Positions 1-64,000 of a DNA stretch of 64,000 nt are shown here, piece after piece. Both the position numbers and the translations under genes were made by a program. The stretch is from Candidatus Omnitrophota bacterium (GTDB lineage Bacteria > Omnitrophota > Gorgyraeia > Zapsychrales > Zapsychraceae), in NCBI GenBank assembly GCA_020429915.1, contig JAGQKV010000005.1:7125-71124 (forward strand), read 5' to 3'. Numbering within the stretch: position 1 is the stretch's first letter; each line of letters starts with the position of its first letter. The notes beneath the pieces were generated by a model. That model ran no database searches, had not been told where the DNA came from, and saw nothing but the letters and a program-made list of their open reading frames with translations.

Positions 1-1318
1 CAAAGAACATCCCCCACACAACGAGGAGCCAACCGATCTCGGCCAACGCCAGGATGCTGGGTGTCTTTTGCTTAAAAGCCCATAACCGCGCTATGGTAAG
101 GTGAATAACCGCGACGACAAAACACACCAGTTGAATATTCTTGGTTTCGTTGAGCCATGGCACAACCGGCTGAATCGAATCCGGCAGCCAGGCTTGTCCG
201 AAATAGGTTCCCGTCAAGACACCGAACACAATACAAAATCCGGTCAGCAAATACATCAAGAAAAACGGTGTTTTGTCCGGAATTTTCTTACCGAATTTGA
301 CCTGAACAAAGGCCGTCAGCAAACCGAAGATCATTCCGTACGCCGCATCGCCGATGAGCATCGCAAAAAACAGAGTGAAAAAGACCAAAAAAACCGGACT
401 GATGTCTACTTCGGAATATCCCGGCAGGATTTCAATTAGGTCAAACGCCGGCTTACTGAGATTGACCCACTCCTTGTTCTTCAATTTGGTCGGGACATCA
501 TCGCCTTCTTCCGGATCTTCGACGAGCACGCCCCACTCCTGTTTCTTGGCGTACGTCTGCAGGTCGAGCAGATGGTCTTCGGGGATAAAGCCTTTCAGGA
601 AACACAGCCGATCGTAATCATACATCCCGGCCTCGGCGGACTTGATGTCCAGCTCGTACTGGGCCGCGTCGCGGATCTTCTTCAACTGCTCAAAATAGGT
701 CGTCTCCTCCCACAGCAATTTGTTGAGCTGCCCGAGTTCGGTTTCTTCTTCGGCCTGCAGCAACTTGAGATTTGAAAGGCTGACAGGCGGCGGATAAACG
801 CGATCATAGGGAAGATTCTCGTCGCCTTCCTTAATACACACATAGCGGGTGAACCCCTTGGCCTTGCCGATCTCCTGCAGGACCGCCCCGGCGGAGACTT
901 CGACATTCTTCACCGACGCCGGGACCTCGTACAGCTGCACAAAGACGCCGCACTTGGCCAGGTCACGGATGTCCTGCGGTTCGAAATCACCCCACGCTTC
1001 CCACGTCTCGATGCGCTTGGTCCGCTTGTCGATAAATTCCTTATGCTGGGTGATCAGCGCCTGCAAATCGAGGATCTCGGTCGCCTTTTCCTTCCAGTCA
1101 CCGCACCTTTCCGCTTGCTTCTTGTCCTTGATCGGCGAGAGAATGGCCAGCACCTGGTCGAGGATCTCCACGGTCTCGCGCGCGCATTCGACCGGCTTGC
1201 CTTCCGGGATCTGGCAGTGCTCGATGTGCACCAGCCCCAAACCGGCCAGGTTCTCCAGCGCCGCGGCCACGTCCTTTTTCTGGACGATCAGGTGGATTTT
1301 TTTCATCGGGACAATCAT
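1..1318 (-). CDS. atpI: V-type ATP synthase subunit I (a subunit), N-terminal ~439 codons; 3' part of gene lies before the window start
   Basis: Reverse-complement translation from the ATG at 1316-1318 gives MIVPMKKIHLIVQKKDVAAALENLAGLGLVHIE..., followed by TM helices (FLVFFTLFFAMLIGDAAYG). This matches the V-type I/a subunit. The frame stays open to position 1. The gene is the last one in the E-DUF2764-A-B-D-I order. Confidence 0.8.
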   Translation of the reverse strand, partial: MIVPMKKIHLIVQKKDVAAALENLAGLGLVHIEHCQIPEGKPVECARETVEILDQVLAILSPIKDKKQAERCGDWKEKATEILDLQALITQHKEFIDKRTKRIETWEAWGDFEPQDIRDLAKCGVFVQLYEVPASVKNVEVSAGAVLQEIGKAKGFTRYVCIKEGDENLPYDRVYPPPVSLSNLKLLQAEEETELGQLNKLLWEETTYFEQLKKIRDAAQYELDIKSAEAGMYDYDRLCFLKGFIPEDHLLDLQTYAKKQEWGVLVEDPEEGDDVPTKLKNKEWVNLSKPAFDLIEILPGYSEVDISPVFLVFFTLFFAMLIGDAAYGMIFGLLTAFVQVKFGKKIPDKTPFFLMYLLTGFCIVFGVLTGTYFGQAWLPDSIQPVVPWLNETKNIQLVCFVVAVIHLTIARLWAFKQKTPSILALAEIGWLLVVWGMFF

Positions 1319-1342
1319 CTTGCGTATCTATCCTCGTATCTT

Positions 1343-1498
1343 TAGTGATTAGTGGTTAGCGATTAACAGCAGAGACTGACTTACCCATTCCACTATCACT
1401 TTTTTGTTATGATACAGCCTTACTACTTAATATCTCTTTCGTCACCCTCGCAGCCCAAACCAGTCTCGGATACTAACCGCTAAGAACTAACCACTAGA
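1343..1498. repeat. 10-bp inverted repeat TAGTGGTTAG ... CTAACCACTA flanking the atpD-atpI intergenic spacer
   Basis: tagtgattagtggttagcg at ~1343-1361 and ctaaccgctaagaactaaccactag at ~1474-1498 are reverse complements of each other over the core TAGTGGTTAG. Confidence 0.4.
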
Positions 1499-2111
1499 TC
1501 TCAGCGAGCGCCAGCTCTTTATCAATCACTTTCTTCTTCGCGACCTTACTGACGCCCACTGCATGGGCCTGTTGGTCACCCAAATAAATCCTGATCTTGC
1601 GGATATTTTCCTGACATTCGGGGATCTTGACCTTTTCAAACAGATTCACACGCTGGGTGGTGGTGCGCAGCTCGTGTTCGAGGATGGCAATTTGCTTCTT
1701 CACTACCTCCACTTCGGCAATCATCTTCACGGTCAACCGCAATTCCTCAAGGGACTTGTCGACCCACAGCGGGGTTTCATAAAAATCGTATTCGGCCGTC
1801 TCGTAGCTGATATCCTCGAACACCGGCACCGTGGCCCCGGCGACATTGGTCGTGCTGCACTTAATGTCCTTGGGATTGATCCACGGTTTCAGATCGATTT
1901 CGGCATCGCCCAGCAACCCCGCCCACTTTTTGACCGCACCGTCTTTTTCGTAAAGCGCGGAAAGCCGATGCTCCAAATGTTTGCGCACCTCCATCGTACG
2001 CATCTGTAGCTGCTGCTTCTTCAGCTGCAGCGTCGGCAAATAGCGCTTGAACTGCTTGAGACTGTCTCGTTGGCGCTTGAGTTCACCTTTTGTCAGTTTG
2101 ATTTTCGCCAT
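1494..2111 (-). CDS. atpD: V-type ATP synthase subunit D
   Basis: 205 aa, MAKIKLTKGELKRQRDSLKQFKRYLPTLQLKKQQLQ..., the coiled-coil D-subunit signature. It lies directly downstream of subunit B. Confidence 0.85.
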   Translation of the reverse strand: MAKIKLTKGELKRQRDSLKQFKRYLPTLQLKKQQLQMRTMEVRKHLEHRLSALYEKDGAVKKWAGLLGDAEIDLKPWINPKDIKCSTTNVAGATVPVFEDISYETAEYDFYETPLWVDKSLEELRLTVKMIAEVEVVKKQIAILEHELRTTTQRVNLFEKVKIPECQENIRKIRIYLGDQQAHAVGVSKVAKKKVIDKELALAEI

Positions 2112-2140
2112 ATCTGATACGTGTAGTTATCACCTATTAA

Positions 2141-2285
2141 TCTCGAATATCGAAATCCGAATCTTCGAAGGAAGTTCGAATGACCGAATTACCTAATGCT
2201 CGAATCTCCGGAACGGTTGATTGTTCTGACAATTTGAAGATTAGGTGATTCGATATTCCTTCGAAATTCGATATTCGGATTTCAA
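2141..2285. repeat. Intercistronic palindromic element, copy 1, built from CGAATATCGAA / GAAATCCGAAT / TTCGAAGGAA submotifs
   Basis: The left arm (tctcgaatatcgaaatccgaatcttcgaaggaa) and the right arm (ttccttcgaaattcgatattcggatttc) are imperfect reverse complements about 80 nt apart. Related copies occur at 3633-3772, 8862-9065 and 14455-14512. Confidence 0.6.
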
Positions 2286-2296
2286 AAATCTTCCAG

Positions 2297-3604
2297 CTAC
2301 TTTCTTGCGGCCGCCTTCGGCCAAAACTGATCGATCAGTTTTTGATTCATCCCCGTTTCCGCCGGTTCAAAGCACTCGGCGAGGATGCGCCATCCGAGGT
2401 CGAGGGCGTCTTCCAACGGGATGTTGACGGAGAGGTCCATCAATTCCTTCTCGAACTTCACCCCGTAATTCAATAGTTTCTCATCCCATGAACTCAACTG
2501 GAAACCCATCGATCTCTTCTCCAATACCTCGCGGTAATCCGCGAAGAGCTGGATCATACGGTCCATGATCGCGCGGTGATCGGCACGGGTGTCCTTGTTG
2601 ACCTGCTGTTTCAGACGGCTCAACGAACCGAACGGCTCGATGCGCCCGCCGCGCAGATAAAATTGTCCCTCGGTGATGTAACCGGTGTTATCCGGGATCG
2701 GATGCGTGACGTCATCCCCGGGCATGGTGGTGACCCCGAGGATGGTGATCGAACCGGCGCCGGAGAAGTCGACGGCCTTTTCATAACGCGCGGCGAGCTG
2801 GCTGTAAAGATCGCCCGGATATCCGCGGTTGGACGGGATCTGTTCCATGGTGATCGCGACTTCCTTAAGAGCGTCGGAAAAGTTGGTCATGTCGGTCAAC
2901 AGCGTCAGCACGTTCTTGCCTTCCTGCGCGAATTGCTCGGCCACCGCCAGGCACATGTCCGGGACCAGCAGACATTCCACGGTGGGGTCGGACGCTGTGT
3001 GGATAAACATCACCGAACGCGACAGCGAACCCTGCGCCTCCAGCGTTTCCTTAAACGTCAGGTAATCGTCATATTTCAGACCCATCCCGCCGAGAATGAT
3101 GACATCGACCTCGGCCTGCATCGCGATCCGGGCAAGCAATTCATTGTACGGCTCCCCGGCGATGGAAAAGATCGGCAGTTTCTGCGAAACGACCAGCGTG
3201 TTGAAGACGTCGATCATCGGGATCCCCGTCCGAATCATGTTTTTGGGAACAACGCGTTTGGCCGGATTTACCGACGGCCCGCCGATCTCGATCATATTAT
3301 CGGTCAGTTCGGGCCCCTTGTCGCGGGGGATACCGGCACCGTTGAAGATACGGCCGAGCAGGTCTTCCGAATAGGCGACCTGAATTCCTTTCTTCAAAAA
3401 CCGGACCTTATCGTTGGTCGAGATCCCGCGGCTTCCGGCGAGGACCTGCAGGGAAACCTTGTTGCGGTCCAACCGGATGACCTGGGCCAGCGATGCGCCC
3501 AGCGACGTCTTGATCTCGGCCAGCTCCTTGTAAGCGATATCCTCCGCCTCGACCGTAATTACGTCGCCGACGATTTGCGTGATTTGGCTGTAGACTTTCT
3601 GCAT
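2297..3604 (-). CDS. atpB: V-type ATP synthase subunit B
   Basis: 435 aa, ...[55 protein letters not shown]..., the typical non-catalytic B-subunit nucleotide-binding region. Confidence 0.9.
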
Positions 3605-3632
3605 GACTTGCTCTCCAAGTTATCTCTTATCG

Positions 3633-3772
3633 GAATTTCGAATATCGAATATCGAATATCGAAGGAATATCGAATTCTCGAATCATCAAATCACCGAAAT
3701 TAACGCTTTCGAAGATTCGGGCATTAGACGATTCGATATTCCTTCGAACATTCGAAGATTCGGATTTCGATA
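3633..3772. repeat. Intercistronic palindromic element, copy 2 (three tandem cgaatatcgaa units, then inverted arms)
   Basis: aatttcgaatatcgaatatcgaatatcgaaggaatatcgaattctcgaa ... gattcgatattccttcgaacattcgaagattcggatttcgatatt, lying between the atpA stop and the atpB start. Confidence 0.6.
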
Positions 3773-3773
3773 T

Positions 3774-5552
3774 TTATACAACCGCTGCTTCCTGAGGTTT
3801 TCCCTCCGCTATCTTGTCCTTCAACTTCTTCTCCGTCGCCTTGAACTCATCGCTTTTAAACTCCTGAGAATTCCAGGTCTTGAAGATCTGGATCAGGTCC
3901 TGAAAGTAGCGGCGCGCCTTCTCTTTATTTTGGTACTTGAATTCCTGGTCCAGGATTTCGATGACCACGTCGAAGACATAGATCTGGCGGTCCCGGGCGG
4001 TGGCCTCATCGTTGGGATCGAAGGCGTTCTGCTGCAAATAAACCGCGTCGAAAAACTCGCCCTTCAGATAATCGATAAACTCATCGTTGGACGTCCCTTC
4101 CTCCCCGACGACCTTCATCATCTGGCCGACGCTGTTGCTCTTGCGCAGCATCGCCCGGCTCTTCTCGGCCTTTTCGGAATCAACGAAACTCGGGTACTTG
4201 CTCCAGCTGTCCAGGGGATCGATCGTGGGATAACGGCGCGCGTTGGCGCGGGCCTGGGACAGACCGAGAAAACCGCCGACCACCTTCAACGTCGCCTGCG
4301 TCACCGGCTCTTCGAAGTTTCCGCCGGCCGGCGATACCGCCCCGCCGATGGTGATCGAACCGGTGGTCCCGTCACGGAAGCGGACCAATCCGGCGCGTTC
4401 GTAAAACGCCGCGATCCGCGACTCGAGATAGGCCGGGAAGGCTTCTTCTCCGGGGATTTCTTCCAGACGTCCGGACATCTCGCGCATCGCCTGCGCCCAG
4501 CGCGAGGTGGAATCGGCCAACAGCAGGACATTGAGTCCCATCTGACGGTAATATTCGGCAATGGTCACTCCGGTGTACACGGAAGATTCACGCGCGGCGA
4601 CCGGCATCGAACTGGTGTTGCAGATAATGATAGTGCGTTCCATCAATGTCTTGCCCGTACGCGGATCGGTCAGTTCGGGAAACTCCTCGAGGATCTCGAC
4701 GACCTCACCGGCGCGCTCCCCGCAGGCCGCGACGATCACGATGTCGACTTCGGCGTGGCGGCTGAGCAAATGCTGCAAAACCGTCTTGCCCGCGCCGAAC
4801 GGCCCCGGAGTACAGAAGGTCCCGCCCACCGCGACCGGACAAATCGTGTCGATCAATCGGATCTTGGTGACGAGCGGTTCGACGGGTTTCAGTTTGTCGG
4901 CGTAAACCTTGATCGGCACCTTGACCGGCCAAGTCTGCACCATCTTCACATCATGTTTGCGTCCCTGTTCATCTTTCAGCGTGGCCACGGTCGAGTCGAT
5001 CTTGTGCTTGCCGGCGTCAACGACCTTGATCACTTCAAAATCTCCCTGCCAGTCAAAGGGGACCATGATCTTGTGCTCAAACATATTCTCGGGAACCGTG
5101 CCGATGGTGTCGCCGGCGCGCACCACATGACCGTCTTTGACCTTCGGCGAGAAATCCCACAGATGATCGCCGTCCAGGGCGCGCAAATACTCGCCGCGTT
5201 TCAGGAAGAAGCCGTGTTTCTCCGCGAGCTGCGGCAACGGATTTTGCAGCCCGTCGAAAATCTTGCCGAGCAGACCCGGTCCGAGTTCCACGCTCAGGAG
5301 TTCGTCGGTGAATTCGACTTCGTTGTTCACCTTGATGCCGGCGGTGTCTTCGAACACCTGCAGGTCGGCGGAAGTTCCTTTGACCCGGATCACCTCGGCC
5401 TTCAGCGCTTCTTTGCCGACCCTGACGTATGCCACCTCGTTCTGCTTCACCTTGTCGGTGAACTCAACAGAGACCATGTTCCCGTTGACCCCGACGACTT
5501 TACCCGTACGTTTGCTCTTTGTACTCACTGTCTTCTCCTTATAAGTTGGCAA
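3774..5552 (-). CDS. atpA: V-type ATP synthase catalytic subunit A
   Basis: 592 aa with the Walker A motif GPFGAGKTV and a non-homologous insert region, giving V/A-type A-subunit architecture. Confidence 0.9.
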   Translation of the reverse strand: MPTYKEKTVSTKSKRTGKVVGVNGNMVSVEFTDKVKQNEVAYVRVGKEALKAEVIRVKGTSADLQVFEDTAGIKVNNEVEFTDELLSVELGPGLLGKIFDGLQNPLPQLAEKHGFFLKRGEYLRALDGDHLWDFSPKVKDGHVVRAGDTIGTVPENMFEHKIMVPFDWQGDFEVIKVVDAGKHKIDSTVATLKDEQGRKHDVKMVQTWPVKVPIKVYADKLKPVEPLVTKIRLIDTICPVAVGGTFCTPGPFGAGKTVLQHLLSRHAEVDIVIVAACGERAGEVVEILEEFPELTDPRTGKTLMERTIIICNTSSMPVAARESSVYTGVTIAEYYRQMGLNVLLLADSTSRWAQAMREMSGRLEEIPGEEAFPAYLESRIAAFYERAGLVRFRDGTTGSITIGGAVSPAGGNFEEPVTQATLKVVGGFLGLSQARANARRYPTIDPLDSWSKYPSFVDSEKAEKSRAMLRKSNSVGQMMKVVGEEGTSNDEFIDYLKGEFFDAVYLQQNAFDPNDEATARDRQIYVFDVVIEILDQEFKYQNKEKARRYFQDLIQIFKTWNSQEFKSDEFKATEKKLKDKIAEGKPQEAAVV

Positions 5553-6084
5553 ACATCCCTTCGGGGAAGTCGACCTTTTTCAGCTCTTCGTACTTTTCCC
5601 TTCCCTGAGGGGACGCGATATTGTGGTACCGTTCGACAATCTTCAGTTTGAGTCCGTACAACATAATAAAGGCCGGGGTGTAAAACTCCCCGACCATCAG
5701 ATTTTCGTAGAAATTCCAACGCGCCCGGCTGAGCACCTTGTCCCCTTCCAACGGATCCGCGGCATTGGCCGCGTCCTTGACCAACTGCTGCAACTCGGGA
5801 TTGGCACCGTACGCGCCGCGGGTGACGGTCTGTGGATCGCGATTGAGTTTAAGCGCGCGATACACGGCGACATGGTTATTCAAACTTTGTTCAAATTCAA
5901 AAACCTGCTTGAGGACCGGGCTGGCGGTCGCGATGTGCTCTGCGCCGAGCAGCGCGACGAGCAGGCGGGCGTCGCCGCGCGTCATCTGCCGCCGGGCGTC
6001 GTCGAGAAATTCGGCAACCGTAAAGGGCAATTTGCCTGAGAAGGTGAGGACGGGTAAACTTGCTCCGAAGTAATAGTAGGTCAT
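5539..6084 (-). CDS. DUF2764-like protein of Bacteroidetes-type V-ATPase operons
   Basis: 181 aa, located between subunit E and subunit A, exactly where the DUF2764 gene sits in Bacteroidetes and Chlorobi V-ATPase operons. It overlaps the atpA start by 14 nt. The assignment rests on position and size rather than a diagnostic motif. Confidence 0.55.
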   Translation of the reverse strand: MTYYYFGASLPVLTFSGKLPFTVAEFLDDARRQMTRGDARLLVALLGAEHIATASPVLKQVFEFEQSLNNHVAVYRALKLNRDPQTVTRGAYGANPELQQLVKDAANAADPLEGDKVLSRARWNFYENLMVGEFYTPAFIMLYGLKLKIVERYHNIASPQGREKYEELKKVDFPEGMFANL

Positions 6085-6112
6085 GGTTTCGTTGGCTACA
6101 GAACCGCGCGCC

Positions 6113-6724
6113 CTAGTGGACCGCGCTCTTGAGAATATCCGCCACCTGGGCGTTCAGGTATGTGGCCAGGAATTGCCCCAGGCTCTCGTCACTGAAATCA
6201 AAACTGGATTTACCGCCGTCGTAACTGATGGTGAACCCGCCGGCGACTTCATCGGAACCTTCCAGGGCCACGCCTTTTTTCACGGTATCCTGCAGTTTCT
6301 TCAGGATCCCGGCCTTTAACTCCTCCGCGGCCCGCGGATTGACTTCGATCACCACGCCGTGGTCCCTGGACTCTTCCACGGTCTTGGCCACCACGTCGGT
6401 AATGATCTCCGCCAGCCGGTCGCCGGTCAGCGCTCCGGAGACTTCCGTCGTAATCAGTTTTTGCAGCGTTTTTTCGATATGCTTGCGCAATGCCAGCAGC
6501 ATGTCGCGGGACGCCTGCTGCAGCGCCGTCCTGGCCGCTACTTCCATCTTCTTCACTTCATCCTTGGCTTGCAGCACAATCGTCTCGGCTTCCTGCTCGG
6601 CCTCGCGGATAATCTGAGCGGCCTTCTCCTGGGCCTCTTTTTCGATCCGGCCGGCCTCGTCCTGCGCCTGCTGAATACCGTCATTTTTGATTTTATCGAT
6701 AAGTTCCTGGATTTGTGAAGACAT
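6113..6724 (-). CDS. atpE: V-type ATP synthase subunit E
   Basis: 203 aa, a highly charged coiled-coil N-terminus (MSSQIQELIDKIKNDGIQQAQDEAGRIEKEAQEKAAQIIREAEQEAE...) with a globular C-terminus. It is the first gene of the operon. Confidence 0.8.
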   Translation of the reverse strand: MSSQIQELIDKIKNDGIQQAQDEAGRIEKEAQEKAAQIIREAEQEAETIVLQAKDEVKKMEVAARTALQQASRDMLLALRKHIEKTLQKLITTEVSGALTGDRLAEIITDVVAKTVEESRDHGVVIEVNPRAAEELKAGILKKLQDTVKKGVALEGSDEVAGGFTISYDGGKSSFDFSDESLGQFLATYLNAQVADILKSAVH

Positions 6725-6764
6725 CGTCGGCTCCCGAAATCATTTAATTGTTAATTCTTTAACG

Positions 6765-6792
6765 ATTATATGTAAAAGATTAATGTTCTTAA
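6765..6792 (-). promoter_or_regulatory. sigma70-like promoter of the V-ATPase operon
   Basis: On the minus strand, -35 TTAAGA (rc of 6787-6792), a 16-nt spacer and -10 TATAAT (rc of 6765-6770). A GGGAG RBS lies 8 nt upstream of the atpE ATG. The 75-bp spacer after pyrF is AT-rich. Confidence 0.45.
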
Positions 6793-6799
6793 TATACAC

Positions 6800-7555
6800 C
6801 TACGCGGTCGAAATGACCATTTGTTTTAAGATGTCTCTGGCGGCCTGCGCCGGATCCGCGGCTTTAACAATCGGCCGGCCTACGACCAGGAAATCACTTC
6901 CCGCGGCCGTAGCGTCGGCCGGCGTCGCCACCCTTTTTTGATCGTCGGTGGCGGCCCCAGCCGGACGGATCCCCGGGGTCACAATAACAAAATCTTCCCC
7001 GCACGCCTCACGGATCATGGCGGCTTCCTGAACGGAGGCAACCACCCCGTCCAATCCGGATTCCTGCGCCAAACGGGCTCTTTCCAATACGAGGTCACGT
7101 ATGTTATCCGTTTTGCTATCACTTGTCAAGACCGTAATCCCCACCAGCAAAGTCTTTGTAACCCCATTGATTTGAGCCTGTTTGGCCGCTGCTTCCGCCG
7201 CCCGGGCAAGCATCTCCGGCCCGCCCTGGGTGTGCAGGGTACACAATAACAGGTGATCGGTGACCGGCACGGGATTCTGCCGCTCATCCACCGCTTCGTG
7301 TACCGGCCGGGCCAGGTCCACAGCGGCGGTGACGGCATTGGCCACGGTGTTGGGGATATCGTGAAACTTCAGATCCAAAAAGACCTGCTTGCCCTTGGCC
7401 AGCACGTAGCGGACGATCATCGGGCCGCAGGCGGTAAACAACTGCGATCCGACCTTGTAAATGCCGACCGTGTCTTGCAGCCGGTCGATCAGCTGGCTGG
7501 CCTCCTCAAAGGTCTCCACATCCAGCGCGACAATCAGTTTGGCTTCCCTGCCCAT
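6800..7555 (-). CDS. pyrF: Orotidine 5'-phosphate decarboxylase
   Basis: 251 aa; LDLKFHDIPNT and the conserved Lys/Asp active-site context. Confidence 0.9.
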   Translation of the reverse strand: MGREAKLIVALDVETFEEASQLIDRLQDTVGIYKVGSQLFTACGPMIVRYVLAKGKQVFLDLKFHDIPNTVANAVTAAVDLARPVHEAVDERQNPVPVTDHLLLCTLHTQGGPEMLARAAEAAAKQAQINGVTKTLLVGITVLTSDSKTDNIRDLVLERARLAQESGLDGVVASVQEAAMIREACGEDFVIVTPGIRPAGAATDDQKRVATPADATAAGSDFLVVGRPIVKAADPAQAARDILKQMVISTA

Positions 7556-7556
7556 G

Positions 7557-8474
7557 TTATTTTCTTTTAACCTTTCCTCTTAATTTGCGGATGTCGTTGA
7601 TGTCGTGCCGCCGCATGTAATCGACGATCCCGTTGAGCACGTCCAGCGGCGCGCGCGGATTGACGAAATTCATAGTGCCCACGGCGACCATGGTTGCGCC
7701 GGCCAAAATAAACTGCAAGGCGTCAGAGGCATCGGCAATGCCGCCCATGGCGATAATCGGGATCTTCACCTTCTGCGCCGTCTGATACACCATATTCACG
7801 GCCACCGGCCGGATCGCCGGGCCGCTTAAACCCCCGGTAAAATTACCCAACACCGAACGCTGCTTTTCGACATCTATCACCATCCCGGTCAGCGTGTTGA
7901 TCAGGCTCAACCCGTCGGCACCGGCGTCTTCGGCCGCCTGAGCGATCACGGTGATGTCGGTGACGTTCGGCGCGAGCTTGGCGATGACCGGGACCGCGGC
8001 GATCTTCTTGACCTTTTTGATGATCCGCGCCGTGGCCTTGGGGTCCTGCGCCACCAGGGTCTTGTGGCCGAGGTTCGGGCACGACAGGTTCAACTCGAGC
8101 GCGACAAAACCGCCGGCCGCGGTGAACTTTTCGGCGAGGATTTCGAATTCTTTATCGGTGTGACCGAGCACGCTGATGATCAGCGGCACGCCGACCTTTT
8201 GAAAACCGGGCAGCTTGTCGGCGATAAAACCGTCGGCACCGGGATTCTCGATGCCGATCGCGTTGAGCATGCCCGACGGCGTCTCCACGATACGCACGGG
8301 CGGATTGCCTTCCTGCGCGGGCAGCGTGACCGTCTTCGGCACGATTGCGCCGAGCTTCTTGACCTCCTCAAGGTCGTAATACTTTTCCGCGTGACCGAAT
8401 GTCCCGGAGGCCACCGTCACCGGATTGGCGAAGGCGGCCTTGCCGATTTTGACTTTTAATTTGAGATCGTCCAT
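7557..8474 (-). CDS. pyrD: Dihydroorotate dehydrogenase catalytic subunit (class 1B)
   Basis: Homology begins at the internal Met MDDLKLKVKIGKAAFANPV.... The motifs are those of PyrD 1B (GTF, ELNLSCPN, IIAMGGI). The ORF continues upstream to 8657, but that extension overlaps tauE and looks non-coding. Confidence 0.85.
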   Translation of the reverse strand: MDDLKLKVKIGKAAFANPVTVASGTFGHAEKYYDLEEVKKLGAIVPKTVTLPAQEGNPPVRIVETPSGMLNAIGIENPGADGFIADKLPGFQKVGVPLIISVLGHTDKEFEILAEKFTAAGGFVALELNLSCPNLGHKTLVAQDPKATARIIKKVKKIAAVPVIAKLAPNVTDITVIAQAAEDAGADGLSLINTLTGMVIDVEKQRSVLGNFTGGLSGPAIRPVAVNMVYQTAQKVKIPIIAMGGIADASDALQFILAGATMVAVGTMNFVNPRAPLDVLNGIVDYMRRHDINDIRKLRGKVKRK

Positions 8475-8476
8475 AG

Positions 8477-8836
8477 TTATTTCAAAAGCACCATTTTCAG
8501 TCCGATGAGGACCAGCGCCACACCGAATATCCGTTTGAGGACCGCCGCCGGCAGATACTGAACCAGGTGCGCGCCCGCGAATGATCCGATCACGAACCCG
8601 ATGATCATCAGTCCCGTGATATTCAACTGCAGATTGCCCGCCGCGTAGTAGCGCCACGCCGCGGCGAGAAAGACCGGGACCGTCAACAATCCGATCACCG
8701 TGCCCTGCGCCTGATGTTGAGTTAAGCCCCCCGCCATCACCAGCAGCGGAACCATGACGGCGCCGCCTCCGAGGCCGAGCGCACCGCCTACGAATCCGCC
8801 CGCGAGGCCGATCAGCATGTATGTGATTATTGGCAT
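8477..8836 (-). CDS. TauE/SafE (DUF81) family half-size membrane protein
   Basis: 119 aa with four predicted TM helices and Gly-rich helices (GLAGGFVGGALGLGGGAVMVPLL), typical of sulfite-exporter TauE-family half units. Confidence 0.65.
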   Translation of the reverse strand: MPIITYMLIGLAGGFVGGALGLGGGAVMVPLLVMAGGLTQHQAQGTVIGLLTVPVFLAAAWRYYAAGNLQLNITGLMIIGFVIGSFAGAHLVQYLPAAVLKRIFGVALVLIGLKMVLLK

Positions 8837-8861
8837 AAATCTCTCCGTGTTGATGCGCTTA

Positions 8862-9065
8862 TAAATATCGAAATCCGAATATCGAATTTTCGAAGCGGTT
8901 CGACTTCGCTCACCGTCCCAAGCGGAGTCGAGGGAGCATATCGAATCACCTAAATTCGAAGGACCGAAACAATTCCGAATTTCAAATTCATAAAATTCCT
9001 ATAACCAGTGTTTCGAACATTCGGTGATTTGAGAATTCGATATTCCTTCGATATTCGAAAATAAT
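8862..9065. repeat. Intercistronic palindromic element, copy 3 (largest copy)
   Basis: aaatatcgaaatccgaatatcgaattttcgaag ... gagaattcgatattccttcgatattcgaaaat. Each arm carries two GAATATCGAA units, and the arms are reverse complements of each other. Confidence 0.6.
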
Positions 9066-9077
9066 ACCCACCCTTGC

Positions 9078-9854
9078 TCAATCAAATATGATCTCTTGCA
9101 AGTCAAACACCGGGCCGTCGTAGCAAACCGTACGAAAACCCTTGGTCGTGCGTATGGAGCAGCCCAGACACGCGCCCAAGGCGCAGGCCATGATCTCCTC
9201 GCACGCCGCCTGCGCGCGCAGTTTGTGCTTCTTGGTGAATTGCTGCACCGCGTGCATCATGACGTGCGGACCGCAGGTATAGACCATCGTCGTCTGCGGA
9301 TTCAGGTCGATTTTGTCAAAATGCTCGCTGACAAATCCTTTAACGCCCGCCGTCCCGTCATTGGTGGCCACATGAATTTCACAGCCGTTGGCCTTGAATT
9401 CCTTCATTTCATACACATGCTCGCCGCTGCGGCCGCCGTACAGCAAGACCAGTTGCAGCCCGCGCTTTTTGAGTTCATCGGTCAGGATCAAAAACGGCGC
9501 CACACCGATGCCGCCGGCGACCATCACCACCTGTTTGACTCCCTCCGGCGGATGAGTGAACGGCGTGCCCACCGGGCCCAGGACGTCAATGCGGTCGCCT
9601 TTCTTCCATTGCGACATGATCCCGGTGCCGGGCCCGACGACCTCGTAAAAGACCTCAATATGTTTTTGAGCGCGGTAAACGCTGAACGGCCGGCGGAAGA
9701 AGGGCTCATAGCCGTGCGCGTTGGTACGGATATGTACGAACTGGCCGGCCCGCACGTGATCGCGGATAGCCGGCGCGTCAAAGCACAGGCGATGAAACGC
9801 CGGGCAGAGTTTTTCGTTGGAAACGACCGTGTATATGTTTTGCAGTTCGGGCAT
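9078..9854 (-). CDS. pyrK: Dihydroorotate dehydrogenase electron-transfer subunit
   Basis: Start at the internal Met MPELQNIYTVVSNEKL.... There is an FAD/NAD-binding fold and a C-terminal 2Fe-2S Cys cluster (CEEIMACALGACLGC). Upstream ORF codons overlap mutM. Confidence 0.85.
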   Translation of the reverse strand: MPELQNIYTVVSNEKLCPAFHRLCFDAPAIRDHVRAGQFVHIRTNAHGYEPFFRRPFSVYRAQKHIEVFYEVVGPGTGIMSQWKKGDRIDVLGPVGTPFTHPPEGVKQVVMVAGGIGVAPFLILTDELKKRGLQLVLLYGGRSGEHVYEMKEFKANGCEIHVATNDGTAGVKGFVSEHFDKIDLNPQTTMVYTCGPHVMMHAVQQFTKKHKLRAQAACEEIMACALGACLGCSIRTTKGFRTVCYDGPVFDLQEIIFD

Positions 9855-9859
9855 ACGGG

Positions 9860-10684
9860 TTACTTTTGACAGTGTTTGCAATAAAACGTGCTGCGCTGGG
9901 CCTGCACGATACGGATGATCGGCTGTGAACATTCCGGGCAATCTTCGTCCTGCTTACCGTATACCCGAATACGGTCCATAAACCGCCCTTTACGTCCCTG
10001 CGCGTCGCGGTAGTTGCGCATCGAGGTGCCGCGCAATCGGATCGACTCTTCCAGGATCGAAACCGTATGGCGATGAACGTCTTCGATCTGCCGAAGGGTC
10101 AGCTGCCGGGCCCGTTTCTTGGGATTCACCTTGGCCGAGAACAGGATTTCCGACGCATAGATATTGCCGATGCCCGCTATAAACTGCTGATTCATCAGCA
10201 AGGGTTTGATCGGCGAGGACCGCTTCTTGAGTTCCCGGGTGAGCCAGGCGACACTGAAGTCTTTTCCGAGCGGCTCCGGACCGATGGTCGTCAGGTAGGG
10301 AATGTCTTCCAGACGGTCAACCAGGTATAACCAGCCGAATAATCGCTGGTCATTATAATTTAAAAAGTCCCCGTTGGAAAGCCGGAAGATGACTTTGGTC
10401 TCCCCCGAACCGCCGTTTTCCCGCAAATCCGGGCCGTAAACAAAGTAGCCGGTCATCTTCACCTGGACAAAGAGATACTTCCCGCGGTCCAGGGTTATGA
10501 TGATTCCTTTGCCGCGGCGCTCGACCGCGCGGAAGGCGGCGCCGGTCATTTCACGGACAAAGCGGCCGGTGTCAAAATCGGCGATGACCCGCCGGTCGAA
10601 CACCCGCACCTCCTCAACCGTCAACCCGGTGATCTTGCGGCGCAGGCCGCGCGCCATGGTTTCCACTTCGGGTAGTTCCGGCAT
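9860..10684 (-). CDS. mutM: Formamidopyrimidine-DNA glycosylase
   Basis: Starts MPELPEVET, the catalytic N-terminal Pro of Fpg. The C-terminal zinc finger is CPECSQPI...CKHCQ. Its start overlaps the stop of the upstream gene (TAATG). Confidence 0.85.
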   Translation of the reverse strand: MPELPEVETMARGLRRKITGLTVEEVRVFDRRVIADFDTGRFVREMTGAAFRAVERRGKGIIITLDRGKYLFVQVKMTGYFVYGPDLRENGGSGETKVIFRLSNGDFLNYNDQRLFGWLYLVDRLEDIPYLTTIGPEPLGKDFSVAWLTRELKKRSSPIKPLLMNQQFIAGIGNIYASEILFSAKVNPKKRARQLTLRQIEDVHRHTVSILEESIRLRGTSMRNYRDAQGRKGRFMDRIRVYGKQDEDCPECSQPIIRIVQAQRSTFYCKHCQK

Positions 10685-12396
10685 TACATCCCCTCCAAAT
10701 CCCGCTCGGCTGCGGCGCTCCATTCCGGTTGTCCTTGCCGGATTGCCAACTCACGGGTCGCCAGCAGATGTCGCCGCGCGCTTTCTTTGTCGCCCAACGC
10801 AAAAAAGACCTGCGCTATGTGGTAATGCGCGGTCAGGTCGTCCGGATGAAACTCGAGATACCGCCGGTATGCCGCCGCGGACCGTTCGTTTTCTCCCAAT
10901 TCAAAGGCCATATAGGCCTGATTGTAATACGCCGGAACCAAGGCCGGGTCGGCCTTCAGTGCGCGTTCGTTCAAGGCAACGGCCTCGTCAAGAAGGCCCG
11001 CCTCCCAACGGAACCGCGCCAGATTGTTCAGGGCGTGGGCGAAATCCGGTTTCAGCCGGATCGCCTCCTCCAGCGCCTGCACGCCTTCCCGGCGCATGCC
11101 TTGGCGCAGATACGCGTCCGATAATCCCAGGTACGCCGACGGAAACCTCGGCTCCTTGGCGACCAAATCCGTGTAATGATCAATCTCGTTGATCCACACA
11201 TAATTCCGTGTGTGCGCCGCGAGGCCCAGTACGATCACCAGCACCGCCGCCGTCACCCGAAACATCATCTCCCGACGGATCAGCATCGACCAGACATAGC
11301 CGGCCGAAAGACACAACCCGGCCATCGAGAGGTACAGCCAGTTTTCATAAATCAGATTACGCAGGCCGAAGCTCACCCCGACGAATTCCACACTCTTGGT
11401 GATAAAAAACCAACCTAAACCGTAAGCGATCAACGGCCGCTTACGCCGGTTCGCGACTGCCGTCCAAATCAATACGCCGAGTACGCCCACCGCCATCAGA
11501 AAACGCGGCTCAAGGATACTGTGCGTAATCGGATAATAATAATCCGCCCGCAATCCCACCGGCGCGACAAACAAGCGCAGGTAGGTGACCAGCACGTTGA
11601 CCTCGGTCAGCAGCACCTTCCATTCAAACATGTTGATCCCCATCAGGTGCTGAAAATTGATCGTCGCCGACGACTTGGACTGAAAGAATATCACCGGAAA
11701 AATCAACGCGGCCAGCATGTACGCACTCAGCCATGGCATTGCGCCCCGTTTCTCGGCCAGCACTGGCCGGACGATCAGCCATTCGCATAAAACCAGCGTC
11801 GCCCCGGCGGTGATAATAATCTCCTTGGTAATAAAACCGAGCAGCAGCGGAACAAAGACCGTAGCCAACCAGAACGGACATTTTTCCGACCGGCCTTTCA
11901 TATAGAGAATATGCGCCAGCAGGTACCATGCCGTGACCATCACCGTTCCGCGCTGGGCAATAAAACTCACCGCCTGCGTCTGCACCGGATGGCAAAGAAA
12001 AATCCCCATCGCCAGCCAAGCAATCTTGCAGGGGGACAACGGTGCGTCAGGCCGACGCAAATTCACCAGCCGAACCGTCTCCCGGCAGAACACAAAAATC
12101 AGCGCGGCGTTGACCATGTGAAAAAACAGACTGAAGAGGTGATAGCCGTGCGGAGTCAGGCCGTGCAGGTGGTAATTGAGCATGAACGTCAGGCCAACCA
12201 AAAAGCGGGCATTGAACGAGGACCACAGGTCATGATAACGCAGCTGCGTGATGACAGGATTATGCGCGATAAAACGGAAGTCGTCGGAGATGAATTCTCC
12301 GGGAAGGACATGAACATAGCAGGCGAGCCCGGTCAGCAAAATGAACAACAGGGCCGGCCACGGCAGCATCAACGAAACTTTGTCAACGGTCTTCAT
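10684..12396 (-). CDS. Polytopic membrane protein with C-terminal TPR repeats (PMT/TMTC-like glycosyltransferase family candidate)
   Basis: 570 aa with about 11 TM helices, followed by TPR-like repeats (AYLGLSDAYLRQG..., AHALNNLARFRWEAG..., AYYNQAYMAFELG...). Confidence 0.65.
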   Translation of the reverse strand: MKTVDKVSLMLPWPALLFILLTGLACYVHVLPGEFISDDFRFIAHNPVITQLRYHDLWSSFNARFLVGLTFMLNYHLHGLTPHGYHLFSLFFHMVNAALIFVFCRETVRLVNLRRPDAPLSPCKIAWLAMGIFLCHPVQTQAVSFIAQRGTVMVTAWYLLAHILYMKGRSEKCPFWLATVFVPLLLGFITKEIIITAGATLVLCEWLIVRPVLAEKRGAMPWLSAYMLAALIFPVIFFQSKSSATINFQHLMGINMFEWKVLLTEVNVLVTYLRLFVAPVGLRADYYYPITHSILEPRFLMAVGVLGVLIWTAVANRRKRPLIAYGLGWFFITKSVEFVGVSFGLRNLIYENWLYLSMAGLCLSAGYVWSMLIRREMMFRVTAAVLVIVLGLAAHTRNYVWINEIDHYTDLVAKEPRFPSAYLGLSDAYLRQGMRREGVQALEEAIRLKPDFAHALNNLARFRWEAGLLDEAVALNERALKADPALVPAYYNQAYMAFELGENERSAAAYRRYLEFHPDDLTAHYHIAQVFFALGDKESARRHLLATRELAIRQGQPEWSAAAERDLEGM

Positions 12397-12866
12397 ACCT
12401 CATCAAGATCGGCGATCAATTCCTGCAGGATCGCCTTCAGGTTATGCGGCCCGGCGCAGGGAATCATGCCTTCCCGCCCCCAACCGCCCAGGTCCACAAT
12501 CGGGCGTTTGTAAACCAGTCCGTAGGAAATTTCGGAGGATGTTCCATGACTACCGGGCAAGGCGATGATCACGTCCGCGCTGGCGGCCACACAGGCATTG
12601 CGGGCGAAACCAATCGTCAACGGCAGCGCGATGTCGATATATTCATTGGCATCGGCCTTGTCCTTGCCCGGCAACAGGCCGATAGTGAGACCGCCGGCTG
12701 CCTTGGCGCCCCCGGAAGCCGCCTTCATACTCCCCATGAGTCCTCCGCAGACTAGAACAGCCCCCACCTCGGCCACAATACGACCGACATCTGTTGCCAA
12801 ACGCTCCACCGCCTCATCAATTTCTGACCCGCCGATAACCGATACCGTGATCATTTGTTTACGCAT
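12393..12866 (-). CDS. LOG/TIGR00725-family Rossmann-fold nucleotide-binding protein
   Basis: 157 aa with VSVIGGSEIDE...VLVCGGLMGSMKAASGGA...ALPGSHGT, characteristic of LOG-like lysine-decarboxylase-family proteins. Confidence 0.7.
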   Translation of the reverse strand: MRKQMITVSVIGGSEIDEAVERLATDVGRIVAEVGAVLVCGGLMGSMKAASGGAKAAGGLTIGLLPGKDKADANEYIDIALPLTIGFARNACVAASADVIIALPGSHGTSSEISYGLVYKRPIVDLGGWGREGMIPCAGPHNLKAILQELIADLDEV

Positions 12867-13034
12867 AAGTTATTCACACCCTCTCTGTTTGACAACTTCG
12901 TGGCGTACGCATCAGGCCACAATCGGCCTGAAACGCAAGATTTACTCCCCGAAAAAGGCAGTTATCCATTAATTCACTCCACATTGATACAATTTATACC
13001 AATTTTTTGGGATGTCGTGATCTCGTAAGTTTTC

Positions 13035-13063
13035 CACAACCCACAAGAAAACTGTGGATTGTG
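13035..13063. other. Near-perfect palindrome CACAAcCCACA-N7-TGTGGaTTGTG in the pyrC-LOG spacer
   Basis: An 11-bp arm with one mismatch and a 7-nt loop. No U tract follows on either strand. It may be an operator or an RNA stem-loop. Confidence 0.3.
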
Positions 13064-13113
13064 ACTATATGTAGTATGACTTATCCGCCCGCGGACAGTG
13101 TTTTTTTGCCTCG

Positions 13114-14415
13114 CTAGCGGGCCGCGACCAGCTTCAATTTGTCCTGATACACGACTCTTCCGCCGAAAATTGTAGTCTGGACCCGTCCGGTCAGTTTTGT
13201 GCCGAAAAACGGGCTGTTTTTGGACTTGGACGCCGTATCTTCGGGCGTTACTTCCCACTCCAAGTCCGGATCGATCAGGGTGATATCGGCATCGTATCCC
13301 TCGGCAATAACCCCTTTGCTTTCCATCCCGGCGATACGGGCCTGGGAAGTGGACATTTTGTCAACAACCTGTTCCCAGTTCAGGATCCCGGGTTTGACCA
13401 GTTCGGTGATCGTCAGGGCCAACGAGGTTTCGAGGCCGATGATCCCGAACGGGGCCTGTTCAAAACTGACTTCCTTGTCCTCTTTGGAGTGCGGGGCGTG
13501 ATCGGTAACGATCAGGTCGATGGTACCGTCCTTCAGACCTTCCTTAATCGCCTCCACGTCATCTGCGGTGCGCAGCGGCGGGTTCATCTTGGTATGCGTG
13601 TCGAAACTGCGGACCGCATCCTCAGTCAAGGCGAAGTGATGCGGACAGGCCTCGGCCGTGACCGGGATCCCCTGTTTTTTGGCCTGCCGGATGAGTTCGA
13701 CCGACCGCCGGCAGCTCATGTGCGCGAAGTGGACGCGTCCGCCCAGAAAATTTACCAGCTCGATATCCCGGCTGACGATGATGCTTTCGGAAATGTACGG
13801 GTCGGGTTTGATGCCGAGCATGGTCGAGGTCACCCCCTCGTTCATCGCTCCCCCGGCGCTGATCAGCGGATCCTCACAATGCTGGATCAGCAGGATGTCC
13901 ACCATTTTGGCATACTCGATGGCCCGGCGCATGAGCTGACTGTTGACGACGCTTTTGCCGTCATCGGACAAGGCCAGACAGCCGGCCTTCTTGAGATCAA
14001 ACATATCCACCAGCTCCTGGTCTTTCTGGCCGCGCGTGATCGATCCGATCGGCACGATATGACACAATCCCAAGCGCCGGGATTCGTTCAGGATCCCCTC
14101 GACGATCATCGCGTTGTCGATGACCGGACGTGTGTTGGGCATACACATCATACTGGTGAAGCCGCCCTTGACCGCGGCCTGCGAACCGCTTTCGAGGTCC
14201 TCCTTATATTCCTGGCCGGGGGTGCGCAAATGCACGTGAATGTCGATCAACCCCGGCAAGACCAGCAGCCCCTCGGCGTCGATTGTCTTGCCCGCTTTGA
14301 CCTTGAGCGACGGCGCAATTTGCTGAATTTGACCGCGGTCGATAAAGATATCCTGTTTCTGTTTTTCTTTCTTATCGGCGTTGACGATCTGAGCGTTCTT
14401 GATGAGAAGTGACAT
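13114..14415 (-). CDS. pyrC: Dihydroorotase
   Basis: 433 aa; the metal-binding HVH motif (LIDIHVHLRTPG), a cyclic amidohydrolase fold and a conserved D in the C-terminal third. Confidence 0.9.
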   Translation of the reverse strand: MSLLIKNAQIVNADKKEKQKQDIFIDRGQIQQIAPSLKVKAGKTIDAEGLLVLPGLIDIHVHLRTPGQEYKEDLESGSQAAVKGGFTSMMCMPNTRPVIDNAMIVEGILNESRRLGLCHIVPIGSITRGQKDQELVDMFDLKKAGCLALSDDGKSVVNSQLMRRAIEYAKMVDILLIQHCEDPLISAGGAMNEGVTSTMLGIKPDPYISESIIVSRDIELVNFLGGRVHFAHMSCRRSVELIRQAKKQGIPVTAEACPHHFALTEDAVRSFDTHTKMNPPLRTADDVEAIKEGLKDGTIDLIVTDHAPHSKEDKEVSFEQAPFGIIGLETSLALTITELVKPGILNWEQVVDKMSTSQARIAGMESKGVIAEGYDADITLIDPDLEWEVTPEDTASKSKNSPFFGTKLTGRVQTTIFGGRVVYQDKLKLVAAR

Positions 14416-14454
14416 ATCTTTTTCCTAAATTAGGTGGTCATTTTTGCGAAACAA

Positions 14455-14512
14455 ATTTGGAAATCCGAATATCGAATCATCGAATTCTCGAACATTCGAT
14501 ATTCGAGATCGG
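14455..14512. repeat. Intercistronic palindromic element, copy 4 (perfect 11-bp stem CGAATATCGAA / TTCGATATTCG)
   Basis: ggaaatccgaatatcgaatcatcgaattctcgaacattcgatattcgagatcgg, lying between the pyrB stop and the pyrC start. Confidence 0.6.
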
Positions 14513-14519
14513 TTCCAAG

Positions 14520-16062
<1,543 letters not shown>

Positions 16063-16094
16063 CTATGGAAATTGTGGTCAATGCTGTCATGTGA

Positions 16095-16130
16095 TCATCC
16101 TTACCGGTCTCACGGGACCGGATTTAAAGG
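16095..16130 (-). promoter_or_regulatory. PyrR-binding-loop-like RNA element
   Basis: The minus-strand RNA reads AAAUCCGGUCCCGUGAGACCGGUAAGGAU. It carries the UCC.G.GAG loop and a downstream AAGGA, as in the PyrR binding loops of Bacillus-type pyr leaders, and lies upstream of the terminator hairpin. Confidence 0.5.
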
Positions 16131-16170
16131 CGACTTACTTGCCCAAGAATACCACCGCGGCGTGATCTTG

Positions 16171-16854
16171 TCAACCGTCTTGGTCCTGGGCTTTGGCCAG
16201 ATTAAAGAGCAGCACAAACTCGCCTTTCGGGGGATGCGCCGTAAAGTGTGCGATCAGCTCCGAGGAGGGGCCGGTCTTGACCTGCTGGAATTTCTTGGTG
16301 ATCTCGCGGGCGACGCACACCTCGGGATCGGCCAGTTCCAGACGGATATCCTCCAGTGATTTCAGCAAACGGTGCGGAGATTCATAGAAAATAACCGTGC
16401 GGGTCTCGTCGGCCAGCGCAGCCAGTTTTTTCTTACGTTTGCCGGGTTTGACCGGAAGGAACCCTTCGAAGATAAAGGCGTCGGTCGGCAGCCCCGACAA
16501 CGACAACGCGGCGATCAGCGCGGTCGGCCCGGGCAGGACGTCGATTTCGATCGCGTACTCACGGGCGAGCCGGACCAGCACGTACCCCGGATCACTGATG
16601 CCCGGCGTGCCGGCATCGGTGACCAGTGCGATGTTCAGACCATCCACGAGGTATTTCAACAGCTGTTTGCTTTTAGTCTCTTTATTATGATCGTAATAGC
16701 TGGTGAGCTTGGTGGTGATACCGTATTCGTCAAGGAGTTTGCGGGTATGGCGCGTGTCCTCCGCGGCGACAAGATCGACGCCCTTGAGCGTCTCGATGGC
16801 ACGCAGGGTGATGTCTTTGAGATTGCCGATAGGGGTGGAGACGATGTAAAGCAT
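16171..16854 (-). CDS. rsmI: 16S rRNA (cytidine1402-2'-O)-methyltransferase
   Basis: 227 aa; starts MLYIVSTPIGNLKDITLRAIETLKGVDLVAAEDTR..., the tetrapyrrole-methylase-fold RsmI. Confidence 0.85.
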   Translation of the reverse strand: MLYIVSTPIGNLKDITLRAIETLKGVDLVAAEDTRHTRKLLDEYGITTKLTSYYDHNKETKSKQLLKYLVDGLNIALVTDAGTPGISDPGYVLVRLAREYAIEIDVLPGPTALIAALSLSGLPTDAFIFEGFLPVKPGKRKKKLAALADETRTVIFYESPHRLLKSLEDIRLELADPEVCVAREITKKFQQVKTGPSSELIAHFTAHPPKGEFVLLFNLAKAQDQDG

Positions 16855-16900
16855 AGGCGCCGGGCAAGAAGTTCTTGATTCCTGATTTTTGCTTCCCGCC

Positions 16901-18736
16901 CTATTCCACCGTCACCGACTTCGCCAAGTTGCGCGGCTGGTCCACATCGCAACCCCGCTTAACCGCGATGTAATAGGCAATCAACTGCAGCGGCAGGACG
17001 GCCAGCAATGGGGTCAGGAGATTATTGGTCTTGGGAACATAGATCACATGGTGTACATGTTTCTTGATGGAACGGTCGCCGGCGGTGGCCACGGCGATGA
17101 TATTGCCTTTGCGCGAATTGATCTCCTGTATATTGGAGATCATCTTGTCATAGGTATCGCTTTGCGTGGCCACGCAGATGACGGCGCGATATTCGTCGAT
17201 CAGCGCGATGGGACCGTGCTTCATTTCCCCGGCGGCGTACCCTTCGGCCGGGATGTAGGAAATTTCCTTGAGCTTCAACGCACCTTCCAGCGCCGTCGGA
17301 TAGTTCACATTACGGCCGAGGAAGAGAAAACACCCCCAATGGGAATTCTTTCGCGCCACCCGTGCGATGGCGGCTTTATCCTTGAGGACCTGCTCATACA
17401 GCCGCGGCACCTTCTTTAAATCTCTCAGCAGATCGGCGGCCTGTTTCGACTTGATCACCTTGCGGCTTTGACCAAGTTTAACGGCCAGCAGATACAGCAT
17501 ATTGAGCTGGGCGGTATAGGCCTTGGTCGAGGCGACGCCGATTTCGGGACCGGCATGGGTATAGAGGATTCCGTCCGATTCCCGTGCCAGCGACGAGCCG
17601 ATCACGTTGCAAATCGACACGATCTTGGCCCCGCGGGCCCGCGCCTCGCGCACGGCGGCGAGGGTATCGGCCGTCTCACCGGACTGGCTGATCGCCAAAA
17701 TCACGGTGTTACGCCCGATGATCGGATCGCGATAACGGAATTCGCTGGCCGCGTCGACCGTCACCGGGACCCTCGCCAGGGACTCGATAATATATTTTCC
17801 GACCATCCCGGCGTGATACGCCGTCCCGCAGGCGATAACCACGATCTGCTTCAGCGACTGGATCTGCTTCTCGGATAACCCGAGGCCTTCGAGGTGCACC
17901 TTGTTATTTTGGGTGCGGAAGTTCAGCATCTGCCGGAGCGCCGCCGGCTGTTCGTGAATTTCTTTAAGCATGAAATGCGCATAGCCGGCCTTGGCCACCG
18001 CGTCGACGGTGAATGTCACCCGGTCGACCTTGGGCCGAACCTTGCGGCCGTCGAACTTGAAGACCTCCACCCCGTCTTTGGTCAGCGCGGCCATCTCACC
18101 GTCTTTCAGATAGATCACCCGCTTGGTATGCTGCAAAATCGCGGGCACGTCCGAGGCGATAAAATTCTCGTTCTTCCCCAAACCGATAATCAACGGCGAC
18201 CCGATGCGGGCGGCCACCAGCAAATCCGGATGGTCCGTACAGATCACCCCCAAGGCAAACGCGCCGTGCAGTTCCTTGATCGCGCGCTGCACCGCGGCCT
18301 TGAGATCTCCTTTGTAATAATCACTAATCAGATGAACGATGACTTCGGTATCGGTATCCGATTTGAACTTATGGCCCTTCTTCTTCAGTCGTTCCTTGAG
18401 GACCTCATAGTTTTCGATGATGCCGTTATGGACCAAGGTGATGGTCCCGTCATTGTTACTGTGGGGATGGGCATTGACTTGATTGGGTGCCCCGTGGGTA
18501 GCCCACCGGGTATGGGAAACACCGGTATGGCCGATGGGGATGGGCTTGGACTTGACCAAATCCTGCAAATTGGCGATCTTGCCGTGGGTTTTACGCAGGA
18601 CCAGACTCTTTTGCGAGCCTTCCGGTATGATGCCCACACCGGATGAATCGTACCCGCGGTATTCCAACCTTTTGAGTCCGTCGATCAGGACCGGATACGC
18701 GTCCTTGGTCCCGACATATCCGATTATTCCACACAT
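16901..18736 (-). CDS. glmS: Glutamine--fructose-6-phosphate aminotransferase
   Basis: 611 aa; N-terminal MCGIIGY (Ntn Cys), two SIS domains and a C-terminal ...VDQPRNLAKSVTVE. Confidence 0.95.
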   Translation of the reverse strand: MCGIIGYVGTKDAYPVLIDGLKRLEYRGYDSSGVGIIPEGSQKSLVLRKTHGKIANLQDLVKSKPIPIGHTGVSHTRWATHGAPNQVNAHPHSNNDGTITLVHNGIIENYEVLKERLKKKGHKFKSDTDTEVIVHLISDYYKGDLKAAVQRAIKELHGAFALGVICTDHPDLLVAARIGSPLIIGLGKNENFIASDVPAILQHTKRVIYLKDGEMAALTKDGVEVFKFDGRKVRPKVDRVTFTVDAVAKAGYAHFMLKEIHEQPAALRQMLNFRTQNNKVHLEGLGLSEKQIQSLKQIVVIACGTAYHAGMVGKYIIESLARVPVTVDAASEFRYRDPIIGRNTVILAISQSGETADTLAAVREARARGAKIVSICNVIGSSLARESDGILYTHAGPEIGVASTKAYTAQLNMLYLLAVKLGQSRKVIKSKQAADLLRDLKKVPRLYEQVLKDKAAIARVARKNSHWGCFLFLGRNVNYPTALEGALKLKEISYIPAEGYAAGEMKHGPIALIDEYRAVICVATQSDTYDKMISNIQEINSRKGNIIAVATAGDRSIKKHVHHVIYVPKTNNLLTPLLAVLPLQLIAYYIAVKRGCDVDQPRNLAKSVTVE

Positions 18737-18771
18737 ACTTACCTAACTCCGCCCGTGCGCGGTGGCCCGGT

Positions 18772-19029
18772 TTAGGCCTTGGCAGCCGCGGCGGGACGGA
18801 TGTTAATGATCGTCACCAGTTTGTTGGCACGGCTCTTTTTACGGGTAAAATACACCTCGCCGTCGCATTTCGCCACCAAATGCATGCCGCCGACTACGTT
18901 CTGACCGGGCTTCCAACGATGGCCTTCCCGGGTCAGAATGGTCCCCGCCTTGACTCTTTGTCCGCCGCTGGTCTTCAGCCCCTTGGTTTCGCGGTAATAT
19001 TTAGCCGTTGTTCCGCCTACTCGTACCAT
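18772..19029 (-). CDS. rpmA: 50S ribosomal protein L27 (divergent N-terminus)
   Basis: 85 aa; the core ...VKAGTILTREGHRWKPGQNVVGGMHLVAKCDGEVYFTRKK... fits the L27 pattern. The N-terminus lacks the usual AHKKG motif. Confidence 0.7.
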   Translation of the reverse strand: MVRVGGTTAKYYRETKGLKTSGGQRVKAGTILTREGHRWKPGQNVVGGMHLVAKCDGEVYFTRKKSRANKLVTIINIRPAAAAKA

Positions 19030-19085
19030 TATTGCCTCCAGATGATGCTCGTGAAATCACGAAAGTTGTCTTGAAATAGTCTCAA

Positions 19086-19114
19086 AGTATATATGAAAAC
19101 CGTTAAAATATCAA
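19086..19114 (-). promoter_or_regulatory. sigma70-like promoter upstream of rpmA
   Basis: On the minus strand, -35 TTGATA (rc of 19109-19114), a 17-nt spacer and -10 TATACT (rc of 19086-19091). A GGAGG RBS lies 7 nt before the rpmA ATG. Confidence 0.4.
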
Positions 19115-19150
19115 ACAAAATCCTACGCCCCCATAGGGGGAGCGTAGGAT
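19105..19150 (-). terminator. Rho-independent terminator after the dsbA-like gene
   Basis: The minus-strand RNA reads AUCCUACGCUCCCCCUAUGGGGGCGUAGGAUUUUGUUUGAUAUUUU: a GC-rich 11-12 bp hairpin (19122-19149) followed by a U-rich tract. Confidence 0.65.
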
Positions 19151-19176
19151 TCGGAATCAGTCGGAAAGAACCGCTC

Positions 19177-20055
19177 TTATTCGCTGAGGATCTTGTCGAT
19201 CTCGGCCTTCAGAGCATTGAAATCACGGGCCATTGTGACCCGGCCGTTGATGTAGAAGGTGGGGGTGCCGCGGACGCCGACCTGGGCCGCCAGCTGCATG
19301 TCCTTCTGGATAATCTGCTCATACTTGGCCTCGTTGTTCTTCAGGTCTTTTTCCCACTTGGCCACGTTCAGACCGATCTCCCCGGCCCATGTTTTGTACA
19401 TTTCCGGCCCCAGGACGGTCCGGTTTTCGAGCATTTTGTCGATCATGGGACCGTACTTCCCCTGTTCCGCTGCAGCCAAAGCGGCCTTGGCCGCCGGTCT
19501 GGCGTTGGGATGAAAACTCAACGGGAAGTTCTTGACCATGTAATTGACGTCGTTGGGGTAGGCCTTCAGCACCTGCTGAATGGGAGGATGAAACCGCGCG
19601 CAGAAGGGGCATTCCATGTCCATAAACTCGGTGATCGTGACCTTGGCATTTCGCGGGCCAATGACCGGGGTGTGCGCGACCGGGATATCATACTTCCGGG
19701 TCGGGTCCGGTCCCGGAGGGGCCTGCTGCGGGGTCGGCGCAGGGGCCTGGGCCGTGGGGGCAGGGCGCGCAGCCAACTGTTTGACATCCCCTTCGATCGA
19801 CTTGATCCGGCTTTCCAAATCTGAAATTCGCGAAAGGGCCGTAGCCATCTGCAGGGCAACGGCGGTACTTGCCCCGGTATCGCCGGAACGGTTACCGATC
19901 TGGGCCTCGAGCCTGTTTTGGGCCTGCATAATAGCTGTTTGCTGATTGATCAGTTGCTGCAGGTCTCCCGAGCCGCCTTGCTTAGAAAAAATGCCCACGG
20001 CCACCAAGACCACGAGCACGACCAACATCACTGAATTAAATACCTTTGTGTCCAT
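19177..20055 (-). CDS. DsbA-family thiol:disulfide oxidoreductase with N-terminal membrane anchor and coiled-coil/Pro-rich linker
   Basis: 292 aa; an N-terminal TM helix, a coiled coil, a PAPTAQAPAPTPQQAPPGP linker and a thioredoxin fold with the CPFC active site. A strong RBS (AGAGGGA) is present. Confidence 0.75.
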   Translation of the reverse strand: MDTKVFNSVMLVVLVVLVAVGIFSKQGGSGDLQQLINQQTAIMQAQNRLEAQIGNRSGDTGASTAVALQMATALSRISDLESRIKSIEGDVKQLAARPAPTAQAPAPTPQQAPPGPDPTRKYDIPVAHTPVIGPRNAKVTITEFMDMECPFCARFHPPIQQVLKAYPNDVNYMVKNFPLSFHPNARPAAKAALAAAEQGKYGPMIDKMLENRTVLGPEMYKTWAGEIGLNVAKWEKDLKNNEAKYEQIIQKDMQLAAQVGVRGTPTFYINGRVTMARDFNALKAEIDKILSE

Positions 20056-20196
20056 AAGCGATCCCTCTTACCGGTTTGCGATTAACTGCTCACTTTTTAT
20101 ATGAACCCCCGTGACTTTACCTATCATAAGAACTTCTCGGCCAAATGCAAGCAAAAACTTTCAGGCCATCGGTATAAACATTTGCAATTTCAAGTT

Positions 20197-21009
20197 TTAT
20201 AGCGGCACTCCCCCGTAATATCGGATCACGTGCTTGATGTCCTGCCACCGGTTCGGACAATTGAAGGCCGCCACAATGAGCATGCTGTCGCCTTTCTCCA
20301 GCGTTCCGACGAAACAGGGGCCGGCGGCACGGGTGTATCCGGTCTTGCCGTAAACCTTTCTTTTCCAGTCATTGAACAGGATCTTGTTATGGCTCTTGAG
20401 CGAATGCTTGCGGCCGGCCTTGCTGTAGATGGTCCTGTATTTCTGTTTGATCGCGTCCCGGAAAAACGGATATTTCATCGCCTCCCGGAAAATCAGATAC
20501 ATGTCATACGCCGTGGTGTATTGCGATACGTTTTTGGTCGGCAGGCCGTGAGAATTGGCAAACTTTGTGTGTTTGGCGTCGATCTCCTTGGCCCTCGCGT
20601 TCATCATCTGAACGAATTCCCATTCCGACCCGGCCACGGCCTCGGCCAGGACCACGCTGGCATCATTGGCCGACTTCATTAATATGGCGTAAAGAAGATC
20701 ACGGACTTTGTACTGATCGCCTTCTTTGAGATAGAGCTTGGTGGGCTGCGGATAGGTGGCGCGCTTGCTGACGGTGACGTATTTATCGAGCGGCAGCTTT
20801 TCCATGACGAGCAAGGCCGTCATGACCTTGGTGGTGGACGCCGGCAAAACCCGGTCATGGACATTCTTGCCGTAGAGGCGCACGACCTTGGTGCGGTCGG
20901 AAAATATCATCGACCGGCAGGACACCTGGTACTTGGCAAACACCTCCGCCGGCTGGAATAGCAGGGCCCCGATGAGGAAAATGGTTAATAGCCGGTAACG
21001 CTGACGCAT
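20197..21009 (-). CDS. Serine-type D-Ala-D-Ala carboxypeptidase (peptidase S11, PBP5-like)
   Basis: 270 aa; a signal peptide and the motifs SxxK (ASTTK), SxN (SAND) and KTG. Confidence 0.8.
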   Translation of the reverse strand: MRQRYRLLTIFLIGALLFQPAEVFAKYQVSCRSMIFSDRTKVVRLYGKNVHDRVLPASTTKVMTALLVMEKLPLDKYVTVSKRATYPQPTKLYLKEGDQYKVRDLLYAILMKSANDASVVLAEAVAGSEWEFVQMMNARAKEIDAKHTKFANSHGLPTKNVSQYTTAYDMYLIFREAMKYPFFRDAIKQKYRTIYSKAGRKHSLKSHNKILFNDWKRKVYGKTGYTRAAGPCFVGTLEKGDSMLIVAAFNCPNRWQDIKHVIRYYGGVPL

Positions 21010-21028
21010 GAACCGATAGGAAAAACGA

Positions 21029-21994
21029 TTAGTTATTGTGCCGGACGGTCTGACGGCCGACAGCCGCCAGATGAATTTCCTCCAGCGCGGTATTTATTCC
21101 GGGTGTGGGGAAAAAATGCTGCCCTTCCATTTTGCAGAGCCGCCAAAAACCGTCTTCCCGCTTGAGCATGGCCCAAAAATTCTGGGTGAGATGCTGCTCG
21201 CTGACGATCACACGCAACATCATCCGCTGCTGATCGCGGTCAAAGATCCGATCCTTTAAGACCACCGCCACTTCCCCGCGAACATCCTCGAAGGAAAATT
21301 TGTCCGGATCGAATTCAGTGAGCTTGTATGATTTCAATTCGCAATCCTCCCTGACTGTACACGCTCTGTGTTTGTTCTTCAACAGATTTATCTCAAAAAA
21401 TTCCTCCTGCCCCTCCTCGATCCACTTTTTTTCGAATTTGGTTCCGAACTGCGCCGGAATATCCTCGGCCTGCAGGTGGAAATCGACCGGATCGTTCTCC
21501 TCTTTAACCCACTCGCTGTAGGGATAATAATCGGTAACCACATGCAGCGTACCGTTATCGGTAAGCCGGTTATTGAGCAGTCCGAGAAACTCGCGCGAAA
21601 AGAGACGGTGCTTAATATGGCCCTTCTTGGGCCAGGGACAGGGAAACAGGCTGTAGATGTGTTCGACGGAACGTTCGGCAAATAACCGTTCGAAGGCGAT
21701 CCAGGCGTTCAGGCGCAGGATACGGATATTGCCCGGCCCTTCTCCCGGCCGCGCCGCACGGTTGGCGCGATCGATCGCCTTGACGGTTTTGTAGATACGC
21801 TCCCAGTGGTACTCGATGCCAACGAAATTGATATGGGGAAACTCGCGCGCCCGCCGCAGCAACACTTCTCCCATACCGAAACCGATTTCAACGTGCAGCG
21901 GGGCCCGGCGACCAAAGGCCTCCTCCCACCGCACCGGCCTGTCGACGGAATAAAAGTCAAACAAGGGAGCGAGCGAACAGACGGTAAGCTTCAT
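21029..21994 (-). CDS. trmB: tRNA (guanine46-N7)-methyltransferase with ~100-aa C-terminal extension
   Basis: 321 aa; EIGFGMGE (SAM-binding) and FPCPWPKK (the TrmB FPDPWPKK motif). The C-terminal roughly 100 residues have no recognizable similarity. Confidence 0.8.
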   Translation of the reverse strand: MKLTVCSLAPLFDFYSVDRPVRWEEAFGRRAPLHVEIGFGMGEVLLRRAREFPHINFVGIEYHWERIYKTVKAIDRANRAARPGEGPGNIRILRLNAWIAFERLFAERSVEHIYSLFPCPWPKKGHIKHRLFSREFLGLLNNRLTDNGTLHVVTDYYPYSEWVKEENDPVDFHLQAEDIPAQFGTKFEKKWIEEGQEEFFEINLLKNKHRACTVREDCELKSYKLTEFDPDKFSFEDVRGEVAVVLKDRIFDRDQQRMMLRVIVSEQHLTQNFWAMLKREDGFWRLCKMEGQHFFPTPGINTALEEIHLAAVGRQTVRHNN

Positions 21995-21996
21995 CG

Positions 21997-22434
21997 TCAG
22001 TTGTTTTGCAGCGTATCAATGTAATCCCATCCACGGCCGATCATCACGTTGTCCTTGAAGATCACCGGTGTGAGTTCATCGTCGGTCACTTCTCCGTCCG
22101 ACTTGTTGATGCTGGTCAAAAAATAAACCACCAGGTGCGGCGTGTCGCCGGCGTTCATCATCTCAATACGATAGGGATTGCGCATGGCCACCGTGCCGAC
22201 CGATTGGGCCGAGGAATCGGACTCGGAAAAGCCGATTTTGACTTCGCGCCCCATCAGCGCCATCACTTCATCGTAGCTCATACCGTTGCGGATCTGATCG
22301 ATCGGCGTCAGCGGTTTACGTTCGGGGCGGGCCGCCATGGCGCGCGGGGGTTGATCGAGGGAAACTTGTCCGGGTTCCATCGTGGCACAGCCTGCCAGCA
22401 GCAAGACGGCCAACGGATAAATCAGTTTATTCAT
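21997..22434 (-). CDS. Lipoprotein, BamE (SmpA/OmlA)-like
   Basis: 145 aa; a signal peptide with the lipobox LLAGC, and RNGMSYDEVMALMGRE resembling the BamE GMT..QV...LG motif. Confidence 0.5.
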   Translation of the reverse strand: MNKLIYPLAVLLLAGCATMEPGQVSLDQPPRAMAARPERKPLTPIDQIRNGMSYDEVMALMGREVKIGFSESDSSAQSVGTVAMRNPYRIEMMNAGDTPHLVVYFLTSINKSDGEVTDDELTPVIFKDNVMIGRGWDYIDTLQNN

Positions 22435-22562
22435 AATATCCTCCTGTTGATAATTGTGATATTCTATCCGAAAACCTTTCGCCAGACAAGTTGTTTGCGG
22501 CCCGCCGAAATGCTATCATATTCGGACTTGGCGACAAACTTCTACCAAGGACAAAAAATCTT

Positions 22563-23360
22563 ATGTGGGAACAATTTATATTAGGCGTCATCCAGGGCAT
22601 CGCTGAATGGTTGCCGATCAGCTCCGAGGGCATGATCCTGCTGGCTAAAAACACCTTCCTGCACTCCGGGGATTCTTTCGGGGAATCGATCAGACAGGCC
22701 CTCTATCTGCATTTGGGAACGTTTTTCGCCGCGCTGATATACTTTCGGGCGGACGTGGCCAAGCTGCTCAGGGGCGTGGTGAATTTTCGCGGACAGGACA
22801 CGGAGACCCGGAACATCTTCGTCTTTCTCTTCCTGTCCACGCTGATCAGCGGGTGCCTGGGGCTGCTGCTGCTGAAGACGGTGGAGGACTTCGCCGAGTC
22901 TTTTACGACCGGAAGCAAGATCATCGTCGGTTTGATCGGATTGCTGCTCATCGGGACCGGCTTCCTGGAAATACGCGCCAAACACGGCGGTTACCGTCAC
23001 GCTTCCGATTTGCGGACACGCGACGGCGTGATCTTGGGCATCACCCAGGGCTTTGCCGCCCTGCCCGGATTTTCACGCTCGGGGCTGACGGTCTCGGCGC
23101 TGCTGTTGTGCAAGTTCGACCGGGACTTCGCCTTGCGGTTGAGTTTTCTGATGAGCCTGCCGATCGTGCTCGCCGGGAACATCGTCAAAAACTGGAAGGC
23201 CCTGTTTGAGTTCTCACCCGAATTACTGGTCGGTGTGGGCACCGCGTTTGTGTTCGGTTTGGCGACCATTCACCTGCTGTTGAAGGTCGCGAAAAAAATC
23301 AACTTCGGAATTTTCGTTATCGTCTTCGGGATCCTCACCCTCATCTCGACCCTCATTTAA
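22563..23360 (+). CDS. uppP: Undecaprenyl-diphosphate phosphatase
   Basis: Start chosen at the Met MWEQFILGVIQGIAEWLPISSEGM..., which matches the UppP N-terminus and the (L)PISSEGH motif. The second motif is PGFSRSG. The ORF could begin earlier, at 22491. Confidence 0.85.
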   Translation: MWEQFILGVIQGIAEWLPISSEGMILLAKNTFLHSGDSFGESIRQALYLHLGTFFAALIYFRADVAKLLRGVVNFRGQDTETRNIFVFLFLSTLISGCLGLLLLKTVEDFAESFTTGSKIIVGLIGLLLIGTGFLEIRAKHGGYRHASDLRTRDGVILGITQGFAALPGFSRSGLTVSALLLCKFDRDFALRLSFLMSLPIVLAGNIVKNWKALFEFSPELLVGVGTAFVFGLATIHLLLKVAKKINFGIFVIVFGILTLISTLI

Positions 23361-24075
23361 ACAAACCGCCGACCTCGGCCACGGCCACGTGGACCGCCGT
23401 CTCCACCCGCAGGATCCGCGGCCCCAGGGATAACCGGGATACGCCTAGCGCATCGAACCGGTCGACTTCATAGGGAATAAATCCGCCTTCCGGACCGATG
23501 ATCAGCGTGGCCTGCGGACCGGTCCTTTCGGTAACCGGGCCACCATCACCGGGATGGGCCAGCCATGCGGGACCGTTCCTTATCAGACCGGGCAACTCGT
23601 CTTCGATGAACGGCTTGAACCGTTTGTGAATCCGAACTTCGGGGAGGACCGTGTCGATGGCCTGCTCGAGTCCGAGACGAAATTGCTGATCGATATTCTC
23701 GGGCGCAAGCACGGGCGACTGCCAGTAACTTTTTTCAACCCGTCGGGAATGGATCAGCCAAATCCGTTTCACGCCGAGGCTGGTGACGGCTGCCAGCAAA
23801 CGGTTCATTACGATCGGCCGCGGCAGGGCCAGTACCAATGTGACCGGCAACGGCGGCGGCGGATCATCGTCCAGGACCACTTCCGCGAGCACGGCGCTGC
23901 GCGCGCTGATTTTGGTCACCTTAGCCCGGCCCAGTTTGCCGTTAACCCGTCCCACCGCCAGCTCGTCGCCCGGCGCGCACGCCAGCACCTGGTTCATATG
24001 CTGGACCCGCCGGCCACTCAAGTGGACCGTGTCGGTATCCGCAAAGTCCGTATCGTCGAGTAAAATCACATTCAT
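23353..24075 (-). CDS. rsmE: 16S rRNA (uracil1498-N3)-methyltransferase
   Basis: 240 aa; PUA-like N-terminal domain plus a SPOUT domain (LVLALPRP..., LIIGPEGGF). The two ends converge with uppP and overlap by 8 nt. Confidence 0.85.
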   Translation of the reverse strand: MNVILLDDTDFADTDTVHLSGRRVQHMNQVLACAPGDELAVGRVNGKLGRAKVTKISARSAVLAEVVLDDDPPPPLPVTLVLALPRPIVMNRLLAAVTSLGVKRIWLIHSRRVEKSYWQSPVLAPENIDQQFRLGLEQAIDTVLPEVRIHKRFKPFIEDELPGLIRNGPAWLAHPGDGGPVTERTGPQATLIIGPEGGFIPYEVDRFDALGVSRLSLGPRILRVETAVHVAVAEVGGLFK

Positions 24076-24107
24076 CGCGTATTCCGATTCGGTGTTATAC
24101 TGTTGCC

Positions 24108-25154
24108 ATGAAGACTCAAAATCTTATTGTCGGTCAGGGGTTGGCGGGGACGCTGCTCTATCATCACCTCACCAAACGCGGCGCCCGCTGCATGATCATC
24201 GACGACGACCACGCCACCTGTGCCTCGGCGGTGGCCGCCGGCTTTGTCAATCCGATCAGCGGAAGACGGCTTATTCTATCAGACGACTTCGAGAAATACT
24301 ATGCCGAAGCCGAAGCGACCTACCGGGAAATGGAACGCACCTTGCGCGAGCATCTCTTCGAGCCCAAGGACATCGTGCGTTTCTACGATTCCTTCACCGA
24401 ACAAAAGAACTGGTCGGAACGCAAGGACCGTATCAAAAGTGCGCCGTACGTCAAATCCTTTCAGCCCGCCGGGTTATACCGGCGCTGGTTTCACGATCCG
24501 TACGGAAGTCTGGTCATCAAGGGACATATCTGTCATTTGCACCGGTTGCTGTCTTCGTTCCGGGAACAAACCGGACCGGATCATATCGTACCCGGCGCCT
24601 TCGACGCGGCCCGGCTGGAAGTGACGGCGGACGGCGTGGCTTATCGGGGGATTCAGGCCAAACGCGTTATTTTCTGCGAAGGGTTCCGGGTGACACAAAA
24701 CCATTACTTCGCAAAACTCCCCTGGAAACATGCCAAAGGTGAAATCCTCCTCCTCGAACACGAGGGACCGCCCCTGCCGGACAAGATCTTCAATTTCGGC
24801 AAATGGGCCTACCGCGCCTCCGATAAAACCGTCCGTCTGGGGACAACATTTTACTGGCGCACCATCGATACCGAACCCAGCGAAGAGGCCCGCCGTGAGA
24901 TCCTGGCCCGGGCCGAGACCCGGATCGTCTTCCCGTACACGATCAAGCAGCAGTATGCCGGCGTCCGCCCCGTCCTGCTGGACCTCAATCCGGTGGCGGG
25001 CCTTCACCCGCGCCACCCCCGCGTCGGCATCCTCAACGGCTTCGGCGCCAAGGGTGTCCTGCGCGGACCGCACGCCGCGCGGCAATTGGCCGAATATCTC
25101 ACCGAAGGCCGCCCTATCGACCGCAGCATTAATATAAGTCGATTTAATATTTAA
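24108..25154 (+). CDS. FAD-dependent oxidoreductase (DAO family; glycine/D-amino-acid oxidase-like)
   Basis: 348 aa; an N-terminal dinucleotide-binding motif, IVGQGLAGTLL. Confidence 0.7.
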   Translation: MKTQNLIVGQGLAGTLLYHHLTKRGARCMIIDDDHATCASAVAAGFVNPISGRRLILSDDFEKYYAEAEATYREMERTLREHLFEPKDIVRFYDSFTEQKNWSERKDRIKSAPYVKSFQPAGLYRRWFHDPYGSLVIKGHICHLHRLLSSFREQTGPDHIVPGAFDAARLEVTADGVAYRGIQAKRVIFCEGFRVTQNHYFAKLPWKHAKGEILLLEHEGPPLPDKIFNFGKWAYRASDKTVRLGTTFYWRTIDTEPSEEARREILARAETRIVFPYTIKQQYAGVRPVLLDLNPVAGLHPRHPRVGILNGFGAKGVLRGPHAARQLAEYLTEGRPIDRSINISRFNI

Positions 25155-25220
25155 GGCCTTATTGTTATATTGTATACTTGATTTGGTCATAATTAAGAGT
25201 TGTGTAAATGGGGATTGCCT

Positions 25221-26408
25221 GTGTCCACCCATATTGGCATCGGTTTCAGTCAGAACATCGACATGCACAGTGCCGCCCGGGACGCGGCCTTCGAGGCGAA
25301 AACCAACCTGCGGCAGGACCACATTGATCTCGCCATCGTGTTTTCCAGCATCCACTACGACCCCCATGAAATACTCCCGGTGGTCCGCCAAGTCCTCAAC
25401 AGCCAAAGGTTGATCGGTTCCTCCACCGCCGGAATCATCCGAGATACTTCCGTGGCGGTCCGCGGCATCGGTGTCCTGACTATCTCTTCCACGGATATCC
25501 AGTTCGGCATCGCGTCGACGCAAGACAGACAGACCAACAATCCGGTCGAATTGGGTGCGGAGCTGGCCAATGACGTCATCAAGGATCACGGGCAAAGCGC
25601 CCGCCAGGCCTTTTTGTTCTTTATGGACGACAAGCTCCGCTGGACCTCGGAATTGTTGAGAGGCCTGCAGGGCATCTTCGGAAATATCTTCCCGATTGTG
25701 GGGGCCGGGAGTTCCGACGATTTTCACTTCGGGAACACGTACCAGTTTTATCAGGACGAAATTTTCTATCAGTCGGTTACCGGCGTGCTCATGGGCGGTC
25801 AGATGAGTGTCGGTGTTGCCGGACGACACGGGTGGCGACCGCTGGGAAAACCGCGGATTATCGATGAAGCCGAATACAACGTCATCAAGACGATCGACGG
25901 ACAAAAGGCTTCTTCCCTGTACGATGAATATTTCGGTGAGTACGCCCAAGACTTGCGCTCCGACAAGCTCGGCCGCATGGCGATCCTTTATCCGCTGGGC
26001 GTGTACGTGGAAGGCAGCAACGAATACCTGCTGCGCAACACGGTGGATATCCTCTCGGACGGCAGCATCGTCTGTCAAGGCGACGTCCCGGTGGGTTCGG
26101 AAGTTCACATCATGATCGGCAACAAGGACTCCTGCCAGACGGCCGCCCATGAGGCCGCCATGGAGGCGCAAAAGAATTTGCTGGGCAAGCCTGCGAGGCT
26201 GGTCATCGTCATCGAATGCCTCTCCCGGCTGAAATTGCTCGGCCGCGGGGCCTACCGGGAATTACAGCAGGTCCGCGAGGTGTTCGGGGAAAATGTCCCG
26301 ATGTTCGGGATGTACTCCAACGGTGAGGTATGTCCGTTTCAGACCACCGAACGTTTCAAGAAACCGCATCATCAAAACGAGAGCATCGTAATATTGGCCA
26401 TAGCCTAA
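25221..26408 (+). CDS. FIST-domain sensor protein (FIST_N + FIST_C)
   Basis: A GTG start (VSTHIGIGFS...) is preceded by a GGGGA RBS. The track places an alternative TTG start at 25200. The protein runs IGIGFS...LAIVFSS..HYD and carries a C-terminal FIST_C region. Its stop overlaps the kinase start (TAATG). Confidence 0.65.
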   Translation: MSTHIGIGFSQNIDMHSAARDAAFEAKTNLRQDHIDLAIVFSSIHYDPHEILPVVRQVLNSQRLIGSSTAGIIRDTSVAVRGIGVLTISSTDIQFGIASTQDRQTNNPVELGAELANDVIKDHGQSARQAFLFFMDDKLRWTSELLRGLQGIFGNIFPIVGAGSSDDFHFGNTYQFYQDEIFYQSVTGVLMGGQMSVGVAGRHGWRPLGKPRIIDEAEYNVIKTIDGQKASSLYDEYFGEYAQDLRSDKLGRMAILYPLGVYVEGSNEYLLRNTVDILSDGSIVCQGDVPVGSEVHIMIGNKDSCQTAAHEAAMEAQKNLLGKPARLVIVIECLSRLKLLGRGAYRELQQVREVFGENVPMFGMYSNGEVCPFQTTERFKKPHHQNESIVILAIA

Positions 26409-27949
26409 TGATAGAACTTCCCGTCAATATCATCGCCGGTTGTATCGTTTTCGCATTCATCATATTCGGCCTGTGCATCCTGTTCATGTCGAATAAAAAC
26501 AAGCAAATCGCGCAGTATGAATTCGCCCTGGCCAAGCTCAAACGGTCATTCAACGAACTTGACGAACAGGCGAAGCTCATCGTCAAGACCGACCTCGAGC
26601 TGAACAAGGCCCAGGAGATCTCCGACAAGCGTCTCAACGGCCTGGAAGCCCTGCAAAAGATTTCCCGCCTAATCAGTACCACCCTCGATGAAAACGAAAT
26701 CTTTCATCGCTTGGACCAGGCGTTCCTCACGGACCTGGATTTCGAACGGACGCTGATCTTCGAGTTCGACAACGCCCGGCAACTGCACGAACGCATTTCC
26801 CTCGGATTCTCCCAGGAAGCCATCAAATTCATCATGACCAATCTGGAAAATGACTTCAATCTGATGGGGGCTTTGCGCGAAGGCCACACCTACTCCTCGG
26901 CCAACTGCCCCGATCAACGGCGGGAGTCGATTGTCCGTATCTTCGATACCGGGCATTTCATCATCTCCCCCATCCTGACGCAAAACGGTATCATCGGTAT
27001 TGTTTTTGTGGGCAACCTCTCCAACGTCTCGCCCGTGACGGAAGGCGACGAGGAATTGATTTCGATCCTCGCCAGTCAGATCGGACAGTCGCTGGAAAAC
27101 GCCCGCTTGTTCGAAGAAGTTTACCGCTCTTCCCAGGCCCTGGAATCCAAGGTCCAGGAACGGACCAAACAGCTGCAGGAGGCGCTCAAGGAGGTCCAGG
27201 AAATCAGCAGGACCAAATCCGACTTCATCTCGGCGGTCTCCCATGAGTTGCGCACGCCGTTGACGTCCATCAAAGGCTACGCCGCGATCCTGATGGACGG
27301 TAAGCTCGGTGAGATCCCGGAAAAGGTCCGCCAGCGGCTCGGCAAGATCAACACGCATTCGGACAATCTGGTGGGTCTCATCAATAACCTGCTCGACATT
27401 TCCCGCATCGAGTCGGGCCGCGTGGAAATGAACTTCGGAAAATGCGAACTGTTGAAGGTCGTCGACAATGTCCATGACTTGCTCACGCCGCAGATGCGCG
27501 ACAAATCGATCACATTTAAAAACGAGGTCGACTCCAAGATCCCGACGATGCAACTGGACCACAGCCAAATCGAACGCGTCTTCATCAACCTCGTCGGAAA
27601 CGCGATCAAATTCACTCCCGAAAGAGGGACCATCAGCGTGAAGGCAACGATGGAAAACAATCTGGTCACCTGCGCGGTTACCGACACGGGGATCGGTATT
27701 CCCGAAGAGGACATCAAACGCCTGTTCGACGAGTTCTACCGGGTGGACAACGAAATCAATCAAAACGTCAAGGGAACGGGGCTCGGCCTCCCCCTGGCCA
27801 AGAAAATCGTGGAAGCCCATGATGGACGCATGTGGGTCACCAGTATCGTCAGACAGGGCACCACATTTCATTTTACGCTACCGGTGAAGACCGAGGAACA
27901 GATAGCTCAAGAGAAAGAATCCAGAGAAAAAGGAATCAGCCATGACTAA
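26408..27949 (+). CDS. Sensor histidine kinase (TM, coiled coil, GAF, HisKA, HATPase_c)
   Basis: Starts MIELPVNIIAGCIVFAFIIFGLCILF (TM helix). It carries a GAF-like region, the H-box SHELRTPLTSIKGY, an N-box (LVGNAIKFT) and a G-box (GTGLGL). Confidence 0.85.
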   Translation: MIELPVNIIAGCIVFAFIIFGLCILFMSNKNKQIAQYEFALAKLKRSFNELDEQAKLIVKTDLELNKAQEISDKRLNGLEALQKISRLISTTLDENEIFHRLDQAFLTDLDFERTLIFEFDNARQLHERISLGFSQEAIKFIMTNLENDFNLMGALREGHTYSSANCPDQRRESIVRIFDTGHFIISPILTQNGIIGIVFVGNLSNVSPVTEGDEELISILASQIGQSLENARLFEEVYRSSQALESKVQERTKQLQEALKEVQEISRTKSDFISAVSHELRTPLTSIKGYAAILMDGKLGEIPEKVRQRLGKINTHSDNLVGLINNLLDISRIESGRVEMNFGKCELLKVVDNVHDLLTPQMRDKSITFKNEVDSKIPTMQLDHSQIERVFINLVGNAIKFTPERGTISVKATMENNLVTCAVTDTGIGIPEEDIKRLFDEFYRVDNEINQNVKGTGLGLPLAKKIVEAHDGRMWVTSIVRQGTTFHFTLPVKTEEQIAQEKESREKGISHD

Positions 27950-28871
27950 ACCGAAAATCCTCACCGTCGACGACGATCCGGATATCCTCGACGTCCTTGA
28001 ACTCACCCTGTCGGAACAGTATGACGTAACCCAGGCCAGCAACGGAAAGGAAGGGTTGGAAATCGTGAAGCAGTTCATGCCGGACCTTATCATTTGCGAT
28101 TATATGATGCCGGTCATGAACGGACGGGAATTCTGCAAGGCCCTGAAAAAGGATACTCTCCTGCGCCACGTGCCGGTGATCATGCTGACCGGAAAAGGCG
28201 AAACGCAGGACCGGATCGGCGGTATTGAAGCCGGGGTGGATGATTACATGATCAAACCCTTCGCCCCCGATGAACTGCTGGCCCGCATCAAGATGATCCT
28301 GCGGCGGACCATCAGCAGCCTTGATGCCAATCCGCTGACCCACCTCCCCGGGAACACCTCGATCATGGAAGAAATCCAGGCCCGCATCGATTCCGGCCGC
28401 GAATTTGCGGTGGGTTACGCGGATCTGGACGCGTTCAAGGTGTACAACGACAAATACGGTTTTGAAAAAGGCGATGAAGTGATTCTGGCCACGGCCAGGG
28501 TCATCCTCAACTGCGTGCAGGAAATCGCGCGCGATAACAGCTTTGTCGGGCACATCGGAGGTGATGACTTCGTTTTTATCACGGATGACAACGTCATGGA
28601 CGAAATTTGTGAAAAGGTGATCTCGGAGTTTGACAAGATTGTGCCCAATTTTTACAATGAGCAGGACCGGGACAAGGGCTTCATTACCGGTAAGGACCGG
28701 CAGGGAAACCACAAGGAATTCGGCCTGATCGCGGTCTCAATCGGGATCGTGTCCAATGTCAATCAGAAGATTTCGCACGTGGCACAAATCGGTGAGATCG
28801 GGGCGGAACTGAAGAAATTTGCCAAGAGTAAAGATGGAAGCAATTACGTGAGGGACCAGCGCCGTTCTTAA
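27942..28871 (+). CDS. Response regulator with GGDEF output domain (GGDDF variant)
   Basis: A REC domain (DDDPDIL...DYMMP...KPF) followed by a GGDEF domain (YADLDAFKVYNDKYG...HIGGDDF). It overlaps the kinase stop by 8 nt. Confidence 0.85.
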   Translation: MTKPKILTVDDDPDILDVLELTLSEQYDVTQASNGKEGLEIVKQFMPDLIICDYMMPVMNGREFCKALKKDTLLRHVPVIMLTGKGETQDRIGGIEAGVDDYMIKPFAPDELLARIKMILRRTISSLDANPLTHLPGNTSIMEEIQARIDSGREFAVGYADLDAFKVYNDKYGFEKGDEVILATARVILNCVQEIARDNSFVGHIGGDDFVFITDDNVMDEICEKVISEFDKIVPNFYNEQDRDKGFITGKDRQGNHKEFGLIAVSIGIVSNVNQKISHVAQIGEIGAELKKFAKSKDGSNYVRDQRRS

Positions 28872-29140
28872 GTACAACCGCCGCAGTCGTCACAGCAGCG
28901 TTCCGGCGTCTCAAAGGGGGCGTGTCCATTGGGTCGCAGGTCTGTATCGTCACAATATCCGTCGCCGCAACGGGGCCCGATGTCGAGCATCGCATTGGCA
29001 GCGCCGGTAAAATACATATTGGCCGCGTTGCTCACCCGCGGAATGTAGGCCGGCAAGGCCAGCAGCACGATGGCGACCACGGTAGCCAGCAGGAGCATGT
29101 ATTCAATGGCGGTTTGACCTTTTGGGGAGCTTATTCGCAT
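28868..29140 (-). CDS. Flp/Fap-type (class III signal peptide) pilin-like protein with Cys-rich C-terminal tail
   Basis: 90 aa; a short leader, MRISSPKG, then the Flp signature QTAIEYMLLLATVVAIVLLAL, followed by a 7-Cys tail (CGDGYCDD...CCDDCGGCT). An AGGA RBS lies 7 nt upstream. The gene is co-directional with rpe. Confidence 0.55.
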   Translation of the reverse strand: MRISSPKGQTAIEYMLLLATVVAIVLLALPAYIPRVSNAANMYFTGAANAMLDIGPRCGDGYCDDTDLRPNGHAPFETPERCCDDCGGCT

Positions 29141-29161
29141 ATTTTCCTCAGTACAAATATA

Positions 29162-29875
29162 TCATGCCTGGCCCAAACTCTTCAAATATTTTACCACATC
29201 CCTGGGTTTATCCGAACCAAAGAAATAGCTGGCCGTGGCCAAAACGTTGACCCCCGCCTTTACCGCCTCCGGGGCCGTCAATTCATTCACCCCACCGTCA
29301 ATAGCGATATTTCCCTTATAATTCTCCCGCAGATCGATGATTTTGGCCAAAACCGAGGGATTGAATTTCTGCTTGGCAAAGCCCGGATTGACGGACATCA
29401 CCAGAACCCCGTCCAGGTCGGTCATCAGCCCCCCCAGGCACAGGGGGGTACCCGGATTGAGTACCATAACTGCTTGGGCCCCTTTGTTTTTGATACGTAT
29501 CACGTCCTGCCGGGCGCGCTCGATATCGATTTCGTCGACCTCCTTGGGATACTCCCCGTACTGCCGGCATCCCGGCCGACGTTCACCGTAACACTCCGCG
29601 TGGATTGAGATAATGTTCGCGCCGGAGTCGATAAAACTGTCCGTGTAGGCCCAGGGGTTCTCGATCATGAGATGGGCCTCGATGGGAAGCTTGGTGACGG
29701 GACGGATAGCCTCGATGATGACCTGGCCGATGGTGATATTGGGCACAAAGTGCCCGTCCATGACATCCACGTGAATCATGTCCACGCCGGCGTCTTCGCA
29801 TTTTTTGATTTCATCCCCAAGTTTGGTGAAGTCCGCGCAGAGGATACTGACGGATACTTTTGTTTCGGTAGGCAT
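29162..29875 (-). CDS. rpe: Ribulose-phosphate 3-epimerase (with ~20-aa insertion)
   Basis: Start at the internal Met MPTETKVSVSILCADF.... The fold is a TIM barrel (DVMDGHFVPN, HLM, NPGT), with an inserted CYGERRPGCRQYGEYPKEVDEIDIER segment. Confidence 0.85.
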   Translation of the reverse strand: MPTETKVSVSILCADFTKLGDEIKKCEDAGVDMIHVDVMDGHFVPNITIGQVIIEAIRPVTKLPIEAHLMIENPWAYTDSFIDSGANIISIHAECYGERRPGCRQYGEYPKEVDEIDIERARQDVIRIKNKGAQAVMVLNPGTPLCLGGLMTDLDGVLVMSVNPGFAKQKFNPSVLAKIIDLRENYKGNIAIDGGVNELTAPEAVKAGVNVLATASYFFGSDKPRDVVKYLKSLGQA

Positions 29876-29969
29876 GTAGACTCCAGAGCAAGAATTTTGT
29901 GGACAAGCGGGCAAGCTAATTCGAATGCCGGAACGCTTCGCCTTTGCTTGCTCTCGCTTGCGCAAGAGA

Positions 29970-30053
29970 GTGCGCGAGAGTGGACTTGAACCACCACGGC
30001 CTTTCGGCCACTACCCCCTCAAAGTAGCGCGTCTACCAATTCCGCCACTCGCG
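29970..30053 (-). tRNA. tRNA-Leu (anticodon GAG), class II with long variable arm
   Basis: The rc sequence is GCGCGAGTGGCGGAATTGGTAGACGCGCTACTTTGAGGGGGTAGTGGCCGAAAGGCCGTGGTGGTTCAAGTCCACTCTCGCGCA. It has a 7-bp acceptor stem, a D loop AATTGGTAGA, an anticodon loop TT-GAG-GG, a GGCC-GAAA-GGCC variable arm and a T loop TTCAAGT. CCA is not encoded. Confidence 0.85.
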
Positions 30054-30106
30054 CAAAAATTTGATTACCTAATATACCGCTAAACCGCGTATTTTTCAAA
30101 AAAATC

Positions 30107-31720
30107 TCACTCCGCCTTTTGGTTCCTTAAGGCGGCCGCGATAAATTCCCTGAACAGCGGATGGGCATTATCCGGCTTGGACTTGAACTCGGGATGGTAC
30201 TGGCAGGCAACGAACCAGGGATGGTCTTTCAGCTCCACCACCTCGACCAAGCCATGCTGGGTGTTCTTGCCCGCGAAGAGCATTCCGTTCTTGGTGAACC
30301 GGGATTTGTACTTGTTGTTAAACTCATAGCGGTGCCGGTGCCGTTCGGAGATATTGTCTTTCTTATACGCCTTGTAGCTGAGCGTTTTTTTGGACAAGTG
30401 GCACGGATAGGCCCCCAAACGCATGGTCGCGCCGAGGTCTTTCACGCTTTTTTGCTCCTCCAGCAGGGATATAACCGGTTCCTTGGCCTTCTTGTTGAAT
30501 TCCGTGGAATTGGCTCCCTTAAGACCGCAGACATTGCGCGCAAACTCGATGCAGGCGATCTGCATCCCGAGACAAATTCCGAAATAGGGAATTCCTTGTT
30601 CGCGCGCGACCCGCACCGCCTTGATCTTGCCTTCGATCCCGCGATCGCCGAAGCCTCCCGGGATCAGGATGCCGTCGGCGCCTTGCAGTTGTTTGAGCTT
30701 TTTCCCCTTCTCAATAGATTCCGAATCGATTTTGACGATATTGACCCGCGTGTCGTTGGCAATTCCGCCATGCACCAGGGCTTCATAAATGGATTTGTAC
30801 GCGTCGGGAAGCTGGATATATTTACCGACCACGGCGACGGTGACCTCGTTTTTGGGAAACTTCACCCGCTCCAGGACAAAATCGCTCCATTCCTTCAACG
30901 GCTTGTCCGCGCGCCGGATATCCAGCTTCCTGAGAATCAATTCGTCCAGTCCTTCCTTTTTCAACATCAAGGGCACTTCATAAATATGCCGGGCGTCGGC
31001 AGCTTCAATGACCGCTTCCTTTTCGACATTACAGAACAGAGCGATCTTTTCCCGCTGTTCCTTGGTAATCTTGCGTTCCGTACGGCATAACAGGATCTCG
31101 GGAGAAATCCCGATCTCACGCAACCGTCCGACGCTGTGCTGGGTCGGCTTGGTTTTATGCTCACCGGCCGCCCTGATATACGGCAACAGCGTGACATGAA
31201 TATTGATCGCGTTACTGTCGCCCATCTCCCAGCGCAGCTGACGGATCGCCTCTAAAAACGGCAAACTTTCGATGTCCCCTACAGTCCCGCCGATCTCCAC
31301 AATGGTGACGTCGACGCGTTTCTCGCGGGAAACTTTTTTGATACTGCGTTTGATCTCATCGGTAATATGCGGAATGATCTGGACGGTTTTGCCCAAATAG
31401 TCCCCCCGGCGCTCTTTGGCGATGACATTGTAATAGATTTTACCCGTGGTGATATTGCTATCTTTGCTAATATGCGCGTTGGTGAACCGTTCATAATGAC
31501 CGAGATCCAGGTCGGTTTCAGCGCCGTCATCGGTCACATAAACTTCTCCGTGCTGAAACGGGTTCATGGTCCCGGGGTCGACGTTCAGGTAGGGATCGCA
31601 CTTGATGATCGTGGTCTGCAGCCCGCGGGCTTCCAGCAGCTTCCCGATCGACGCGGCGGCGAGGCCTTTCCCCAAACTGGAAACAACCCCGCCGGTAATG
31701 AATATGCATTTCGAAATCAT
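30107..31720 (-). CDS. pyrG: CTP synthase
   Basis: 537 aa; starts [19 protein letters not shown] and ends with a glutamine amidotransferase domain (GICLGMQ). Confidence 0.95.
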
Positions 31721-31763
31721 GGTGTAATCAACCTTCTTGTCTGATCCGTCCGCCGCACCGCGC

Positions 31764-33164
31764 TTATCCGCCGGTGTTATGGTGGTACGGGTGCTCCATC
31801 AGGTATTTGCTGCGGTTGGTCGGCGGTTGCACCGGGTAGTTGCCGGTGAAGCACGCGTCACAAAAGTTCTCCGGCAGACTCATTGCCTTGAGCATCCCTT
31901 CGACGCTGAGATACTTCAATGAATCGACCTTGATAAATCCGGCGATCTCCTCCACGGTCTTGTTGGCCGCGATCAACTCATTGGAATCGGGAAAATCGAT
32001 CCCATAAAAGCACGGAGACTTGATCGGCGGGCAGCTGATCCGCATATGGATTTCCTTGGCGCCTGCCTTGCGCAACGACTCGACACGACTGCGTGAGGTG
32101 GTCCCGCGCACAATCGAGTCTTCGACGACGACAATGCGTTTTCCCTGCAGCACGCTTTGTATGGGGTTGAGCTTGATCTTCACCCGCAAATCCCGCAACA
32201 GCTGCGTCGGCTGGATAAACGTCCGCCCGATGTAATGATTGCGGACAATCCCCATCTCCAGAGGCAGACCGAGTTCGTTGGCATATCCCAGGGCGGCGTA
32301 ATTACCGGAATCCGGGATCGCCATCACAAAGTCCGCATCCGAAACGGGAAATTCGCGGGCGAGTTGTTCGCCGAGCCGCTTACGCACCTGATAAATATTG
32401 TCGTCGAAGATGTCGCTGTCCGGTCGCGCGAAATAAATGTTCTCGAAGATACAATGCGACTTCTTCATGGTTTTCCGTTCGGGCATATAAACGGATTTGA
32501 TTTCCTTGCCTTTGATGAATACAATCTCACCCGGTTCGATCTCCCGTTCGAATTTGGCCCCGATCAAATCCAGAGAACAACTCTCCGAGGCCAGCATGTA
32601 GGTCCCGTCGATGGTCCCCAGGCACAACGGCCGGAATCCCCGCGGATCGCGGGCGCCGACAACCGTCCCTTCCACGAGAAAGACCAGGGAATACGCACCT
32701 TCCAGCTGGGCCAGGACCTTCACGAAAGCGTCCTCGATACTGCCGTTACGCTGACGGGCCAGCAGATGGATGATGATCTCGGAATCCATCGTCGTCTGAA
32801 AAATCGAACCTTCCTCTTCCAACCGCCGGTAGAGGGCTTCTGTGTTGGTAAGATTGCCGTTATGCGCGATGGCGATCGGCGTGTTCTTGTGGGTGACCAT
32901 AAACGGCTGAATATTTTTTTGATTGCTGGACCCGGTGGTGGAGTAGCGGCAGTGGCCGATGGCGGAATCGCCCTGCAGATAATTGATCGCGCGCTCGTCA
33001 AAGGCATCGGCGACCAGGCCGGGTTGTTTCTTAATCAGGATGTTGTGGCCGTCGTACGTCGCAATACCCGCGGCCTCTTCCCCGCGATGTTGCAGGGCAT
33101 ACAGTCCCGAATACGCCAGCTGCGCCGCGTCCTTATGTTGGGATACGCCGATGATTCCGCACAT
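31764..33164 (-). CDS. purF: Amidophosphoribosyltransferase
   Basis: Start at MCGIIGV (Ntn Cys), followed by a PRTase domain. The ORF track extends 9 codons further upstream. Confidence 0.9.
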
Positions 33165-33197
33165 GGTCAGGTCCTCCCGGACCGCCCGCACGCCATG

Positions 33198-36100
33198 TTA
33201 ACGCTGATGCGCTACCGGCCCGCCGGGCACTTCTGTGGATGATTTAGAGTTTTTTTTTGCCTGGTAATATTCCTGCAGAGACTGCACCGTAAATTTTTTC
33301 TGCCGGGCCGACTCCATCGCGTTCACGGCCGCCCATGCGCCCTGAATAGTCGTAATGCAAGGGACATTGTGCAGGATTGCCGCGGCGCGGATGGAACGCA
33401 TATCATACTGGCTGCTCTCGTCGGAAGGGGTATTGATAATCAAATCGATCTGGCTTTCCTTGATCAGACTCATCAGATTGGGCATCGGCTGTTTTCCCTG
33501 ATCATAGCGCTCGACCATTTCCACCGCCACGCCGTTGGATTCGAGCACCTTGGCAGTCCCCGGAGTGGAGACCAGCGAGAATCCGAATTCAGTCAACTTT
33601 TTGGCAATCAGGACGACCGGACGTTTGTCCTCGTCCCGCACGCTGACAAAAATCTTGCCGCTGGACGGCAACGCGGAACCGGCGCTGATTTGCGATTTGG
33701 CAAAGGCCTCACCGTAGCGGGTGGCGATGCCCATGACCTCGCCGGTCGATTTCATTTCAGGTCCCAGGACGATGTCCACGCCCGAAAATTTGGAAAACGG
33801 CAACACCGATTCCTTGACCGCGAAGTGTTTCATTTCCGTGATCAAGTCGTAGGGAATATCAAAACTTTCCAGCTTCTTGCCGACCATCACCTTGGCGGCA
33901 ATCTTGGCCAGCGGGACCCCGGTGGCCTTGCTGACAAACGGCGTGGTGCGCGAAGCCCGCGGATTGACCTCCAGTACGAACACCCGACGTCCTTTAACGG
34001 CATACTGGATGTTCAGCAACCCGCGCACGTTGAGAGCCAGGGCGATGCGTGTGGTCATATCCCTGATTTCATTGATCAGATCTTCGCTGATCGTCGGCGG
34101 CGGCAGCGTGCAGGCCGAATCCCCGGAATGGATCCCGGCATTCTCGATGTGTTCCATGATCCCGGCGACAAAGGTCGTTTCTCCGTCACAGATCGCGTCG
34201 ACATCAATCTCGATAGCGTCGTCGATAAACTTGTCGATGAGAATAGGATGCCCTTGGGAAACCTCCTTGGCCTCCTCGATAAATTCCAGCAGCGATTCGC
34301 GGTCATAAACAATCTTCATGGCGCGGCCGCCCAACACGTAGGAAGGGCGGGCCAGCACCGGGTACCCGATGCGTTCGGCGATCTCCACCGCCTCCTCGGC
34401 GGATTTGGCTGATCCGTTGGCCGGTTGATTGATGTCCAGGGACTTCATCAAATCGGCGAACTTCTCGCGGTCTTCGGCCAGATCGATGGAATCCACCGAC
34501 GTCCCGATGATCGGGACACCGGCATCGTCCAGCCGGCGAGCCAGGTTCAAAGGAGTCTGCCCGCCGAACTGCACGATCACACCGTCGGGCTTTTCCACAT
34601 CCACGATGTTCATCACGTCCTCAAAAGTCAGCGGCTCGAAATACAATCGGTCGGAGATGTCGTAATCCGTGGAGACTGTTTCCGGGTTGGAATTGACCAT
34701 GATCGTCTCATAGCCCAACTCCTGCAGCGCAAACGCGGCGTGCACGCAGCAATAATCGAACTCAATCCCCTGCCCGATCCGGTTCGGACCGCCGCCGAGG
34801 ATCATAATCTTCTTTTTGGCCCCGCCGGCGTCGGCTTGCATCTTGGCGATCTGTATCTTGGCCTCGTCTTCGGATTCATACGTGGAATAAAAGTAGGGCG
34901 TATAGGCCTCGAATTCCGCAGCGCAGGTGTCGACAAGCTTAAAGGTGGCAACGATACCCTGATCGGTGCGCAGTTTGCGCACGGCCAACTCATCGGTGTT
35001 CATCAGCTGCGCCAGTTGCGCGTCGCTGAACCCGTACTCCTTGGCGTGCCGCAGCGAATCGGCGCTCAGGGTCCCGCTATCCTCGATCTCCTTGATGATG
35101 TCGATTTCAAAGTCCAGGATTTGGGCGATGTGCGCCAGGAACCACATGTCGATCTTGGTCAGCGCGTGAATGTTTTCCAGCGACCACCCCTTTTGCAGGG
35201 CATACTTGATGTAAAAAATGCGGGAAGCGTTGGGTTCCTCCAGCCGCCAGGTCACTTTGTCATCGGGAACTTCCCGGTAATCCAGCTTGTTGTCCAAGCC
35301 GATGTGACCGATTTCCAGTCCCCGCAGCCCCTTCTGCAGCGCTTCCTTAAATGTGCGGCCGATGGCCATGGTCTCACCGACCGATTTCATCTGGACGCCG
35401 AGGATATCCAGGGCCTCGGGAAATTTTTCGAAAGTGAAACGCGGAATCTTGATGACGCAGTAATCAATGGTCGGCTCAAATGACGCGGGTGTTTCACGGG
35501 TGATATCATTCTGAATCTCGTCGAGAGAATACCCCACCGCCAGCTTGGCCGCAAACTTGGCGATCGGAAAACCGGTGGCCTTGCTGGCCAGAGCGGACGA
35601 ACGGGACACTCGCGGATTCATCTCGATCACCACCTGCCGGCCGTCTTCGGGGTTGACCGCGAACTGAATGTTGGATCCGCCGGTCTCCACGCCGATCTCC
35701 CGGATAATTTTCAACGAGTCGTTGCGCATCTGCTGGTACTCGCGGTCGGTGAGCGTCTGGGCGGGCGCCACGGTAATGCTGTCGCCGGTATGCACCCCCA
35801 TCGGATCAAGATTCTCGATCGAACAGACGATGACCACATTATCCTTATGGTCGCGCATCACCTCGAGCTCATACTCTTTCCAGCCGGTGATCGATTCCTC
35901 GACGATAACTTCATTGATCATGCTGCTTTCGATTCCCAGCGCGGCGACGCGTTTCAACTCTTCCATATCCTTGGCGTGACCGCCGCCGGTGCCGCCCAGC
36001 GTAAAACTCGGTCGGACAATCAGCGGAAAACCGATCTTTTCGGCCGCGGCCACCGCTTCATCCAGCGTGTAGGCGGTATAACTGCGCGGGACGGCTAATC

Positions 36101-36518
36101 CGATTTTTTCCATCGCTTCTCGAAAGCACTGGCGGTCTTCCGCTTTCTTGATGACATCATAGTCGGCCCCGAGCATCTGCACATCATACTTTTCCAGGAC
36201 CTTGGCCTCATACAGCTTCATCGCAATGTTAAGCGCCGTCTGTCCGCCCAACGTCGGCAGGATCGCGTCCGGGCGTTCCTTGTCGATGATATATTCGACG
36301 TATTCCGGAGTGAGCGGCTCGACATAAGTGCGGTCCGCGAATTCCGGATCGGTCATGATCGTCGCCGGATTGGAATTCACCAGGACAATTTCATAACCTT
36401 CCTCACGTAATGCTTTACACGCTTGTGTGCCTGAATAGTCGAACTCGCACGCCTGACCAATAACAATCGGCCCCGAGCCCAATAACAAAATCTTCTGAAT
36501 ATCGGTTCGTTTAGGCAT
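33198..36518 (-). CDS. carB: Carbamoyl-phosphate synthase large subunit
   Basis: 1106 aa with duplicated ATP-grasp halves and an MGS-like C-terminal domain. Confidence 0.95.
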
Positions 36519-37620
36519 TCGCTGTTTCCATCATATTAATAAAGTGCTTAAACAAATACTGGGCATCATGCGGGCCCGGCGCGGCCTCCGGGTGATGTTG
36601 AATAGACAGGATCGGCAACTTCTTGTGGCGTAGCCCTTCCAAGGTCTGGTCATTCAGGTTCACATCGATCATCTCGATATCATGCGCCTTCAGACTGTCG
36701 AGGTCCACACAAAATCCATGATTCTGCGACGTAATTCCGATCCGTTCGTCGAGCAGGTCCTTTACGGGATGATTGGCGCCGTGATGGCCGAATTTAAGCT
36801 TGTACGTCTGTCCGCCCAAGGCCAACCCTAACATCTGATGCCCCAAGCAGATACCGAATGTGGGCAGTTTGCCGGCCAATTCTTTCAGGGTCGCTACGAC
36901 ATACGTCACCGCCGCCGGGTCGCCCGGACCGTTGGAGACAAACAGACCGTCGGGTTCGACGGCCAGGATCTCTTCGGCCGTGGCCGAGGCGGGAAATACA
37001 TGGACCTCGCAGTCCAGATCGTTGAGAATTCGCAGAATATTAAACTTGATCCCGCAATCCAGCGCGGCGACCGTGTACTTCTTATCGGTCTTCCCGGCCT
37101 TCCGGCCCTTGGGCCAAATATATTTTTTCTTGGTGGTGACCTTGCTCACCCAGTCGGCACCGATCATCGACGGTACGGCATCGATTTTCTTCTGGAGGCT
37201 GGCGGAGTCAAAATCCGTCGTGGAGATGATCGCCTTCATCGCGCCCTGCTCCCGCAGATGACGGGTCAGCGCGCGGGTATCGATCCCCTCGATCGCCATG
37301 ATTTTATTTTCGTCGAGATAGTCAATGAGGCTCTGTGTGGCCCGGTAATTGGAGTGGTGACGGCAGAATTCCTTGACCACAAACCCCTTCACATGGACCT
37401 TGTCGGATTCCACGTCTTCGTCGTTGACGCCGTAATTGCCGATCAACGGATAGGTCATGATCACGATCTGCCCTGCATAAGACGGATCCGTCAGGACTTC
37501 CTGATAGCCGCTCATAGCGGTGTTGAATACCGCTTCACCAGCACTTTCCCCCTGCTGGGACAACGACCGGCCGATAAAGCTCGTCCCGTCTTCTAAATAG
37601 AGTATCGCTCGGCTGCTCAT
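36511..37620 (-). CDS. carA: Carbamoyl-phosphate synthase small subunit
   Basis: Start at the internal Met [19 protein letters not shown].... There is a GATase class I domain (GICLGHQ) and the catalytic His near the C-terminus. It overlaps the carB start by 8 nt. Confidence 0.9.
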
Positions 37621-37678
37621 ACTAATTTTGATTGATTTGAGGAAATCGGGTAGGACTGCGGCTCCCGCAGCCTGGCTA

Positions 37679-37706
37679 ACTATATCATCCTGGAAAGGAA
37701 AGTCAA
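37679..37706 (-). promoter_or_regulatory. sigma70-like promoter upstream of carA
   Basis: On the minus strand, -35 TTGACT (rc of 37701-37706), a 16-nt spacer and -10 TATAGT (rc of 37679-37684). The leader contains the hairpin GGCUGCGGGAGCCGCAGUCC. Confidence 0.45.
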
Positions 37707-37791
37707 GCAGTAATGTCCGGTGATATCGGCTCATTTTCGGCCGATTCGCCTCGACGCCCGGCCGGGCGAATACGCTCCGGAATTGGACATC

Positions 37792-37903
37792 ATGTCGGGT
37801 TAAGTCCGCCCAAAAAGGTGTTGGGTTAAGCCCTATATTTAGGGGTACGGAGCCGGCCGGATGTCGGGTTAAGTCCGCACAAATGGATGTTGGGTTAAGT
37901 CCC
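37792..37903. repeat. Tandem ~43-bp direct repeat x2, each with two GGGTTAAG(T/C)CC half-sites
   Basis: atgtcgggttaagtccgcccaaaaaggtgttgggttaagccc (37792-37833) and atgtcgggttaagtccgcacaaatggatgttgggttaagtccc (37861-37903), lying immediately 3' of the giant-gene stop and about 90-200 bp upstream of the carA -35. Confidence 0.6.
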
Positions 37904-37908
37904 TCCCG

Positions 37909-40900
37909 TTAATCCACAATGATAACCGCGCCGCGTAACGGGCCGAAGATCCAGTGCGGTTCGGCCTCGGGACGGTCGGTATTGCCGGCATCCACGGAAT
38001 TGCCGGTGACGATATTGTTGGAGGACGCCTGCGAATCGCGGACATTGACGAAACCGACATTTTGTTCCGCCCCCGTCACATCCACTGTGAAACGGGTGCC
38101 CGTGGTCGAAGAACGGATGTTCAAACGGTTTGATCCGTTGAACCCGTCCAGAGTGAGCGTTCCGGCCACGGTGAGTGTCGACTGCTGACCGACCGTCAGG
38201 GTCCGGGCGGGGCCGGCGCTCAGCGTCTTGTCAAGACTGTAGAACGTCTCGGAGGCCGGGATCTCCTGATCGGCTCCATCCAGGACCACAGTGCCGCTGC
38301 GGGCCGCGAAGACCCCGCCGAAGTTCTCCCAATTGCCGCCGACATTGATCTGATAGTCGTTTCCGGCACTGACATCCAAGGTTCCGGCATTGAGCCGCAG
38401 CGTGCCGTTGACATCCAGCGCGGTTTGCAGGGTGTACGTGCCCACCGCGGTGGCCGGCATGTTGCCGTTGGCTAAAGCCTGGATTTCCGCGGTCGACAGT
38501 AACCGGTTATACATACGCACGTCGTCAATCAGCCCGTCAAACAATTCCGTCGGGAACGAGGCATTGGAACCGATCCGCACGTCGGTCACCGGAATATCCG
38601 TTACGGTCCCTCCGGTGGAACTGCCGCCGGTGACATCCGTACCGTTCACGTATATGGAGAACCTGTTCGCCGCCGATTGGGAAGCGTCATAGGTGACCAC
38701 CACATGCGTCCACACATCCTCAGTCACCACGGACTCGGCCTCGGTTACAATGCGATTGGCTCCTTGCGTGTAAAACCAAACAGAAATACCATCGGTAACC
38801 GATCCGCCGGGCAAGTCACCGCTTGAAACGGTATGGGTATAGAAATAGAAATAATTGTTCCCTCCCGCGGTTTGACTCCACAGCGTCGGCCACCCGCCGT
38901 TCGCGGTCAGGTCCTGGGTTAGGAACCACAGCGACCACGAATAGTCGTGGGAAATGTCAAAATCAAACACCGGATTATCGTCGATAGCCACATAGTCGCT
39001 GCTGCCGTCAAATTCGAGGCTCGCGGCATCCGCGAAGGCAATGGACCCGGAAATATCCGTGCTGGATGTCGGTGTTCCGGCCCATTCTCCATGATTACCG
39101 TAGCCGGACAAATCGCAGGCATCATCGAAAGTGGCGGCTGCGTTACAAACGCTGTTGGAATCCTCGGCTGTTTCATCGAGATTCCAGTAGCCGATCAACC
39201 CGTCATTGATGATCAAATCGTTGAAGATCGTGCCGCCCGTCGAGTCGATGGTCTCCGTTCCGGTCCCCGTAAACATTACCGCTCCCGATGAATGCGTAAA
39301 CGTACCGCCGGCGTGATCGAAGGAGGCGTCCAGTTCGGTGGTGTCGCTTGAAGCCGTGTAAACACCCGTCGTGATTGTGAGATTCCCGTCATGACGGAAG
39401 CGGTTGGTCGTTCCCGTAAACCGGCCGCCGGTCACGGTCGTGTCGCCGATAACAGCAACCGGTTCGATGATCGTGCTGTCGGCATAAGTCAGTGATCCTA
39501 AACTGATATCCAAACCATTGGTTACCGGGATATCATCCTGTAAGACCCAACCTCCATTCGGATTGCCCGCGGCAATATCGACGGCATAGAATGTTTGGGA
39601 ACCGGACAGGATTTCATTGTCGGGCGCTGAACTGTCGAAGACGACGATACCGCTATTCGGCGCAAATATCCCCCCGTTGTTTAACCAGCTCAATGCCACG
39701 TTGATCTGGCGATCGGCACCGGTATCAAGCGTGCCATCGTTGATCGACAAGCTGCCGTTGACGTCCAGATTATCCTGCAGGGTGTAGGTGCCCAGGCCGG
39801 TGCCCGGCATATATCCGTCGGCTATGCGCGCAATCTCGGCGGCCGACAACGCGCGGCTGTAGACGCGGACCTCATCGATACGGCCGTCGAAATCGCGGTT
39901 AAGATCACTGGCGCGCATACCGATACGCACCGTGTCGGTATAAGCATCGATACTCGAACCGGCTTGCGTATCCGATCCGGCCGCCCGTCCGTTGACGTAG
40001 AACGTGGCCACGTCCGTCGCGTCCTCCCATACAACAGCGACATGCTGCCACTCGCCAAGATCCACAACTTGATCATTAGAGGAGAACGTATAGTTGGTGC
40101 TGCTTCCCTCGAGTTGCAGAACCAGTCCCTCGTTCGGTTGGCCGCCGGAGTTGAGGTCGGAAATGTGGAACACCCATCCTCCTTCGTCGTTAAGCCCGCC
40201 GCCTTTGTCGACGATACGACCCTGAACACTCTGCCCCCAGGTATCCGGATAAATCCAGGCCGCTATGGTAATTCCGGCCGCCGTATCCAGATCCAACACA
40301 TCCGAATCGGCTATTTCGATATAGTCATTATTTCCATCCAGTTCGGCCGCTCCCGGATTATTGAAATTGATGGTGCCGTTAACCGACACGTTAACCGACA
40401 CGTCATTGACCCAGGTTCCGTCATGACCATACCCGGAGTAATCCACCGCCGGCGAGGCCGACTCATCCAATTTCCAGTATCCTACCAGTCCGTTGTTGAT
40501 CGCCAAATCATTAAAGGACTTGGTATCCGCCGTCACGGTCAGACTGCCGGTCGTTCCGGTCAGCACCACACTCGATCCCGTACTGGTAAAGACCCCTCCC
40601 GTCATATCCCAGATGCCGCCGACCGCGATGACGGTACGGCCGCCGGAACCGGAGGCGGCGTTCAGAGTTCCGTTAATATCCATGGTCCCGCTTAAGAAGA
40701 CGTCATAACCATCCGTGACCAAAGCATCCGTCGACATAATCTTCATCGACGTACCGGTCAGGTTGGTTGTGAGCGTAGTCATGTCGGGTGACTGACCGAC
40801 CACGATCCAGCCGACATCCTGCTGCGGCGATGTGTTGTCCGCGTAGGTGAGATCGCCGTCGAATGTCAACGTTCCGGCATCCGACTTGAGGAAGACCGTA

Positions 40901-43900
40901 CCCGCATCGAGGATGAAGTTGCCGGCAACGTTGAGATCGGAACTGTTTTGGTCGAATGTTCCGGCCTGCAGATTAAATGTGCCGTTTACGTCGAGATCAA
41001 CAAACGTCCGAAAGATGGTGCCGTCATTATCGAAGTTGACATTGTAGTAAACCGCGCCCAGCACCGGAATAGTATTGTCGTCGTCACGACCGGTGTATTC
41101 AACGATATTGCCGGTGGTGGCAAAATTGACCGTACCCAAGGCTGTGAAGCCTTCTCCGCCGAGATACAGGGTTCCTTCGTTTACGAACGTGGCGCCCGAA
41201 TTGACGGTCAATGTGGCGAGCGTCCCTCCGATAGTGAGCTGATCATCCGCCCCCATAACAAAGTACCCGCCGTTGTCGACCAACAGCGAACCGACCACCG
41301 TGGTGATGTTGGCGTCTTCATCATCCAGGGTGGTCACGACTCCGTTAGCGGTGTCCGCGTCGCGGTTCTGATTGTCGACCGTGAGAATGCCGTTGCCGGA
41401 ACCCTGAACGGCGGTCTCGGTATAGACGGTCCCCGCCGCGCCGTAGTCGGTGGCGATACCGATACCGCCGTAGGCATGCATGGTCCCGGTAAAGCTCATC
41501 AGATCGGCCGAAGTTCCGGTCAAGATAACGGCGATACGTCCGCCCCCTCCGCCGGCGCGTCCCTGGGCGGATCCGTCTCCCCCGTCGGCGTCAAAGGCCC
41601 CTGCCCCGGTAAGATATCCGGTGGTCAGATAAATGCTTCCGCCGGAACCCGCAGCGGCCGTAAAGTCCAGGTTCTCCTCGCCGACCGCGCTCATCGTCCC
41701 TTCGAGGGTCGTCGTGCCGGTGACCGTCAGGATGATGGCCCCGCCCCCGCTTCCGAGTTCATGCATTCCGGAGTCATCCAATGTCCCGCTACCGATATTT
41801 ACGGGCGCGGTGATCGATCCGTAGGTGGTACACGTATTCGTCTTCGGACTATGGTCCCCGCCGCAGCCGCCGTAGGACCCGCCGTCGCGCGCGGTCGTCG
41901 GGACACCCGGCCCGAACGAACTTTCATAACCCATATAATCCACATTGATCTCACCGCCGCTCTGAACAGTCAGGCTCCCGGTAATCGTCAGGTTCAATGT
42001 ATATGTTTCCGCCTCCCGGTTCATGGTGTGCGACAACCGCCCGCCGGAGGCCACCGTCCAATGACCGGTCACCGCTGATACGCCGTCCGGATGCAACGTG
42101 TAATTCGAGATCGTATAGGCGGCCGGGAAGGTGACGAGGGTGTCGTCGATAATCGTCACATAGGATTCGGATGCCCCCGATCCGGTAATCGTATCGTTGG
42201 TAAAATCATATGTATCGTCCGCACCGATGGCCAGGTGTCCGTTGTTGCGGATAACGATTTCGGCAAAGCTGTCCAGATTGACCGACGTCGGCATCAGCGT
42301 CGTGACCTCCGCGTAGGCATCGGCGCCGTCATTATCGATAATCAACGTTCCGCCGCCGGCGATGACGGCCTCCGTTTCCAGATAAACCGTACCGGCCGCG
42401 CCGTCTTCATGCTGACCGTCGGTGGACTTGCCGCCGAACGCGTTCATCGTACCGGTCCAGCTCATGAAATCGGCGCCGCTCGCCGTCAGCACCGCGGCGA
42501 TACGACCCCCGCCACCGGAACCGCGTCCGGTAATGCCACTACCGCCGTTGGCCGTCAAGGTTCCGGTACCGGTCAGTTGTCCGGCAGTAATAAAGATACT
42601 ACCGCCTGAACCGGACCCGTCACTGCCGTCTACCCCGTCGGCCGCGATCGTCCCGTCAATTGTTGCCGTGCCGGCCACTTCGAGGATAACCGCCCCCCCG
42701 CCGGAACTTCCCGTGGCGATGATGCCGCCGCCGCTTCCGATATTGACAGGTGCCGTGATCGAACCGTACACACTGGTGTTGGCCTCGCCACCCATATTGT
42801 AATCCCCGCCACTGCCGCCGTAGGCGCCGCCGACACGGCTGCCGGCCGGTTGACCCGGTCCCTGATTGGTATCATAACCCAGCCCGGAGACGTCAATCAT
42901 GGCCAGTGATCCCAGGTTGAAGTCGCCGTCGACCAGCATGATAAACCTGTTTGTTTCGGCGGTGCTGTTGTCCAGATGCCGCAATGTCCCCGTGACGAAG
43001 AAGGCATCACCCGACAGGCCCGTAGAGTCGTCCACTTCCATGGTGCCGGTGAGCACGATCGTTCCGGTGAATCCGGTCTGGGTTTCAATTTCCCCGATCG
43101 TCAAGGTTCCGGACGGCGTGTCGATGATGTGGCCGCTCGACATGAAGAACGCCTTGTCGGTCGCGTCATCCGGATAACCGTCATCCCCGGCCGAACCGTC
43201 TCCGAAGTCCCAGTTCAGTTCATCTTCCCATGTGGCCTGATCGGAAGCCCCGGTCCACTCGTAAATGCTGCCGAAGCTGAACACAAAATGCGGCGCCGCC
43301 TCCATTGAGTCGTTATTGCTGTTGTCGATGGAATTTGCGGCCAGGATATCATTGCTCAAGGCCTCGCCGTCGCTGACGTCCAGCCACATAACCCGTTCAT
43401 CACCGAGCTGAACATCCAGGTTCCACCGTGTTCCCGGCACGGAGCTGACCAGGTTGACGCGGTCGTCGGAATCGATACCGGCCACGGTCAGATTGTTTTG
43501 GACAGCGAACGTGCTGCCGGCCTCCAAGGTTATCACCGAGTCCGTCGCGTTATTGGTCGTTTCGACCTTGCTCAGATTATAGAATGTCGTGGAACCGACC
43601 AGGCTTTGCGTCGTTCCGTCGAGCGCGAAGGTGCCGCTTTGCGCGGTGAAGGTGTCGTTGTTGATCCAGTTGCCGGCCAGATTGATATCATAGTTGGCGG
43701 CGGAGACATCCAAATCCCCGCCGGCGATCGTAAGATCATTGTTGACATCCAGAGCCGAATACAATTCAAAGGTCGTGCCGCCGCCCGGCGTATCGTCCAC
43801 AATCAGGTTGTAGAATGTTTGCAGCTCCTGAACCCCTACCGTTCCGGACTGGGCGTCCATGGTCACGGAGCCGGACTGTTCATCAAAGACCCCGCCGTGA

Positions 43901-46900
43901 TTGAGCCAGAAACCGCCGACATCGATCGCACGGTTCGCGCCGGCATCCAGCTCCCCGCTGTTGATAATCAATGTCCCGTCAACGTCCAAGTCGGCTTGAA
44001 GCGTGTACGCGCCAACCGCCGCGGCCGGCGTGGACCCCGCAGCCAAAGCCGCTATTTCCGTTGAGGACAGGGCCCGGTTGTAAATACGAACTTCATCAAT
44101 GGCGCCGTCAAAGTCGCGCGTATTGGAATTCTCATGCCGTCCGATTGCCAACGGTTCAATGGAATCCGTTAGGGCTCCGGAGGCAGCCGTCGGTCCGGCG
44201 GTCAACGTTCCATCCTGATAAAGACGGACGCTGCTCCCGTTCCACGTGCCGGCCACATGCACCCATCCGTCCGCGGTTGTTACCGGATTACCGGTAATTT
44301 GTACCTGGGCACCGCCGACATGTATCCGGAAGATCATCGCCAGCGTTGAAGCCCGGTGGATAAGCGCGTAATCATCCGCGGTGCCACCATCGGACTTATG
44401 AATGATGCGGCCCCAACCGGTTCCCGGTGCGCCGTCAACACGCACCCATGCCGCGAGCGTCAGCTCCGTCAGATCCGACAACTCGCGACTTCGCGGAATC
44501 AGGACGTAATCGGTCGTCGCCCCGAAGTCCAAGGCCTGCGGATCGCGGAACTGGATCGCGGAACTCACGGATGACGTGGCTGCCGGCGTTCCCTGCCATG
44601 TTCCATGATTGCCGTACCCGCTGGAGTCGATAGACGTCGAACCGGAGGCCTCATCGAGCTTCCAGTACCCGATCAAACCGTCATTGACGATCACATCATC
44701 GAACACGGCCCCGCCGGTTACATCAATTCCGTGGTTGTCCGTGCCGGTAAACATCACCGTGGAGCTGCTGTTGGTAAAGGTGCCGCCGCTGTGCGTGAAG
44801 GTCCCGTCGATCTCCAGAACATCGGTCGGCGCGGTGTATTGTCCGGAACTGATCGTAAGATCGCCGTCGTGGCGGAAGCGCCGTGCGTTTCCGGTAAACG
44901 TACCGCCGGTCAATGTCGTGTTGCCGACGATCGCGACCGGTTCGATGGTGGTGTCCGTACTGTAGGTCAACACGCCCGCGCTGATGTCAAAAACATTGCT
45001 GACCGGGGCATTGTCCTGCAGGGACCATGTCCCGCTGGTCGTCACATCAACATTATAGAAGGTCTGCGAACCGGACAGGATTAATCCGACCGACGGGCCC
45101 CCGTCAAACAGGACATCGCCGTTATTGGCGGTAAACTTACCGCCGTTATTCATCCAACTGTCGGCGATCGTGATGTCCCGGTCGGAACCGGTATCCAACT
45201 CGCCGGAGTTAATGGTTAACGTACCGTTGATGTCGAGATCATCCTGTAATGTATATGTCCCTGCGGATGTCGCCGGCTGATAACCATTGGCCATGGCGCG
45301 AACTTCCGCAGCCGACAAGGCACGATTGTAAATACGCACCTCATCGATCTCACCCTGGAAGCTGTTGCCGCTACCGCCGCCGCCGATACCGAGGAAGGAC
45401 GGCCCGTCGATCGGCGTCCCCGTCACACTGCTACTTAAGGCTTCCTGGGTGCCGTTGACATAAATACGCTTCGTATTGGCCGCGTCATCGAACACCGCGG
45501 CCACGTGATACCATCGGTTAGCAGTAATAACAGCGGCGGTATCCGTTGATACCGTACTGACACTGCGAATAAAGAACCGCAACGCTCCGGCGCCGGGATC
45601 ACCCAGGGAGACCGCCCAGCCGTTGCTGCCGTTATCCTTGATCACGATCCGGCGACCGGCGGTAGCGATATCCTGCGCATACATCCAGAACGACACCGAG
45701 AAGCTGGTGGTCTGATCAAGCACATCCCCCATATTGATACTGTCACCGGTCCCGTCGAAGGTCACGCTGCGCGGATTCGTAAAGGTGATGGTCTCAGCCA
45801 CATTCGTATCGGCCGTCGCATTGCCGCCCCAGGCGCCGTCGTATCCGTATCCGGAGGAATCACACGCGTCGTTGGTGCCTCCGGAACAGGTGTCGGCCGC
45901 GGCCTCATCGAGTTTCCAATATCCTACCAATCCGTCATTGAGCGTTACATTGTTAAAGGCATTGGCATTGGAGGTAATCGTCGCCGACGCGGAGGTGCCG
46001 GTGAAGAGCACCGTAGAGTCCGTAGCCGTGAAGACCCCGCCGGTGGCATCCCAGTTACCGCCCACAACGGCCGTGACCGCGCCGTCCGTACCGCTGCCTA
46101 TATCCAAGGTGCCGTTGATATCGACATTGCTGCCGATGGTCAATTCATAACCGTCGGCATCAAATGTCCCATCCGCCACGGCCAGTGAACCGTTAATGTA
46201 CAGATCGCTGACCGTCCGCACGGTGTAATCTCCGCCGGCGTTTCCGTCATTCACAGTCAGGTTGTAGAACGAATTGCTGCCCATGGTGATGGTCGCCGTT
46301 CCGGTCGTCCCGTCAAAAATGACGGTCGAGACGGACTCAGTAAAGATACCGCCGGAAGAATCCCACGGCCCGCCAAGCGTAATGGTGGTCGCCGCGTCCG
46401 TACCGCTGGTGGCATTAAGCGTACCGTTGATCGTTACAGTACCGGCGATATCCACTTCATAACCGTCGGTGATAAGGGCATCGCCCGTGTCAACGGTCAA
46501 CGTGGTAGCGCTCATGTCCGTGGTCAAAGTGGTGGTATCCGGTGACGACCCGATGACCAGCCGCCCGAGATCCTGTAGCGGGCTGGTGTTGTCAGCAAAG
46601 TACAGGTCGCCGTCAAAGGTCAGAGTACCGCTGCCGGTCGGCTTGGTAAAGGTGGTCCCGGAAGCCAAAGTAAAGTTGCCTGCGACGTTCATGTTGTTAT
46701 TGCCCTGGACAAAGAACCCGTCATCCAAATTGAACGAACCGTTAATGTCCAGAGCCGCCGTGTTGGTGAAAGTTGTTCCGGCATTGTCCGCGCGTAAATT
46801 GTAGTAGACACGATCGAGGATACTGACCCCAGCGTCATCATCCTGTCCGATATAAACCACATCGCTGCCGGTGGTGCTGAAAGAAATGTCGGTTAGATCG

Positions 46901-49900
46901 GCCACGCTGAACACCGATCCGCCCAGGTTTAACGTCCCCTCATTCACCAGCGATCCCGTGACGTCGATGGTTAACGTGGTCAGCGTGCCGCCGACGGTCA
47001 GCTCATCGTCGGAGCCGATCGTGAAGTCCGCGTTGTTCAGGATCACCAACGATCCGACCACGGTGGTGATATTCACGTCTTCGTCATCCAGGGCCGTAAT
47101 GACGTTTCCGGCAGAAGCGGTGTCCTGTCCGTTATTATCGATGATCAGGATACCGTTGCCCGTTCCCTGCGCCTCGGTTTGCCGGTACAATGTTCCGGCC
47201 GCCCCGGCGCCGTTGGCCGCCCACTGCGGACCGCCGTAGGCGTGCATCGTCCCGGTGACATCGAAGGCGCTGAAATCAGCCGATGCGCCGGTGAGGATCA
47301 CGGCAATCCGGCCGCCGCCCCCGCCGCCGCGGCTGTTGGTCCCCCCGCCCCCGTCGGCAGAAAACGCGCCGGTCCCGGTGAGAAATCCGGTGGTCAGGTA
47401 AATACTTCCCCCGGCGCCGCTTCCGTCCGCGTCGCCGAAGGCCCCGTCCGCGGCCATAGTCCCGTTGACTGTGGTGGTTCCCGAGACATTCAGGATAATA
47501 GCCCCGCCGCCGTGCGCGTAACCGAAGGTATTGATCGACCCGCCTGAACCGAAGTTTACCGGCGCGGTAATAGACCCGTAGGTACTGGATGTCGCGCCGT
47601 CGTCATCGTGATCCCCACCGCGGCCGCCATAGGCCCCGCCGTTTTCAGCAATAACCGGTGATCCCGGGCCGTAGCCGGAGGTATACCCCTTTTCACTCAC
47701 ATCGACGGCGCCGTCCGCGTTGATGACCAGGTCGCCGGCCAGCGTCATATTCAACAACCAGGTTTCCGCCGTGGCGTTTTGTGAATGGGAAAGGACACCG
47801 TCGGTTATGGTCCAGTCTCCGGTGATACTCGACAGGCCGTCCCCGTTCAGCGTGTATCCGGTCAACGTATACGGATTCGGGAACGTCACCAGGGTATCGT
47901 CGATGATGGTGATAAACGCGTCGTTTTTACCTTCGGTGGTCAGGTTCGCCGTCCCAAAGGTCAGGGTGTCATCGGCATCCACGCCGAGGTATCCGCGGTT
48001 GCGGATAACGATATCTTCAAAGTTGTTGAGATTAACGGCCGTCGGCATCAAGGTGACGACCGTTCCGGTGACCGTCAGGTCGTTGTTGTCGATAATGAGT
48101 GTTCCTTGACCGGAGGCGACATCCGGCGCTTCCAGATAAATGGTTCCGGCCGCACCGTCTTCATAATCGGCAGTGGCCTCCCCGCCATGGGCCTGCAGCG
48201 TGCCGGCTACGTTGAAGGCGCTGAAATCCGCTCCCGCGCCGGTGAGGATCACGGCGATCCGGCCGCCGCCGCCGCCCGCGCGATCGGATGCCGGAAGATT
48301 GGATCCGCCGTTGGCCGCAAGCGCTCCCGATCCCTGGAGATTATCTGCCGTAATGAAGATGGATCCACCCGACCCCGATGTCCGGCCGCCTTCACCGCCG
48401 GCGGTGATGGTCCCGTCGACGGTAACCGTACCGGCAACGGTCAAGATGACTGCCCCGCCTCCGGAACCGTCGCCGAACGAGTTCACACCGCCCGATCCGA
48501 TATTGACCGGCGCGAACAGAGAACCGTAGGTGGTTGACTCCGTTCCGTCGCGGCTGTGGTCCCCGCCGATACCGCCGTAGCCGCCGCCGTTGTCCATGGA
48601 GACCGGAGCTCCCGGACCGAAACTCATATCGTAACCCAAGGCGTCCACATTGATTTGCGCGCCGCTGGCTACGACCAAGTAACCGTCGGCCTGAATGACG
48701 ACCTTGCTGGTCTCTGTATTTGAATTATCAGGATGCGTCAAAGTTCCGGTAGCTATGGTAACGTTACCGGAAAGTCCCATCGCGTCGTCGGCTACCAGCG
48801 TACCGGTCAATGTCACCGATCCGGTGAAGTCGCTGGACATCTCAAAACTGGCCAAGGTTAACGTACCGGCCGGCGTGGTGATATCATCGGCAGAGATCAA
48901 AACCAGGGCTTCATCGAAATTGTCGTCCGGATAACCGTCGTTACCCGGAGACGCGTCGCCGAAGTCCCAGTTCGCCTGATCCGTCCATGTGGCACCGTCC
49001 CCGTTGCTGGTCCACTCATAGATGTCTCCCGGAGAAATAATCCAGTGCGGCGTCAATTCGTCGGTGTCATTATTACTGGTATCCAGCGACCGCCGCGCGA
49101 TGATATCGTTGCTGGACGTCTGCGAGTCGGTCACGTCGATGAAGCGGGCGCGCTGATCGGCATCGGTGACATCCAGCGTGAAGCGCGTACCCGGCGAGCT
49201 GCTGACCAGATTGATACGGTCGTCGTTGTCCAAACCTTGCAGGGTCAGCGTGCCGTCAACGGTAAAGACTGTTCCGGCCTCAAATGTCAGGACGGAGTCG
49301 GTGCCGTCATCGGTCGTTTCATTCTTGCTCAGATTGTAGAAGCTGGTCGTTCCCGAAATAGCCTGCAGGGTGCCGTCGAGGGTCACAGTGCCAGTCTGAG
49401 CCAGGAAGGTATCGCTGTTATCCCAGCCGCCGGCCAAATTGATCGTGTGATTATTACTGCTCGCGTCGAGCGTCCCGGCGGCGATCGTCAACGTTCCGTT
49501 AATATCGAGCGGTGAATATTGTTGCACCGTACCCGCGCCTCCCGGAGAATCATCAACCGTCACATGGTAGAAGGTTTGCGTTTCCTGTACGGTAACCGTT
49601 CCAGATTGTACGTCAAAGGTGACCGCACCGGTCTTTTCATCAAACGTCCCACCGTGATTGAACCAACTACCAGCGACATTGATACTACGGTTGTCGCCGA
49701 TGTCGAGTTCCCCGCTATTTAGTGTCAGAGTACCGTTGATATCCAGGTCCGTTTGCAACGTATAAATTCCCGTTTGGGTCGCCACCTGACCGCTGTTAGT
49801 AACGGCGGCAATCTCGGCGGCCGAAAGGACACGGTTGTAAATTCTCACCTCATCGATACGGCCATCGAAATGTTCCTGAGCACCTCCGATACCTCTTCCG

Positions 49901-52900
49901 ATTTTGACGTCGTAGTTCGTACCCAAAGTATCGGCATCAGCCCCCGAGCCATCTGGCATCCCGTTCAGATAGAAACGGACCGTCGTGCGATCGTAGGTAA
50001 CAGCCACATGATACCATTGCCCCGCGGATAAGGCGGTACTCGCTTGTATTTCTGCGGAAGTGGCATCGGTCCGGAATCCCCAATTCCCGCCGGCCCCGCC
50101 ATTGTATGTACTGGCCATAAATCGCCAATTTGTCTGATTGCCCGTGCTATTGGACCGGGTTACGATAATTTCCTCAGGATCAGCCGCTCCGTCGATATAA
50201 ATCCAAGCCATGATCGTAATCGTATCGGTTATCGCCAACGAGTCGGTCGCCCCGCAATTCAAATAATCGCCGTCAGCGTTGTCGAAGTCCAAACTTCCTG
50301 GATCAGTAAATGAAACCTCCGGAACTTCCGTGCTGGCAGTGGGACTATTTATCCAAGTACAATCATTATCGTAACCGCTATAATCGAAGGACGGCGAAAC
50401 AGACTCCGTCATTTTCCAGTAGCCCACCAGCCCGTCATTAATTATAACGTTGTGGAAACTCGTTCCTGCACTTGTATCAATTTGTCCTCCCGTCACCGTA
50501 CCGGTGAACATAACGGTCGATGTGCTGTGGGTGAACGTACCGGCAGAATGCACAAAAGATCCGGTTATCTCCAGGACATCCGTCGGCGCCGTGTACGTGC
50601 CGGCCTGGATCAACAGGTTACCGGCATGACGAAAACGGTTGGCCGTACCGGTAAACGTCCCGGCGCCTCCGCCGGTCGTAATCCGGTAAGTTCCTTCAAT
50701 AGTAACCGGTTCGATATTGGTATCGTCCGAATAAGTCAGTACACCGTCACGGCTGTCAAATATGGTGGTTATCGGGAAGTTGTCTTGCAGCGTCCATGTC
50801 CCGGCACCGTTGATCTCGGCATCATAGAAAGTTTGTGATCCGGAGAGGATCAGCGATCCGGTACCGGCACCGTCAAAGATAACATTGCCGCTGTTGGCCA
50901 CAAACGCCCCGCCGTAATTGAGCCAACTGCCGCCGACATTGACATCCCGGTCGGCACCCGTATCCAAGGCCCCGCTGTAAAACTGCAACGTTCCGTTCAC
51001 ATCCAAATTATCCTGCAATGTGTAGGTCCCCAGCGCGGAACCGGGCATGGTGCCGGCTGCCAGCAATCGTATTTCCGCGGCGGACAAGGCACGGTGATAC
51101 AGGCGCACTTCATCGATATAGCCGCCAAAATAAACGGCATTAGTGGAACTGTTGAATGTGCTTGCCTCGGAGCCATCCCCGATAAACCCGTATCTGGTCG
51201 TCCCCGTTCCCAGAGCGGTCCCAAGCGCAAAGGCATTGCTGGATTCGGCCACACCGTCTATGTAGATAATGGAGTCATTTGTAACTGTGGCATCATACAC
51301 CCCACAAACATGATGCCATTGATCATCGTTTACAGCGGAAGCGGAACATTGATCATTGACAGTCGCTCCACTGTCGGCAACGGACCACTGCACCTCTCCG
51401 TTGGCGCAAGATGTGAAGTTGATACTCAATGAGAAGTATTCGCTGCGGTCGAAGTCGATGATAGCCCCATCAGTATCCGTCGTTCGGATCCAGGCACAGG
51501 CCGTTACAGCCTCCAATTGCCCGACCTGATCGTAATTCAGATCCCGAATCGCAATATAATCAGTTCCGTCCAGGAAGATACTGCGCCGGTTATCGTATCC
51601 GATATTTTCGGCGACGGTGGTCGTCGGCGTGGGAGAACTGCTCCAGAACCCGTCGTATCCGTTTTTCGTAAGATCACAAGAGTCGTCTACACCGCCGCTG
51701 CAGGTGTTGCCCGCACTTTCTTCGAAGCGCCAGTATCCGACAAGCCCGTCATTGAATATCACATCATTAAAAGAGCTACCGTTAGACGTGATGGTTTCAT
51801 TTTCGGTAGACGTAAAAATCAATGTTCCGGTAGATGTAAATGTACCGCCGGTGGCATCCCACAACCCTCCCACCTTGACATCACCGCTTTGCATCGTGAA
51901 GGTGTCGTTGATATCCACATCATCGAGCGTAAGTTGTTTGTCGTCATCGGTAATGGCCGTTCCGTTGGCGATCGTCATGGTCGAAGTGACCGTAACCGCG
52001 GTATCCGGGAAAGTCCACGTGCCGCCGGCATTGTCGAAGGTCAAGCGGTAGTAGCCGGTGATATCGGCCGTCAATGTGCTCGTGACCGCGCCGTCATATA
52101 TCGCCAACCCGCCGATTGCCTGTGGGGTCAGGATAGAAATCGTCTCATCACCTTGGGCGATGAACGTCCCGTCGGTATCAAACGACCCTTCCAGATCCAG
52201 GTTATTCGCGTTGAGGTCCAAGGTCTTCGACAACAGGAGCCCGCCATCCACATCCAAAGTCTGCGCCATGGTCCAGCGGCCGGACACCGGATCCTGCGCT
52301 CCGGCAGCCAAGGCCTGGATTTCCTCCATCGACAATACGCGGTTGTAAATCCGGACATCATCGATAGACCCGTTCCACGCCCCTGAAGTACACGATGCGG
52401 AGTTGCAGCCGATGGCGAAGTCGTCGGTCACGGAGATGTCTTCGACCGACGAGTCTTCCGTAATATCGACCGTAGTTCCGTCGACAATAATAAAGTGATG
52501 CGTCGGCGTCCGGCCGGCCGCGATATGGTGCCAGGCCCCGTCCATCACCGTGGCGCTGGTGGCCGTATCGGTGATCGCACTGGTTTCATCAATCCGCAGG
52601 AAGAATCCTCCGCCCGAGGTATAGCGTATCTGATATCCGTTGGTAGAACGTTTATCGACAACCTTCTGCGCGTTAGTGGTATCCGAACCCTTGACCCAAA
52701 CGGAAATGGTAAAGTATTCGTTGACCCCAAAGTCGAGTTCACCTCCGCTTGGATCACCAACGTTCACCGTGGAAGTGGTTCCGTTAAAGGCATAGGCGAG
52801 CGGATCGGTGAAGCTGATTGCGCCCGGCACGGAGGCATCGGCAGCGATATTTGCCGTCGTTCCATGATTGCCATAACCGCTGCTGTCCAAGGCGGTGGCG

Positions 52901-55900
52901 GCGACTTCATCCAGCTTCCAGTATCCGACCAATCCGTCGTTGAGACTGACATTGTTAAAGACGGTGCCACCGGAGAAGTCGGGCGCTACGGAGGTCGTTC
53001 CAGCCCACACCCAAGTTCCGCCGTTATTAGTAAATGTCCCGCCGGTGTGGTTCATGGTTTCCGTCAGAACGTAATTGGTAGACGGCGCGGTGAAGGCCCC
53101 TGAAGAGATCGAGAGCTGACCGTCATGGCGGACGTCATTGGCCACCCCAGTGAAAGTCCCGCCATCCACGCTCAGACTTCCGGTCAGCAGAATCGGCAAT
53201 GGGCTGGTCGCGGTCGTCAGGGTTCCGGCGCTGATATTTCCTTCGTTATTGACGTCGATGGCGTCGTAGAGTGTCCACGTACCGCTGCCGGTTTGCTGCC
53301 ACGTGTCAAAGGCCATTGTGCCGGTTTGTATGACAAGCCCCGTCCCTGTTCCGTCCATGGTCACGGTATTGTTGTTCGTGGTGTATATACCGCCATTGTT
53401 CAACCAGCTCCCCGCGACATTGATGTTACGGTCGGATCCCGTATCGAGTTCCCCGGCATTGATAGACAGTGTTCCGTTGATGTCGAGATCATCCTGCAAC
53501 GTAAATGTTCCGGCCGCAACCTGCGGCAGGTGTCCGTTGGCCAGCCGGCGGATCTCGGCGTAAGACAGCGCCCGGTTGTAAACACGCGCCTCATCGATGT
53601 GTCCGTCCCAAAAATCATTAACTGTCGTAAAACAGCCCGCGTCCGAATCGGCTCCGATCAGCAACGGACATCCGGTAAAGCTCATCGCGACCCCGTCGGT
53701 TCCCGTCGAGGCATCAAGCACGCCGTTGATGTAGATTCTAATCGTGCTGCCCGACCGGGTCACTGCAACATGATTCCATGTGACACCGTCAGTGGTGATG
53801 GTTTGGGCAGATGTCACCCGTGAGACATTGTTGGTGTGGACAACTATCTGATTCGATGCGTTCGCCAGAATAACAAATTCGTTGTTACCGGAAGTGTCGG
53901 CATTCATGAAGATCATATCGTTGGCCGTGGCTGTATCGTGGATAACCCAAGCACTATAGGTAAAGTCTCCGGTAGGTGTATTGAACCCGGTGGCACGAAC
54001 ATATTCATTGGACCCGTTGAAATCCATACTCCGTAGACTGGTAAATCTTAACCGCGGTGGAACCACTGTGGATGGCGTGGGGGTGTTGATTTGCGTTCCA
54101 TCATATCCATACCCGCTAAAATCGTATGAGGTCGTACCGGATGTCTCATCGAATTTCCAGTATCCTGTCAAACCGTCATTCAGATACAGGTCGTTAAACG
54201 CATTGCCGTTAGACGTAATGGTCGCCGTCCCGCTAGAGGACATGATCACACTGCCCGTAGACGGAGTGAATGTTCCGCCGGTAGCATCCCAGTTCCCTCC
54301 GACCCGAATTTCACCGGCGGCCATGGTCAGCGTATCTTGAATGACCATATCATTGGAAACGGTCAGAATCTTGTCGTCGTCATTCGTCACGATCGCGTCG
54401 GCGATCGTCAGCGACCCATTGACAGTCAGATCGATATCCGGCAGCGTGAAGGTCGGATCGGACGTGCCTTCTTCGTCAAAGGTCAAATCATAGTAAGTGC
54501 TGAGCGTGGCATTGATGGTCACACTGGAGGTGCCGTCATACATGACCAAACCGGAATCGGAATCAAAGGTCCCGATTTCAAATCCTTCGGAGCCTTGCAT
54601 ACGCAAAGTCCCGTCATTGCTCAGAATTCCGTTGAGATCGAGCGTCTGGCCGTTGAGGTCCAACGTCGACCCGTTATTGATGGTCAACTGGGTGTCGACC
54701 TCCAGCTCGGTGTTGATCATCTGCAGGAAGCTGTTGTTGGTAATAACCAGGTTCGGAAAGTCGCGGGTGCTGTCATTAATAGCTGTACCCGTCCCGCCGG
54801 CGTCGATCGTCTGTACCGCACCGCCCTGGAAGGTGACAGTACCGACCATACCGAAGGATCCGGTATTCTCCCAGTTACCGTCGACTGAAATGGTGTAATT
54901 TGAGACATTCAACGTCCCCTCGATGTCCAGCGAATGCGTCTCGATGGCTCCCTGGCTGATATAAGTCTGATTCATCGGAACAAGCATTTCGATCCCCGAA
55001 CCGACCTGCAATGTATTTCCGGCGGTGACCGTGAAGATATCGGTGATATCGGTGTCGCCGTTGTCATCTCCATCGGCCATCAGCGTATTGGAATTGAAGC
55101 CCATGTTGTCGCTGCGCACGATGAGATATCCCGCGTATATGTCCACATTGGATATATCCTCATCCGAGGCGATAGTGACCGTCGCACCCTGGCTGGCTTC
55201 GTCATCGATATATAGCGTCAGCGTGTCCCCGGCATTCATCATCAACCCGGTCAAACTGTAAGTTCCGCTTCCGTCGGTATCATCGGTCGCGGCGGCGGCG
55301 GCTCCATCGATGGAGATGGCGACGGTAATGCCCGCCCCGATATTGGTCGATCCTTCGTCGGTGAATACCGTTCCGGAAATATTGACGGTCGGCGTGGTAA
55401 ACAACCATTCGGTGTTGTTGCCGGAATTCACACAGTTATTGGTACAATCGATTTCCGTGGCATTCACGTTCCAGGAATCGGTGACATCCAGATAAGAGAC
55501 GCTGCGCGTTCCCTGCGGATTAATTTCCCACTGAATGAGGCTGATTTCCGTTCCCCGCAGCGTCAGCAGCTGTCCGGCCGCGCCGTTCATGGTCATCGCG
55601 CCGGTAATGATCTGTCTTTCCATCGTTTCAAAGGTGAATGTGGCAGCCGTCGTAACGTTCTTGCGGAAATTGTTAAAGGTCGTCGAATCATAGATCGTCT
55701 GATCGCCGCCATCGAAGTCGATGGTTCCGGTCGCCGTATACGTACCGCCGGGACGCATCCAGTTTCCAGCCAGCAGGATGCTGTTACCGCCGTCGGCCAC
55801 GGTCCCACTTTCGATGGTGATCGTGCCGTTGACATCCATGTCGCTGCCGGCCGTCCACGTTCCGGAGCCGATGAATTCCAGATTGTAATATTCATCATCC

Positions 55901-58900
55901 AGCGCCCAATCCGAATATGTTCCGGACCCGTCGTAGCGGGTCAAACCGCTGTCGCTGTCCATATTGGTAATCGACACCGTCTGACCGCCTTCCAACCGGA
56001 TGACGTCGTCGTTGCTGACGGTGCCCGTCACGGTCAAGTCGTTGTCCACCAGATCGAACGTCCCGTTGACCACGAACAGATCGCCGCTGAGCGATTCATT
56101 GGCCGTTAAGTTGAAGTCTTCCCCGTACCCATTCTCGGTCAGATGATCACCGGCAGCCAGCTCGGCAATCTCGGTTGCGGATAGCGCCCGGCTGTAAATA
56201 CGGACATCGTCTATTTGACCATCGAAGTAATTGTTTTCAGATCCTGAACATGTTGCCCCGGACCAACCGGCAAATATATAATTGGCCCCGCCGCTGGCGG
56301 AGAATGTGGCTTGCGCCGTGCTGTCTTCCAACACACCATTGACGTAAACGGTCAGCCCGTTGACCGGATCCCATGTCGTGGCGATGTGATACCATTGACC
56401 CGCATTGAGCGTCGTCGTTCCATCCGCCTGAACAGCTCCCGGCGCCCAGCTGTGCGCCTCAATTTGGCTGCTATCCAAAGTGAGCATGGAAACACACCAT
56501 CCACCGGTTCCCGCCGACAATAAGGAGGCGTGGATAATGGTTCCGTCGGTTTCTCCCGAATCCCGGTTTATCCACGCCGATATCGTATACGGCTGATTGG
56601 ATGTTCCCAGTTCATTGAAACCGGCGGCCTTGGTGTAGTCGTCCGTACCGTCAAAATCAAAGCTGCGCGTATTGTTAAAGCTGGTTGTGGGCACACTGGC
56701 CGACGGTTGCGGATAGGTATTGGCCCCGCCGGTGCCGTAGGGGAACATGTGCCGGGCGTATTGAGAGCTGCTGTAGTTCATACCGCCGGACGTGGTTTCA
56801 TCATATTTCCAGTACCCCACCAGATGGTCGGAGGCGACACGCAGGTCATCGTATCCCCAGTCGTTGATAGTGTAGGGACCGGACGTCCCGTTGTACGACA
56901 CGGTTGATCCGCTGTTAAGCGTCGGGGCCGAAGATGTCTCGCCGCCTTCGAGCTGATACACCCCGCCGTCTTCAACGGTGAAGCTGTTGCCGCTAAAGCT
57001 CAGGTTGTTGCCGCTGATATCGAATGTCCCTTCAATGATCGTAAAGTCTTGACCGGCCGCGTCCAACGTGAGGGCCGATTGCAAGTGGACCGAACCCCCG
57101 GTCTTATTGACATCGATATCAATATTGATGCCGCCGGTGGCCCCGGAAAGATTAAATCCTTGGACCATGGCCCCGTCAAACAGCAGCGTCGCGCTTCCGC
57201 CGTAACCGGTATCCGTACTGACCACCATACCGCCGGCCGCGACGGTTCCGGAATTGATATTCCCGACCGTAGTCAAAGTCAGGGTGCCGTTGACGTCCAG
57301 CGTGCCGCTCACCGTCACATCGAGTGTGGCTGTATTGAAAGTCACGTTGGCAAACGATATCGTGCCCGAGGCGACGGTAAGCGCGTCCGTCCAGATGACC
57401 GTACTCGTGCCGGCGTCCACGTTGCCCGCGGTATAGGTCCACCCCCCGCCGTCGACATTGATATTGTCCTGGATCGTCAGCGTGCCGGAAGTCTTGTTGA
57501 TCTCAACGCCCGGCACCTCGCCCGTTGCGCCGTTGGCACTCAAGGTCTGCGCCCCGGTGCCGTCGAACAGGATCAGACTCGTTCCGCCCGCAGTGGTGTC
57601 CACCGTGATCACGTTACCGCTAATGGCGATCGGACCGGAGTTGATATCATTGACCGAATTGATCGTCAATGTCCCGGCAATATCCATCGTGCCGCTGACG
57701 GTCAGGTCACCCGCCGCACCGGTATTGATGTTGACATCGTTGAAGGTCATACTGCCGCCGGTCACGGTGGCCGTGGCAGTAAAGATCACCGTACTTGTGC
57801 CGGCATCCACGGTTCCCGCCATATAGGTCCAGCCGCCGGTATCGATATTGATATTGTCCTGAATCGTCAATGTGCCGGACGCCTTGTCGACTTCAAAGCC
57901 GGGCAGCTCCCCGGTCCCGCCGCCGGCACTGAGGGTCTGGGCGCCGGGGCCATCGGCGATGATCGTGCTTGTACCGCCGGCCGTGGTGTCGGTCGTGATG
58001 ATGTTTCCGGCCACCGTTACCGCACTGCTATTGATGTTGCTCACCGAGGTAATGCTCAACGTTCCGGCGACGTCCATCGTGCCGCTGACCGTAATGTTAT
58101 TTGTTCCGCCGGCCGCCACCGTAACGTCATTAAAGCTCATAGATCCGGCCGAAACCGTAGAGACATTAGTCAATACGACCGTACTTGTACCCGCGTCTAC
58201 CGTCCCCATGTTGTACGTCCAGCCGCCGGTGTCAATGTTAATGGTGTCCTGGATCGTCAACGTACCGCCGGATTTGTCGACAATGACCCCGGGCAGCTCC
58301 CCGGTCCCGCCGGCGGCATCGAGCACCTGCGCCCCGCCGCCGTCAAAGGCAATAAGACCATCCCCGCTGATGGTCGTGTCGGTGGTGGTCACGTTGGTGG
58401 CCACGGCAATGTCTCCGCCATTCAAATTCGCCAACAGCGTGATCGCAAGGTCACCTTCCACGTCCATTGTCCCGGTAATATTCAGATCATCTGCCGCCGC
58501 CTCCATGGTGATATCCACATCGTTGAACATCATCGCTCCGGAGTCGACCGTCGACGTATCGGTGAAGACGACTTTGCTGGTACCGGCATCCACCGTCCCC
58601 GCGGTGTAAGTCCAGCCGGCATCGTCGATATTAATGGTCCCCAGGATCGTCAAAGTACCCCCGCCTTTGTTGATGCTGACACCGGTCACCTCACCGGTTC
58701 CGCCGTTCGACGTTAATGACTGAGCCCCGCCGCCGTCGAAATACACCACGGCCGCCCCCGTGATGGCGGCATCGGTGGTCACGACATTTCCGGCAACGGC
58801 TAAAGTACCGGTGGTCATCACGGCCGTGTTGGTCAGCGTCAGCGTGCCGTTGATATCCATCGTTCCGCTGACATCGAATGTGTCATCGGTTTGGCTGACC

Positions 58901-61900
58901 GTTACGTCATTGAAGATCATCGCCCCCGAGGTCACCGTCTGTGTCCCGGTCGTGGCATCGAAGATCACCGTGGAGGTATTCGCGGTGAACGTACCTCCCG
59001 AGAAGGTCCAGTCGCCTTCGACATTGATGGTCGTGTCGCTGGCAATAAATGTGGCCCCTTCCTGGATATAGCCGTCCGCCCCCAGATCGACCGTAATGCC
59101 GGCTCCCTGCGTAATGGTTCCCGTATAGGAGGCGTCGATCAGTATCCCCAGAATGGTCACATTGGCATCGATGGTCGCGTCTTTGGAGCTGGTAATGTCG
59201 AAAATGGCGACATCCGTCGGAGAAGGCACGACATCTCCCAGCCAGTTTTGCGGTGTGCTCCAATTGTTGTCCGCGCCGCCGCCGTCCCAGATCACCCCGG
59301 AGCCGAAGAACCAGTTGGTGTTATTGCCGCTGTCGGTCGAACCGGTGGCCAAGACCACCCCGCCGCTGCTGGCATCGGAACGTTTGACGTCGACTTTGTC
59401 CTGGAGTTGTGAATTACCGGTGAGCGTCAACTCCCAGTCGACCGCGGCATCGGCCACACTGCGCAATATGGATTGCGTCCCGGAGGTGCCGTTACTGTCA
59501 AAAGTACCGTTGATCGTGATGCCGTTGCCGCCGCCGGTGGCGACTTCGTGAATCTTGCTGGCCCCGAGGATGACTGTTCCGAAAGACTGTCCGTAATCGG
59601 TGATCGTGGCGGTCACACCGGAATTGTAGAACTGAACGGTAGAGGTGACGGCATCGAAGCTCAGCGCGGCGGATGTCACCGTTTCGTTTCCATACAGACG
59701 GAACCCGTCATCCACGTCGATTTGGTCGGCGACCGCAAGGTTGAATCCGGCCAGGTCCAGGGTTCCCGCGGTGACCACAAAGTCCTCACTGGCTTCGACC
59801 GCGCTGAAGTCGAAGGCCAGGACCACGCTGCCCGAAACCTTGTTGACGGTGAAGCTGCCGTTCGTCCACGGATCACCAGCGATCCCCGTAATTGTCTGTG
59901 TGGCCGTACCGTCGAAGACAATGTTGGTGGTCCCGTCGACATCGGTGTCGACGGTGTTGGTCAGATCCCCGGCGAGGGTGACCACTCCGCCGTCCAGACC
60001 GCCGCTGCCCATTTGGACGATGGCCAGCTGACCGTTGATATCAAACGTGCCGGTGATGTCCAGGCCATCGGAGGTATCCGTGTTGATGGCCACATCATTG
60101 ACCGACATGGTTCCGGTATTAATCACACCGCCGTCGTTAAAGCTGACCGAACTGGCTGACCAGTCGGTTGTCCCCTGCACGTACTCCAGGAGAACCTGGG
60201 CGCCGTTGTTATTACCGCTGATATAGATATCATCCGTCACGGTCAGTGTTCCGGACGGCTTATTGATACGGATACCGGTCAGGGCCGCGTCGCCGCCGCT
60301 GCCGTTCATCGCCTGGGCTCCGGAGCCTTCGATCACAATTACGGTGGAACCGGTGACACTTGTATCCGTACTGACGACGTCGCCACTGACACCGATTTCT
60401 CCACCGAGCAGACTTGAAATTTGAGATATTGTCAGGTTATTGCCGATATTCAATGTGCCGGTGATCGTAACATCGTCGGCGACGCCCGCATTGAATATCA
60501 GATTATTGAGGACCACACTTCCGGCATCGATTGTCCCGCGGTCACGGATGCGGATTGTACTGGTACCGGCATCAACCGTTCCTTGAATATAATCAAAGAC
60601 AACCTTGGCTCCGTCATTGTTGCCGTAGATGTCGATTGTGTCACTGATGGTCAATGTGCCGGCCGACTTATCCACTATCAGTGACGGAAGCGCGCCAGTT
60701 CCCCCGCCGGCTCCCAAGGCCTGGGCCCCCGAACCGTCAAACACGAGGAATCCGGACCCGTCCACAGTGGCGTCGGTAGTGGTGACATCGCCGGCTACGG
60801 CCAGAGTTCCGGTTTCAATTAGATCCAGTTGGGTGAGCGTGAGGTTCCCGTTGATATCCACCGTTCCGGAGATCGTAATGTCGTCAGTCGTCTCATCCGT
60901 ATTGACGGTGACATTGTTGAACATCATGGTTCCCGAGGACACCGTGGCCGCGTCGGTCAGCACAACGGTACTTGTTCCGGAGTCGACCGTACCGGCAACA
61001 TAGTACCAGCCACGGTCGTTAATGTTGATCGTATCCGAAACGGTCAACGTGCCACCGGATTTATTGATCCGAATCCCGGGCAGCTCACCGGTGCCGCCGC
61101 TCGCGTTCAACGATTGGGCACCGACTCCGTCGACATAAATCGCGAAGGACCCTTCAACGGTCGTATCCGTAGTCACGATGTCTCCGCCGGCAGCGATGGT
61201 CCCGGTTGTAATCAGAGCTGTGTTTGATATCGTCAGGGCTCCGTTGACGTCCATCGTACCAGTGATGGCAAAGGTATCATCCGTCTGGCTGATGGTCACC
61301 GCGTTGAAGATACTGCTGCCCGCATTCACCGTCTGAGTCCCGGAGGTAGCGTCGAAGATCACGGTAGAACCGCCGCCGGTAAAGGTGCCGCCGCTGACCG
61401 ACCAATCGCCCTCAACATTAATATTCGCCGTCCCGCCGGTGAACGCCCCGCCCTGCTGGTCGAATCCGGAGGTTCCCAGATCCATATTACTACCCGCTCC
61501 TTGGGTGATGGTCCCGCTGTAGGAAGATTGTATCAGGATTCCGGCAATGGTCACCGACGCGTCCACCGTGGCGTCCTTGGTACTGGTGCCATTAAAGACC
61601 GCAATATCTCCGGCACCCGGAGTGGAGTCTCCGAGCCAATTTTGCGGGGTACTCCAGTTATTATCTCCCCCGCCACCGTCCCAAACGACCGCGCTGGAGA
61701 ACAGCCAATTGGTATTGTTTCCGCTGTCCGTCGATCCGCCCGCTATGACGAGCGTACCGGCCGAGGCATCGGACCGTTTGACATCGACCTTATCCTGGAG
61801 ATTGGAAACACCCTGCAGGTCTAACTCCCAGTCGACGGCCGCGTCCGCCACGCTGCGCAGGACTGACCGACTGGCCAGGCTGCCGTTGCTGTCGAAGGTA

Positions 61901-64000
61901 CCGTTGACGGTAATGCCGTTGCCGCCGCCGGTGGCGACTTCATGCACCTTGCCCGCACCGAGGGTCAGATTGTTAAAGGCCTGCGCGTAATTGGTAATCA
62001 CGGCGGTTACGGCATTATCGTAGAACTGAACGGTGGATGCCGCGGAGTCGATGGAAAACGTGGTCGCCGTAATTGTTTCATCCCCGTGCAGACGCAGGCC
62101 GGCATCGACATCGAACTGGTCGGCCACGGTCACGTCAAAGCCGGCCAAATCAAGCGTCCCGTTTGTAACCAACAGGTCCTGACTGGATTCATTCAGGACC
62201 AAGTCGGCAGCCAAAATCGCGGATCCCGCTGATTTGTCGATTGTCCAATCGGCATTCGGCCACGGATCCACGGCACCGCCGGTGGAGATCGTTTGATCGA
62301 CCGCTCCGTCCAGGATGATCGGAGTGGTTCCGTCAACCCCGTTGCTGTCGGTCGATGATATATCGCCGGCCACGGTGATCGCTCCGCCGTTCATATTCAC
62401 CACCAGCAGTATCGAGAGGTTTCCGTTGACGTCCATGGTCCCGGTTAAGTTCAGATCATTGGTGCTCGTATTGATTTCCACATTGTTGAACATCATATTC
62501 GCGTCGGCAATATGGACATCCGACTGATCGGTTTGGGTAAACCGAACCGTGCTCGTGCCGCCATCCACCGCCCCGGCAATATGCGTCCAGTCATAGGCCA
62601 CGTAGATCAAGCTGGACAGCGTCAGAGTTCCACCGGACTTATTGATGACCACATTCGGGATTTGACCGCCTCCGGCAACCCCCTGGAGCTGTTGGGCGCC
62701 CGCTCCGTCCAGCAAGAGATAAACGTCCTCCAATTGCGTGTACGCGGTATCGACCAAACTTACGTCGCCAGCGACGGCCAGCGTTCCGCTGCCGGACCAG
62801 GTATTCAACGTGGTCAGCGTAAAGTTCCCGTTAATATCCAGTGTTCCGGAAGTGGTCAGCGCGGCGGTACTCTTGTTCAGGGTGAGATTGTTAAAGGCCA
62901 TCGATCCTGACGGAGCTATCGTAATCGTTGAGGCTGCGACCGGTCCGAACGTCACCGAGCTCGTGCCGCCGGCAACGGTTCCCGCGATGTAATCCCAGTC
63001 GCGGTCAATGTTCATGGCCCCCAACAGCGTCAACGTGCCTCCCGACTTATTGATCCGTATCGACGTAAAGTCCCGCGTCGCGCCGGTCACCGCCTCAAGA
63101 TTTTGATTGCCGCTGCCGTCCAGAAGAATCACGGACGTCCCGGTCACCGCCGTATCGCTGTTAACCACGTTCCCGGCCACCGCCAGCACACCGCCGTTCA
63201 TGGCCCCCATGGACGTAATCGTCAGCTGCCCATTGATGTCCATGGTTCCGCTCAGCGTCAGGTTTTGCGCTCCCGTCACCAAGGTGACATTATTAAACTG
63301 CATCGAGCCGGAGGCCAGCGTCACTGTGTGGCCGGTGGTATTGTTAAACTGCACCGTGCTACTGCCCGCGGCGACGGTCCCCGCTGTATACGTCCAGTTA
63401 CGGTCGATCGACATATTTCCCAGCAATGTGAGGGTTCCCGCGGACTTGTTAATGCTGATCGACGTAAAATTGCGGGTCGCTCCGGTGACCGCCTCCAGAT
63501 TTTGATCACCGGTTCCGTCGAGCAGAATAACCGACGTCCCGTTTATCGCGGTATCGCTGTTGCGGACATTACCGGCCACCAAATAATTTCCGGAATTCAT
63601 GTTGGCCGCGGAGACGATACTGAGCGTCCCGTTGATGTCCATATTTCCCGTCAAGGTCACGTCACCGCCGCCATCGATATTGACGTCGTTAAACACAGCG
63701 CTTCCGGTATTGAGCGCCTTGGCCCCGGCCGTCTGGAAGGTGACCGATCCTGTCCCGGCGTCAAGTGTCCCGCTGGTGACCGTCAGATTGGAATCGATGC
63801 CCAGGTCATTGGCCCCGATGGACAGCGTCCCGCCGGCAACGGTCACACTCTCGGCGTCTTGGTCGCCGGTCAGGGTGACCGCATGAGAGTCAACGGTGAC
63901 GTCATCGTCGGCGTCCGGAATAACGGCACAATCCCACGTCCCGGCGTTATTCCAGTCGCCGTCGGCCTGATCATTACAGGCCAGCGCCCAGGCGGAACCG
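37909..64000 (-). CDS. Giant mosaic repeat protein (>8,690 aa in-window; N-terminus off-window): beta-helix-like repeats, NNW modules, 9 LamG_3 domains, Cna-B-like domain, Gly-rich super-repeats
   Basis: One continuous minus-strand frame runs from the stop at 37909-37911 to the window edge. The track gives 8,645 aa from a GTG, and the frame stays open for the remaining codons up to 64000. The repeat composition is strongly periodic, as detailed in the sub-features. Confidence 0.9.
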   Translation of the reverse strand, partial: GSAWALACNDQADGDWNNAGTWDCAVIPDADDDVTVDSHAVTLTGDQDAESVTVAGGTLSIGANDLGIDSNLTVTSGTLDAGTGSVTFQTAGAKALNTGSAVFNDVNIDGGGDVTLTGNMDINGTLSIVSAANMNSGNYLVAGNVRNSDTAINGTSVILLDGTGDQNLEAVTGATRNFTSISINKSAGTLTLLGNMSIDRNWTYTAGTVAAGSSTVQFNNTTGHTVTLASGSMQFNNVTLVTGAQNLTLSGTMDINGQLTITSMGAMNGGVLAVAGNVVNSDTAVTGTSVILLDGSGNQNLEAVTGATRDFTSIRINKSGGTLTLLGAMNIDRDWDYIAGTVAGGTSSVTFGPVAASTITIAPSGSMAFNNLTLNKSTAALTTSGTLDINGNFTLTTLNTWSGSGTLAVAGDVSLVDTAYTQLEDVYLLLDGAGAQQLQGVAGGGQIPNVVINKSGGTLTLSSLIYVAYDWTHIAGAVDGGTSTVRFTQTDQSDVHIADANMMFNNVEINTSTNDLNLTGTMDVNGNLSILLVVNMNGGAITVAGDISSTDSNGVDGTTPIILDGAVDQTISTGGAVDPWPNADWTIDKSAGSAILAADLVLNESSQDLLVTNGTLDLAGFDVTVADQFDVDAGLRLHGDETITATTFSIDSAASTVQFYDNAVTAVITNYAQAFNNLTLGAGKVHEVATGGGNGITVNGTFDSNGSLASRSVLRSVADAAVDWELDLQGVSNLQDKVDVKRSDASAGTLVIAGGSTDSGNNTNWLFSSAVVWDGGGGDNNWSTPQNWLGDSTPGAGDIAVFNGTSTKDATVDASVTIAGILIQSSYSGTITQGAGSNMDLGTSGFDQQGGAFTGGTANINVEGDWSVSGGTFTGGGSTVIFDATSGTQTVNAGSSIFNAVTISQTDDTFAITGTMDVNGALTISNTALITTGTIAAGGDIVTTDTTVEGSFAIYVDGVGAQSLNASGGTGELPGIRINKSGGTLTVSDTININDRGWYYVAGTVDSGTSTVVLTDAATVSSGTMMFNNVTVNTDETTDDITISGTVDINGNLTLTQLDLIETGTLAVAGDVTTTDATVDGSGFLVFDGSGAQALGAGGGTGALPSLIVDKSAGTLTISDTIDIYGNNDGAKVVFDYIQGTVDAGTSTIRIRDRGTIDAGSVVLNNLIFNAGVADDVTITGTLNIGNNLTISQISSLLGGEIGVSGDVVSTDTSVTGSTVIVIEGSGAQAMNGSGGDAALTGIRINKPSGTLTVTDDIYISGNNNGAQVLLEYVQGTTDWSASSVSFNDGGVINTGTMSVNDVAINTDTSDGLDITGTFDINGQLAIVQMGSGGLDGGVVTLAGDLTNTVDTDVDGTTNIVFDGTATQTITGIAGDPWTNGSFTVNKVSGSVVLAFDFSAVEASEDFVVTAGTLDLAGFNLAVADQIDVDDGFRLYGNETVTSAALSFDAVTSTVQFYNSGVTATITDYGQSFGTVILGASKIHEVATGGGNGITINGTFDSNGTSGTQSILRSVADAAVDWELTLTGNSQLQDKVDVKRSDASSGGVVLATGSTDSGNNTNWFFGSGVIWDGGGADNNWSTPQNWLGDVVPSPTDVAIFDITSSKDATIDANVTILGILIDASYTGTITQGAGITVDLGADGYIQEGATFIASDTTINVEGDWTFSGGTFTANTSTVIFDATTGTQTVTSGAMIFNDVTVSQTDDTFDVSGTMDINGTLTLTNTAVMTTGTLAVAGNVVTTDAAITGAAVVYFDGGGAQSLTSNGGTGEVTGVSINKGGGTLTILGTINIDDAGWTYTAGTVDAGTSKVVFTDTSTVDSGAMMFNDVDITMEAAADDLNITGTMDVEGDLAITLLANLNGGDIAVATNVTTTDTTISGDGLIAFDGGGAQVLDAAGGTGELPGVIVDKSGGTLTIQDTINIDTGGWTYNMGTVDAGTSTVVLTNVSTVSAGSMSFNDVTVAAGGTNNITVSGTMDVAGTLSITSVSNINSSAVTVAGNIITTDTTAGGTSTIIADGPGAQTLSAGGGTGELPGFEVDKASGTLTIQDNINIDTGGWTYMAGTVDAGTSTVIFTATATVTGGSMTFNDVNINTGAAGDLTVSGTMDIAGTLTINSVNDINSGPIAISGNVITVDTTAGGTSLILFDGTGAQTLSANGATGEVPGVEINKTSGTLTIQDNINVDGGGWTYTAGNVDAGTSTVIWTDALTVASGTISFANVTFNTATLDVTVSGTLDVNGTLTLTTVGNINSGTVAAGGMVVSTDTGYGGSATLLFDGAMVQGFNLSGATGGINIDIDVNKTGGSVHLQSALTLDAAGQDFTIIEGTFDISGNNLSFSGNSFTVEDGGVYQLEGGETSSAPTLNSGSTVSYNGTSGPYTINDWGYDDLRVASDHLVGYWKYDETTSGGMNYSSSQYARHMFPYGTGGANTYPQPSASVPTTSFNNTRSFDFDGTDDYTKAAGFNELGTSNQPYTISAWINRDSGETDGTIIHASLLSAGTGGWCVSMLTLDSSQIEAHSWAPGAVQADGTTTLNAGQWYHIATTWDPVNGLTVYVNGVLEDSTAQATFSASGGANYIFAGWSGATCSGSENNYFDGQIDDVRIYSRALSATEIAELAAGDHLTENGYGEDFNLTANESLSGDLFVVNGTFDLVDNDLTVTGTVSNDDVIRLEGGQTVSITNMDSDSGLTRYDGSGTYSDWALDDEYYNLEFIGSGTWTAGSDMDVNGTITIESGTVADGGNSILLAGNWMRPGGTYTATGTIDFDGGDQTIYDSTTFNNFRKNVTTAATFTFETMERQIITGAMTMNGAAGQLLTLRGTEISLIQWEINPQGTRSVSYLDVTDSWNVNATEIDCTNNCVNSGNNTEWLFTTPTVNISGTVFTDEGSTNIGAGITVAISIDGAAAAATDDTDGSGTYSLTGLMMNAGDTLTLYIDDEASQGATVTIASDEDISNVDIYAGYLIVRSDNMGFNSNTLMADGDDNGDTDITDIFTVTAGNTLQVGSGIEMLVPMNQTYISQGAIETHSLDIEGTLNVSNYTISVDGNWENTGSFGMVGTVTFQGGAVQTIDAGGTGTAINDSTRDFPNLVITNNSFLQMINTELEVDTQLTINNGSTLDLNGQTLDLNGILSNDGTLRMQGSEGFEIGTFDSDSGLVMYDGTSSVTINATLSTYYDLTFDEEGTSDPTFTLPDIDLTVNGSLTIADAIVTNDDDKILTVSNDMVIQDTLTMAAGEIRVGGNWDATGGTFTPSTGSVIMSSSGTATITSNGNAFNDLYLNDGLTGYWKFDETSGTTSYDFSGYGYDGTQINTPTPSTVVPPRLRFTSLRSMDFNGSNEYVRATGFNTPTGDFTYSAWVIHDTATANDMIFMNADTSGNNEFVILANASNQIVVHTNNVSRVTSAQTITTDGVTWNHVAVTRSGSTIRIYINGVLDASTGTDGVAMSFTGCPLLIGADSDAGCFTTVNDFWDGHIDEARVYNRALSYAEIRRLANGHLPQVAAGTFTLQDDLDINGTLSINAGELDTGSDRNINVAGSWLNNGGIYTTNNNTVTMDGTGTGLVIQTGTMAFDTWQQTGSGTWTLYDAIDVNNEGNISAGTLTTATSPLPILLTGSLSVDGGTFTGVANDVRHDGQLSISSGAFTAPSTNYVLTETMNHTGGTFTNNGGTWVWAGTTSVAPDFSGGTVFNNVSLNDGLVGYWKLDEVAATALDSSGYGNHGTTANIAADASVPGAISFTDPLAYAFNGTTSTVNVGDPSGGELDFGVNEYFTISVWVKGSDTTNAQKVVDKRSTNGYQIRYTSGGGFFLRIDETSAITDTATSATVMDGAWHHIAAGRTPTHHFIIVDGTTVDITEDSSVEDISVTDDFAIGCNSASCTSGAWNGSIDDVRIYNRVLSMEEIQALAAGAQDPVSGRWTMAQTLDVDGGLLLSKTLDLNANNLDLEGSFDTDGTFIAQGDETISILTPQAIGGLAIYDGAVTSTLTADITGYYRLTFDNAGGTWTFPDTAVTVTSTMTIANGTAITDDDKQLTLDDVDINDTFTMQSGDVKVGGLWDATGGTFTSTGTLIFTSTENETITSNGSSFNDVIFNDGLVGYWRFEESAGNTCSGGVDDSCDLTKNGYDGFWSSSPTPTTTVAENIGYDNRRSIFLDGTDYIAIRDLNYDQVGQLEAVTACAWIRTTDTDGAIIDFDRSEYFSLSINFTSCANGEVQWSVADSGATVNDQCSASAVNDDQWHHVCGVYDATVTNDSIIYIDGVAESSNAFALGTALGTGTTRYGFIGDGSEASTFNSSTNAVYFGGYIDEVRLYHRALSAAEIRLLAAGTMPGSALGTYTLQDNLDVNGTLQFYSGALDTGADRDVNVGGSWLNYGGAFVANSGNVIFDGAGTGSLILSGSQTFYDAEINGAGTWTLQDNFPITTIFDSRDGVLTYSDDTNIEPVTIEGTYRITTGGGAGTFTGTANRFRHAGNLLIQAGTYTAPTDVLEITGSFVHSAGTFTHSTSTVMFTGTVTGGQIDTSAGTSFHNVIINDGLVGYWKMTESVSPSFDYSGYDNDCTWINSPTASTEVPEVSFTDPGSLDFDNADGDYLNCGATDSLAITDTITIMAWIYIDGAADPEEIIVTRSNSTGNQTNWRFMASTYNGGAGGNWGFRTDATSAEIQASTALSAGQWYHVAVTYDRTTVRFYLNGMPDGSGADADTLGTNYDVKIGRGIGGAQEHFDGRIDEVRIYNRVLSAAEIAAVTNSGQVATQTGIYTLQTDLDINGTLTLNSGELDIGDNRSINVAGSWFNHGGTFDEKTGAVTFDVQSGTVTVQETQTFYHVTVDDSPGGAGTVQQYSPLDINGTLTIAAGTLDASSNNHTINLAGGWDNSDTFLAQTGTVTLDGTLQAISGTTSFYNLSKNETTDDGTDSVLTFEAGTVFTVDGTLTLQGLDNDDRINLVSSSPGTRFTLDVTDADQRARFIDVTDSQTSSNDIIARRSLDTSNNDTDELTPHWIISPGDIYEWTSNGDGATWTDQANWDFGDASPGNDGYPDDNFDEALVLISADDITTPAGTLTLASFEMSSDFTGSVTLTGTLVADDAMGLSGNVTIATGTLTHPDNSNTETSKVVIQADGYLVVASGAQINVDALGYDMSFGPGAPVSMDNGGGYGGIGGDHSRDGTESTTYGSLFAPVNIGSGGVNSFGDGSGGGAVILTVAGTVTVDGTITAGGEGGRTSGSGGSIFITADNLQGSGALAANGGSNLPASDRAGGGGGRIAVILTGAGADFSAFNVAGTLQAHGGEATADYEDGAAGTIYLEAPDVASGQGTLIIDNNDLTVTGTVVTLMPTAVNLNNFEDIVIRNRGYLGVDADDTLTFGTANLTTEGKNDAFITIIDDTLVTFPNPYTLTGYTLNGDGLSSITGDWTITDGVLSHSQNATAETWLLNMTLAGDLVINADGAVDVSEKGYTSGYGPGSPVIAENGGAYGGRGGDHDDDGATSSTYGSITAPVNFGSGGSINTFGYAHGGGAIILNVSGTTTVNGTMAADGAFGDADGSGAGGSIYLTTGFLTGTGAFSADGGGGTNSRGGGGGGRIAVILTGASADFSAFDVTGTMHAYGGPQWAANGAGAAGTLYRQTEAQGTGNGILIIDNNGQDTASAGNVITALDDEDVNITTVVGSLVILNNADFTIGSDDELTVGGTLTTLTIDVTGSLVNEGTLNLGGSVFSVADLTDISFSTTGSDVVYIGQDDDAGVSILDRVYYNLRADNAGTTFTNTAALDINGSFNLDDGFFVQGNNNMNVAGNFTLASGTTFTKPTGSGTLTFDGDLYFADNTSPLQDLGRLVIGSSPDTTTLTTDMSATTLTVDTGDALITDGYEVDIAGTVTINGTLNATSGTDAATTITLGGPWDSSGGIFTESVSTVIFDGTTGTATITMGSNSFYNLTVNDGNAGGDYTVRTVSDLYINGSLAVADGTFDADGYELTIGSNVDINGTLDIGSGTDGAVTAVVGGNWDATGGVFTATDSTVLFTGTSASATITSNANAFNNVTLNDGLVGYWKLDEAAADTCSGGTNDACDSSGYGYDGAWGGNATADTNVAETITFTNPRSVTFDGTGDSINMGDVLDQTTSFSVSFWMYAQDIATAGRRIVIKDNGSNGWAVSLGDPGAGALRFFIRSVSTVSTDTAAVITANRWYHVAAVFDDAANTKRIYVNGTQEALSSSVTGTPIDGPSFLGIGGGGSGNSFQGEIDEVRIYNRALSAAEVRAMANGYQPATSAGTYTLQDDLDINGTLTINSGELDTGSDRDITIADSWMNNGGKFTANNGDVLFDGGPSVGLILSGSQTFYNVDVTTSGTWSLQDNAPVSNVFDISAGVLTYSTDTTIEPVAIVGNTTLTGGTFTGNARRFRHDGDLTISSGQYTAPTDVLEIDGTFTHSGGTFTNSSSTVMFTGTDNHGIDVTGGAVFDDVIVNDGLIGYWKLDEASGSTSIDSSGYGNHGTWQGTPAATSSVSSAIQFRDPQALDFGATTDYVLIPRSRELSDLTELTLAAWVRVDGAPGTGWGRIIHKSDGGTADDYALIHRASTLAMIFRIHVGGAQVQITGNPVTTADGWVHVAGTWNGSSVRLYQDGTLTAGPTAASGALTDSIEPLAIGRHENSNTRDFDGAIDEVRIYNRALSSTEIAALAAGSTPAAAVGAYTLQADLDVDGTLIINSGELDAGANRAIDVGGFWLNHGGVFDEQSGSVTMDAQSGTVGVQELQTFYNLIVDDTPGGGTTFELYSALDVNNDLTIAGGDLDVSAANYDINLAGNWINNDTFTAQSGTFALDGTTQSLVGSTTFYNLSKVETTNNATDSVITLEAGSTFAVQNNLTVAGIDSDDRVNLVSSVPGTRWNLDVQLGDERVMWLDVSDGEALSNDILAANSIDNSNNDSMEAAPHFVFSFGSIYEWTGASDQATWEDELNWDFGDGSAGDDGYPDDATDKAFFMSSGHIIDTPSGTLTIGEIETQTGFTGTIVLTGTMEVDDSTGLSGDAFFVTGTLRHLDNSTAETNRFIMLVDGDFNLGSLAMIDVSGLGYDTNQGPGQPAGSRVGGAYGGSGGDYNMGGEANTSVYGSITAPVNIGSGGGIIATGSSGGGAVILEVAGTATIDGTIAADGVDGSDGSGSGGSIFITAGQLTGTGTLTANGGSGITGRGSGGGGRIAAVLTASGADFMSWTGTMNAFGGKSTDGQHEDGAAGTVYLETEAVIAGGGTLIIDNDGADAYAEVTTLMPTSVNLDSFAEIVIRNNGHLAIGADDTYDFTNDTITGSGASESYVTIIDDTLVTFPAAYTISNYTLHPDGVSAVTGHWTVASGGRLSHTMNREAETYTLNLTITGSLTVQSGGEINVDYMGYESSFGPGVPTTARDGGSYGGCGGDHSPKTNTCTTYGSITAPVNIGSGTLDDSGMHELGSGGGAIILTVTGTTTLEGTMSAVGEENLDFTAAAGSGGSIYLTTGYLTGAGAFDADGGDGSAQGRAGGGGGRIAVILTGTSADLMSFTGTMHAYGGIGIATDYGAAGTVYTETAVQGSGNGILTVDNQNRDADTANGVVTTLDDEDANITTVVGSLLVDNGGYFVMGADDQLTIGGTLATLTVNSGATFVNEGTLYLGGEGFTALGTVNFATTGNIVEYTGRDDDNTIPVLGAVYYNVNFDNDGTIFRTFVDLDVNGTFNLQAGTFDQNSSDLNVAGNFILDAGTVFLKSDAGTLTFDGDLTYADNTSPQQDVGWIVVGQSPDMTTLTTNLTGTSMKIMSTDALVTDGYDVFLSGTMDINGTLNAASGSGGRTVIAVGGIWDMTGGVFTSTGSSVVLTGTTGSLTVTADTKSFNDLAINNGLVGYWKLDESASPAVDYSGYGHDGTWVNDVSVNVSVNGTINFNNPGAAELDGNNDYIEIADSDVLDLDTAAGITIAAWIYPDTWGQSVQGRIVDKGGGLNDEGGWVFHISDLNSGGQPNEGLVLQLEGSSTNYTFSSNDQVVDLGEWQHVAVVWEDATDVATFYVNGRAAGSDTQAGSSIDAYTDTVRIGMRASDLNRDFDGRIDEVRVYSRALSAAEIARIADGYMPGTGLGTYTLQDNLDVNGSLSINDGTLDTGADRQINVALSWLNNGGIFAPNSGIVVFDSSAPDNEILSGSQTFYAVDIAAGNPNGGWVLQDDIPVTNGLDISLGSLTYADSTIIEPVAVIGDTTVTGGRFTGTTNRFRHDGNLTITTGVYTASSDTTELDASFDHAGGTFTHSSGAVMFTGTGTETIDSTGGTIFNDLIINDGLIGYWNLDETAEDSNSVCNAAATFDDACDLSGYGNHGEWAGTPTSSTDISGSIAFADAASLEFDGSSDYVAIDDNPVFDFDISHDYSWSLWFLTQDLTANGGWPTLWSQTAGGNNYFYFYTHTVSSGDLPGGSVTDGISVWFYTQGANRIVTEAESVVTEDVWTHVVVTYDASQSAANRFSIYVNGTDVTGGSSTGGTVTDIPVTDVRIGSNASFPTELFDGLIDDVRMYNRLLSTAEIQALANGNMPATAVGTYTLQTALDVNGTLRLNAGTLDVSAGNDYQINVGGNWENFGGVFAARSGTVVLDGADQEIPASETFYSLDKTLSAGPARTLTVGQQSTLTVAGTLTLDGFNGSNRLNIRSSTTGTRFTVDVTGAEQNVGFVNVRDSQASSNNIVTGNSVDAGNTDRPEAEPHWIFGPLRGAVIIVD
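38461..39201 (-). other. LamG_3 domain 9 (res ~8216-8462), Cys-containing variant
   Basis: GLIGYWNLDETAEDSNSVCNAAATFDDACD ... WTHVVVTYD ... FDGLIDDVRMYNRLLSTAEIQAL. The following unit is 430 aa, the same as unit 8. Confidence 0.75.
39814..40491 (-). other. LamG_3 domain 8 (res ~7786-8010)
   Basis: GLVGYWKLDESASPA ... WQHVAVVWE ... FDGRIDEVRVYSRALSAAEIARI. It is followed by a 430-aa unit. Confidence 0.75.
40492..44679 (-). repeat. Super-repeat B (~1,396 aa; res 6390-7785), paralogous to super-repeat A
   Basis: It has the same module order as A. The Gly-rich modules lie at about 42367-42876 and 41413-41928 (GGAYGGSGGDY...GGGAVILEVAG...GSGGGGRIAAVLT and GGSYGGCGGDH...GGGAIILTVTG...GGGGGRIAVILTG). 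Confidence 0.7.
44002..44679 (-). other. LamG_3 domain 7 (res ~6390-6615); begins super-repeat B
   Basis: GLIGYWKLDEASGST ... WVHVAGTWN ... FDGAIDEVRIYNRALSSTEIAAL. Confidence 0.75.
45277..45933 (-). other. LamG_3 domain 6 (res ~5972-6190), Cys-containing variant
   Basis: GLVGYWKLDEAAADTCSGGTNDACD ... WYHVAAVFD ... FQGEIDEVRIYNRALSAAEVRAM. Confidence 0.75.
45934..50433 (-). repeat. Super-repeat A (~1,500 aa; res 4472-5971): LamG + beta-helix cap + two Gly-rich modules + beta-helix
   Basis: It is homologous along its length to super-repeat B (for example TPHWIISPGDIYEWTSNGDGATWTDQANWDFGD vs APHFVFSFGSIYEWTGASDQATWEDELNWDFGD, and GYDMSFGPGAPVSMDNGGGYGGIGGDH vs GYDTNQGPGQPAGSRVGGAYGGSGGDY). 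The Gly-rich modules lie at about 48130-48633 and 47170-47685. Confidence 0.7.
49792..50433 (-). other. LamG_3 domain 5 (res ~4472-4685); begins super-repeat A
   Basis: GLVGYWKMTESVSPS ... WYHVAVTYD ... FDGRIDEVRIYNRVLSAAEIAAV. Confidence 0.75.
51052..51747 (-). other. LamG_3 domain 4 (res ~4034-4265), Cys-containing variant
   Basis: GLVGYWRFEESAGNTCSGGVDDSCD ... WHHVCGVYD ... FGGYIDEVRLYHRALSAAEIRLL. Confidence 0.75.
52297..52935 (-). other. LamG_3 domain 3 (res ~3638-3850)
   Basis: GLVGYWKLDEVAATA ... WHHIAAGRT ... NGSIDDVRIYNRVLSMEEIQAL. Confidence 0.75.
53542..54174 (-). other. LamG_3 domain 2 (res ~3225-3435)
   Basis: GLTGYWKFDETSGTT ... WNHVAVTRSG ... FWDGHIDEARVYNRALSYAEIRRL. Confidence 0.75.
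55114..55395 (-). other. Cna-B-type / carboxypeptidase-regulatory-like (prealbumin fold) domain candidate (res ~2818-2911)
   Basis: TVNISGTVFTDEGSTNIGAGITVAISIDG...DGSGTYSLTGL..GDTLTLYI...YAGYLIV, the typical G-x-V-x-D...G-x-Y-x-[LF] pattern. Confidence 0.5.
56137..56826 (-). other. LamG_3 (concanavalin A-like lectin) domain 1 (res ~2341-2570)
   Basis: HLVGYWKYDE ... WYHIATTWD ... FDGQIDDVRIYSRALSATEIAEL. Confidence 0.75.
59077..59889 (-). repeat. 'NNW' module 2 (res ~1320-1590)
   Basis: ...GGGNGITINGTFDSNG...VDWELTLTG...KVDVKRSDASSGG...NTNWFFGSGVIWDGGGADNNWSTPQNWLGDVVPSPTDVAIFDIT.... Confidence 0.6.
61477..62289 (-). repeat. 'NNW' module 1 (giant protein res ~520-790)
   Basis: ...GGGNGITVNGTFDSNG...VDWELDLQG...KVDVKRSDAS...NTNWLFSSAVVWDGGGGDNNWSTPQNWLGDSTPGAGDIAVFNGT.... 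It is about 70% identical to module 2. The NW...NW...P..D.A.F pattern resembles the openings of autotransporter-associated beta-strand repeat regions. Confidence 0.6.

What the first reader, a model, noticed from the sequence alone, without database searches (positions are those of the whole stretch)
40492..50433. Two paralogous ~1.4-1.5-kaa super-repeats (A: 45934-50433; B: 40492-44679), each with two Gly-rich modules
The order of sub-modules is identical in both copies. Each starts with a LamG domain, followed by a beta-helix cap, a ...HWIISPGDIYEWT...NWDFGD... region, and a first Gly-rich module (GYDMSFGPGAPV...GGGYGGIGGDH...GGGAVILTVAG...GGGGGRIAVILTG). Next come a beta-helix region and a second Gly-rich module (GYTSGYGPGSPV...GGAYGGRGGDH...GGGAIILNVSG...GGGGGGRIAVILTG), and each copy ends with a further beta-helix region. 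The copies have diverged to roughly 60-70% amino-acid identity, so they are ancient duplications and not assembly duplicates. The Gly-rich modules, with GGxGGDH, GGGAIIL and GGGGGRIAVILTG spaced about 35-45 aa apart, do not match any family I can name with confidence. They are candidates for a novel Gly-ladder beta-solenoid. The protein also ends (...DRPEAEPHWIFGPLRGAVIIVD) exactly where a third HWII.PGDIYEW unit would begin, as if truncated within a unit.
Basis: seen in the sequence. Interest (0 to 1): 0.65.

Follow-up and report, generated by a model that had tools for sequence, protein, structure and literature searches.

The report
Uncurated glycine-ladder solenoid repeats, giant protein
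The region is part of a giant (more than 8,600 amino acids) probable surface-fibre protein of an Omnitrophota bacterium. Its four glycine-rich modules belong to a very large, widespread family of secreted repeat domains that has no database entry and no solved structure, so the family is uncatalogued rather than rare.

Summary
Segments A and B of one minus-strand ORF (37909 to beyond 64000, more than 8,696 aa) are collinear paralogues. They share 52-54% amino-acid identity, not the reported 60-70%. Each starts with a Pfam LamG domain and carries two ~300-aa Gly-rich modules.

The true tandem period is ~1,918 aa (2.45 copies). Third-codon identity is 43%, and independent assemblies reproduce the locus, so the duplication is old and real.

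The modules match nothing in Pfam, NCBIfam, PHROGs or PDB sequences. They are not rare, however: a profile finds 13,771 cluster representatives. These are typically head-to-tail arrays of 3-12 copies behind signal peptides, with Ig or dockerin ends, in PVC-group (Planctomycetota-Verrucomicrobiota-Chlamydiota superphylum) and other phyla and in two large viral contigs.

AlphaFold2 predicts a rigid solenoid (pTM 0.86-0.89). Each module has a confident ~65-residue Gly-rich stretch without regular strands. Foldseek finds no significant PDB match, only generic beta-helices.

The protein is not truncated. It ends at a recurrent domain boundary, with a tail (WIFGPLRGAVxIxD) conserved in a syntenic orthologue.

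The most likely role is a rigid shaft of an adhesive fibre that displays LamG lectin-like domains. I rate it a new variant of a known kind, of moderate interest.

The parts
37909..64000 (-). Giant ORF with stop codon TAA at 37909-37911. It is 8,645 aa counted from the GTG at 63846 but stays open in frame to the window edge, so the protein exceeds 8,696 aa and its N-terminus lies outside the window. Composition: G 13.6%, T 13.5%, D 9.1%, K 0.7%, C 0.3%; pI 4.05; no TM-like segment.
45937..51690 (-). Super-repeat unit 1 (aa 4053-5970). Order: LamG, spacer, LamG, beta-helix with end motif, cap, Gly module A1, Gly module A2, beta-helix tail.
40495..45936 (-). Super-repeat unit 2 (aa 5971-7784), with the same order of parts. 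It is 52.5% identical to unit 1.
37912..40494 (-). Partial super-repeat unit 3 (aa 7785-8645): two LamG units plus a beta-helix with the end motif. It is 43-46% identical to the heads of units 1 and 2 and ends the protein.
49810..50433 (-). LamG (Laminin_G_3) domain at the start of A (aa 4472-4679).
44053..44679 (-). LamG (Laminin_G_3) domain at the start of B (aa 6390-6598).
45301..45933 (-). LamG domain between A and B (aa 5972-6182). It is the first LamG of unit 2.
51070..51747 (-). LamG domain (aa 4034-4259), the first LamG of unit 1.
49030..49809 (-). Beta-helix segment of A (aa 4680-4939) that ends in the recurrent domain-end motif ...SxDxSNNDx...PHWII.
48892..49029 (-). N-cap motif of A (aa 4940-4985): IYEWT...W...NWDFGD...PDD..D.A. 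The same W...W...NW type of cap occurs at aa 719-760 and 1517-1560.
47917..48855 (-). Gly-ladder module A1 (aa 4998-5310).
46909..47865 (-). Gly-ladder module A2 (aa 5328-5646).
45937..46908 (-). Beta-helix tail of A (aa 5647-5970). It contains one more ~100-aa sub-repeat than the tail of B.
43135..43272 (-). N-cap motif of B (aa 6859-6904).
42193..43071 (-). Gly-ladder module B1 (aa 6926-7218).
41155..42111 (-). Gly-ladder module B2 (aa 7246-7564).
40495..41154 (-). Beta-helix tail of B (aa 7565-7784).
37912..37959 (-). Conserved C-terminal tail PHWIFGPLRGAVIIVD. The syntenic orthologue P0290 ends ...PRWIFGPLRGAVLIID.

Best explanation
The finding lies in the C-terminal half of a giant protein (more than 8,696 aa) of a Candidatus Omnitrophota bacterium. 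The protein is acidic, all-beta and poor in Cys and Lys, and is probably secreted as a surface fibre.

The region is a tandem super-repeat of ~1,918 aa in 2.45 diverged copies. Each full copy contains, in order:
- two LamG (concanavalin-A-like lectin) units, separated by beta-helical spacers;
- a W...W...NW cap;
- two head-to-tail copies of a ~300-aa 'Gly-ladder' solenoid module;
- a beta-helical tail.

Each module begins with ordinary beta-helix rungs. A ~65-residue Gly-rich segment follows (GY..GPG...GG[HY]GG.GG...YGS..P...GSGG). Then come three to four rungs that each open with a Gly run and continue into a strand (GGGAxxL, GSGGSIxL, GGGGGRIA, GAAGTxY).

The module belongs to a very large, uncurated family of secreted repeat domains that usually form arrays of 3-12 copies. 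The most likely working model is that consecutive modules stack coaxially into a rigid rod. This rod would serve as the shaft and spacer of an adhesive fibre and hold the laterally attached LamG domains away from the cell, where they could bind glycans on a prey or host cell or on a surface.

Shown here: the repeat anatomy, the LamG assignment, the family size and array habit, signal peptides and extracellular partner domains in relatives, a confident rigid predicted structure, and the conserved C-terminus.

Inferred: secretion of this particular protein (its N-terminus is outside the window), the rod-like stacking geometry, glycan binding by LamG, and the adhesive role.
For: - Collinear paralogy.
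- LamG: nine Laminin_G_3 copies, each far above the Pfam cut-off.
- Organism: identical or >=90%-identity cluster mates of the adjacent pyrG and carA genes are named Candidatus Omnitrophota.
- Module family found with a window-only profile: 386 hits down to E 1.6e-93, from Patescibacteria, Verrucomicrobiota, Kiritimatiellia, Planctomycetota, Desulfobacterales, Zetaproteobacteria, Chloroflexota and others. All are 'hypothetical' and nearly all have no Pfam domain.
- Exhaustive HMMER search: 13,771 representatives at E<=1e-3 and 6,081 at E<=1e-30, with the best hits carrying 3-12 copies.
- Copy spacing is mostly 250-350 aa, i.e. head-to-tail.
- Many full-length relatives start with a typical Sec signal peptide followed directly by modules. 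Partner domains are Ig, dockerin, GC-type dockerin and CarboxypepD_reg.
- AlphaFold2 models: one module gives pLDDT 87.2 and pTM 0.89. Cap plus two modules (755 aa) gives pLDDT 83.8 and pTM 0.86, i.e. one rigid body.
- The nearest solved folds are all beta-helical fibres, adhesins or lyases, though none is significant.
- A 1,439-aa ORF on a 320-kb viral contig has two tandem modules and weak PHROG tail-protein hits elsewhere in the ORF.
- Composition and absence of TM segments.
- Literature: Omnitrophota long proteins include 'tandem-repeat scaffolds' with up to 36 PF13385 copies (bioRxiv 10.64898/2026.06.07.730766). Most domains of Omnitrophota giant proteins are predicted to be extracellular (bioRxiv 10.1101/2023.11.21.568195).
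Against: - No experimental data exist for any member of the family.
- The N-terminus, and so the signal peptide, of this protein is not in the window. No known C-terminal sorting domain is present.
- No coordinates could be inspected, so coaxial stacking is inferred only from the high pTM and the DSSP string.
- The near-invariant non-Gly residues could mark a binding or catalytic site rather than pure scaffolding. In 610 copies these are H/Y 97%, Y 90%, P 92%, R 93% and T 92%.
- LamG co-occurs with the module in only 3 of the 150 best family members, so the lectin-display idea is specific to this architecture.
Confidence: 0.6

Rival explanations
1. The Gly-rich core of each module is a polyglycine-II-type helix lattice embedded in a beta-solenoid, comparable to the ALK/LTK glycine-rich domain, phage gp38 adhesin tips or snow-flea antifreeze protein. 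It would act as a ligand- or receptor-binding face rather than as inert scaffold. This reading is compatible with a fibre role.
For: - About 65 residues per module have pLDDT of about 89-98 but almost no DSSP strand or helix (residues 57-120; residues 132-196 and 448-513).
- Gly content of the modules is 19-21%.
- The gp38 receptor-binding domain of phage PP01 appears among the Foldseek hits for the two-module model, though at E 0.68.
- BFVD hits include Gly-rich 'collagen-like' giant-virus proteins and prasinovirus proteins (E 1e-4 to 5e-3, TMq 0.31-0.37).
Against: - There is no Pfam PF12810 hit even at E<=1 in 40 members.
- ALK/LTK structures are not among the Foldseek hits, and the gp38 hit is not significant.
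- Gly runs here are short (3-6 residues) and each leads straight into a beta-strand, as in tight solenoid turns.
- Backbone angles could not be examined.
Confidence: 0.2
2. The modules are catalytic or carbohydrate-binding beta-helix domains, for example polysaccharide lyase- or hydrolase-like. The giant protein would then be a multi-site enzyme that attacks prey or host cell envelopes.
For: - The best (non-significant) fold neighbours are PL3 and PL6 lyases.
- Conserved H/Y, Y and R residues occur across 610 copies.
- Omnitrophota giant proteins have been implicated in cell-wall degradation (bioRxiv 10.1101/2023.11.21.568195).
Against: - Foldseek E values are >=0.1 and TM scores <=0.29.
- No CAZy-type Pfam or NCBIfam family is hit.
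- Conservation is dominated by Gly.
- The domain occurs as 3-12 head-to-tail copies per protein, which is typical of structural repeats rather than catalytic domains.
- No conserved acidic or Ca-binding cluster is present; Asp in GGxGGD is conserved in only 9% of copies.
Confidence: 0.12
3. The modules are Ca2+-binding RTX-like beta-rolls, built from GGxGxD motifs, of a type I-secreted adhesin.
For: Each window module contains one GGxGGD[HY] string. The protein is giant, acidic and has no recognised C-terminal anchor.
Against: - There is only one such string per ~300 aa and no tandem nonapeptides.
- The Asp is conserved in only 9% of 610 family copies.
- There is no HemolysinCabind (PF00353) hit.
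- Rungs are ~30-40 aa rather than 18 aa.
- Relatives carry Sec signal peptides.
Confidence: 0.03
4. The A/B duplication or the abrupt C-terminus is an assembly artefact, or the gene is a truncated pseudogene.
For: Repetitive giant genes are prone to misassembly. One other assembly breaks inside this gene: the L003 contig starts within it.
Against: - A and B differ at about 47% of residues and 57% of third codon positions.
- No long near-identical DNA repeats are present.
- Six contigs from other samples or assemblies are 99.5-100% identical over up to 21,224 nt, covering the stop codon, all of B and part of A.
- The C-terminal tail and the downstream synteny (carA-carB-purF-pyrG-rpe) are conserved in an orthologue that is 44% identical.
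- The 26-kb frame is uninterrupted.
Confidence: 0.03

Closest known systems
[quoted passage not shown] Also the giant Omnitrophota proteins of West-Roberts et al. 2023 (bioRxiv 10.1101/2023.11.21.568195).
   Same: Same phylum. The protein exceeds 5,000 aa and has nine PF13385 copies in the window. Its repeats are diverged at the nucleotide level, as those authors report for the class.
   Different: Those papers do not describe the Gly-rich module; the term 'glycine' does not occur in either text. This protein lacks the SecA, peptidase, glycosyltransferase, dockerin and TSP3 content of the 'Archaeovorin' and 'Dockerin-type' giants.
Right-handed parallel beta-helix proteins: pectate or alginate lyases (PL3, PL6), phage tailspikes, autotransporter and TPS passenger domains, tapirins, and beta-helical ice-binding proteins.
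   Same: A predicted solenoid of short strands in ~30-40-aa rungs. These are the only kinds of solved structure that Foldseek retrieves. Like adhesins and tail fibres, the module occurs in long extracellular proteins.
   Different: No significant structural match (E>=0.1, TM<=0.29) and no Beta_helix, PbH1 or Pectate_lyase Pfam hit. The family has a specific Gly-run ladder and a ~65-residue Gly-rich segment without regular strands. It also has a fixed ~300-aa super-rung unit that is itself tandemly repeated.
G8 domain (PF10162)
   Same: The first ~40 residues of the module (...GxLTH...l.l.v.G.l.v..gg.I.v) align weakly with the first third of the G8 profile. Five of 40 relatives hit it, the best at E 9.6e-6, and P0062 is precomputed as G8.
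   Different: The window copies score 12.3 bits against a cut-off of 22.9. Only profile positions ~1-52 of 124 are matched. The Gly-rich core and the GGGGGRIA rungs lie outside G8.
Glycine-rich polyproline-II helix bundle domains: ALK/LTK glycine-rich domain (PF12810), phage gp38 adhesin and snow-flea antifreeze protein (reviewed in bioRxiv 10.1101/2023.11.25.568672).
   Same: Gly runs followed by strands, and a confident non-alpha, non-beta Gly-rich segment in the model.
   Different: No sequence or significant fold match. The Gly runs are shorter and embedded in a solenoid. PGII geometry was not verified.
RTX beta-roll repeats (PF00353) and chlamydial Pmp GGA[ILV]/FxxN repeats (PF02415).
   Same: Gly-rich turns stacked in a beta-solenoid of a large secreted protein. 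The strings GGxGGD and GGGA[IV]IL are superficially similar.
   Different: No tandem nonapeptides, no conserved Asp and no FxxN. No HMM hits.

Membership tests
Laminin_G_3 / concanavalin-A-like lectin (PF13385), for the LamG parts | Pfam HMM score above the gathering threshold over the full domain | tested here: met
   A scores 107 bits and B 109.5 bits against a cut-off of 27.6, over profile positions 3-151 of 151. There are nine copies in the window ORF.
Omnitrophota long tandem-repeat scaffold proteins (bioRxiv 10.64898/2026.06.07.730766) | Omnitrophota origin, a protein above 5,000 aa, and one Pfam family (here PF13385) repeated many times | tested here: met
   Cluster mates of the neighbouring pyrG and carA genes are named Candidatus Omnitrophota. 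The ORF exceeds 8,696 aa. It has nine PF13385 copies. The class definition was read.
Right-handed parallel beta-helix (Pfam Beta_helix, PbH1, pectate-lyase clan) | Match to a clan HMM | tested here: not met
   No such family appears at E<=0.01 in A or B, nor at E<=1 in 40 family members.
Right-handed parallel beta-helix (Pfam Beta_helix, PbH1, pectate-lyase clan) | Significant structural superposition on a solved beta-helix | tested here: inconclusive
Right-handed parallel beta-helix (Pfam Beta_helix, PbH1, pectate-lyase clan) | Stacked rungs of three short strands | tested here: met
   DSSP on the confident AF2 models shows successive strand triplets, for example E121-126/129-132/135-137 and E151-156/158-160/164-166. 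This rests on prediction only; handedness was not checked.
G8 domain (PF10162) | HMM score above the gathering threshold across the ~124-position profile with its eight conserved glycines | tested here: not met
   The window module scores 12.3 bits against 22.9, matching profile positions 13-52 only. Five of 40 relatives match weakly and partially, and P0251 scores 21.6 bits over positions 1-46.
RTX beta-roll (PF00353) | Tandem GGxGxDxUx nonapeptides with a conserved Asp | tested here: not met
   There is one GGxGGD per module. Asp is present in 9% of 610 aligned family copies. There is no PF00353 hit.
ALK/LTK glycine-rich domain and other PGII-helix bundles (PF12810; gp38) | HMM match or significant fold match | tested here: not met
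   No PF12810 hit at E<=1. ALK/LTK is absent from the Foldseek lists, and gp38 appears at E 0.68.
ALK/LTK glycine-rich domain and other PGII-helix bundles (PF12810; gp38) | Packed polyglycine-II helices (backbone phi/psi about -75/145) | not testable with these tools
Only the DSSP string and pLDDT are returned.
Chlamydial Pmp repeats (PF02415 / TIGR01376) | Alternating GGA[ILV] and FxxN tetrapeptides, plus an HMM match | tested here: not met
   No Pfam or NCBIfam hit. The family consensus has GGG..l and AnGG but no FxxN.
Unnamed 'Gly-ladder' ~300-aa solenoid module family (defined here) | The signature ...G.Gy....GPG...GG.[HY]GG.GG...YGS...P...GSGG...GGG...L...G.I.AnG...GsGGSI...G.G.I.AnGG...GGGGGR[IV]A...GaaGT.[YF], with a significant match to independent members | tested here: met
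   All four window copies carry the signature. A profile built only from the window copies retrieves independent proteins at E down to 1.6e-93. The family HMM scores the window copies at 280-295 bits; those copies were part of the HMM.

The most novel reading that the evidence does not exclude
The ~300-aa module would be a fold class of its own: a beta-solenoid whose core contains a stacked ladder of glycine runs and a ~65-residue polyglycine-II-like, non-beta segment. No such structure is represented in the PDB. The 13,771 or more cluster representatives that carry it, across PVC bacteria, Omnitrophota, Patescibacteria and large viruses, would then form a major unrecognised class of extracellular fibre-building domain. 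The domain might have a conserved ligand-binding site at the invariant H/Y-Y-R positions.
Probability: 0.2. Interest if true: 0.6.

Novelty: new variant of a known kind. Interest (0 to 1): 0.4.

Why it matters
Giant repeat proteins are the signature feature of Omnitrophota and of many PVC-group bacteria, yet most of their length is unannotated 'dark matter'.

This analysis delimits one recurrent building block: its boundaries, its signature, its habit of forming arrays and a confident predicted structure. The block is absent from Pfam, NCBIfam, PHROGs and the PDB, although it occurs in more than 13,000 protein clusters.

Curating it as a family would annotate a large amount of sequence. It would also give structural biologists a defined ~300-aa (or two-module, 640-aa) target with an unusual glycine-rich core. 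It does not by itself reveal a new biological mechanism.

Tried and rejected
- Pfam, NCBIfam and PHROGs scans of A, B, the modules and family members gave nothing for the Gly module. They found only LamG-type hits, a weak partial G8 hit, and a TafC hit that covers the LamG part.
- PDB sequence searches with the 4-sequence and 40-sequence profiles returned only chance-level hits: a DARPin, amnionless and an adenovirus hexon.
- A genome-contig scan with a single-sequence query returned only one distant Holophagae fragment, so orthologue copy number could not be compared.
- An exact 60-mer from the window edge was not found in JGI metagenome contigs, so the N-terminus could not be reached.
- The locus of P0001, the best homologue, had no DNA on file and showed an unrelated context.
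- Rejected readings: an RTX beta-roll (motif statistics); Pmp repeats (no FxxN, no HMM hit); truncation within a unit; assembly duplication.

Full report
**1. What is at the coordinates**

The interval 40492-50433 lies inside a single minus-strand ORF, listed as 37909..63846 (8,645 aa). The frame has no stop between 63846 and the window edge. The in-frame translation continues GSAWALACNDQADGDWNNAGTWDC..., so the protein exceeds 8,696 aa and its N-terminus is outside the window. The protein is acidic (pI 4.05). It is rich in G (13.6%), T (13.5%) and D (9.1%), very poor in K (0.7%) and C (0.3%), and has no TM-like hydrophobic segment.

**2. The observation**

Global alignment gives 53.8%. The 60-70% estimate is too high; only local 100-aa windows reach 65-66%.
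- A chunked self dot-plot and DNA repeat spacings of 5,754-5,772 nt show that the true tandem period is ~1,918 aa. Unit 1 is aa 4053-5970 and unit 2 is aa 5971-7784 (52.5% identical). Unit 3 is partial, aa 7785-8645 (43-46% identical to the heads of the other two).
- The 104-aa length difference between A and B is one extra ~100-aa beta-helical sub-repeat in A's tail.
- Pfam confirms Laminin_G_3 at the start of A and B (107 and 109.5 bits against a cut-off of 27.6). The window ORF holds nine such domains.
They are the only significant copies in the ORF.

**3. Real and old, not an artefact**

- Between A and B, codon position identities are 63.7%, 70.8% and 42.6%. Synonymous sites are therefore nearly saturated.
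- DNA-level repeats are short (32-104 nt) and only 60-82% identical.
- Contigs from other samples and assemblies that carry the identical adjacent carA gene are 99.5-100% identical to the window. The longest match spans 21,224 nt (window 26511-47734), covering the stop codon, unit 3, all of B and part of A.

**4. Organism and context**

Downstream on the same strand lie carA, carB, purF, pyrG and rpe. Further on are pyrB, pyrC-like, pyrD, pyrF, glmS and V/A-type ATPase subunits. This is an ordinary chromosomal neighbourhood. The pyrG and carA proteins cluster at >=90% identity with proteins named Candidatus Omnitrophota.

Omnitrophota are known for very long proteins. A 2026 preprint lists 'tandem-repeat scaffolds' with up to 36 PF13385 copies as one architectural class. 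[quoted passage not shown] Neither text mentions a glycine-rich module.

**5. What the Gly-rich module is**

No curated family or solved structure matches it:
- Pfam gives nothing at E<=0.01 on A or B, and nothing at E<=1 on 40 members apart from a weak hit to the first third of G8.
- NCBIfam gives only a TafC hit over the LamG part.
- PHROGs gives nothing.
- PDB sequence searches give only chance-level hits.

The module is nevertheless common:
- A profile of the four window copies finds 386 proteins (best E 1.6e-93). They come from Patescibacteria, Verrucomicrobiota, Kiritimatiellia, Planctomycetota/Phycisphaerales, Lentisphaerae, Desulfobacterales, Zetaproteobacteria, Chloroflexota and others. 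Nearly all are 'hypothetical' and lack Pfam domains.
- An exhaustive HMMER search of 1.84 billion cluster representatives finds 13,771 proteins at E<=1e-3 and 6,081 at E<=1e-30. The best are 1.1-7 kaa proteins with 3-12 copies.
- Copies are spaced mostly 250-350 aa apart, i.e. in head-to-tail arrays.
- In six such proteins Pfam and NCBIfam annotate only terminal Ig and dockerin (including GC-type dockerin) domains. NCBI names them by those domains.
- Many full-length members begin with a typical Sec signal peptide followed directly by modules.
- Two large IMG/VR contigs (151 and 320 kb) encode a 1,439-aa ORF with two tandem modules and weak tail-protein PHROG hits elsewhere in the ORF.

The family signature from 610 aligned copies is...G.LTH...(two ordinary rungs)...G.GY....GPG.......GG.[HY]GG.GG...........YGS...P...GSGG...G.GGG...L...G.L...G.I.AnG.......GGGSGGSI......L.G.G.I.AnGG......GGGGGR[IV]A..Y....A.GG......GGAGT.[YF]......G.L..DN. 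The most conserved non-Gly residues are H/Y (97%), Y (90%), P (92%), R (93%) and T (92%). The Asp of the window's GGxGGD is present in only 9% of copies.

**6. Predicted structure**

- With a 40-sequence alignment, AlphaFold2 models module A1 at mean pLDDT 87.2 and pTM 0.89.
- A 755-aa construct (cap plus A1 plus A2) gives pLDDT 83.8 and pTM 0.86, i.e. a single rigid body.
- DSSP shows rungs of short strand triplets. Each module also has a ~65-residue stretch with very high confidence but almost no strand or helix; this is the segment GY..GPG..GG[HY]GG.GG..YGS..P..GSGG.
- After it, successive rungs each open with a Gly run: GGGAVIL, GSGGSIF, GGGGGRIAV, GAAGTIY. 'Gly ladder' is therefore a fair description of the sequence register.
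- Foldseek against the PDB finds nothing at E<0.1 (TM<=0.29). The list consists of generic beta-helical proteins: PL3 and PL6 lyases, tailspikes, autotransporter and TPS passengers, tapirins and ice-binding proteins. A gp38 adhesin domain appears at E 0.68.
- Against predicted viral structures there are marginal matches to prasinovirus and Pandoravirus Gly-rich proteins (E 1e-4 to 5e-3, TMq about 0.3-0.37).

**7. The C-terminus**

The stretch before the stop (...DSQASSNNIVTGNSVDAGNTDRPEAEPHWIF) aligns with five other places in the protein: aa ~716, 1514, 2815, 4935 and 6855. At each of these a beta-helical domain ends in SxDxGNNT..W[LI]F. In four of the five, a W...W...NW cap of the next domain follows. 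The protein therefore ends at a domain boundary.

The syntenic orthologue P0290 comes from another Omnitrophota MAG. It is followed by carA-carB-purF-pyrG-rpe and is 44% identical over 463 aa. It ends ...SPRWIFGPLRGAVLIID, against ...EPHWIFGPLRGAVIIVD here. The tail is thus a conserved, genuine C-terminus and possibly an unrecognised sorting or anchoring peptide. Another relative, P0291, continues past the same boundary into a Gly module, as units 1 and 2 do.

**8. Mechanism**

The best-supported reading, at confidence about 0.6, is a giant secreted fibre. Head-to-tail Gly-ladder modules and the other beta-helical segments would form a rigid shaft. The LamG (lectin-like) domains would then be displayed to bind glycans on a host or prey cell or on a surface.

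- Shown: the anatomy, the family size and array habit, signal peptides and extracellular partner domains in relatives, and the rigid predicted structure.
- Inferred: secretion of this particular protein, rod geometry, LamG ligand binding and the adhesive role.

Rivals:
- A PGII-type hybrid fold with a binding face (0.2; not exclusive with the main reading).
- Catalytic or carbohydrate-binding beta-helix modules (0.12).
- An RTX-like Ca-binding roll (0.03; the motif statistics argue against it).
- An assembly artefact or pseudogene (0.03).

**9. Novelty and score**

The protein as a whole is a new member of a described class: Omnitrophota LamG-rich tandem-repeat scaffolds. The Gly-ladder module is an uncurated, structurally unsolved but very widespread variant of the beta-solenoid theme. 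I rate it 'new variant of a known kind', interest 0.4. It is useful for family curation and as a structural target, but it does not reveal a new biological mechanism.

Noticed in passing
window 37912-37959 (minus strand), stop codon at 37909-37911; L009:1-1831: The last 14 residues (WIFGPLRGAVIIVD) are almost identical in a syntenic orthologue that is only 44% identical overall (WIFGPLRGAVLIID). The tail matches none of the known C-terminal sorting signals I could recall, such as PEP-CTERM, LPXTG, a T9SS C-terminal domain or dockerin (a comparison from memory, not a search). It may be an unrecognised anchoring or secretion tail.
   Followed up: partly
window 63847-64000 (minus strand): The giant ORF is still open at the window edge. 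The extra in-frame residues (…WALACNDQADGDWNNAGTWDCAVIPDADDDVTV…) look like another W...W...(N/T)W beta-helix cap, so the true start lies further upstream.
   Followed up: partly
window ~59050-62230 (aa ~540-1600 of the ORF): The N-terminal part holds a second, independent super-repeat. Segments aa ~540-800 and ~1340-1600 are >=60% identical, within a long run of ~100-aa beta-helical sub-repeats that share 35-60% identity (aa 1-2300).
   Followed up: no
aa ~716, 1514, 2815, 4935, 6855 and 8632 of the ORF (e.g. window 49030-49100 and 43273-43340): A domain-end motif recurs: ...G.LTL.G....R..L.S...G..W.L......(V/I)DV.DS.A........S.D.GNN(T/D)..W(L/I)F. In four of the five internal occurrences (aa ~716, 1514, 4935 and 6855) it is followed by a W...W...NW cap; at aa ~2815 and at the C-terminal copy it is not. 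The cap region gives weak Pfam 'Amnionless' and PDB amnionless hits.
   Followed up: partly
L010:691-5010 (IMGVR_UViG_3300038679_000051, 320 kb) and L011: A 1,439-aa ORF on large viral contigs carries two tandem Gly-ladder modules (E 1e-33 and 3e-40). It also has weak PHROG 'baseplate wedge' and 'major tail' hits outside the modules. The module may therefore also be used in viral tail or fibre proteins.
   Followed up: partly
BFVD hits A0A6H1QWC9, A0A7S6NY19_2 and S4VX73: The module model has marginal structural matches to uncharacterised and PA14-domain proteins of prasinoviruses and to a 'collagen-like' Pandoravirus protein. This hints that related Gly-rich solenoids exist in giant viruses of eukaryotes.
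   Followed up: no
window 6800-37734: The window has an unusual concentration of nucleotide-biosynthesis genes on the minus strand: pyrF, pyrD, a pyrC-like amidohydrolase, pyrB, glmS, pyrG, purF, carB and carA. The giant gene sits immediately upstream of carA, with a 174-nt gap. This synteny is conserved in the orthologous MAG.
   Followed up: partly
window 3603-5651 (+) versus 3774-5552 (-): Two long overlapping ORFs lie on opposite strands next to V/A-type ATPase genes. The 682-aa plus-strand ORF has no Pfam hit and is probably a shadow ORF of a minus-strand gene.
   Followed up: no

Follow-up and report, generated by a model that had tools for sequence, protein, structure and literature searches.

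We favor a reading, with a probability of about 0.6, in which the start of the giant gene in the window (the whole 64,000-nt stretch of DNA that was analyzed) encodes the N-terminal third of an 8,723-amino-acid β-solenoid fibre protein of Omnitrophota, which would be secreted rather than membrane-spanning, exported by a Sec and type II secretion system (T2SS)-like route, used in adhesion or as a coat, and controlled by an HTH_17 protein. The gene adds one more case to the giant adhesin-like genes that have been described in Omnitrophota, without establishing a new class of system. Members of this phylum are uncultured, for the most part ultra-small, and thought to live attached to other cells, and their giant genes have been noted repeatedly in the literature and are nearly unannotated.

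On the minus strand, the frame is unbroken for 26 kb from the window edge at 63999 to the stop codon at 37909–37911, so that the in-window part of the gene (37909–63999) comprises 8,696 codons plus the stop; residues are numbered below from the window edge. A GTG at 63846 was discarded as a start because it is an edge artefact of the ORF listing, the frame staying open to the window end. The lost N terminus was found in another assembly and lies just 27 amino acids outside the window: protein P0122, from locus L005, reproduces in-window residues 1–441 with 100% identity and carries 27 additional residues, and L005 matches the window at 99.986% identity across 7,311 nt. We assigned the start to an ATG 81 nt past the window end (L005:995), which gives a complete ORF of 26.2 kb and a complete protein of 8,723 amino acids. 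The 27 codons outside the window encode a predicted Sec-type signal peptide, MKKLLLTIWNDVLRSLLVAVIATGLFAGSAWA, with cleavage before LA and a W-rich head immediately after, a call made by eye and from hydropathy (2.6 over the 12 amino acids of the h-region, with an AWA motif before the predicted cleavage site). Pfam detected no TPS domain (PF05860), and the mature N terminus is the W-rich head itself. The exact 91-nt sequence from the window end had no match among genome contigs and metagenome contigs, a search for related loci with residues 1–400 in two contig collections returned 254 and 217 pattern matches with none confirmed, and on the contig reached via carA the giant gene was cut at 6,610 amino acids.

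The first ~2,320 residues are made of tandem repeats, as a preliminary description of this DNA had proposed, but the period is 130–136 amino acids rather than the ~105 given there, with anchor-to-anchor spacings between units of 130, 130, 131, 132, 132, 133, 136, 136 and 136. One unit used as a phmmer query recovered 13 copies (independent E-values 4e-10 to 8e-60; mean pairwise identity 42%), which are grouped 4+4+5 on the minus strand as units 1–4 (62191–63792, residues 70–603, period ~131–136 amino acids), units 5–8 (59794–61404, residues 866–1402) and units 9–13 (57040–59010, residues 1664–2320). The five motifs quoted in that description are all present, each once in every unit, and its observation that the Chlamydia Pmp rule is not strictly matched also stands, the unit motif being F-N-[ND]-V and Pfam PF02415 giving no match.

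Two modules termed NNW, correctly placed at 61477–62289 and 59077–59889 (residues 571–841 and 1371–1641) and 65.8% identical to each other over 269 amino acids, had been described as interrupting the array. The architecture of relatives shows that they are instead the tail-to-head junctions of concatenated cassettes: in an NNW module, one β-solenoid cassette ends in its C-terminal tail and the following cassette begins directly with its W-rich N-terminal head. The giant protein is a chain of six such cassettes, every one of which ends in a common tail module (LRS..G..W.L......VDV.DS.AS......S.DSGNN.NW.F), and the first three of them run from a head through four, four and five copies of the ~131-amino-acid unit, respectively, to an end region and tail. 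All of their parts lie on the minus strand. Head 0 (63793–63999, residues 1–69) is a W-rich N-cap, W..C.DQADGDWNNAGTWDC..IPDADDDVTV, directly after the signal-peptide cleavage site. The first half of NNW module 1 is the end region and tail 1 (61699–62190, residues 604–767), terminating in VDVKRSDAS..STDSGNNTNWLF, and its second half is head 1 (61405–61698, residues 768–865), which reads VWDGGGGDNNWSTPQNWLGD..P..DIAVF and later YSGTITQ. NNW module 2 divides likewise into the end region and tail 2 (59305–59793, residues 1403–1565) and head 2 (59011–59304, residues 1566–1663). The end region of cassette 3 (56824–57039, residues 2321–2392) runs into the first Laminin_G_3 domain, which starts at residue 2393.

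Of 255 relatives searched with HMMs built from the giant protein, 254 contain units, 219 contain heads and 81 contain tails. The head falls within the first 60 amino acids in 161 of the 203 relatives that start with M, the last tail lies no more than 30 amino acids from the C terminus in 25 of the 81 tail-bearing relatives, and 43 tail-to-head junctions occur across 26 relatives. At E ≤ 1e-3 the family extends to at least 1,158 cluster representatives. The longest protein returned by the homologue search was ~1,750 amino acids, so the giant protein itself was not retrieved that way. Relatives end in different ways: 38 of the 120 listed carry the T9SS sorting domain PF18962 at the end, and the large relatives P0121, P0124 and P0129 terminate in a Cys, transmembrane, basic tag.

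Against Pfam and NCBIfam, the repeat region matched none of TIGR02601/PATR, Pmp, Beta_helix, Autotransporter, TPS, T9SS CTD or PEP-CTERM. A TIGR02601-like attribution had been suggested, and it did not survive: TIGR02601, Pfam PATR (PF12951), Chlam_PMP and Beta_helix were all unmatched in the three N-terminal cassettes even at E ≤ 10. A DUF1416 (PF07210) match of 30 bits, covering 44 residues within unit 1, was regarded as an inconsequential local resemblance. The proposal that the region is β-helix-like was supported by two AlphaFold2 models, which were both all-beta with a pLDDT of 85.8 (the cassette model had a pTM of 0.79, the junction model one of 0.74), and by Foldseek matches that were all weak and nearly all to β-helix or β-solenoid proteins. 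Judged by secondary structure, pLDDT and pTM, the units and joints are predicted to form one continuous, all-beta, solenoid-like rod.

Beyond residue 2393, Pfam identified nine Laminin_G_3 (LamG) domains. A match to the TafC fimbrial protein, confined to the LamG part, was rejected because its 186 bits fall short of the 410-bit cut-off. The giant protein is very acidic (estimated pI ~4), rich in Gly, Thr, Asp and Ser, and contains 24 cysteines, an even number; it has no transmembrane segment (maximum Kyte–Doolittle value of 1.47 in a 19-residue window) and no SLH domain or other anchor. The domain types suggest an adhesin: the secreted product would be a long acidic adhesion fibre or coat element, and the nine lectin-like LamG domains may bind glycans of partner or prey cells. 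Instead of projecting from the cell as an adhesin fibre, it might stay attached and enclose the cell as a structural coat protein or in an S-layer-like sheet, comparable to the proposed 'velamen' of Velamenicoccus, a role also proposed for Omnitrophota giant ORFs (PMC10066038). The acidic composition would suit a coat, and the Caulobacter S-layer protein RsaA was the top Foldseek match of the cassette model; however, that match was not significant (E 0.24), neither a transmembrane segment nor an anchor such as SLH was detected, and LamG domains suit ligand binding better than a lattice. We consider a sheet rather unlikely.

A further reading is that the protein is a type V passenger, either an autotransporter or a TpsA-like exoprotein, and depends on a barrel or TpsB translocator encoded at another locus. 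The fold class is β-solenoid, and the type V passengers Ag43, Hap, EspP, Hbp, IgA1 protease, EtpA and Fap2 are among the weak Foldseek neighbours; a TPS domain opens four relatives of the same cassette family, recognized by Pfam PF05860 in P0069 and P0114 and by eye in P0125 and P0216, and the relative P0187 has a barrel-like end (...GWFLRVQGGW). The giant protein itself argues against this reading at both ends. Its mature N terminus is the head rather than a TPS domain, and neither PF03797 nor any other barrel was found in the whole protein at E ≤ 0.01 or in the last 400 and 183 amino acids at E ≤ 10. The last tail module and an 11-residue end, GPLRGAVIIVD (37912–38166, minus strand, residues 8612–8696), are paralogous to internal tails that are followed by heads, and the last 200 amino acids are 43–46% identical to internal segments of the protein that cannot be membrane barrels. 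Paralogy with the ends of internal cassettes rules out a barrel or anchor role for the C-terminal 180 amino acids. No TpsB or Omp85 gene lies in the 8.5 kb upstream surveyed in the close strain L006 or in the 37.9 kb that the window covers downstream, and we judge a type V passenger improbable.

The same C terminus had been described as free of a barrel, LPXTG, PEP-CTERM and T9SS domains, which we can affirm: scans of the C terminus gave no barrel, LPXTG, PEP-CTERM or T9SS domain even at E ≤ 10, no T9SS sorting domain (PF18962/TIGR04183) was found in the giant protein, and NCBIfam matched no PEP-CTERM, LPXTG or MYXO-CTERM-type signal, the protein ending in PHWIFGPLRGAVIIVD. Searching with a profile of the C-terminal tail and tag gave nine matches, all short fragments. 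Of the idea of an autotransporter-like passenger without a barrel, the all-beta passenger and the missing barrel held; the predicted Sec signal also fits an autotransporter, but membership among autotransporters was rejected.

Each cassette resembles the complete stand-alone protein of relatives, with its signal peptide–head start and C-terminal tail, and West-Roberts et al. suggest that Omnitrophota giants may be proteolytically processed (10.1101/2023.11.21.568195). The tail-to-head joints could then be processing sites at which a polyprotein is cut after export into six cassettes. The joint was instead modelled as confident continuous β structure rather than a flexible linker (pLDDT ~90 across residues 281–310 of the junction model, pTM 0.74), and neither the giant protein nor its surroundings yielded a protease domain, which leaves processing with a very small share of our belief. 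An enzymatic solenoid, a polysaccharide-degrading β-helix of the pectate-lyase or PL6 kind, is highly improbable: the Foldseek matches to PL6 alginate lyases, chondroitinase B and phage tailspike depolymerases all had E > 0.1 and TM-scores of 0.1–0.25, PF13229 and the pectate-lyase superfamily gave neither an HMM match nor a significant structural match, Pfam models of lyases, hydrolases and Beta_helix gave no match, and 13 near-identical units offer no obvious unique catalytic groove.

Returning to a fibre exported by Sec and a T2SS-like system, we could narrow a secretion route that had been called not evident, by means of the predicted Sec signal peptide without a TPS domain and of homologues within T2SS-like clusters. 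The single-cassette Omnitrophota proteins P0010 and P0018 comprise a signal peptide, head, units, tail and LamG, and in two genomes their genes are flanked by genes for GspD, GspF, pseudopilins, an ECF sigma factor and anti-sigma factor, and by GspE. The two loci are orthologous and so count as one evolutionary observation; no T2SS is encoded near two further relatives, P0100 and P0054. Because single-cassette homologues sit within type II secretion clusters, we infer Sec followed by a T2SS-like step as the best account of export. After Sec export the protein would fold in the periplasm and then leave across the outer membrane by a secretin of the type II secretion kind, whose gene would lie in another part of the genome. 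We know of no precedent for a folded 8,700-amino-acid protein crossing a secretin. No secretion gene occurs within 8.5 kb upstream (in L006) or 37.9 kb of window downstream, and the T2SS link therefore rests on the homologues and on the literature, in which T2SS/T4P-like loci precede Omnitrophota giant genes (West-Roberts et al., 10.1101/2023.11.21.568195).

The giant gene lies between glpD/HTHx4 and carA. The 8.5 kb upstream in L006 contains TPR, DUF3592, AIM24, glpK, glpD and HTHx4, and carA is followed downstream by carB, purF, pyrG and other housekeeping genes. A gene for a four-domain HTH_17 protein overlaps the start codon of the giant gene, and this pairing was found again in the other Omnitrophota loci checked; P0273 is a 94%-identical relative of the HTH protein encoded at L005. 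Three 42-nt repeats lie upstream (L005:73–260), and the co-transcribed HTH_17 protein probably controls expression through them.

A broader proposal, which we offer tentatively and regard as a possibility rather than the likely case, is that the head–unit–tail cassette is an autonomous, widespread and unnamed β-solenoid export module that uses phylum-specific routes (T9SS, TPS or Cys-TM tags, and a T2SS-like route in Omnitrophota), and that Omnitrophota concatenate it into giant fibres under a dedicated, translationally coupled four-HTH_17 regulator, in an undescribed conserved operon for attachment to partner or prey. For giants of this kind the tail-to-head joints give a reading rule, since they bound the cassettes. 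The heads, units and tails supply seed definitions for three domain families missing from Pfam and NCBIfam, from which at least 1,158 protein clusters could gain annotation, and further handles are the predicted Sec signal peptide, a testable T2SS route, and a candidate dedicated regulator with putative operator repeats.

Among known systems, type V passengers (Ag43, Hap, pertactin and Hbp; TpsA FHA and EtpA) share with the giant protein a Sec signal peptide and a long β-solenoid adhesin passenger, whereas the giant protein lacks a translocator barrel, a TPS domain, a partner gene in the surveyed flanks and a match to their sequence families, and its ~131-amino-acid unit is modelled with many short strands and with long strand pairs at the unit borders. 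The TIGR02601/PATR repeats are likewise Gly/Thr/Asn-rich β-strand repeats of very large surface proteins in the PVC group, but they have a period of ~30 rather than 131 amino acids and gave no HMM match at E ≤ 10. PATR proteins often begin with a W...NW...P...D motif that resembles the head. The T9SS cargo proteins of Bacteroidota (such as P0031, P0033 and P0063) are true sequence relatives (E 1e-39 to 1e-59, 28–31% identity) with the same layout of signal peptide, W-rich head and ~130-amino-acid units, although they terminate in PF18962 and the present protein does not.

From the same phylum are the giants of West-Roberts et al., in which all full-length proteins have transmembrane regions and most have SecA domains, with C39 and S8 domains also present (10.1101/2023.11.21.568195). 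The present protein differs from them in lacking transmembrane helices as well as SecA_DEAD, C39 and S8 domains, in its length (8.7 kaa versus >30 kaa) and in the absence of an adjacent T2SS-like locus from the surveyed flanks; the lack of transmembrane helices and of a SecA domain also excluded a membrane-embedded 'Archaeovorin'-type giant. P0010 and P0018 share with the giant protein the order of signal peptide, head, unit, tail and LamG, with matching stretches 40–47% identical, but each has one cassette in 1,300–1,500 amino acids rather than six, and their genes lie between that for an anti-sigma factor and GspE. The present gene fits the giant adhesin-like ORFs of Seymour et al. 2023, who reported Laminin_G_3 domains in giant ORFs of Omnitrophia (PMC10066038): it belongs to Omnitrophota, as its carA and pyrG neighbours encode proteins that fall in clusters of ≥90% identity with proteins named Candidatus Omnitrophota by NCBI, its 26.2-kb ORF exceeds 20 kb, and it encodes nine Laminin_G_3 domains. 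Like the giants of both studies, the protein has large stretches free of database domains that are resolved by structure prediction alone, and a proposed role in cell–cell adhesion is common to all.

The giant gene occupies the minus strand at the far end of the window as a single open frame that runs from 63999 to a stop codon at 37909–37911, amounting to 8,696 codons in the window (in-window residue n falls at nucleotide 63999 − 3(n − 1); residue numbers below follow this scheme). ORF calling had placed a GTG start at 63846, because no start codon occurs between that position and the window edge; we rejected this start, upstream of which 51 codons read as normal protein. Neither exact nor degenerate queries located the missing N terminus in the genome and metagenome contig collections. 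An exhaustive HMMER search of 1.84 billion cluster representatives recovered P0122, a 485-aa fragment that is 100% identical to aa 1–441 and has 27 additional residues in front, giving a full protein of 8,723 aa. Alignment of the Logan contig that encodes P0122 (L005) with the reverse complement of the window end shows 99.986% identity across 7,311 nt and a single indel, which places this contig in the same organism or in a strain almost identical to it. That 1-nt indel (L005:2422–2452) splits the gene into calls of 485 and 1,987 aa, and other assemblies break within the gene (for example, leaving 6,610 aa at the contig start in L001), such that public protein sets hold only fragments of it.

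The recovered N terminus, MKKLLLTIWNDVLRSLLVAVIATGLFAGSAWA/LACNDQADGDWNNAGTWDC..., combines a basic n-region with a hydrophobic core of 12 residues, whose mean hydropathy is 2.6, and with an A-x-A site; we read it, by inspection and hydropathy rather than with SignalP, as a Sec/SPase I signal peptide. Among the Sec, Tat and T1SS-type signals for which the preliminary description suggested inspecting this end, it is thus the Sec type that appears there. A close strain (L006) has an identical start and an identical 4+4+5 layout of repeat units.

Using one unit as a phmmer query identified 13 copies in the giant protein (independent E-values of 4e-10 to 8e-60), arranged in blocks of four (starting at aa 73, 202, 335 and 471), four (aa 866, 997, 1136 and 1273) and five (aa 1664, 1795, 1926, 2056 and 2186). 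The tandem repeats of the preliminary description were thus upheld, but their period is about 131 aa, with anchor-to-anchor spacings of 130–136 aa, and not ~105 aa. Aligned units are 26–65% identical (mean, 42%), and each contains one instance of W-T-Y-x-A-G-T-V-D-A-G-T-S-T-V, F-N-[ND]-V, GTMD[IV]NG.L[TS][IL], AVAG[ND]V, GGTGELPG and INKSGGTLT, which include every motif that had been noticed by eye. The two 'NNW modules' also lie where they had been placed (aa 571–841 and 1371–1641) and are 65.8% identical to each other over 269 aa, compared with 44–47% for whole cassettes. They do not interrupt the array, as had been proposed. Tails 1 and 2 directly precede W-rich heads, so that each module spans a junction in which one cassette ends and the following one starts.

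The tail module, with the consensus ...LRS..G..W.L.L.G.S.L...VDV.DS.AS......A.GS.DSGNN.NW.F, ends at approximately aa 767, 1565, 2867, 4985, 6905 and 8684, thereby defining six cassettes. Tails 1 and 2 are followed by the head V.WDGGG.DNNWSTPQNWLGD..P...D[IV]A[IV]F...Y[ST]GTITQ, and tails 4 and 5 by a variant, YEWT......W.D..NWDFGD; the in-window part of the protein begins inside a divergent head, which the signal peptide precedes. Past aa 2393 (window 37909–56823) are nine Laminin_G_3 domains, all of which begin with ...FN[ND]V..NDGL[VI]GYWK[LF]DE and end with DGxIDEVR[IV]YNRALS..EI, and a ~1,900-aa tandem duplication that constitutes cassettes 5 and 6 (53% identical). The NCBIfam model for TafC, a haloarchaeal Tat-fimbria subunit, matched only the LamG part of the giant protein (186 bits versus a cut-off of 410). 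Two pairs of Gly-rich segments, at 47050–48702 (aa ~5100–5650) and 41320–42942 (aa ~7020–7560), carry the motifs GGGAVILTV, GSGGSIFIT and GGGGRIAVILTG and have no Pfam match at E ≤ 0.01; they appear to resemble the GGA[ILV] rule of Pmp proteins more closely than the region originally flagged does.

The same architecture recurs in a family that, judged by sequence searches, is large, with 1,158 cluster representatives at E ≤ 1e-3, 636 at E ≤ 1e-10 and 224 at E ≤ 1e-30, and with source names that include Omnitrophota, Bacteroidota, Oligoflexia, Bdellovibrionia, Fibrobacteres and Kiritimatiellota. Mapping 255 relatives with head, unit and tail HMMs placed units in 254 of them (1,367 copies in total). 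The first head starts within the first 60 residues, just past the signal peptide, in 161 of the 203 relatives that begin with methionine; the last tail ends ≤30 aa from the C terminus in 25 of the 81 that have tails; and tail-to-head junctions number 43, in 26 relatives. Direct reading gave the order signal peptide, head, two to three units, tail and LamG in the Omnitrophota proteins P0010 and P0018, the order signal peptide, head, units and T9SS domain in the Bacteroidota proteins P0031, P0033 and P0063, and further tail-to-head joints in P0069, P0111 and P0114.

No meaningful Pfam or NCBIfam match was found in aa 1–2391, even at E ≤ 10. The resemblance to TIGR02601 raised in the preliminary description was not borne out, in that neither TIGR02601 nor PATR matches this region at that threshold, nor do the Chlam_PMP, Beta_helix, Autotransporter or TPS models, and the scan for TIGR02601, PF02415, PF13229 and PF03797 that it had proposed yielded no match there. 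Marginal similarities link the head to the N terminus of eukaryotic Amnionless (PF14828, E of 7e-4 to 0.064; head 1, at 61405–61698, and P0048) and include FwdC, itself a beta-helix. DUF1416 scored 30.2 bits (gathering threshold, 23) on 44 residues of unit 1 (63463–63594, aa 136–179), which probably reflects a local beta-strand resemblance. A phmmer search of PDB sequences found nothing.

AlphaFold2 modelled cassette 2 (aa 768–1567, 35-row alignment) with a pLDDT of 85.8 and pTM of 0.79, residues 1–600 exceeding 90 and the tail being poorly modelled. The model is wholly beta, with many strands of 3–5 residues and long strand pairs at some unit borders (e.g., 203–220 with 223–239, and 475–493 with 502–520). 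A model of joint 2 (aa 1270–1795), built from an alignment of homologous joints, reached a pLDDT of 85.8 and pTM of 0.74, with 80–92 for the tail and near 90 for the joint. Foldseek found no significant match in the PDB (best E-values, 0.24 for RsaA and 0.015 for IgA1 protease), and nearly all of the weak matches were beta-helix or beta-solenoid proteins, among them Ag43, Hap, EspP, Hbp, HxuA, pertactin, EtpA, Fap2, VacA, tapirins, ice-binding proteins, PL6 lyases, tailspikes, FwdC and Amnionless (6gje_A, probability 0.14). We conclude that the predicted fold class of the repeat region is a beta-solenoid rod without a close solved relative. A beta-helix coil usually comprises ~22 residues and rises 4.8 Å; at that coil size the rod would extend over several tens of nm, a length that, like the number of coils per unit, we infer from the predicted fold.

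The absence of a C-terminal barrel, as first described, held up. In the last 400 and last 183 aa, Pfam and NCBIfam at E ≤ 10 gave nothing but Laminin_G_3, and residues 24–191 of the last 200 share 46% identity with aa 4823–4990 and 43% with aa 6743–6907, both of which are internal cassette ends with heads next. Because it resembles these internal cassette ends, the C-terminal region is neither barrel nor anchor, and its only unique part is the last 11 residues, GPLRGAVIIVD (codons at 37912–37944). The protein has a maximum 19-residue Kyte-Doolittle window of 1.47, an estimated pI of about 4 and 24 cysteines. Six relatives (P0035, P0137, P0139, P0150, P0170 and P0215) end in a tail, a Gly-rich spacer and [LI][LI]xSx[IV]I[QKR]G. 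This pattern, which was defined after seeing the sequences, may be a short C-terminal tag; a profile search for it returned only fragments.

How, then, would the protein leave the cell? It carries a Sec-type signal peptide; Pfam and NCBIfam scans detected neither a TPS domain nor a barrel nor any known sorting tag in it. The window contains no secretion genes in its 37.9 kb downstream of the giant gene, and in strain L006 none lie within 8.5 kb upstream of that gene, where TPR, DUF3592, AIM24, glpK and glpD are found. The window's other genes (1494–6724 and 6800–37734) are housekeeping: V/A-type ATPase subunits D, B, A and E, a near-complete pyrimidine set (pyrF, pyrD/K, pyrC, pyrB, pyrR, carAB and pyrG), purF, rpe, fpg, glmS, DsbA-like, DacA, BacA and FIST-protein genes, and a two-component pair of histidine kinase and response-regulator-GGDEF. 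Across the family, the export devices joined to the cassette are the T9SS CTD (38 of 120 listed), the TPS domain and Cys-TM-basic tags, with a C-terminal barrel as a possible further one. The closest relatives to offer a clue are two single-cassette Omnitrophota proteins, P0018 and P0010, whose genes in two genomes lie in a T2SS-like cluster (L013:800–15238 and L014:469–16076) with the order secretin (GspD, STN domain), GspF, pseudopilins, ECF sigma, anti-sigma, cassette protein, GspE and PilZ-T2SSE, the cassette gene start abutting the anti-sigma gene end; around the genes of two other relatives this context is absent. According to West-Roberts et al. (10.1101/2023.11.21.568195), T2SS/T4P-like loci generally precede Omnitrophota giant genes. 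From that report and the P0018/P0010 context we infer, with moderate confidence, that the giant protein would be exported by Sec and then by a T2SS-like step.

Directly upstream of the giant gene, outside the window, lies a gene for a 240-aa protein with four tandem HTH_17 domains (HTHx4; L005:276–998), the stop codon of which overlaps the giant gene's ATG (ATGA). Upstream of it, at L005:73–260, are three 42-nt direct repeats (74–100% identical), each built from TTAACATATGTTAA-type palindromes, which are candidate operators for the HTHx4 protein. HTHx4 homologues are numerous in Omnitrophota, and immediately downstream of four of them (L006:8510–9232, L008:527–1222, L009:10001–10693 and L010:6001–6720) lies a gene whose product measures 1,876 to >4,000 aa. 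HMMs run on the large proteins of L006, L008 and L009 found the giant protein's units, tails and heads in all three. L012 departs from this pattern and L011 is ambiguous. At two distant loci (L009:8567–9793 and L011:4594–5829) a GAF-GAF-ANTAR gene sits directly upstream of HTHx4; in the present organism the gene there is glpD.

Compared with known systems, the repeat region behaves, in predicted structure and by analogy in function, like a surface adhesin passenger. Assignments as an autotransporter, TpsA, PATR, Pmp or T9SS cargo were rejected, the repeat region or giant protein failing the defining tests. The giant protein agrees with what has been published on Omnitrophia giant ORFs that bear laminin_G_3 adhesion domains (PMC10066038), and it differs from the giants of West-Roberts et al. 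(10.1101/2023.11.21.568195), in that those carry transmembrane and SecA parts. To these descriptions our analysis adds a corrected repeat period, the reading of cassettes and joints, the signal peptide recovered from another assembly, a lead towards a T2SS and a conserved HTHx4 partner.
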